The position numbers and the translations under genes were made by a program. DNA of 64,000 nucleotides. It comes from Pavona decussata. Its lineage: Eukaryota. The notes beneath the pieces were generated by a model that was given only the letters and a program-made list of their open reading frames with translations, searched no databases and had not been told where the DNA came from. This document shows, one piece after another, positions 1 to 64,000 of this stretch (its first letter is position 1; each line of letters opens with the position of its first letter). The DNA lies in contig CDRNST010000241.1 of the NCBI GenBank assembly GCA_977016875.1, positions 992,001 to 1,056,000 of the forward strand. Reading direction: 5' to 3'.

Positions 1-187
1 AATTTTTACCTGTATTATTTTATCGGTATTTCTATTGTTCATTTTAAAAACATTTGGTCACAATAAAAATGTTCTTAACTGACTCTCAGCCTGGGTAATG
101 TTCTTAGTATGTTTTTCAATTTTAGTCAATCTCAGCCTCAACGTTCTTAAAAAAGGTTTTTATAAAAATGAAAGAGTGTAAAATGAC

Positions 188-382
188 TCTTTTCTATGAT
201 CTCAGAAATTCTTCTTGGGCTTCGGCGTTTTGATTGCGGTTTCGGAGGTTCATGCACACTTTCTACGCTATCATCGTCCATTTCTTGTCCAGTATCTGTT
301 AATGTAGACTGGCTGACCTCCGCCAGTACATGTATGTCCTTGTCAGTTAGAGGCTTAGCATCAAAAGAACTGAAATCATAAT
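188..382 (-). CDS. Possible exon of a neighbouring minus-strand gene (unknown, acidic/basic low-complexity protein)
   Basis: Minus-strand acceptor ccttatttag followed by an open frame DYDFSSFDAKPLTDKDIHVLAEVSQSTLTDTGQEMDDDSVESVHEPPKPQSKRRSPRRISEIIEK; 3' end uncertain. Confidence 0.4.
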
Positions 383-695
383 CTAAATAAGGATCGATTT
401 CGATAAAACATTTTAGAAGGAAAATTAACGATAAGGTCGTATTACGTTTTCATTGTTAATTTTCCTCATAATCTAAGTCTTCAAATATTCGAGTCATTCA
501 GGGTCAGTTTCGCCCAAGGGAGCCAAGAATTGGTTCGAGTTTGTGGTTGTTTCGAGTTGTCGATAGAGCGTTCAAGAAACCAGGGGTAAAAATACAGGGT
601 CTGAGTGAAACAAATTAAAGAAAAACGACTTCTGGTTCGAGATATCGTGATTTCCGAGAAATCGAGGGTTCAAGAAATCGCGATTGCATTGTATT

Positions 696-936
696 AGAGA
701 GGTTAAGAATGATGTTAACGGCGAACGGCAAACGTGAGATATGACCACATGACAATGTTTATCCTATATTTGCCGCTTGCTGTTTTCAGTTTCTCTGTCA
801 AATCGAGTAGTTTTGCGTTTGCATCAAAGGCCAGAACTAGTTTACACTATTCTCATCTTTGTACTCTTTATTTCAAGAAAACATAAACGCGAATCTCTGA
901 GTCAAGTTTGCCGTAAACGCGATTCTTAATCTCTCT
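696..936. mobile_element. MITE with TIRs and 3-bp ATT flanks
   Basis: agagaggttaagaat ... attcttaatctctct. Confidence 0.65.
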
Positions 937-2804
937 ATTATTTATTTGACTTTTGTGTTGTGTTGGTTTGTTTTGTTTTACTTTTTTCTTTTCAGTCAAT
1001 CTTTGACTGTTTTGTTTCAGATTACTCACGTGTGTGCGTGGTAAGGTGGCTACGCTGCTGTTTAGGGACCGGTCAAAAAGTATAGGGTGGGGCGGGCCGA
1101 AGCATTTGAAAATGTGGTGGATAAAAAACACATGGCCCAAATTAAGATTGAATGTTACATGATCCAAAGCTTATTTCAGCTTATTTCTTACAGTACTATT
1201 AGCAAAATTGTCATTAGCTTCAGAGAGCAAATAAAAGTACTACTACTTCTTCTTCTCCTTCTTCTTCTTCTATCCTTATACATTATGTGGGGATACATAA
1301 TAATATTTTAACTACTTCGCTTTGATATTCTCGTTCGGTGCCCTTCTTACTTCAATAGCTTATCTTCTGTGAGTCCACACTCGCTGTTACTCTGAACTGC
1401 CAGTGAGTGAGCCTAACCGGGTTAGTTCGTTAGTGAAAATTACCTTAATTTAAGTTACCATGTGAGATTATAGGCAGATGTCCGTCTGTTTAAAACATTA
1501 TTTTTGATGATAAACGAATTAATCAGAAAAAAATAATATTTTGTTTCAAAACAGCAATAGGTCTCTCAGTTGCCAATAGGTGATGTCAGCGATATTTTTA
1601 GTAGAGATGAAAGTTCTGCTAATTTATGCGTAGTCTAAACTTTGAACCCAAGAAAAACTGGCATACATCCAATCACAACTCAGCGCAATAGCCAAGCAAA
1701 ATAACTGTGAGGAATTCACTTTACTTTAACGTTGAGAAGTGAATGGTATAAAAATTCGAACACATTGCAAATTCGAGTTTTATCTTAACTTGGATTGTAT
1801 TGTACACCCGGCATTGGAAGGTCTTTTAAGTGCTAGCTGTGGGGGATGAGGCCTCACTACACTTAACTGTCTGATATCGTAAGTTGGTTTGAAGTGGAAA
1901 AATATTCAAGACAGGAAAAGCCTCTCTTGATCTCTTTGAACCAGGAAAATTAGCCTTAGCTAGGTCAAAGTCGACTACTCAAAATTGAATTTATTCATGC
2001 ATATACCTCAGTGACTGATGGTAGATTCGGGAATACACCAGTTTATCACATTGACTCTTGATACAAGTCGCGTGCTTTTCCTTGTGCGTATGAGGATCGG
2101 TGCAGGCGTGTTATATCCACGCGACAACTTTTGGATCTCATTGGTTTGTGGACTAACTGCAATAAGCGTGTTGAGTTTCACGGTTATTCATGCCGACTAC
2201 AAATATAATCTTATCGTTTCAAATCTCAAGAATCCCATAAAAGGAAACCATTGAAAACAACACTGAGACAAAGGTAAGCATATTTTCGTATTTCTAGCTT
2301 TTAGAGTGTATTTGTTCCTTTCCCCTATATACAGCTGTTGTATTTTGTCCCATTGTGATAATGTATGCAACCGAACAGGTTAATGTATGCACGTACGGCT
2401 TAAATTACCTGTCGAAGGGGGGTAAGTGCTGACGTATGACGTTTAAATAATGATTGTCACTGGACTAGTTCCCAGGGCTTTTCCCAAATCTTCAAGCTAG
2501 GAAAAAGCCCTGGGAACGAGGTTGAGTAGTTATGACAAACGTCTAACTCACCTCAAACTGTTTTATCGTTCTAGTGAATCCCTTGTCAGATTTATTCCCG
2601 CTAGCTCTTAAAATTTGCCTTACTCTTACTTTTAATTTTACACAAGAAAATTGCTCCTGTTGGTAAAATATTCAGGCACGAATTAAAATTGGCCCAATCC
2701 ATGAGGTCCTTTTTCGCGTCCTCGATCCAGTTTCTCTTTCCCTAAGGCTCTTTCTCTTACTTTCTTCCTGAAAATTAGCGATGCGTAACCAGGCACCCAT
2801 CGCC

Positions 2805-3100
2805 TACCTGTCGTCCAGACGTATACGTATCCGATAAAACCGGTAATCGAAAACGGAACTTCTCGAAAACAATGGTCGTTAAATTTGGCCTCATGATGTC
2901 AAAGTTAACGAAAAGTTCCGTCTTCAGGTTTCCATACCAGAACACGAAAAGGGCGTCATCAAAACTTTCCACTCTGGAAAACGTTTTTGAAAAGTTGCAT
3001 TTTCGATGACAGTTTTTATCGGGTAAGCAAAGACAGAAGACCGGTAAACTGAGAAAAGGATGGGTTTGCAAACAAAAATAGATACGTGTGGACGGGGCCT
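2805..3100. mobile_element. Degenerate Harbinger-like MITE
   Basis: Right end cgtgtggacggggcct|taa; degenerate left end cgtccagacgtat. Confidence 0.45.
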
Positions 3101-4068
3101 TAAACGATAGAGAAAGCTATCATTGGAACAGATGTTACACAAGATAGCTACAGTTGCCTACTGATTTTTTGCTATAAAACCTAAACTTATTAAATGGTTT
3201 CAACAGACTGGAGAGGGAGTTGAAAAAAGATAATAGTTATTAAACTTCAGAACTAGTCTTCTACACGGCCAGGGGTGAGAAAAAATTAACAATCCCCAAA
3301 CTTCAAATGAAGATTACTAGTGTATGATTATGATCTACATGAATGACGTGGCGCTATCCCATCTATGCAAACGACAACAAGGGTAATGCAATTTGCTCTA
3401 TGTACAAAGGATTATATCGCCAAAATATGCTGACAGACTAAATGATAACATAGGAACATGGGTCATAAAATATTATATATCGTCTGTTGAAGCCATTAGG
3501 GTTTCGCTCCGTGTACTGGAGGCCTAAGCTTCCACGCCCCCCCCCCCTCCCAAAAAAGACAAAAAAAACAAAAAGACTCTCGGGTTCTAAGGTTCCATGA
3601 CTTTACTTGTGGCTCATTGTGGCCTCTATGTAGCCAAAATGAATATTCTTTGTTTGTCTGGGCTCCAAGTAGACAAAGGCTTCACAATGCGGACTCCACG
3701 GCAAAAATTTCTTTGCTCCGGACTCTAAAAACCTGGACCTCTGTTTTGGGATTAGAAAGGTCTCGATTTTTTCCTTTTGGGATAAGGTAGGCTCTTCGTC
3801 CAATATGCGGGAGATGTCTTTTGAAATACTCTCCGGAAGATGAGGGAGACTGGCACGAGTGAGGTATTAGGAGACAGAAAACATCTTTACCCAGTTCTCC
3901 CTTCGGCTTGATTTCTTTCACATCCTTCATGCCCAGTTGCCCCCAACGGACCTTGAATGAAAGGAATTATTGGAGCATAAATTTAGTCATAACATGAAAC
4001 AATGTATATGACATGATATGACAATATTATTGATGATCATGAATTCATTAGACTATAGGATTATATTC

Positions 4069-4205
4069 GGCCATGAACTTCACTATGACAGCGAGGCTAA
4101 GTGCAAAGCTTTTTATATCAAAATTAGTTTTGTTGGCATGATTAAAACTTTGCACGAAACCTCGCTTCCACAATGAGGTTCAAAGCAACTCGGAAATGGC
4201 CCATT
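4069..4205. mobile_element. Palindromic ~170-bp MITE family, copy 1 (internally deleted)
   Basis: gcgaggctaagtgcaaag ... tgaggttcaaagcaactcggaaatggcc, shared with three other copies. Confidence 0.75.
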
Positions 4206-6256
4206 AGTGGCCGGAATCTGTGAACAAAATCGGATTGTTTGAAAAGCCTGTTGACGCATTACACCGGCTAAAAAAATCTTTTCATTCACGAACTCATTCA
4301 CGAGCTAAAAGGAGATTACCATAAAATTTTGAATGCAAGCTCTGGGTTTATCAAGTCGTCCAAAGGAATTTTTACGTTTTTTTTTTTTTGGGTAGGGCTT
4401 GATTCTGTGGATGGCGTATCTTTAAGGGGGGGGGGGGGGTTGTATTTCGAAATTGGTTGGGTTAAAGCTTGAAACACCATGCAAGCGAGCATTAAAGTAT
4501 GTAACCGTAGCTGGCCATGTGTTTGTATTCAAAGTGAGGTTGTGGGAAATAGCATATTTTTTTGGGAGGAGGAGGGGGGAGGTGCAAGGGGCTGTTATTC
4601 AGCTAGCATTTTACGCGACTGCCGGCAGTCTAGAGGTTACTATGTTTTAAGTTAAAACGTTAATGCTCTTTTTACAGTACCATATATTTAAAATTTTCTC
4701 TCGTGAATCACAAAGTGCCCTGGTAAAACATAACGCCCTCCCTGTCCTCCTTCCGGTTTTACCGGTTTATTCTCAGACAAAAGAAGTATTTAAACTGTTT
4801 ATTCAAGCGAGGATTGAATAGTTCCAGTAGACTATACTTATGATTTGTGAAATAATTCTTTGTGCAGCCGTCTGCAGAGATAAATTTAGACCGCAACGAA
4901 TGTTTTCTAAAACCGTTCTTTTAAATAGTTTTCTTGTGCAGTCGCATCCAATACGAATATCTGCCTGACCATCCTTCCAAACCTGTAATCATTACCTGAG
5001 CGTTTTGTTTTTACTCCGAACACTTACTTACGTTATGCTTGATCACGCGATAGTTTGTTCTCGATTCGCCGACTGCCACATATACTAACTTGGCCGGAAA
5101 TTACTTCACATTTTCAAAAATACCACGCAGTTGTTTTGTTGTTAAGTCTTCCTTGATAAAATTCCTCCTCTTAGAGTAAGGAGGTTCATTTTGGTTTCGA
5201 GGGCCTGACGTCTGTGCCAGAATTACGGCAAAATTTCAAACGGTTGTTTGCTCGTAGATCTCGTTACCAGGCGATGTATATTTTTACATCGATGTCGGTT
5301 CATTGCACACGAAACACGCAATTCGTTATCATCGATTATTTTAAGAGATACATCTATTTATTAAGATTAGCCGTGAACACACGAAAAGCGTCTTCTAATT
5401 CGACGTTAATTTTTTTCAAAAATTCTTAAATACTTCAAACACAACAGTTCAGCCAAGTACATAAAATTCGGTTCTTGTTATATTTTTTAAGTTTTCTTCA
5501 AAGATACTTTGGCGAAACTATCCATCTTTTCTGGTATTTCAACCTTATTATCTTGACCTCTCTTAACAACCTTCCCTAGGTGGTCATATTTTCTGTCACA
5601 GTTGGCTTGGCCTAAATTCAATAACTGTAGACTAAAATATTCAGCTTGGCACGTAGGCGGGACTAAGTGAGTCGATTATTCCACCCATGTTTTTGATGTA
5701 GAGGAAAGTTTTTTTTAGGCTTTTTAAAAGGAACCACTTCATTAAAAATTCGCTAATAAACGCCTGTCGAAAGATGGTTCGTAACATAAACAGATCGTCC
5801 ATCGTGACAACGTGAATTTAACGAGAATATTACGCGCCAAAATACAACGTGTCACGCGGATCACTGCAAATCGCTGGCTTCCTTTCCTTTTGACCAATCA
5901 TAAGGCACAGACAGATGTAATGAATATTCAAAGAAGGGAAAACATGGTGGTCAATAGGTGATGAGGAAGATTTTGCGAGCCCGTATTATTGCTTTTATTT
6001 AGTGGTTTGGAGTTGCTTTACATCCCGAGCTGTCTTGGAGCAAACGAGGTAGTGTGTGACTTTTACAACACCCATACGCTTGTTGTATTTGGACAAGCTC
6101 CCGAGACTAACGTAAGCGCTGTTAATAATTTTGTTTGCATGTGGAAATTTCTGGTCGTCGAATGCACTTCCAAACGCTAGAATCGATCAAGTCCCACGCA
6201 CTTGCTCATTTTATGAAAGCAGATGAAGCGGTTGTGGCTTGAAGAGGCTGTCCGTT

Positions 6257-6356
6257 ATGTCTAGGCCGACTACACCGATACAACACAGGCAGAGATCCCG
6301 CTCTGGAACTCGAAGCCCGGCGAATGTAGCTGACAGGGCTGTCTGTAAAATTGCAG
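6257..6356 (+). CDS. Spectraplakin alternative first exon 1a ([33 protein letters not shown])
   Basis: ATG with in-frame stop upstream; phase-1 donor GCAG|gtac matches exon 2; [10 protein letters not shown] matches the plakin motif AERAV.RIAD. Confidence 0.85.
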
Positions 6357-9300
6357 GTACGACTCTTACTTATGCATATAAAGCCTAACGTTATTAGTTA
6401 ACCGTTAAGAAGAACAGGAAACTGTAAAGAGATACTAAAGTACTCTTCCATTTCTCTTTCTTTTGTCGGTTTTGGTTCGTCATGTCAAAAATATAACTAA
6501 TGTGCACCAAATGACCCCTCGAAGTTTGATAAGCTTATATTTATTGACTGGTTTTGCTCGATAAAAGTTTTCCCAGCTCAATATAATTATCCAGACTTAA
6601 ACGTGCTAAGCGGTTCTCCGTTGCTGGTCTGGCTTATTAGGTGCCAAATAGGGTAAAAAATGATTTGGCATTTTATAGAGTAATATGTGGGGTAAAGTGT
6701 TTATAAAAGTATATATATGAACTTATCTTTCAAGGGTATATTTTCAGTATCAGATTGTTTATTATTGGTCTTTGCAAGAGCAGTGCCACTTCTGTTAATA
6801 TTGGGCGGCTTGATTCAACGTGCTCCACTCCACAGTCGTAGCTATTTGTGATTTTTAATTTCTTTGTCGGGGCATGTTTGTTTGCTGTTTGAGACAGAAT
6901 GGCGAAGAGTTACTTGTAGCCAAAAATAGACATGGAAATGCAGTTAGGGTGAGCGAAATCTACGGATTCGAATAAATTTTAAATGAACGATTTCATTGCG
7001 TCTGGAAAGACGAACTTTGTGTCGACGAGCTCTGCATTTGCATAAAATTAAGAATTTATTGGACTGTTGGATATTCCGCAACGAAGGTCACATATGTAGG
7101 ACATTCGTGCCCACACCCCAAAGAACGTTCTCATGTTTCTGCAAGCGTATATTTGACTGATTGACTGCTGGGTTGGCACATTCCCTTGGTCACAGAACGC
7201 TCAATCTCTCATCACGCAAAATCGTGCGAGGGACAAAAGCTCGCAAAACAGTTCATACTTCAACTCGATGTTCCCAAGAGGCTGAATTTAAATAACACTT
7301 GCATAGGAAATTATCACCGCCTGGGATCGCAAGTTTCCGGAGATCTCGTGTACTTGGTTTCAACCCTAGTTGGCGTGGTATAGTCAGTGTCTGTCCGGTT
7401 TTATATCGATCGCTCCGTAACCAAAACAAGGCGATGAATAAGGGAAGAATAATTTGATTTCATGAATGGAAGTGTAGTGATCGTCCATAGTGTTAACTCA
7501 TTTGTCTTGTGAGTAATCGAATCGTCTCGATCATTGATTCAACAACAACGAAATATGGCGGACACCGAGACGGGAGAGTTTAAAGACGACGAAGACGTTC
7601 ATGAGCTTATGATCGAATTAAGGCGGAGCGAACCAGGTAATTTGCTTTCTTTTGAAAGACGCTGGTATCGCAAAGAGTAGCCATGTGAATATGTGATGCG
7701 TTAAATTGTTAGCACTGCGGTTGAATTATCAAAAGTTTACATACCATAGTTCTAAGCAAATTTAATATAGAAGCTTGTACAACTCGGCTACCAATATCCA
7801 CTCTAAAAAATGAGAAGTTTTATTTCTCCGAGATCTAATGCCTCCTCGGATCTTGCACGGTCTTGACAAACATCAGATTCATGAGAGGTAGTCTCATGAT
7901 TTCACGATCGAACCCTCTACGATTGATATTTTTGTTTTCTTTTCTCCCCCAAGAGAACAACCCAAATTGCGGTGATCTAATTGCTCGCCGTTTTAGCAAC
8001 TAATTAGGGAAAGTTATAATGTAACTTTCTTCCTTGTTGGCTTTCAGATCACAGGGATGCAGTGCAGAAGAAAACTTTTACAAAATGGATCAACAATCAT
8101 CTGCAGAAAGTAAGCTTGTCAATTTCCATCAGTCTGTTACTAAAGGTTGTCAATTTCAATTGGCTTACTGTTCCTCGTCCTTGAACCCTTTTACTAAAAG
8201 TACAAATTTGAACTCAAATTCTTGAATTCTTGTAAAACGAGCAGAGTGTCACAAAAACTCCACCTTAACCATTGGAATTTCCTTAATGTAGCTCTTTTTA
8301 AATTAATGCTTATTCTTGGGTTTGATCTGTAAACCATAAGCTTACACTTTGTATAATCTTAAACTTACGTAACAAAGGAAAAAAAAGATAAACATAAATC
8401 TCGACCATAATTAAATCCTGGAACATAATGTGCTAAGAATATTTATCCTTTATTTTTGTATTTCTATAATTTATCAGAATTTTATTGTTTGTCACAAAGA
8501 GTGATGGCTTATTATGAAACTGTTGCAGTCTTTTAATTACAACTAGTTTAAAGCATGAGAGTTTGCAAAATTTAATACTTCATAGTCCATTTTCTAGCAC
8601 TGAGTTGTATTATTTAAAGTCCAGCTGTTACATTTCAAAGAATGTGTGTTTATTTGTCTCATATTTTTTTGCAAGGGAGTCAAACTTAGTACCATGTTAG
8701 CAGAAATTGTTCACAACCCCTAGAAAAAGATATTGTTGATAGATATTAGAGATCTCTGCTCTCAGGGTAACAAATACTAAGTTAAATAGCTCAGAATAGA
8801 GGCTTCCTGGCCTATCCTTTGGAGCTGTTCCTAGAAGATTTTTTGTTCAACAACACAGGAATTGACGGCATCCTTTCCAAATTTTTTGTAATGAAAACAA
8901 ATACTAAGTTAAACAACTCAGAATAGAGGGTTCCTCGCATATCCTTTGGAGATGTTTCTAGAAGATTTTTTGTTCAACAACACAGGAATTGGCGGCATCC
9001 TTTCCAGAATTTTTGTGATGAAAAGGTTTCCTGTCTGATACCTTTTTTCATCACATGGTACAAAAAACAAAAAACAAAAAAATAAAAATAATAATAATTA
9101 AACAAATAGTGAACTTACCTTCATCAATTTTGTGTTTTAGTTTGATATTTTTCCTGATTCTTATAAAATTAAGCAAGCTTTGTGATTATCTCGTATGGCT
9201 AAAACTACTGATCTCTAGGAATTAACTTTTTAAAAATTATGATGAAAGACGCAAGCTAATTTTAGCATAAATGCAGACCATTGTCAAAATTGAGGTCAAG

Positions 9301-12300
9301 TCAAGATGTTGAGATATTGGCCAAATTCAGAATCCAGACAACAGGATCAATATCCCATCTTATTTATTGAGCAAGCATGGTCAGTATTGAAGGAAATGAT
9401 TTAATTTTCATGGAACTTAAGTTGAAACCACGAGTATTTCCACGGCTGGGTGAATCTTTCCTTCTTTGACAAAACAATTTGTCACTAGAAGTCATCAGTA
9501 GAACTTTAACATGAATACTATTGTGTTTTGTTACATTATGAAAAATTGGTACTTAAATGAACATACTTTTCTTATGGGTCCAAATAGTTGTGAACTATTA
9601 ATAATTATTGTATTTTAAATATAGTGTCCTGCTTACACAAAAGGAACCTACTTGGTGTCGCTTTAATGGTTCATTGTGTTAATTTATTAAAGGGAAATTT
9701 CTAGAATTAAGAAAACCCTTCACAAATATTTCAAAATTTCCATATAAAATTAAATGTGAAATTGAAAAACGAAAAACAAAAAAACAAAAAACAACAATAA
9801 AAAAAACAGTTCACTTTGTGTCAGAAACTAAATGCACTTAAAAGTATGTACAGTGTACACTGTGAATTAACTGTAAAAAATGGCTAATGATTAATTAATG
9901 AATAATTGGATTAACAAAGTTTTCAAAATTATTGATTAGAGTAGTAACAGTCAAGCCCTAACAGCCTTTTCCGGGTCCATAATGATCACCTTTTTGTAGC
10001 GGCCTTGTTTTCTTGTCCCCTGATTTCCAATCGATTTGCTCAAACAAAAAATGTTTATCAAAACCTCCTGGACAAAGGCAGCTAATGTAGAAAGGTTTAA
10101 AACTGTATCTTATGTAAAAAACTGTATGCAGAAACATTTGCATCGCAGTGCAGTGTCAGTGCCGACATTTATGGTATGCCACAATGTGGTCCAAGTTGAT
10201 TTTAAAATCAAGTTTTACTTTCTTTGAAGGTTAATGTGCGAATTTTGGATCTTTATGAGGAGCTGCGAGATGGGAATAATCTTTTATTACTGTTAGAGCT
10301 TCTTTGTAAAACAAACTTGGTAAGTTTTGGTAAAAAAAGTTTGCAATAACAAGTTACTTAAAATCATTAATCAATTGAAATGGTTTAATTAGGATTCTCT
10401 TCCCATAAAACCCCTGCTGGGTCATTCATTTCTTTTACAACAGGTCAGCAGGGGTTGTGTACATTCAAACACAGCATTTGAAATTAATACGATGAGGTGT
10501 TTATTCATGCAAATATAGGTTATAGTACTCTCATCCTCCATAGTAAAATTCAAATGAAGAGTAAACTAAAGAGTTGCTCCTACAAATTAATTTTCTTGGT
10601 TCACGTTGGGGGTGGGGTGGGGTCTAAATTTCTCCTTCTCTATTAATGTTTTAATCCCCAGTATCAACTTGTTTATTCCCCTCTCCATTCTCAATACATT
10701 TCTTATGGTGCAAAAGAGGAGAATTTGTATAAACATTGAGGCATGTTTCTTTGATGATCATTTCCTTTAACCTCATGTCCTGCTGTGTGTTTGATTCTAA
10801 CAGCAGTAGTGATATGTAGTCTGAAATGTCAGCCGTCCCCTCCCCTTAACCTACAGGGGGCGCGGGAAAGAGAGACTCCCATGCCCCCTGTGTTTTAGGG
10901 GGAGGAGACGGCTGACATTTCAGACTAGTAGTGATATTGAGGAGAAAATAATAATATTGAATCCTTTTGGGGCTTGCAGGGTTAAATGAGCCAAACTTTT
11001 TAAACGAAAGTATAAAGCTAAACTGAGGGTCGTACAGGGGTATTTTCGTGATGCGTGATTAGCTGATTTATTTCCCATGAAACGCGAATGTAATAAATTA
11101 TTCTTCGTAATCCGTGACCTGAAGGTTTTGCGTGACCCGAGAAGAGCTTGAAAATGAAATTTTCATTTCCGTGATCCGTGATTTGCTATTTTTTCTGTTC
11201 GTAAACGGTGCAAGAGACTCCCCCTGTACGACCGTCTAAACTGTAAGTCCCAGATGGACAGGGCTCAAACTAAAATACCCTCCCTTTGAGCTGTAATGAT
11301 ATTTTCAGGCAGAACACCTTACCTCAGGCTGTGTAAGTAAACCTGCCAATTTACAACTGTAATTTCTTCAATAAAAGATAGTACTGTAATTTGATTGTAA
11401 ATGGAAGAAAGATGCTGATCATCCCAGTTGATTAGTTAGTGCTTTTGTTATTCAATTCAATTCTCTTTTTGTTGCCTTTTAGCCAAGAGAGAGGGGACAG
11501 TTGAGATTTCATAGACTCCAGAATGTCCAGACTGCACTTGAATTTCTTCAGTCTCAACAGGTAAGCTGCAAATATGACTTGATCAACCTTCAAATGTCAA
11601 GGGGACACTGTAACAGCCAGCTAACTAGTTTTGTTTTCATGTTAGGTTAAACTTGTAAACATCCGAAGTGAAGACATAGTGGATGGCAATCCTAAACTTA
11701 CCCTTGGATTAATATGGACAATCATCTTGTACTATCAGGTCAGAATATTCATTTGGCTATCTTCTTTTAACCCTATCTAGACCAGGAGGGCGGATTTTAT
11801 TACAGTTGATGTGATGTCTTACAAGATTTTATCAACTTAATAAATGTAGATGTAGTAGATGTAGATTCTGCCCGCGGCAAATTTGAACCTGATTTATATT
11901 TTAATATTTGAGCAAACGCCCTGAAACTTCAGGACTTTTCCAAAATTTATCTGCAGGGAAAAATTTGATGTGGTTGTGGGTGTTGATTGAGTTTGATGTT
12001 ACCATGGCAAGCCATTTTTGACAGGCAATTTTTTCAGAAAATAGAAACCCTCTTTTTAAAATGAAGAAAAATCACTTTTCTTCCCGCAACGTTTATGTTT
12101 TTAGCTCATATTAGTGTTCCTTTACTAGTTTTGATTACTTTCTGTTCAATTTTGGCTGATCCTGAAGTTTTGGGAAAATCCAGAGATCCAAAATGGTGGA
12201 TCCAAGATGACTGCCATTTGGCAATCATGACCTAATTAGCACGTCATAAGATGATGTTATCGCTTTGCATTGCAGACCTCAATGGTGACATCTTTGGATG

Positions 12301-15300
12301 TACTATCTGTCCTCCAAACCTCACTGTCACAGCTTAAATTATACTTGCAAAGTTATGGAGGAAATGAATCCTCATTGATTTCTTTTAAAACTGATCAGCA
12401 TGCCTTTAACAAGTGTCAGTCCTTCCTCCTTCTCATTAAGTTGTCGGCAGAGATTGATATTTGCTGGTTTTGATCCTTTTTCAAGATTTAGAGGTTAATA
12501 TGTTCTTATGCATGCAAAATGTTATCATGGCTCTTTTCAGCTATCTTGAAAATCTATTTGAATGTTGAGCTTTTATTTTAACCATGCATGTTTTTTATGC
12601 AGATTTCGGAGGTGGAGGTTGTTGGAAAAGAGGAGCAAATGACTGCTAAAGATGCACTTCTTCTGTGGGCTAAAAAAGTGACTCAGGGGTATGTCACAGT
12701 TACAACTCATTTCCTGTTGTACCAGTTGGGAGAATCAATCCATGCAGATCTAAGGGTGATGGAATCTAAAAGGGGCACTTTTTGAATTATCCTCATAGCT
12801 AAGGATACCAGGAAAAAATTTGATGGGAAAAGGAACTTCTCGTCAAAGTTTGTACACCCATAGGGAGAAGAGGAAACGAGAGCCACGCCCTCAAATTGAG
12901 ATACTACAGCCCATGAGGGGTGCTTTTCAAAATTTCTGATAAGCAACAGGGCTGTCTGCCCCTGGGATGATTTCCTAATGCCAATAACACATTTTAACAT
13001 AATTGGAGACTTTTTTAGAAAGTGCATTTAAAGGTTAAGTATGGTATGCCAAGTACCAGGACAATCAAAATTTTTGCAATTAATATTGAATTGATGATAC
13101 AACTTTTATATTTTGCTTCAGTTATCCTTCAGTTGAAGTGGAAAACTTCACAAATTCATGGAAAGATGGGTTGGCTTTTAATGCAATCATTCACAGATAC
13201 AGGTCAGTTGATTATCACACTTACACATTTTATCTTATTTTACAGGAACATTTCATTTTTTTTTTTTGAAAAAAAAAAAAAATAAATAACAAAAAACTAA
13301 TAAAAGGAAGTCCTTGTAATTTTTTGTTTGGGTGTGGTCAAGCCATCAAGAGAGATTTTACCTTATCTGATCAGGAATTCCTTAACCTTTGCATCTGATG
13401 GTATCAAAATTGAAATTACATATCCTGTGCAGGATTTCAAGAATTATTTGAATTTGGAACTGGGTGTTGGATGAAGTGTTATTTTTTGTGATCTCAAAAT
13501 GCCTGCACAAGAAGCAAAAATTGCAAGCACAGAAATCTTTATATAATTTTCGAGTTTTTAGATACCATCAATGAAGAGTTAAAGAATGAAAACTATTTTT
13601 TTAGTTTAAGTTACTATTGCAGTACTTGGAGATTCAAGTTCTGCTTAAAGCTCTGCTTATTAAACCATGTAGACGTCCGTGACTTCCTCCTAAACACTGC
13701 AGACACTTAAAGTGTTGACTGTTGATTTTTTGTCGGTAAAAATTCCTCAGACAATATAGTGTTTTGACCTTTTAAAAGCTAATACCACAAGAAGGATAAT
13801 TATGTCGAATCCAAATGATTTACAATGACATTTTAATTGCTCTATGGCTATCCATTAGAGCAAGTTTCGTTGACCTTGAAATGATTCTACCAGAACAAAA
13901 CCCAGACAGCAAACAAACTGCAAAATCAAGCTTTGATTTGTTAAGTGAATTAACAAAAGCAAATGTGTGCACATGACTGTTGGCTGGTTTGACCTATTAC
14001 CCAAGAGCATTTTAGAAATCAATCTTTGACAATTAACACTCCGTTTTCAGCAAATTGATTGTTCAGTGTAATAATGCTTCAGCAATCTGATTTGTCAAGT
14101 GAACAATGTTTGTTACATAATAATGTGTTCTTTAGCGGAATAATGAACAAAACAAGGCCTCGTTTTGATCATTTGTACCAGTGATGGATGAAACAAATAA
14201 CAAACACTTTAGTGGAAACCATATATTTCAAAATGAAATGAAAATTGCTCCATCATTGAACAAAATGTGGAAACTTAAACTGTGTCAGTAGCATAGTCAG
14301 TCAAATAAAGGGAATCTCCACTGTTGCAAGGAATTGATGTTAAGTTGATGGAAACAATGTCCAAATTCCACATTTGTTTGAACACAAGGAAAGAACAAAC
14401 AAAATAAATATAATATGATAACATAATTTTCTATTTTTGCTTTTAAATTTCCCATTCGCCATTGGCTTTTATGACATCATACAGTTCTTTTTTTTCTTAG
14501 GAAGCAGATGTTCTTTGCTGTATTTAATAGTTGGGCAACCATATAACATCATGAAATCCAAATGGTGGTGCATGGGAAAATTAAAAGTGAAATTTAGTGT
14601 TAGTTTAAAATCCTGTTTTGTCCGACTCTGAAGTATGATTTCCAAGTTTCGCAATTGATGGAAATTGAGATAAGATGGTATTCTCAATAATTTAATGTTG
14701 GCCCTTTGTTTCACAAGTGTAGGTGTACTTTAAAATAAATCAATTCGAAGGATTGTTAACATGAATTTCCTGTAATCACCAATGACAGGCCCGATCTTGT
14801 GGACTTTTCCAAGTTAAGCAAATCAAGCCCGGAGCAAAATCTGGAATACTCATTTCATGTTGCGGAGAAAGAACTTGGTGTTCCCAGGCTCCTGGATGTT
14901 GAAGGTACTTGTTAACTATTTTAATTATTTTATTAATAATTTTCCTATCAGGCTCTAGTATCATGATGGCTCATGTTTATCAAGGTGGCTGACTTGCACC
15001 CACTCCCTGGGATGTGAACGTTTCTTCCCACCATTGATGGTTATCAGAATTTTGAGTGGGGAGACCAAAATATTAGACTTACTTTTCAAGTGCTGCATGT
15101 CAGAGCTCCTCCTACATCATGTCATCTTTCTTATGCTAGAACCATATGCTGCCCGTTTTAGGATCGCTGTAGTGTTAGCGGTAGTGTTGTAATCTAGGTA
15201 GCATTTAGAAGTATAATTGTAAGTGGTTTTTATACTGCACGTTTAATTTTTCACGGGGGGTGTATCATTAGAATTCCAAAAGATCAACTGCAACACTCTT

Positions 15301-18300
15301 CTGAAAATACAGTGTAGTGCGATTGTTGCCAATCCTCAACTTTGTTAATGATCAGAAGAATTCCTCACTCAGCTGTCAAATTGTGAATGGCAATCTCAGG
15401 CCCTCTACAGATCTCAATACAGCAGGAATAACTATAAAAATAAATTAATAATATAGTTTGGTATGGAATTGTTCATTTTTTATTCTACATTATTTTTAGC
15501 TCATTCAAAGTAATGTGAATGCCATTAGTGAAGCTCTGACACATGCATAAAATTTTCTCTTTTATTAGATTTGGCCCACACAGACCATCCCCCAGATGAA
15601 AAGTCTATCATGACTTATGTTTCTTCTTTGTATGAAATATTCCCGAAAGAACCTACAGCACAAGAAACATTGCATGATAATGTAAGTAACATTGATGCGA
15701 TAAAAGACACTTCCCAGGTAGTATATTTAAATAGACTTGATAGAGGAGCTACACATGTAAATGCCTCAGAGGACCATGACTGGGAAATGGACAGGGCGGG
15801 GTAGGGACATTTGACAAAGGTTCACCTGGAGCTGGTTTTGTGAAATTACTTTTCTGTGTTAAAGGTTCCACTTTCCATCAGAGTCTTAATCCAGTTATTA
15901 ATTTATAACACCTTTCTTTTGTAGGAAAAGCTGTTTAAGTTTGAAGAATATTGCAACCTGGCAAAGGTACTTGTTGCCAGCATCAAACAAGTTGTGCTCA
16001 GGCTGGAGAAACAAAGGTTTCCAAAAACTGTCCAGGGAATAAAGGTTGGTAAAATACTTTGTCATTTGAATTTGATACTATATACTACAGTGTTGTCGAT
16101 GTCATAACTATAACTCAACCTTATTAACTCTCACATGTAGTAACTGGATAAAGTATTTCTGTTGAAAATATTTTCAGGAGCTGATAGTTGAGTACAATCG
16201 CTATCGCATAAGTGAATTCACCGACATGGAAGCCTCTAGACATTCTCTGAAAATGGTTTTCCGTGAACTCCAGGTAAGTATTGGTTATTATTCTATTGTT
16301 ATAGATGTTAACTGCTCAGTTGAGTTATGCAGAAGATCAATTCTTTTGTTGTTTAAGAAAAATCACTAATTTCATTTTAGAAAGTTGTGGAGGAATCTAG
16401 ATTGTTGCTACCAATATTTGAAGTGACTCAAAAGACATCTCCCTGGTTGCAATTTTGAGTTTATTACTTTTTACCCATGTGCTTTGAGAATTGGCCATTT
16501 CCGAGTTGCTTTGCACCTCATTGTGAAACAGAGGCTTTGTGCATAGTTTTTGCCATGAAATTAAGTTTTCGTTCACATGAAAACAAAATTTATTTTCATA
16601 TGAAAAGCTTTGCACTTGGCCTCGTTTTCGTAATAAGGTTCAAAACAGCTCAGAAATGGCCTATTTAAACATTGCTGTTGTCAAGCAGTGTTATTTAGAA
16701 AATAGTAACATTTCAGTGCAGCTTTTGTTGATCCAGTTCTGATAATTTTGGAATCAAACAGTAATGAATTATTTTCTCACTGTTGTGGAGGCATAGCAGT
16801 TCAGTGTTTAGTGCATTGGATGTCAGATCTGAGGTTGGTCACTTCCTTAAACAAGACACTTTACTCCACACTGTCTTCCTTCACCTGTAGGTCGGTAAAT
16901 AGATACCATCCACATACTGCTGGGGGTAACCATGGGATGGACCAGTAATCAGAGGGGGGGGGGGGGGGGGAGAGGGGGTGGAATGGCAATACTTCCAGTT
17001 TCTTAATGATACAAAAGCCAGGTCAAGCTCTTGTTGTGTAGGTCACCTATAGCTTGGCACTGTATAGTGTATGGTCCTTTGTTGCACCATGTGGGTGACC
17101 TGTGGCTTTTGTACATGCCTTCTGTTTTTTTTCTTACCATCAGGCACTGTATGGTCCCATGGCAACCTGGCTGGAATTTCCGTATGAATGTAGTCCGAGA
17201 GAGTTAGAAGTGGTAAGGATTGTTTGTCCTTTGTGTGCCATAAAAAATTTGACATACAGTGTATGCTTTCTATAGAAGCACTTACAAAATGCCAACTGAT
17301 CAAACAGGGAAATTAGGGACAAACAGGTCATGTGCTTCATGAGGTGCGTGCCAGTCCTCAAGAAGTCTTATTTCAAAGCCAAGGTCCTTGGTTTAGATCT
17401 GTATCCATGGTGGACATGGATGTTGTCATGGCATAACAAAGGTTGGCAGAAGTTTGATATGTTTTCAAGGACAAAAATAGTAAACTATGCAAATCAGTGG
17501 GGGTTGGATGGTGTTGAAAATGAGGAGCCAAGCTCCTTTGATTATGTTCTATGGTGAAGACTTGCTGGGATGGTACTGGTGGTAGTTACTGCAACACTAA
17601 GTGTGGATTAAATCATCGTAATGGAGGATTATAATCAATCCTCAGTTAGATTCTGTTGCTAAGACCTCAATACTAATCTAGATTAAGGAAAGGGTTTAAT
17701 TTCATCCACCCAATAAGGTTGATTTACGTAATTATCAAGGGAATGGAGTTTGTCAAAGCAAGCAAAATGCTTTCAAGAAGCCTCTTTTTATAAATGGATT
17801 AGTTATCCGAGAATGAAGAATAACAAATTTAATCTTGGATTTACTGCCATTTGACGGCTCATTAATTTTAAAATCAGCTTTGTGGGAACCTCTACCATTA
17901 ACAAAATCAACAAAATAATAAGGTACATGTAACCTTACCATGGACAGGCGTCATATTTCTGGTGCATTTTATCACCATTGTCTTTCACAGCACATGCGAA
18001 TTTGTGTTCAAAACATATTATTAAAAAATATGCTTGTTGTCTCCTCACAGTTATGGACAAATCTAGTTGAGATGCAGGATAACTACAACAAATCACTGAG
18101 AATTGAACTTACCAGGTTATCTAATGATCTTGTTCATTTTTTTTTAAACGAGTAGACTGAATACAGTAACTGAAATTTGTTGTTTCTTTATATAAATAAG
18201 AAACCACCAGCAGCTTAGCAAGGTACATCAAGTCTGTCTTTTGGCTTACTAAGTCTTGGTTTGAGAAAATTATTGTTAAATCAGTTCAGTTGTGCAATTT

Positions 18301-21300
18301 TGTAAATGGCATTTCTTGCAATAATAATTGAGTCCCAAATCAGGCACAGTCTTGTGCACATTAAGCTCTTAAATTCACTGTGCGATCAGAGTTCTATTGG
18401 ATGTTCCTAGAAAAATTGGTAAGAGTATTGAAGGATCCCAGATCATATTTCAATTAATTCTAGATCTAAGGTGATTGAAAGGGCTTTTGTTTGTTTTCAG
18501 GGTAATCAGATATTTTTGTGAGGGCAGAAATGCATTCAGTCTTTTATTGAAGCCATTGATCTTTTTAAATCTTATTTTGATTTCTTTAGGCTTGAGCAAA
18601 TGTTTCAGGTAGCAGAAAAGATCCAAAAAGAGGTTGGTACTGGTATTTGAATGATTATTGCACCTGTTAGTTGGTGAACGAGTTTTCTTTCGGTAACGTT
18701 TCGAATATTTTGTGCCTTCATGTGGTTTGTTTCCAAAGCATGAAGATTTTTTGTGACTTCATGCGGTTTGGTTACAAAACATGAAGGTATCACATCTGGC
18801 AACCATTTCAAGATCTCATTGCGTTATTGTTTATTTTGTCGCTAGGCAACCCTTGTTGATGCATCATTGGATGATATTGAGGAGAGGATCAAATCAGTGA
18901 GTAAAATACAAACCAGCTGAACGGACTTCAAAACAAAAAAAAAAGAAGAAAAAAGAAGAGTATTCAGCCGTTTATTGGTCAGGCTATCCCTACAAAATGA
19001 TTAATTATTTTTTGAGAAGCGTCTTATTTCGTTGCCTTCTCCACGTTTTCTTCAGAAGTTGTTTCCAAGTTGAAGTGTCGGCGACTCTGACTCCGGGCTA
19101 AACGATCAAACATTTTCGTCGAACGCCGTGTTTGCACGCAAAACATTCGGGGCTAAACGGGAAAACAGGTCAAACATCGGACAAAGTAACACTTTGTGCA
19201 TTACCGCTGAAATAGTTACGTAACGTGCCACAAATTCCGTCTCTGACTGGTTGATTTTTCCCGCTCAAACAAGCCTTGTTTTTAGAGGTGGTTTACGATC
19301 AAACATTTGTTCGTAACGCAAAATGTTGGATGGAAATGTTTGATCTAAAGCAAACATGGAACCCCATTTAAAGGGAAAGTTGATAGAGACGGCTTAACAG
19401 CAAAATATGTTCTTCCAACACGATTTTGGACAAAACTGTTTGATCGTTTAGCCACGACTTTACATTGATCCCTTGGAATGACATTTTCGAACACATTTTA
19501 GCGTGATCGCTGCTCTTTGCAAGATGCCGTTCACAGGGAGGATATCATCAAGGCTCGCTGGAGTTGTTTGATAAATTTTCAATTTTACCCCGCCCAACCG
19601 GCCCACTTTTACGAGAGAGAGGGCGATTGGAATTGAAACAGTTTAAGGGACGGCCACACAGGGTTACCAGCCACTGAGCAGTGGGTAGTCCTGTTGCATG
19701 CAAAGGTCATTCAATCTCCGAATTGAATTGTAACTCAACTGTAGGTAAAGGATAGAGTAATGCTAGAGTCGACAGTATTCTTAATCAGGGCTATCTCTGC
19801 TAGCTACCCTTTATTAGCCCCCATTGTGCCAGAGGATTCCCATCTAGAAGCTCTCGGCATTTTCACTGACGAAGGATGAGCTCCAAAATTAACCCCTTAA
19901 ATGCTGTCCGTAAGGATTTCTTGTAGAGCCTGATCTACGTACACGAGGGCCCCATGATAATTGAGGAGGAGGAAAATTATTGAACGAGGAGAAAAAGATA
20001 ACTATGCAGGTTTAGAGGATTGGAAAAATTATGGCTTCCTTGTTCAAGTTACGCGTACAACTTCCGCGCTTTGTTGTTTGCTTAGAATCTTTGTTACAAA
20101 TGGATTTTCAACTTTAAACTGATCATCTTTTTGGTTTTCGATCACAGGAGGAGGAAGTTGGTGACACAATAGACCAAGAAACCAGAAGGAAGCACTTCTA
20201 TCAAATCGAAAAGTCCCTGGTGGTAAGTGAAGTTTTGTCGTCAGAGTTTTTGTCACAGTGTCAGTCTGGCTTACCCTATTGCCACTGTATGAATCATCAC
20301 TTCCCGTTGTTCTTATTCTGATTCTAGCCTCGTGGTATTAACAGTTTTTCCTTAAATCCTGTAGATGTTCGAGTCCAGCATAAAACACATGATTTCTGGT
20401 GTAGACATTCTGGTAGCCGGCCGTTATTCCAGAGCTGACGAACTCAGAATCAAGTAAGTTGTTTTGGATACCGTGTAGCACGAAAATTTTGCGGGATTTC
20501 TATTTTGCGGATTGGCGATTTTTTGTGGTTTGCGGGAACAAATTTTTGCGGTTCAAGATGACTGAAATTTCTAACGGGAACTAATTTTTGCGATTCTCTG
20601 TTCAAGCAGCAGAACATTTAAGTAGAAGAAACCTTAACATTTTCAACTTTTGTTGTACGATATGTTGAGTCACAGTTCACTCTACTTACTTATTGGAGAC
20701 ATATCACTGTAATACCTTACTACAACAAAACACTGTTTCATTAATACGGTTTAATAGTACAGGCTACCGTATTTATCTAACCTCTGATTGCTTTTTCCAA
20801 TGGAAAATCATGTTAATGTTCTTGTTTAAGTCGAATGTATATCGCGCCCCAGTGGTACAAGTCTATAAAAAGCGGAGTTTTTAATTTGACTGAAGGGAGT
20901 TGATTTTTACGGCGTTTTATTTTGCGTTTTTTTTTCCTTCGGGAACTAATTTTTTGCGGATCGAGGTCAATCCGCAAAATCCGCAAAAATTAGAACCCGC
21001 AAAATTTTCATGCCACGCGGTTCAGAGATATTGGGAGCCCATTTTTCATGAACACAGGCCTCAAAAGTCTGCAAAGGAGGCCCACTGGGTCCGCATAAGC
21101 TAACTCATGGAATAGTCCTGATTTCGACTGTTTGAATTATCGACAGGGTTGAAAAGGTAATTTGGCCACCCTTACCGTAACAAGATTCGGGTGCTGACGT
21201 TTCGAGTGTTAGCCCTACGAAAATTACCTTGTCAACTCTGCTGATAATTCAAACATTCATTTCTACTCCCCACCGACGCAGCACCACAGTTTCTTTAGTA

Positions 21301-24300
21301 ACTAACCCTCTTATAAATTCTGATTGCTTGTGATATGGTGCCTGTGTTGTCAGGGTTCAGTCCATTGAAAGACGTTGGTCAGAGATGAAAGATCGCCTGG
21401 ATGCACGCTCCACTAAAATGCTCACTTATCAGACGTACAGTACAACAGACGGCAAGAAGATGAAGCTGGAGCTCCCTGTGGAAAAGACGGTTGTATCAAC
21501 AGAAGAAACGACACCAACCACTGATTACCTTGAGGGGGAGGGGGTAAGGACAAGAAGAAAAGTCATTACTATCACAAAGAGGACGTACCGCTCCTCAGGA
21601 GGGACCCCAACAGAAACGAGAACAACTGTTGCTCGCATCATGTCTGCGGAGGGCTTAAATGACGGTAAGTGAATAAAATCTAGAAATAGAAGTTTGGAAC
21701 ACACCAGAAAGTACTGTAATGATTTTATTTAGCGTCCGCAGTCCATTAAACCGTGCACCCCCTTCTAATTTATGATAAGCGAAGATATCTACACATTGCA
21801 GGTTTTTCTGAATCCAGCATAGTTCATGTAGGACTACTCTTGCTTTTCCAAAGATACGGCAATTAAGAGCCACGGATGCATCCTTCTGGCCATTATCCCG
21901 GCAAATAATATCCATGCCTTTTGCGACATGGAAAATGAATTTTTTTCGAAATGTTGTTTGCTTGAGGTATGTTCACAAAGCAACATTTGAGTAAAGATTT
22001 TGAACGAGCTATACATTGAGATAGACAGGCCTTTTTCTTTTCTTATTTCTTCCACTTTCTTTTTTGCTTTTTTTGGCCTTTCACTCGCCATACTTTTCAC
22101 AACGTTTCCACTTGATTTTCGGGAAATGTGAAAATTTTCAATCCAAAGTGCCAATGGAAAAGACAAGTTTCTCTTCGATTTTGTTAGAAAAACTCTCAAG
22201 TTTAATATTGTGTACCTCTCTGTCCCAATTTATTTTATCCTTGTTATTGAGGCATGCTTGGTTGTAAGACTTTTTCCGACTTTACTGGTTGGTTGCCAGA
22301 AACATCTTCTGGCTGTAAAACTGTTGACGTTACAAGGGCCCATGTCTCCTTGAAGGCGGTGTAAGAGTCAGGGAGTTAAAACAGAAATACGCGCCCTGTC
22401 TCCGATAAGGGGCGTCCTCTCTTGTAAGGCGTTACATTCCATCTTTCAGTACTGTATGCGCTGCGTTTTCAACCGAGAGCGCATAAGTGTGTGCGGAATC
22501 TCAGCTTAGATTGCAATGCTATCCCTCTTAAGTTATTTCTAATACAAAAGTTTTTTTTCTCGAACTGCAGACACAGGTGACAGCGGTATTCCGAATGGAG
22601 CCTCGCCCCATGGGCGTAATCAACTGAAATTCAGCGTGGAAACTGGGAACGAGTCTCAGCGTTTGGATGCGATGCTAGCTTGGATAAGAGAAACGAGGGT
22701 ATGGATGAGTAGACCAGCCAGCCATGTGAAATGACTTGTGCAAAGTTTTATTAGAGAAGTATTTTTTGTGATGCTCGACGAAAGATGTTTCTGATGAAGT
22801 TCGAGGGATTTTCCTCCATTGAAAGACATTCAGTGGACATTTTATGTACTTTCGTGCATCTGTTTTTAATACACTATTAAGAAGATAAGTACGTTAATTA
22901 TGATCATCCAGGTGATTGCATTAGTTCTGAGAACACAATGTAACCTCAAACAATCCTTCTCAGGACTATACTCACCCGAATTATCATAATTTATGTACTT
23001 ATGACATGACTCCTGGGTTCAAATCATTTACAGAGAAATATTTTTAATCATAAATCGCGTTTGAACATTTTTGATACGAAGCAGCGTCCTCTAATTTGAT
23101 CAGAAAGATCTTTTGTCATGATATCTTTCAAGTTTCAAGTTTACTCTGGGAAAACTATTTCACTCGGATTTCTTCTGCCTTTATAGTCACGGTTCCTTGC
23201 ACTTGCTTGCTTCGCGTTTTCAAAATAGAGAAACAAACGTGTTCTCCTCCAAGCTAAGAATAAGGTTTATTTTCAGAAGAAGATTCGAATTCCCTAGCTG
23301 CGGCTAAACGAATATTTTGTTTTCTCGAAAAAGATCATCTGAGCCAGTTTGCAAAATTCAACTTTGTATTATCAAATAACTGATAATGCGAAGTCATTTA
23401 CCGAGCAAATTGTATTCACGCCACATATTTGTGGTTTCTTGGCTGAAGGTGTTTCTAAACACTGACTAATAACCTCACAGCAGGTGACCGTTTTATAAGA
23501 ATTTGTATAATTCATTGGGTATTTACATGCTAGCTTTGCGTTTTGGCAAAGATAGTGCAAAGCTATTTACACAACTGCTTTAGGTTTTGGCAAAGACGGA
23601 GACAAACATAAATTTGGCAATGTTTTTGCACGCAATATTGTAAGAATTTTGTTTTTCGGTGGAAGTCAATGCCTATAGGCAACTGTAATGTTTTATGCGG
23701 TGGATGAAGCATAGCTCTCTTGGACGTAAGAGCATTTTCTTGCAAAAACAGGTATTATAATTGACACGATGTTTTGAAAAGGTCTTGGCAAGAATTTAAA
23801 TTAAGGCATATCTGCCTTCAAAGCAAAGCGCATAGCATCTTAGGTCCTCTCGAGTTTACCGTTATAAGTAGCATTTCGCTATAATTAACTAACAACAACT
23901 TAAAACAAATGGTACTAATTGAAGTGCATATATAATCCTTTATCATGCTTGTTAATGATGCACGATACTTATTAACCTACCTGAAGTTTTTCTTTTTTGT
24001 TTTTTGTTATCAAACTGAGTCAGTGTGTTTCGAAGTACGAATTCATATCTCACGGTTCTTTAAATTCTTTTCGGTGTCAGAAATATATTGAAACGGTTAA
24101 AGTTGTTTAAGTTGAAAGTGAAGCATGGGATGTTGATAATTTACACGAAGAAAATGGTTGTCGTGACCGTTAATGATACCGACTTTTTTTTTCAACCAAC
24201 CGCAAGAAGTGCTCATGCTGCGAATTTTAAGGAACAAGCTTGAAAAGTTCATCCTTCTTCTTTCAAATTTAATCACCGCACTGTCCCTTTAGGCAAAGTA

Positions 24301-25691
24301 GTAGTTCAGTTTTCTAGTAAATTGACCCTGCTTGCTGTTTTTCTTTAGGCCGCCATTGAAAAGGAAGAATATGGGCTGGACCTACCATCTGCACAGAGAC
24401 ACCAACAAAACCACCATGTCCAACATGATGCTGTGCTGGCCTTTCAAGACGAACTCAACAAAATCAAGGAGTTGGAGGTGAGATTTGCTGTTTAAGGGGA
24501 GATTACGGTTCAATGCTGTGATTTTGTAATTGAAGGGAACTTAAGCAGCGGCGACGGCAACGCAAGCGGAAACGTCCCTTTAAGTATAACAATTCATATT
24601 GTTCAAACTATTTCGTTATTATTCCAACTCGCAGAGCTTGTACAAAATGACCGAACTATCCACCAGCACTAAATTCGTAAGAACGGCGTTCAAGTTGAAA
24701 ATGAGAATGTAAAATTCACATTTCCCGTTGTTGTTTTCGCAGAGGACGGCAATGAAATGCGTCAAAATGCATAACGTACGTGCAGAGCAATTGTTTTGTG
24801 ACTTTCTCAAAGCCGTCGCTGTTGTTGTTGCTTAAGTTCCCTAATAGGTTTATAATGAAGTAAAACTGAAAAAGTGAGAAAACATTGGGGGAGGGGGTGA
24901 TGAATTTTGGGGAAATTGTGAAAAGTTTACATTGGCACCAAAACAGTCCGCTGACAAGCCGATGTTATCTCGCGTGGTGGCAGACTGTGATGGTGCAAGT
25001 GTTCAAAATTCTTATCCCTCTCTTACTTTCTTTATTAAATCACAGCCTATTTCATAAAAAAATCAACCGTAATTCCCCCGTCTTATCACGCGGTCCAACT
25101 CATCCACATAAATGAAACGAAATGGCGGCGTGATTTGCTTAGAGTACTGATCAGTAGCATCTCATATGCAAAACACCAGTGAACTCTCTCACTTCGTGTA
25201 ACGCAGTATTTGTCACGCAATGCTTATTCGCGCTTGATCCTACGGACACAGGTTGGGAGGGTTGACCACTTACTTTAAGTCTCTTTTGATGCAGGCTGAA
25301 GACAGAGGTCTTAACGAGAAGATCATTGAAATCCACGAAGAATATGCAGCTCTTGTGGTACGTACATTTATATTGCTTCGATCTTAATGTCTTATTATAT
25401 ACCTTTGTAAAAACTCTATTCTGTGGAGCACCTGTAGCCAGCACCCCTATCATCTATTGTATGTATATATTTATATTTTCTGTTGTAATAATAATGGGGT
25501 GAAATAAAGTATTGTTGTTGTTGATCTCAAACCAGGAAAAAATTCTTTAAATCATTATCATTTTTAATTTTAAAATCATAGTATCATTTTCTCTTTTGGC
25601 AGCTGCCTAAGCTGTGTGCCGAACTGCGATGGTTTTCCATGTGTTGAATCTTTACCCCTTTGTTCACTTACGTTATTTGGTATATTCATTT

Positions 25692-25725
<34 letters not shown>

Positions 25726-52700: not shown

Positions 52701-55700
52701 ATTCAACCCTGCATTACAGAGGCAAAGATAAATCGTTGATTCCGTGCCTTAGTTTTCGCGCCATTTGAGCTAACACAGATCAACTTGTATAGCAGTGAGT
52801 TCTTTATAAGAGTGCTTCTAGTGTTCATTGTAGCTTAACGTTTATTTTTGACTTGTGTTGGACACTCGCTTGACGCAGCGGAGAGGCACCAGGAATCTTT
52901 GGGGTAGTTCTTCTTCATTCTTAAAGGGACTGGTTCTTCACTACAACAACTCGACGACAGTTCTACAATTATTCAGTTCCATTCTAAGACTACTCTACAA
53001 GTAAATTAAGACTTCTACTCAATTCTACATCTACCCTACATCTTTACTACTAGTATCTCTGAAATCATGCCTTACTTTATAGTATGCTGTAAACATGTTT
53101 ACGACTGTAACGCAACCAAGGCCAGATGGTCCCAACCAGAGATAAGAATTGGTTTCGCCAAAATACACTAACAGGAAAGAACAACACAACTGTTTTAAGA
53201 AAATAGTTAGAAAGGGAAACCAATCAGGCTTATAAAATCCGTAAGTGTTTTGCCTTGATATCAACTTTCGAGGAGGCCCAAGCCAAGGTTAAAGGAAGTA
53301 GGCAAACCTGTCCACAGCACAGCTGTTAACTCTAATCTTTGAACAACAGGAAAAAGTCAAACAATCTGGAAAAAAACCATCAAAACTATTGAAAGGAAAT
53401 AACAACTGTATTCTAAAATTAAAGTCAAAACCCACCCTTACTCAAGCTTCGCAACACTTGTTAGGCGCTGCAAGCAGAGGTCAATTCACATCAGGCGGAG
53501 ATTGTAGCCGTTGGAGTGCTAGGCCATAGTATTCAAGGCCTCATTCGAGGGCCCGAGTTTGAGCGCGGGAAATCCATCAATCAGCGGTACGATGAGCTTT
53601 GTGCGAACATCACTGTGTACCAGGCTAAGCTCCAATCAGCACTCACTACATCGCAGAATTTCAAGGATGGACTGGACGCCGCCATTAAGGCTCTGACTGA
53701 GCTCAAGAAACAACTGGACAAACTACCGCCCGTGTCACGCAATCTTGTTGAACTCAGAAATCAGGCGCAACAGTTCAAGGTATTGTTGAATCACGCTCAG
53801 ATTAGTGCAATGACCTTATTGAAGTCAGTTTGTTTTTAAAGAAGCAAGACAGTTTTACATGTTTTTCGAGGGAAAAGAAGTTTGTGAAAGCGTTGATCAT
53901 TAGTACTTTTTTCAAAACATTTTCCTCGTGGCGAGATTCTCCTATTTGTGGTTAGTTTCGCAGTTGGAAAGACTAATTTTACAAAAGTTTTATTTTGCAC
54001 AATTAATAAATGTGTTGCTCTTTTTATGCTGATGCCAGCTTCTTTCAGTGCTAGACGCTGTAAAGTCCGTTTTTAATCTTTTGTTGTTTCATAGTGTAAC
54101 GGTTATTTTATACCGTTGTGAGATAACATACACGAGACACAAGCCGACGTAGAGCTCGTCTACAATTCCCCGACGTTTTAAACAAGAAAAAAAACTTACT
54201 TCGTTCACTCCGGTAGACACTGTAGTCAAACAGTTTTGGTAAATTTAGGCGCCTACTACCTTGCACCATTTGGTAGCAGTATCAAATTGCTGCGAGGAAC
54301 CTTCAAAAAGTAAAATCGATGAATTAAGTTCAGTTAGTTCTCATCATGGATTTACGAGGACTTGTATGAATTCGTTAGCTTCCAAGAGCGTCATCATGAC
54401 ATGGCGTTAAAGTGGAGTCCTCTTATTTTTAGGTTGTGCAGACTGAAGTGAACCGCCACGGAACTTCAGTGGAAGCTCTAAACGAGATGTTCCACTTACA
54501 AAAGAAAAAGCAAAAGGAATCCAAACTGAAACAGATGAACAAGTTGTGGGTGGAAGTGATGGAGAGAGCTGGCACTAGAAAGGAAGAACTCAAAAGCGTG
54601 TTCATTATGATCGCCAAAGACTTTGAACGCTGGGAACTGGGCATGATCAAGAGACTCGACTCGGGTGAACTGGTGACTAGTGACATACTTGTGTTTGAAG
54701 AGAAGTTACAGGTGAGTTTTTAATACTGCCATATGAGTTTTAAATGCTGGATCTGAAATAGGGCTGGTATGTTGACACAGTATGTTATCTCCGTGTTCAT
54801 AACTTCATACATGGAAATGGGGCTGGTGTATTGCGACAGTATGTATCTCCAAGTTGATAGCTTCGTGCATTGAAATGGGGCTGGTATATTGAGACAGTGT
54901 GTTATCTCCAAGTTGATAGCTTCGTGTGTTGAAATGGGGCTGGTATATTGACACAGTGTGTAATCCCGCAGTTGATGGTTTCGCTATCACTAATGTGTAC
55001 ATGTATGGTATACTTATAGAGAATATTATCGCATTGTTAATATTGTAAAGGGAATTAGAAGTTGATAAACTTGGTTAATGACATGACAATTACAAGAATC
55101 TCCAGATAGCCTTTAACGTATAGTCACGGTAAAGTATTTTAGACGGTTTTCCGGCTGGAAATAGAGGAGACTTAAAGGGGCAGTGTCACGTATTTTTCGC
55201 ATCACTTTGAATGGCGAAAAAACACATTCGTTGTATGGATGAGAACATTGAAATAATGGTTCATTTTTGTTAAAAATAACCCTACTAGGACACAGAAACT
55301 AGTATCCTTCATTTTTGTCTGCAGATGGCTAGGATGGAAATGGATTGCAACTTGAAAAATTAGCCAATTCTTTCAAGTTCCTCCTGTGAGTTATGGAGAA
55401 ATTGCTAAAAACGGATTAGAGTTTATTCTTCCTCGGGGAAATCTTTTTATATCTTCCTCCTGGTGATCTAAGAGCGATTTCACATAAAGAACGGAAGGAA
55501 TTCTTTCTCAAATATTTGGGCAGTTTTGGCCAGTATACAGCAAAATCTCCGTGTCAGTGCCCCTTTGAGAAGCAATCGTACTTGAGGACTTCTTCCTATT
55601 TCATGCTAAATGCCACTCGGTGCTTCATGTCAAATAATGAGCGACGCATGCGTTATTTCGTCTTTCTTTCATTAGCATTTCCAAGATGAAGTGGAAAAGA

Positions 55701-58700
55701 TGCGACCAGCGTTTCAATCTGTAAACCAAGGAGGACACGAGCTGATAAACCTGGAGAAAAACAAACAGCAGTCCATCATCCTTGAAACGCTAGACCGCGT
55801 GAATAAAAACTGGCAAGCGCTCGCCATTAAACTGCTTAACACCACGGCCAAGTTGGACGAGTTGCAGGAGCAATCTGAGAAGTTCTACGCCGTCTATAAA
55901 CACGTGACCCTCTGGCTAGATAACATGGAAGTGAGGCAGCTTGCCATGCCTCCCGTGGGTCTCGATCCTGACGTGCTTAGTGCGCAGATGAAAGAACAAA
56001 AGGTATTGTGGGATTCTGTTTCTAAGTGCGTTTTTATAACTTTTCTTTCCGTCCTGCTGAATAAATTCAGTAACTATGAATCACATAGGGGAAAGGAATG
56101 TTCGAAGAGCTTTGTCTTATCTTTCCTTAGGTCTTACAGAATGAAGCTGTCCAGTACAAGGCCCAAATCGATCTTCTTGTGGGCCTGGGAAAGGTTATCA
56201 TTAGCATCACAGCCCAACAGCCGAGCGAGTCGCCCCAGTCTCCTCTCGAGGAGGATTTGACCTCAGTACGCACGCGCTATGATGCAGTGTGGAAGGGCCT
56301 GGAAACGCGTAATGTGACGTTAGAGACTACCGTGCTACAGATGGAAAAGTACAGGAGACTGGTGCGGAATATAACAATATTCCTTTCTCGAACGGAGAAG
56401 AGACTGGGGAAACTGGAGCCCGTGGGTGGAGACACAGATACAATCAGACAGCAGATCTCTGAGCACAAGGTTAGACGGAATGCATACAGCTGTTTCTTCA
56501 AAGGTTGTCCAAAAAAAGCGCCCGCCAGTCGAGGCATTATGGATTCTGACTTTTTATTGAAATCCCAGACTACCTTTCGACATTACGCTTTTACGTATAC
56601 AGGGTTAGGCTTTTGGGTCACGCGAAGCTTGCGTGATTGTCATCGCAGTATTTGAGATGTCTCACTTCCTAGCTCTCTGGTGATCCTTAAGATCTAGGTG
56701 GATGAAATGTCTTACTTTATAGCTTTTTGGTGATCATTTTACAACTTGAACTCCAAATAAAAATGTGATGGCTTCCTAGTTGAACTTATTGAAGCTCATA
56801 ACTCAAACAATTATCAGTTGAAATGACTGCAAATTCCATTTGTCCTTTTGAGTTATTCAGATCTCGTCAGCACGAAATTTTCCTTGAAATACTGAGAGTT
56901 CTTAGTAATGAACATATTTTAACAGATTAATAGCACATTCCGTAAACTAGAAAGAACAGGGAACCCGGTCTATAATATTGATTGTTTGGTTTTAATAACG
57001 TAGTTGGTAAGGTAATTTGGCTACCGTAAAGGGATTGACGTTCGAAACGCCAGCACATGATGGCCAAACGTTCTGTCTACTCACCCACCGACGCAGCACA
57101 ACAGTTTCTCTAGAAAGTAACCCTCTTTTCTATGATATTGATTTCTTACCTTAACTGCACTCAATCATCTCAGAACCCTTCAAAGTAAACGTTTACGGAT
57201 ACAGTGCAGCTAAATGATAGGGACAACCCCTTCAGCATGTTTCAGTTATTCGTAATGCCAGTTACAAACCGTGATTGCTTTTTACTTTTTTGTCAGACCC
57301 TTCAAAAAGAAATCACTCAGAACCAAGGAGATGTTGTTCTGCTCTTGAAGGCTGGAAATGATTTGTTAGAAGGCCGCGAAGGAGCTGCCGGAAGTGACGA
57401 AATCCAGGTTACTATACTATCTTGTCCTCCCCTCCTTTTCTTGGAAGTCGTATCTTTATTTCAGGCTATAGAAATATTAAAAATTGAGATTGGTTATCAT
57501 ATCGTACATTTTCCGTACAAATGAGCCATATTAACCAACTATTGCGGAGTTGTATCTCGCTCTTTGGACTTCAGCTACGCTTTTAAGGACGGTGCCTTCT
57601 CATACCGCAGTATTTTTGCGCGGCTTATGACTATGCGGGAAAAGCAGATCTTAGCAAGGGCTATGGAAATCCAAAAAGAACATTGGGGGTAACCACGCAT
57701 TTTTTAGAGATAATTAAGTAACGATTATTCTAAAACGCCACAAAATACAAAGCAATGTATGGCGTTTTTTTTTCCAAGTTGAAGCTCTATTATTTCTGAA
57801 AATGTATGGTTACCCAAATTTTCAATTTGGATACTAAGAGTAGTTGCTGAGTTCTACTTTTTCCGCCCAGTTTTAAACCGCGGAAAAAAAATATATCCCT
57901 GAATAAGTAGGTACCACCATAGGAAACCCGAATATCTCCAGATGCGCAGAACATATGCGCAGAAGCGAAAGTAGGCACCGTCCTCAATGTAAATGACCAA
58001 TTTCAGCTCTAGCAATATAACGAATATTTTATGCGAGTTTTTGTTCCGAGGTACAAAATTAATCAATGTTAGTTGATTTGTTTTCATTACGTTTGGTTGA
58101 ATCGCACAGAAGTTGATTAAAAGGAAACAATCTGATAAGGTAAAGGAAGAAATATCGAGGTCTGAAATAACCGCGTTGCTCTTTTAAACGCATACTAATT
58201 AATGTCATTGGATGATTTTGGCATTTAAAAATAATTTTAGCTGGTTGTTTACCCTTTACAGTGTACTTTCCTTTAAAACAAGAAAGCCGTCTATAGATAC
58301 CGTGATATTTACACGTCTCGTGTCTTTCCGTAGGAGGAGATTTCTAGCGTGAAAGGCCGAATGGAGTTTATCGTGGTCGCGTCAAACGAGCGGCAAAAAG
58401 AACTGGAGAGCACCTTGAGCACGGTCAAGAACCTGGACGAGTCTATCCAGTCCCTCACGGTTCAGTTTAAACAAAGGCAGCAGGAAATTGATTTACTGTT
58501 GAAAGAAGAAGACCCCAGTCACCTGAGCAGACGGTTCAAGGTATCACCGCATTTGTTTTGCTATGTTCAAGTTTTTTTTTTCTGCTGATCTAAAGGATAA
58601 TTTACAGGTAACGATTAAACTGGCCGATTGGCCCAAATTGCTTCGAACCTCATTATGAAAGCGAGGCTAAGTTTAAAGCTTTTCATATAAAAACTATTTT

Positions 58701-61700
58701 TGTTTGCATCTGAATGAAAACTAATTTTCATGTAAAAGCGTTGCATTTAGCCTCGCTTTCAGAATGAGGTTCAAAGCCACTCGGAAATGGCCTATTAGTT
58801 AAAACAGAAATGGAGATTTAGAAATAAATTAAAAATATAAAAAGACATTAAAACTCTGTCATTCAACAGGTATTAGATCCGGAAATAGCGTGTTTGAATT
58901 ACCAGCTTGAGAGTGCAAACGAATCTGGGCAGGAGGTAATCGCTCATCTGCAGGACACAGCTCAAGACCCGAGCCCCGTTGTACACAAAGTGGACGGTAT
59001 TAACAGCCAGTGGAACCAGCTTCAAGCTAGACTGAGAGAGTTACGAAATCACGTTAAAGACAAGGTAAGCCCAGAAAGGATACGTTTTCTTTCATTATTT
59101 TTTTTGAGAGGAGTGTTCAGGTTAGTTTTGTAGCTGGCGTTCTTGCCAGAAAGTGTCCCATGTAGGTTATGTCACGGTCACGCTGTTTGTGTCACGCTGG
59201 TGTGTCACGTTTGCCGCCTGTTTGTGGAGCTGGTTAGCTACGAGCTGTGGTTCAGGTGAATACCTCTTTTTGTATAATTTAGTTCATTCTTTTGCTTACG
59301 CTCGGACATTACAGTCCGCCTACTTACAGTATCAGCGTTATTTAAGAGTTCAGTAGTCAACAAGATCTTCAGACGACTATGGAGTGTTGGAGCTCTAGAA
59401 CCCCGGAATCTTGTGCCCCTCTTCTTCTTTCAAAGCTCCGTTTGGAACATACGCCCGAGACCTTTGATATAGCGCCCTGGTACCAAACCATTTTTCATGC
59501 TTATTCACATGGCAACGGTGAAACGTCCTCGATGTCTCCAGAATGTTGATTTGTTTTACTTTGTCGCGAGACACAAAGCCCGCTTCTTTTGATAAGATTA
59601 TTTTTTATCATCTATCTGTAAATGTTAATCCTAATAGTTAAGACTATTATATCTCTCGTATTCTAGTTCACATTTTATTTATTTTATTTTTTTTGTTTTG
59701 TTTTGTATATGTGTTTCTTTTAATTCTGCTCGAAAACACTAGCTATCAGCTTCTCTCAAATTCAAGTGAAAATAAAGTTTATGTATGCATGTATGTAAAA
59801 CATTGAAATTAATGAGATACCCGTCGGTGAATCACGTTGGTTATAACATTTCCTTCTTTAATTGAATGGGAACTATTGTGGTATTAGACAAAGAAAAAAA
59901 AAAGCAATAGTGAGACAAAGAGAAGCTGTCGCATTCAGTGGAATTAGATTGGAGTTTGCTAATTGTCAAATCTTTAGATTTGTTTTTTTTTCTCATTGCG
60001 CAATAGTCGTTACAGATAAGTGAGCAGTCAATATATTTAGCATGCGATTTTCGATTCAATACCAGTACTCTCATGCTAATTATGTTTTGTCGGAGACGTT
60101 GCTGTCGACAGTCAAATGAGAACTCGTTCAAATGAACATCTCTGTCGTCGAGCGGGTTTTTGGTTTCTTCAGAAGGCGTGGGAAAGCCGTGAGTTGACTT
60201 CTTAATTACTTTATTTTCCCCCAGAGTAACTGAACTTCAACTAGTTTTGAAAATATTGCTTTTGTTTTTTTTTGTCAATGGAAATTTTATTCGATTCGAT
60301 TGGAGAAAGAAACCTCGTGACTGAACCCTGTTTATGGTTGTAGGATTTAGAAATCATTTCTAACGGGAAGGCAACAGATTACTACTCCTTACCAGGCAAA
60401 TTTCTTCTTTCACGTTGCGACAATATCTATATTTACGAGAGGTGCACATGCACCCTTGAAAGTAAAATATTCAATTTTTAATTAGTTTGCCATCTTCTGG
60501 CGGCAAATTAATGCTCTTAGATTTCGTCTTGGGGCTTAAAATAGAAACGTGTTGATCTCTGTTCGTGCGTTGAGTTTATTTCTTGTTGACCTGACTCGGT
60601 CACGGCTGCTTGCTTGCAAAGCGTAGTTTCTTTTCGCTGTATTGATTGTTTCGCAAAATATTCACTTCGATAGTAGCCCCATGAGTATTGCTCATGAAAG
60701 AGTTGATGTTGCTAATGCAGGAGAATGTGTATTGCCTATTCGTTTATTTTACGTTTTATATATTATATTTCTTCATTTTACGTTTCAAGAAAGGCAGTAT
60801 TTTCCTTTCTTTCAAAAAACTGCGCCTGGTACTTTGTTTATTTATAGAGCATTGAACAGTCTAGTAATCACAATATATTTAAGCACAGATCTTTTCAGAA
60901 AAGGTCGGAGAAGAGAAGGTACTTTTTGTAAAAGGATTTAGTTGAAGATATTGTTTAATTGTTTGTCTTCTTTCAAAGTTTGGTAGTTTCTACACAAATA
61001 AAGTTAAAAAAAAATTGACTTAACTAATTGAAGGTACACAGACACAAATGTATTTCCTTGATATTACAAAAGTTTTAAAAAAGTGTATTCGGTATAGCTC
61101 ATCGCCGTAGATTACCAATGCGAAATTGCTAAAATCTAGGTAATTATTCAGCTTGTCAAATGGTGTGGTGCCGCAGGGCTCAAACTGTCTCTTGTTTACA
61201 ATTGAAGAAGACAGTATTAATTTAAACGTTGGCACGCAGCATATATTATGTTATTGTCGTTATTCCGAACAGAGCGAAAATTAAGGGGCCGTCGGTGTAA
61301 GATATGGAGGGTTTGTTTATCGCGCAACTTATCTCGCTTCGGACTTATATGATTAGAGTTCATTGGACGATTAACTGACATACTCGATATTTTGTTGAAT
61401 CTTTAGGGCGATGAATCCAAGGAGGACGATTCTACCGTTCCATTTAAGGTTACAAACGTGAAAAAGAGCAATCTTGAGAGATTCGAGATCCCTGTATCAG
61501 TGACATTGGAAGCAGAGCCTGTTGAAAGTACACGTTCAAAAGGAGAACTGCCTGCGAGACCATTCGAATTAGGAAAACCTGTTTCAAGAAGTTCTGACAG
61601 TGATGGGAGCCTAGAAGACAAATTAGCTTTCAAAGTCACCACGGTTAAAAAGGGTACTGTAGAGGGATTTCACATTCCAGTTCCCAAAAAATCCCAACCA

Positions 61701-64000
61701 GATACCGGGGAAGAAGAGACAGACAAGGATGAGGGACAGTTCGAGTGGGGAAAACCGCTTCTCGGTGGCTCTTCCGATGAAGAAGATTACGGAGACGAAG
61801 ACGGAGCAGTGTTTAATGAGGTGAGTATTCCTTTAGAGCGCTCGGTAAGAAGGATAAAGAAACCAGACCAAGAAGTTATCGAAGAGTACGTCGATGACGA
61901 AGGTCGTCGGGTGAAGAGGATTTCAAAGGTAACAACTACCAGGACAATAACAAGAGTCGAGCGGCAAACACCCAGGCATGAGTTGGCTATTGATGTGCCT
62001 GCCGAGCCAGGGGAAGACGTAGAGGAGTACGTTGATGAACACGGCCAGAGGGTGAGAAGAGTTGTACGGACTTCTGTGACCACAAGTACCAAGACAGTAC
62101 TGAGAGATGGGGCCTTGAAGGTTGTACTGACACCTAGAGATTCTGGTCGACAAGAGCTTGGAGATGGACCCGAAGATACTGAGCGAATTCAGATCTTCAC
62201 CTCGGAGCACGGTCACCGCACACAAAAACTCACTAAGCCTACACTGAAAAGTCAGCTGAAAAGACCCACAGAATCCGTGACAGTGAAAATGCCACAAGAA
62301 ATGGCCCAATCTCCAGACGATGATGCACGAGCTGAAAGGATCGAGAGAACGGTGTCTTACCCAGAGTGGCTTGTATCCGTCAAAGAAAAGCCTCCCACCC
62401 CAGTCTCGATTTCCTCAATTCAGATTGAGCGACATACGCCGAAGTTACCAACAGTGCGTGATACTGAGAAACCGCATGTCATAGAGGAAGTATCGGCATC
62501 TATTATTGAAAGGCATCCGCCAGTGATTTCGCTACATGCTCTTGAAGACGAAGAGGAAACTCCTGCGGTACGTGAGCGTAAAAGAGCAGAGCCTCCAGCG
62601 GGTTTGCCCCAGTCGCCCGAAATACCGAGAAAAAAGGTACAAAGGGAAGTAGCAGACGATAAGGTCAGTAAGACAGATGTGTTCTTACCCACTCCTCCAA
62701 CAGCGCAAAAGGCCGAAGAGGAAATGGAAGTGGAAGATGAAAAGGAAGGTGACGAACCAATGGATGAAGATGAGGAAGAGGACGATGAAGAAGAGGATGA
62801 CGAATTTGATGAAGAGATCGTAATAGTAGAGGTTAAAAGGCGTCCAAGTTTTCCCAGATCGTTTGTTGTTGTCCCGGATGAACCTGAAATTCCATTCGAA
62901 CCTAAAAGTCTTGCTTACCCGATGAAAACCACCCGCAGTTTTTCCCAGACAAGGAAAATGCCAGAAATGCAAGAAGACTTATCTTGTGTAAATATCGACA
63001 GAAAGGTCACAATTCCTGAGCTAAGGGAATCTGACCTTTTGTCGGCAGAAGCAGATGATCAGACATCGGGGGAGGTTGAAGAATATGTTGATGAGAATGG
63101 CGTTCGAGTGAGAAGAATTGTGAAACGAACCATCACAACAAGATCTGTAATCCGTACATCTGTTGATGGCCAAAGAGACGAGCCACAACCAAAGATATTT
63201 GAGTCAGCAGCTCCTGTTTACCTAGAGATGGACGCTGAAGATGTGGTACCTTCATTGCAAACTCGAGAAATTGTCCTTCCTGGATGGATGGTCGAATGTG
63301 AACCAACACCAGAAGAACAAAAGAAGCCTCAAGAAGAAATTTCATGGTTAGTGCTACCGTCTGAACCAAAACAAGATGAGCCTAAGGAAGAACGTGACCG
63401 CGACAGCGTGAGAGAAAGCGTTACTGCAACAAATTTAAATCGGGAAATTGTTATTCCTCAAATTGATGACATGGAAGATGAGTCAGCCCAGGAAATTGAA
63501 GAATATGTTGATGAAAACGGAGTGCGAGTAAGGAGAATTGTGAAACGAACTATCACAACAAGAACTATCAAGAGAGAAGGTCAACAGATTGAACCAATGG
63601 AGCTGACATTCCCTGTAACGCAAAGACGGGATCAGTCACCAGAGGAAGTTGAAGAATTTGTTGATGTGAATGGTGTTCGAGTGAGGAGAATTGTGAAACG
63701 AACCATCACAACAACATCTGTAGTCCGTACATCTGTTGATGACAAGAGGGAAGAACCGCAAACAAAAGTATTTGAGTCCGCTGCTCCTGTTTACCTAGAG
63801 ATGGACCCTGGAGATGTTGTACCTTCATTGCAAACTCGAGAAGTTGTCCTTCCTGAATGGATGGTTGAAAGTGAACCAACGCCAAAAGAACAGAAGAAGT
63901 CTCACGAAGAAATTTCATGGTTAGTACTGGCGTCTGAACCAAGAGAAGATGAGCGTAAGGAAGAACGTGACCGCGAGGGCGTGAGAGAAAGCGTTACTGC
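6257..64000 (+). CDS. MACF1: Spectraplakin (MACF1/dystonin/plectin/short stop family), multi-exon, 3'-incomplete: CH1-CH2, plakin domain with SH3, spectrin repeats, giant repetitive exon
   Basis: Hand-spliced exons give [114 protein letters not shown] and W-containing spectrin repeats. The symbol is family-level only (likely co-ortholog of MACF1/DST/PLEC). Confidence 0.95.
7555..7636 (+). CDS. Spectraplakin alternative first exon 1b ([27 protein letters not shown])
   Basis: aaatATGG start context; phase-1 donor CAG|gtaatt in frame with exon 2. Confidence 0.75.
8048..8109 (+). CDS. Exon 2, CH1 start ([21 protein letters not shown])
   Basis: tttcag acceptor, gtaagc donor, canonical CH1 motif. 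Confidence 0.95.
8771..9024. repeat. Tandem duplication, 2 x 127 bp
   Basis: caaatactaagttaaa... begins at 8771 and 8898. Confidence 0.9.
10230..10319 (+). CDS. Exon 3, CH1 ([30 protein letters not shown])
   Basis: AG/GT boundaries, DLYEELRDG motif. Confidence 0.95.
10817..10927. mobile_element. 111-bp hairpin element with ~10-bp flanking duplication
   Basis: tagtctgaaatgtcagccgtc ... gacggctgacatttcagacta; gtagtgatat on both sides. Confidence 0.8.
11025..11236. mobile_element. 212-bp MITE with 16-bp TIRs and 6-bp TSD (TAAACT)
   Basis: gagggtcgtacagggg ... cccctgtacgaccgtc. Confidence 0.8.
11483..11560 (+). CDS. Exon 4, CH1 ([26 protein letters not shown])
   Basis: AG/GT boundaries, RFHRLQNV motif. 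Confidence 0.95.
11646..11738 (+). CDS. Exon 5, CH1 ([31 protein letters not shown])
   Basis: Actinin-type actin-binding signature. Confidence 0.95.
12603..12688 (+). CDS. Exon 6, CH2 ([29 protein letters not shown])
   Basis: AG/GT boundaries, AKDALLLW motif. Confidence 0.95.
13122..13202 (+). CDS. Exon 7, CH2 ([27 protein letters not shown])
   Basis: Phase 2/2, NFT.SW.DG motif. Confidence 0.95.
14789..14904 (+). CDS. Exon 8, CH2 (PDLVDFSKL...[14 protein letters not shown])
   Basis: Phase 2/1, LGVPRLLD motif. Confidence 0.95.
15569..15681 (+). CDS. Exon 9, CH2 end ([26 protein letters not shown]...)
   Basis: [10 protein letters not shown] motif, gtaagt donor. Confidence 0.95.
15925..16044 (+). 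CDS. Exon 10, plakin SR1 ([14 protein letters not shown]...[11 protein letters not shown])
   Basis: Phase 0/0; RFP motif as in plectin SR1. Confidence 0.9.
16178..16273 (+). CDS. Exon 11, plakin SR1
   Basis: ttttcag acceptor, CAG|gtaagt donor, phase 0/0. Confidence 0.9.
16381..16445 (+). CDS. Exon 12, plakin SR1 ([18 protein letters not shown]...); 3' boundary uncertain (16422, or 16445 with a frameshift)
   Basis: Acceptor ttcattttag; needed to bridge exons 11 and 13; see frameshift finding. Confidence 0.65.
16491..16665. mobile_element. Palindromic ~170-bp MITE family, copy 2
   Basis: ggccatttccgagttg ... cagctcagaaatggcc. Confidence 0.8.
16785..17045 (+). mobile_element. Degenerate tRNA-derived SINE
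   Basis: tRNA-like head, then acaagacactttactccaca ... ctgggggtaacc ... gatggac ... G-run layout typical of anthozoan SINEs (recognised from memory). Confidence 0.5.
18051..18115 (+). CDS. Exon 13 ([22 protein letters not shown])
   Basis: Aligns with plectin WGKL...LRSEFER. Confidence 0.9.
18590..18632 (+). CDS. Exon 14, SR2 ([14 protein letters not shown])
   Basis: Phase 2/0, in frame. Confidence 0.85.
18846..18896 (+). CDS. Exon 15, SR2 ([17 protein letters not shown])
   Basis: Phase 0/0, gtgagt donor. Confidence 0.85.
19091..19458. mobile_element. MITE
   Basis: ggctaaacgatcaaaca ... tgtttgatcgtttagcc inverted ends. Confidence 0.7.
20148..20222 (+). CDS. Exon 16, SR2 ([25 protein letters not shown])
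   Basis: Phase 0/0, gtaagt donor. Confidence 0.85.
20365..20453 (+). CDS. Exon 17, SR2 ([30 protein letters not shown])
   Basis: Phase 0/2; resembles plectin DVQTLKDGRHPQ. Confidence 0.88.
20471..21020. mobile_element. 550-bp non-autonomous DNA transposon (TA-flanked, Tc1/mariner-like)
   Basis: ta|ccgtgtagcacgaaaattttgcggg ... cccgcaaaattttcatgccacgcgg; subterminal tttgcg repeats. Confidence 0.8.
21354..21664 (+). CDS. Exon 18, SR2 end plus Thr-rich linker
   Basis: Phase 2/1; overlaps ORF 21385-21672. Confidence 0.88.
22571..22698 (+). CDS. Exon 19, linker and SR3 start (...[13 protein letters not shown])
   Basis: Phase 1/0; LAWI helix A motif. Confidence 0.88.
24349..24477 (+). CDS. Exon 20, SR3 ([18 protein letters not shown]...)
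   Basis: [WY]G.DLPS motif. Confidence 0.92.
24534..24842. mobile_element. MITE
   Basis: agggaacttaagca ... tgcttaagttccct. Confidence 0.8.
25295..25357 (+). CDS. Exon 21, SR3 ([21 protein letters not shown])
   Basis: Phase 0/0. Confidence 0.85.
25692..25724. repeat. (AAC)11 microsatellite, probably a retroelement 3' tail on the minus strand
   Basis: Directly followed by actttatt (minus-strand AATAAA). Confidence 0.8.
26265..26426 (+). CDS. Exon 22, SR3/SR4 (...[21 protein letters not shown]...)
   Basis: Conserved plakin motif ATKEL.W.N..EE.EV..DWS. Confidence 0.95.
27013..27117 (+). CDS. Exon 23, SR4 (...[17 protein letters not shown])
   Basis: HPA motif. Confidence 0.93.
27165..27341. 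mobile_element. Palindromic ~170-bp MITE family, copy 3
   Basis: catttccgtgttgctgtgaacctc ... gaggttcaaagcaacacggaaatg. Confidence 0.8.
27849..27944 (+). CDS. Exon 24, SR4 ([16 protein letters not shown]...)
   Basis: Matches plakin A.QTQWSW.LQL. Confidence 0.93.
28295..28522. mobile_element. 228-bp TIR element with perfect 11-bp TSD (GCAGAAAAGGT)
   Basis: accctggttccagagg ... cctctggaacctagggt; TSD at 28284-28294 and 28523-28533. Confidence 0.85.
28709..28834 (+). CDS. Exon 25, SR5 ([11 protein letters not shown]...LDRLT)
   Basis: Phase 0/0, gtgagt donor. Confidence 0.92.
29682..30301. repeat. Polypyrimidine (C/T) low-complexity tract with internal repeats
   Basis: Almost no G on the + strand; recurring ccattccctccttcaccaccccctcccctc units. 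Confidence 0.95.
32265..32912 (+). CDS. Candidate internal alternative first exon with N-terminal transmembrane anchor (216 codons)
   Basis: Long, compositionally complex ORF in the largest intron; 27-aa hydrophobic segment followed by basic residues; phase-0 donor CAG|gtaaac (alternative CTA|gtgagt at 32924) matches exon 26. Confidence 0.7.
35214..35360 (+). CDS. Exon 26, SR5/SH3 start ([10 protein letters not shown]...VVPLPQRK...VCSYKNMQ)
   Basis: Plakin V.L.PR...CDYK motif. Confidence 0.93.
35642..36358. repeat. Tandem duplication, 2 x ~357 bp, near-identical
   Basis: aatttccaagtttgtattaagttc begins at 35642 and 35999. Confidence 0.95.
36798..36860 (+). CDS. Exon 27, SH3 ([21 protein letters not shown])
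   Basis: GEEC.L.DNS...WK motif. Confidence 0.93.
36938..38091. mobile_element. 1.15-kb non-autonomous hAT-like element
   Basis: cagggctgcaaataac ... gttatttacagccctg; subterminal (t)gaccggaca motifs; no clean 8-bp TSD. Confidence 0.8.
38631..38722 (+). CDS. Exon 28, SH3 end (...[15 protein letters not shown])
   Basis: VPSVCF.IP motif. Confidence 0.93.
39715..39841 (+). CDS. Exon 29, SR5 end / SR6 start
   Basis: [12 protein letters not shown] aligns with plectin LEAQHQALVTLW. Confidence 0.9.
40590..40781 (+). CDS. Exon 30, divergent SR6 region
   Basis: Phase 0/0; ORF 40581-40808. Confidence 0.85.
41118..41470. repeat. Long imperfect palindrome (foldback element), ~170-bp arms, 15-nt loop
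   Basis: ...atgctccaatgactccatataaatccttctaattttgt [loop] acaaaattagaaggatttgcatggagtcattggagcat... Confidence 0.9.
41611..41736 (+). CDS. Exon 31, spectrin repeat (SR7)
   Basis: LLAWLKRAE helix A. Confidence 0.9.
42601..42755 (+). CDS. Exon 32, spectrin repeat (SR7)
   Basis: Phase 0/2, LSEKW helix C. Confidence 0.88.
43416..43554 (+). CDS. Exon 33, SR8
   Basis: Phase 2/0. Confidence 0.88.
44104..44406 (+). CDS. Exon 34, SR8/SR9
   Basis: [11 protein letters not shown]...QIDNR aligns with plectin RERVAQLLERW...QTDVR. Confidence 0.92.
44585..44867. mobile_element. MITE
   Basis: ctacaatcctg...tcttgggacaaa / tttgtcccaaga...caggattgtag. Confidence 0.75.
45103..45186 (+). CDS. Exon 35, SR9
   Basis: Phase 0/0. 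Confidence 0.88.
45560..45784 (+). CDS. Exon 36, SR9 end (end of plakin domain)
   Basis: NARYEKL...ETLKR aligns with plectin RTHYSEL...ETLRR. Confidence 0.9.
46125..46265 (+). CDS. Exon 37, rod spectrin repeat
   Basis: [10 protein letters not shown]...LEEQIEEQK. Confidence 0.92.
46588..46857. mobile_element. GC-rich TIR element with a nested 88-bp hairpin element (46700-46787)
   Basis: agccttcgtagctggc ... gccagcttcgcaggct; inner tagccttctcgcagacgctctt ... aagagcgtctgcgagggaggtta. Confidence 0.7.
48615..48860 (+). CDS. Exon 38, rod spectrin repeat
   Basis: Phase 0/0, LEARWGRL. Confidence 0.92.
48926..49227. mobile_element. PIF/Harbinger (Tourist-like) MITE with TTA TSD
   Basis: 31-bp perfect TIR agccgccgttacacgttgaaacttttagctg; tta on both sides. 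Confidence 0.9.
49457..49549 (+). CDS. Exon 39, rod spectrin repeat
   Basis: AWLKRAE, phase 0/0. Confidence 0.9.
50476..50559 (+). CDS. Exon 40, rod spectrin repeat
   Basis: [24 protein letters not shown]. Confidence 0.9.
51345..51530. mobile_element. MITE
   Basis: tatagagtgttttca ... tgaaaacactctata. Confidence 0.8.
51726..51868 (+). CDS. Exon 41, rod spectrin repeat
   Basis: [11 protein letters not shown], phase 0/2. Confidence 0.88.
52293..52482 (+). CDS. Exon 42, rod spectrin repeat
   Basis: LPWLNSAE...[13 protein letters not shown]. Confidence 0.92.
53465..53779 (+). CDS. Exon 43, rod spectrin repeats
   Basis: Phase 0/0; ORF 53516-53839. Confidence 0.9.
54433..54711 (+). CDS. Exon 44, rod spectrin repeats
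   Basis: Phase 0/0, gtgagt donor. Confidence 0.9.
54754..54983. repeat. Minisatellite, ~59-bp unit x ~4
   Basis: gaaatggggctggtatattgacacag unit at 54755, 54814, 54872, 54931. Confidence 0.9.
55176..55564. mobile_element. Kolobok-like MITE (TTAA target)
   Basis: ttaa|aggggcagtgtcacg ... cgtgtcagtgcccct|ttga. Confidence 0.7.
55676..56002 (+). CDS. Exon 45, rod spectrin repeats
   Basis: VNKNWQAL...LWLDNME...PVGLDPD. Confidence 0.92.
56131..56469 (+). CDS. Exon 46, rod spectrin repeats
   Basis: [18 protein letters not shown]. Confidence 0.92.
57297..57407 (+). CDS. Exon 47, rod spectrin repeat
   Basis: LQKEITQNQ...AGNDLL. Confidence 0.9.
57587..57983. mobile_element. Kolobok-like MITE (TTAA target)
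   Basis: ttaa|ggacggtgcct ... aggcaccgtcc|tcaa. Confidence 0.7.
58334..58540 (+). CDS. Exon 48, rod spectrin repeat
   Basis: Phase 0/0, ERQKELE. Confidence 0.9.
58627..58796. mobile_element. Palindromic ~170-bp MITE family, copy 4
   Basis: gaacctcattatgaaagcgaggctaag ... tcggaaatggcc. Confidence 0.8.
58870..59064 (+). CDS. Exon 49, rod spectrin repeat
   Basis: [11 protein letters not shown]|gtaagc donor. Confidence 0.9.
61407..64000 (+). CDS. Giant exon (>=864 codons, runs off the window): E/P/V/R-rich, repetitive, probably largely disordered
   Basis: Acceptor aatctttag, phase 0 matches exon 49; hand translation shows no stop codon up to 64000. Confidence 0.88.
63075..64000 (+). repeat. 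Coding tandem repeat, 573-bp (191-aa) unit, >=1.6 copies
   Basis: gagagaaagcgttactgc ends at 63427 and at 64000. Confidence 0.95.

Follow-up and report, generated by a model that had tools for sequence, protein, structure and literature searches.

Splice sites and alignments to Nematostella models identify positions 61407-66983 as a single coding exon in a cnidarian gene for a spectraplakin, a cytoskeletal linker of the MACF1/dystonin/Shot type; the exon follows the plakin domain and precedes the rod of spectrin repeats (positions are numbered from the first letter of the window, the 64,000-nucleotide stretch of Pavona decussata DNA analyzed here). This giant exon encodes a segment of predicted disorder that carries an array of 15 short hairpin motifs, and by analogy with small ankyrin 1 we consider it probable that the segment serves as a multivalent docking scaffold.

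The giant exon and its place in the gene

Within the window the giant exon occupies 61407..64000 of the + strand, without a stop, and stays open into the sequence past the window end, for a total of 5577 nt (~5.6 kb, 1859 codons; 61407-66983) and phase 0 at both ends; the stretch 61881-63720 translates in a single open frame. Its acceptor at 61407 reads tctttag/GGC and its donor at 66983, past the window end, AAG/GTATTC. The last plakin-domain exon, encoding helix C of the last spectrin repeat, was placed at 58870..59064 (+ strand) from its splice sites and a Nematostella alignment: it aligns with residues 2383-2446 of Nematostella P0068, immediately preceding the insert in that protein, and is directly followed by the phase 0 donor AAG/GTAAGC at 59065. 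The predicted join from 59064 to 61407 is phase-compatible and agrees with the Nematostella model, and all three splice junctions are in phase 0.

The first-pass annotation had assigned this region to a spectraplakin gene, an assignment that both flanks bear out. Upstream, 39 exons on the + strand (8047-59076) are colinear with residues 33-2452 of P0068, which has the Pfam labels CH, SH3_10 and spectrin and in which the plakin domain leads directly into the motif insert. Downstream, the final ~70 codons of the giant exon specify the beginning of the rod's first spectrin repeat, which the next exon (predicted join from 66983 to 68874) completes; the 3′ end of the giant exon aligns to residues 2643-2803 of Nematostella P0012, where the spectrin rod follows, and the exons beyond it encode spectrin repeats. 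Some bilaterian spectraplakin isoforms have a plakin-repeat exon at the corresponding position. A Pfam search of the cnidarian insert returned no domain and no plakin repeats, so the insert is not a plakin repeat domain, as had been claimed in setting it apart from those of MACF1b and dystonin-b.

The hairpin motif and its tandem array

The hairpin motif spans 25-30 residues and consists of an acidic strand, an Asx-x-Gly turn and a long basic strand, with the consensus [ED]x[VI]EE[YF][VIT]D[DE]xG[RV]xV[RK]R[IV]V[KR]RT[IV]TT. Five of the 15 copies in the giant exon lie within the window and 10 beyond its end; two copies stand at the N-terminal end, 12 form a tandem array and one follows the array. 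The array is built from a 190-residue unit repeated six times, each unit with two hairpin motifs, and the underlying DNA repeats with a 570-bp period at 89-90% identity. Among the six units dN/dS is 0.27 in the motifs vs 0.49 elsewhere.

All copies in the window lie on the + strand. Copy 1, which is divergent, occupies 61869..61970 with its core from 61881 (35.6 bits against a profile built from 63 motif copies), and copy 2 occupies 62007..62111 with its core from 62022 (48.6 bits). Tandem unit 1 (63063-63635, from the unit alignment) contains copy 3 as its first motif (63063..63164; 49.9 bits, also supported by the unit alignment) and copy 4 as its second (63489..63584; 51.2 bits). Unit 2, which extends beyond the window end, has copy 5 as its first motif (63636..63740; 50.8 bits). 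The five starts given by the first-pass annotation (61881, 62022, 63078, 63498 and 63651) are exact; its count was too low for the exon as a whole, and its multivalent array is now extended to 15 copies, 12 of them in six tandem units.

The 15 copies score 35.6-53.9 bits, and nothing else in 81 kb searched in six frames with the same profile scores above 3.8 bits. A DNA pattern for EE[YF][VI]DxxGxR[VI] has 15 matches in the 602-Mb genome, all within the giant exon, and its reversed control has 0 matches in the same genome. A further, degenerate stretch had been suggested near 62197. A stretch is indeed present at 62187..62237 (+ strand), resembling one retained in P0014. It does not score with the 63-copy profile, but BLAST aligns it to a genuine hairpin motif, the second one in paralogue P0028, so that it may be a decayed copy.

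Other conserved motifs in the exon

Several further motifs, all on the + strand, accompany the hairpins. The motif F-K-V-T-x-V-K-K-x-x-[LV]-x-x-F-x-I-P occurs first at 61437..61496 and again, as F-K-V-T-x-V-K-K, at 61623..61685, and this motif recurs in Nematostella P0012 and in L037. At 61740..61787 an FEWGKPLLG motif leads into a run of acidic residues, an arrangement conserved in P0029 and P0014. The acidic tract previously put at about 62715-62817 is placed by translation at 62712..62816 and comprises 35 residues, almost exclusively E and D; the post-acidic motif behind it (62817..62906; E = 0.024 against P0027) has the same place after the tract in every relative and also in the small paralogue. 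In cross-species alignments the E-S-A-x-P-V-x-L-core motif of unit 1 (63198..63233) retains its core across species and has its counterpart in unit 2 at 63771..63806, and in the LP[GE]WMVE motif of unit 1 (63276..63296) P73 never varies and W75 hardly does.

Predicted structure and composition

AlphaFold2 models the motif alone as a β-hairpin with strands at 4-9 and 15-20 (mean pLDDT 75.9; five models 65-76). In the 190-residue unit both motifs are again predicted as hairpins (pLDDT 67-80; 77-80 for copy 4), the linkers fall below 50-60 and disorder is predicted between the motifs; the two hairpins are not packed together (pTM 0.24), and the second strand is long (154-169), reaching past the hairpin. 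The confidence of these predictions is moderate and the input sequences are short. At that level, the models of the motif alone and within the unit agree with the β-hairpin fold attributed to it at first pass.

The insert of ~1,790 residues is highly charged and predicted to be mostly disordered, giving way to the first rod helices. Charged residues amount to 37% across the exon, hydrophobic ones are sparse, and the net charge is -145; because of this net charge the basic strands may be neutralized within the molecule, which would count against docking. P, E, V and K together make up 40.7% of the exon, and PPAK-type repeats were not seen in it. In titin PEVK the same four residues account for about 70%, so that the description “PEVK-like” given at first pass fits only loosely.

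Conservation and relatives

Among 1.84 billion representative proteins there are 34 matching clusters, and those with readable context (several short unnamed fragments left out) correspond either to the cnidarian spectraplakin insert or to a small paralogue. The hairpin motif is retained in the Pavona genome, in Nematostella and in a contig set with a plakin exon just 45% identical to that of Pavona, and the insert is conserved in further cnidarian contigs. Copy number is labile: close relatives differ in unit number (about 5 in P0035, 6 here), and homologues contain 2-26 motif copies. In the Pavona genome the hairpin motif is confined to the giant exon and one small paralogue, and none of the ZU5-bearing genes detected there by protein search carries it. 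The small paralogue combines the hairpin motif with other motifs of the insert and lacks the rod; it opens with a cluster of Cys residues, which in P0028 reads MKACIRWCCPCC.

Likeness to the obscurin-binding site of ankyrin

The first-pass annotation had likened the motif to the obscurin-binding site of ankyrins and took a significant profile match to ankyrin tails as the measure of that likeness. When the 63-copy profile was compared with 177,635 PDB sequences, residues 1812-1832 of ankyrin-1 ranked first, but at E = 0.81 and 12.4 bits across 21 residues the match falls short of significance. These residues overlap the K100-R108 stretch of small ankyrin 1, the mapped obscurin-binding stretch, whose positive charges bind obscurin (PMC11927728); a β-sheet model now supplants the older ankyrin-like-repeat model of this obscurin-binding domain (PMC11927728). 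Site and motif are alike in the order of an acidic strand, a D-E-x-G turn and a basic amphipathic strand. The resemblance is real, but homology to ankyrin tails is not established by that measure, because the best match has E = 0.81, phmmer with two natural family members found no match in the PDB and the 34 matches among 1.84 billion representatives include no ankyrin.

Roles of the motif array

We favor the docking scaffold, in which each motif would fold into a small β-hairpin and present its basic second strand as the docking surface, much as the basic residues in the equivalent stretch of small ankyrin 1, K100-R108, bind obscurin. True homology with the ankyrin site is a rival possibility, and an unlikely one. 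If it held, the array would bind the same class of partner, namely obscurin/titin-type Ig-domain giants, filamin or plakin proteins, and it would be consistent with the mapped site topping an unbiased search of all PDB sequences, with the shared strand-turn-strand order and with the reported binding of OTBD to plectin (a plakin) and to filamin C repeats 5-6 and, in work cited in PMC11927728, of small ankyrin 1 to titin Ig domains. Besides the search results above, it is opposed by the restriction of the motif to the giant exon and the small paralogue, away from the detected ZU5-bearing genes, and by the ease with which convergence can yield a short charged hairpin. The vertebrate-specific, muscle-restricted OTBD module, moreover, has been reviewed as arising after the split from urochordates, its three vertebrate modules being successive duplications (PMC2942773), which would leave a gap across the invertebrates.

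An elastic or entropic spring is comparably doubtful. Here the charged, disordered chain would set a rest length and the hairpins would be sacrificial folds opening under load, with no specific partner required; the composition of the segment, the predicted disorder between motifs, the position in series between head and rod of a force-bearing linker and the variable numbers of units and motifs all suit such a role. A pure spring, however, has no need of the at least six distinct short motifs conserved over large distances, the content of P, E, V and K and the lack of PPAK-type repeats do not favor it, and the small paralogue has the same motifs without a rod to stretch. The muscle or elastic isoform suggested at first pass is likewise conjectural.

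Improbable, and more so than the spring, is binding of the basic strands (RVRRIVKRT) to the surface of an acidic polymer, for example tubulin tails, or to acidic membranes as an extra lattice- or membrane-binding region. One strand of every motif does bear four to six basic residues, and the Cys cluster of P0028 is a plausible palmitoylation anchor that would put the motif at membranes; yet the overall charge of the exon is strongly acidic, every basic strand has an acidic strand of its own ahead of it, and the Pfam search gave no likeness to known microtubule-binding modules. Self-association, with hairpins of different molecules or units pairing into shared β-sheets that bundle or dimerize the spectraplakin, we regard as still less probable: the overlong second strand could leave an edge free for pairing, and oligomerization of small ankyrin 1 has been reported to involve regions near its basic stretches (PMC11927728), but the hairpins of one unit remain unpacked in the model. 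Were it true, hairpin pairing would stand in for the coiled-coil rod of plectin-type plakins. That the frame lies outside the spectraplakin transcript, as a nested gene, repeat-derived pseudo-exon or annotation artefact, is scarcely credible, for although the relatives in the databases are for the most part ORFs called on genomic contigs, 1859 open codons between canonical phase 0 sites end in spectrin-repeat helices finished by the next exon, Nematostella models connect the insert with both flanks, dN/dS is below 0.5 and the insert is intact across many genomes.

The docking scaffold remains our preferred reading of the cnidarian exon: its array would collect an acidic or β-strand-accepting partner along the linker, between the actin-binding/junction-binding head and the rod.

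Host gene and placement of the giant exon

Thirty-nine exons on the + strand of the window, at 8047–59076, are colinear with residues 33–2452 of the Nematostella protein P0068, which carries calponin-homology (PF00307), SH3_10 (PF17902) and spectrin (PF00435) labels, and the spectraplakin identity proposed in the first-pass annotation is thus borne out. Sequence was assigned to the gene by exon-by-exon searches or from database proteins. The N-terminal tandem calponin-homology domains are encoded by exons 8047–15681 (+; colinear with P0068 33–274 at 64–88% identity) and the plakin domain, composed of spectrin repeats with an embedded SH3, by exons 15925–59076 (+; colinear with P0068 275–2452), for which single exons give only sub-threshold spectrin matches in Pfam. 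Downstream of the window, spectrin-like exons at 68874–80165 (+) represent the spectrin-repeat rod.

The giant exon (61407–66983, +) lies between the plakin domain and the rod. It has a canonical acceptor at 61407 and, in the downstream DNA examined, a canonical donor at window coordinate 66983, and it comprises 5577 nt or 1859 codons. Both of its ends are in phase 0, as are the neighboring splice sites, namely the upstream exon’s donor (59064) and the following exon’s acceptor (68874). In P0068 the last plakin-domain repeat passes directly into motif-bearing sequence, and exon 58870–59064 aligns to the final 64 residues ahead of that sequence. Nematostella P0012 (EDO37707.1 / A7SF37, “predicted protein”), a second model from the contig that carries P0068, has at least 26 copies of the motif, followed by spectrin repeats. 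Over its final 165 residues the giant exon aligns to P0012 2643–2803, where P0012 enters its PF00435-labelled region, and the conserved tail of this stretch (RYLVIIETLYQ...FNFVLENFLYWML...RPVSWKVDEIQ) ends homologous open frames in many genomes. This tail reads as the putative first helices of a spectrin repeat, with the rest of the repeat in the following exon (from 68874). We had initially placed the exon end around codon 1790, which was ruled out because conserved coding sequence in the homologues extends as far as the donor at 66983. Given the colinearity, the P0068 and P0012 junctions, the phase-0 splice sites and the tail, the giant exon is, on sequence evidence, an integral, in-phase part of the spectraplakin.

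The plakin-domain exon at 21352–21648 (+) contains a basic half-motif, conserved with P0068 477–570 (...PRGTKKVITVTKRTYKS), on which the hairpin profile gives no score. The open frame at 32220–32930 (+) is colinear with P0068 879–1010 over 32511–32912 (60% identity), so that this portion, at least, belongs to the normal conserved coding sequence of the plakin-domain region in the Nematostella model. Long open frames of Pro/Ser/Phe/Leu-rich simple repeats of the PSSHPFLPKFPP type occur at 29615–30332 (+) and on contig C318 of this genome (C318:2888302–2890484); they are open in several frames simultaneously and are probably intronic or intergenic satellite rather than coding.

A tandem array of motifs

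The hairpin motif spans 25–30 residues and consists of an acidic strand, an Asx-x-Gly turn and a basic strand. Translation of 61881–63720, an unbroken frame, places the five copies first recognized exactly at 61881, 62022, 63078, 63498 and 63651, and the accompanying acidic tract at 62712–62816. A degenerate copy had also been proposed near 62197; this stretch is present at 62187–62237 and aligns to a true copy in the paralogue P0028, but it obtains no score from the motif profile. The multivalent array suspected from these few copies proved larger: a profile built from 63 copies finds 15 in the giant exon (35.6–53.9 bits) and no other site above 3.8 bits in six frames of 81 kb. A DNA pattern for the motif core has 15 matches in the 602-Mb genome, all of them in the giant exon (control, 0).

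Twelve of the 15 copies fall within a 190-residue unit that is repeated six times in tandem with two motifs per unit; copies 1 and 2 are divergent and sit near the N-terminal end of the giant exon, and one further copy follows the array. The units are 77–79% identical in protein to the first. In the DNA the array has a period of 570 bp at 89–90% identity, recovered by matching the genome against itself; Tandem Repeats Finder missed it because its longest period is 500. The database homologue P0035 is a near-identical relative whose C-terminal tail is the same (a single difference in the final 60 residues). There are about five tandem units in P0035, and 12 copies of the motif in all, compared with six units and 15 copies in the giant exon, so that array length varies over short evolutionary distances.

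Composition, selection and predicted structure

The product of the giant exon is rich in Glu (15.8%), Val (11.9%), Arg (9.6%), Pro (7.7%) and Thr (7.3%), with 22.6% acidic and 14.8% basic residues and a net charge of -145. No Pfam family matches it at E ≤ 1, and its parts, the paralogue and one homologue are likewise without a meaningful match. A precomputed label, PF27288.1, is attached to the homologous frames P0006 and P0059–P0065 beside clearly spurious labels such as PF00159. Besides the hairpin motif, other short motifs are conserved: [FL]ESxxPVxLE, LP[DE]W[LM], F-K-V-T-x-V-K-K, FEWGKPLLG and a motif behind the acidic tract. Across the six units the hairpin motifs have a dN/dS of 0.27, against 0.49 for the remaining sequence.

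The hairpin ascribed to the motif on first reading is supported by structure prediction. For the motif alone (63 aligned copies) AlphaFold2 gives a hairpin with strands at 4–9 and 15–20 and a mean pLDDT of 75.9. For one whole unit (18 aligned units) the mean pLDDT is 59.6; both motifs are modeled as β-hairpins at pLDDT 67–80, and the linkers fall below 50–60. The picture suggested by these models is of a disordered polyampholyte scaffold in which numerous small predicted hairpins are accompanied by further short linear motifs. A Foldseek search of the unit model against the PDB returned nothing at E ≤ 0.001, a result that is uninformative either way given the low confidence of the query model, and neither the motif nor the whole unit retrieved a usable match as an ESM Atlas feature query.

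Relatives of the insert

The Nematostella proteins P0012 and P0068 are orthologous to the gene described here, sharing its gene order, its insert and the way the insert joins the plakin domain and the rod. The Nematostella insert differs in the layout of its repeat units and in carrying mostly EEFVDEEGR-type copies, and the gene is split into two uncharacterized models in that annotation. Searching 1.84 billion representative proteins with a profile of the six units retrieved 34 clusters, among which there was no ankyrin and no recognizable bilaterian protein; each cluster with readable context is the same insert or the small paralogue. Most cluster members are ORFs called on contigs from ENA, JGI or Logan and read through the same donor into the intron, and homologous open frames hold from 1 to 26 motifs each.

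On the contigs of three other loci (L037, L039 and L040) the insert is divided among several exons, flanked by those of the plakin domain upstream and those of the rod downstream, and the set also carries a distinct 83-residue repeat with EEFTDDQGRVVRVVIVRTIVTRTV-type motifs. At L039:12265–14343 and L040:10001–14173, from a more distant cnidarian-like genome, this 83-residue unit is present 16 or more times, each with a EEFTDDQGRVVRVVIVRTIVTRTVIKNG motif. The plakin exon of this set is 45% identical to ours, whereas ours and that of Nematostella are 63% identical over the same exon, indicating that the insert predates the split between this genome and Nematostella.

A small paralogue with a cysteine cluster

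Beyond the giant exon, the strict DNA pattern and the protein search together place the motif at only one locus in this genome, C318:2882492–2883979 (+; L032:1021–2508), which is paralogous to the N-terminal region of the giant exon. Right behind its acceptor, near the N-terminus of a small protein, is a Cys cluster (CCCPCC), followed by one or two hairpin motifs (one at the C318 locus), a poly-Asp/Glu tract (poly-Asp of about 30 residues at C318) and the motif EEEFVVMEVSRNPRFP, which corresponds to the post-acidic EEIVVMEV+R+P motif; these elements follow one another as in the opening 500 residues of the giant exon. Its orthologues, P0027 and the P0028 cluster (32 members), are 468–525 residues long and start with MKACIRWCCPCC, also given as MKACIRWCCPCCLRGE. 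As a motif carrier the paralogue calls small ankyrin 1.5 to mind, and it may be anchored in the membrane by palmitoylation.

Comparison with the plakin-repeat exon and titin PEVK

In MACF1b, dystonin-b and Drosophila Shot the plakin-repeat exon lies between the plakin domain and the spectrin rod. The giant exon resembles it in being a very large single exon with internal repeats at the same position in the gene. The repeats themselves differ, as had been noted at first: plakin repeats are globular modules of 38 residues, whereas the cnidarian units consist of short hairpin motifs strung along disordered sequence, and the plectin/plakin repeat profile has no match on the giant exon (Pfam, E ≤ 1). 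A 2022 evolutionary study dates the origin of the plakin-repeat module to early Bilateria and describes the spectraplakin of Nematostella as “truncated” (PMC9145010).

Like titin PEVK, the insert is a long, charged, low-complexity and probably unfolded stretch with repeats of its own, and in both cases the stretch stands in series with the folded repeats of a mechanical protein. “PEVK-like”, the term first applied to it, is nonetheless a loose fit, since P+E+V+K make up 40.7% of the insert and roughly 70% of titin PEVK; Arg and Thr are abundant, the PPAK and poly-E repeat types are absent, and the insert’s own repeat unit is differently composed and contains a predicted folded hairpin.

Relation to the ankyrin obscurin-binding site

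The first-pass annotation likened the motif to the obscurin-binding site of ankyrins. Searched against 177,635 distinct PDB sequences, the 63-copy profile gives two matches at E ≤ 10, of which the better is ankyrin-1 (7tw3_G) 1812–1832 at 12.4 bits and E = 0.81, a score that chance yields about once per PDB search. The last 83 residues of small ankyrin 1 are the ankyrin-1 C-terminus (PMC11927728, 2025), and in the numbering of that study the aligned segment corresponds to approximately residues 86–106. Obscurin binds small ankyrin 1 via positive residues in R64–K73 and K100–R108, E83–E93 is flagged as a possible contributor, and the domain is now modeled as β-sheet and not as ankyrin-like repeats (PMC11927728). 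The segment thus overlaps K100–R108 and also E83–E93. The site named in the first-pass annotation was therefore the right one, in that an unbiased PDB search picks the mapped obscurin-binding region as the nearest solved sequence, but the profile match to the ankyrin tail is insignificant.

Other searches were without an ankyrin match. A phmmer search of the homologues P0016 and P0021 against the PDB gave zero matches. A word search from the most ankyrin-like copy, an EEYIDEHG copy (P0006 1395–1450), yielded seven candidates, and both of those reported are cnidarian ORFs; with E-values scaled to 5.8 billion sequences, it could not report a single 21-residue match. The motif is not located in an ankyrin C-terminal regulatory domain (ANK repeats, ZU5-UPA, death domain), its host being a spectraplakin. 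ZU5 matches occur at 39 places in this genome, including seven tandem copies on contig C77 (C77:639244–816312), pointing to an expanded family of ZU5 (UNC5 or ankyrin-like) genes. The known ankyrin-binding site of obscurin maps to a C-terminal region that invertebrate obscurins are not known to possess.

The cnidarian motif and the ankyrin obscurin/titin-binding module (OTBD) nevertheless share several features. Both 21-residue segments contain acidic residues, an aromatic residue, D-E-x-G and an amphipathic basic strand; the ankyrin domain is modeled as β-sheet with basic residues mediating binding, and the cnidarian motif is an AlphaFold2-predicted β-hairpin. Both lineages have a small, probably membrane-anchored version, small ankyrin 1.5 with its transmembrane helix and the cnidarian Cys-cluster paralogue. 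In contrast, the ankyrin host holds one to three modules and the cnidarian spectraplakin 15–26 or more tandem copies. A vertebrate-specific, muscle-restricted OTBD module is described as having arisen after the urochordate split (review, PMC2942773).

On this evidence we regard common descent of the two motifs as unlikely. Still less probable, in our estimation, is that the vertebrate OTBD has its ancient origin in the cnidarian module, or that the latter survives as its sister, with a plakin-family protein originally carrying the motif in cis and vertebrate ankyrins capturing it later. If such a capture did occur, it would explain the binding of plectin, filamin C and Ig-domain giants by the ankyrin OTBD, and the cnidarian array would offer a direct handle on the ancestral partner of the motif.

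Possible functions of the insert

We favor a role in docking: the array would be a multivalent scaffold that makes contact through the basic second strand of each hairpin, as in small ankyrin 1. Obscurin as a partner of the array, and the muscle or elastic isoform suggested in the first-pass annotation, are hypothetical. Reported OTBD partners include Ig repeats 5–6 of filamin C as well as plectin, and titin Ig domains appear as a small ankyrin 1 partner in the reference list of PMC11927728. These partners suggest, as a conjecture by analogy, that binding may occur by strand addition to β-sandwich domains. The hairpins might instead associate with one another. The insert could also act as a mechanical spring with sacrificial hairpins, though less readily as a pure spring, given that at least six distinct motifs are conserved and that motifs are reused in a small paralogue without a rod. 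Binding to acidic polymers or membranes is a further proposal; the strong net negative charge of the giant exon speaks against simple polyanion binding.

Significance

Spectraplakins integrate actin, microtubules and junctions. Our comparison shows cnidarian spectraplakins to be apparently complete in the parts checked here (CH domains, plakin domain and rod). It also shows that, where bilaterian isoforms have the plakin-repeat exon, cnidarians have a different, lineage-wide insert with 15–26 or more predicted hairpins and other short motifs. The insert and its motif strings are absent from Pfam and from the literature searched. The insert supplies a peptide of defined, repeatable sequence with which to look for partners in Nematostella and reopens the origin of the ankyrin obscurin/titin-binding motif. 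If the two are related, the motif would be older than vertebrates and striated-muscle obscurin; if they are unrelated, they would represent a clear convergence on the acidic-turn-basic hairpin as a cytoskeletal docking device.
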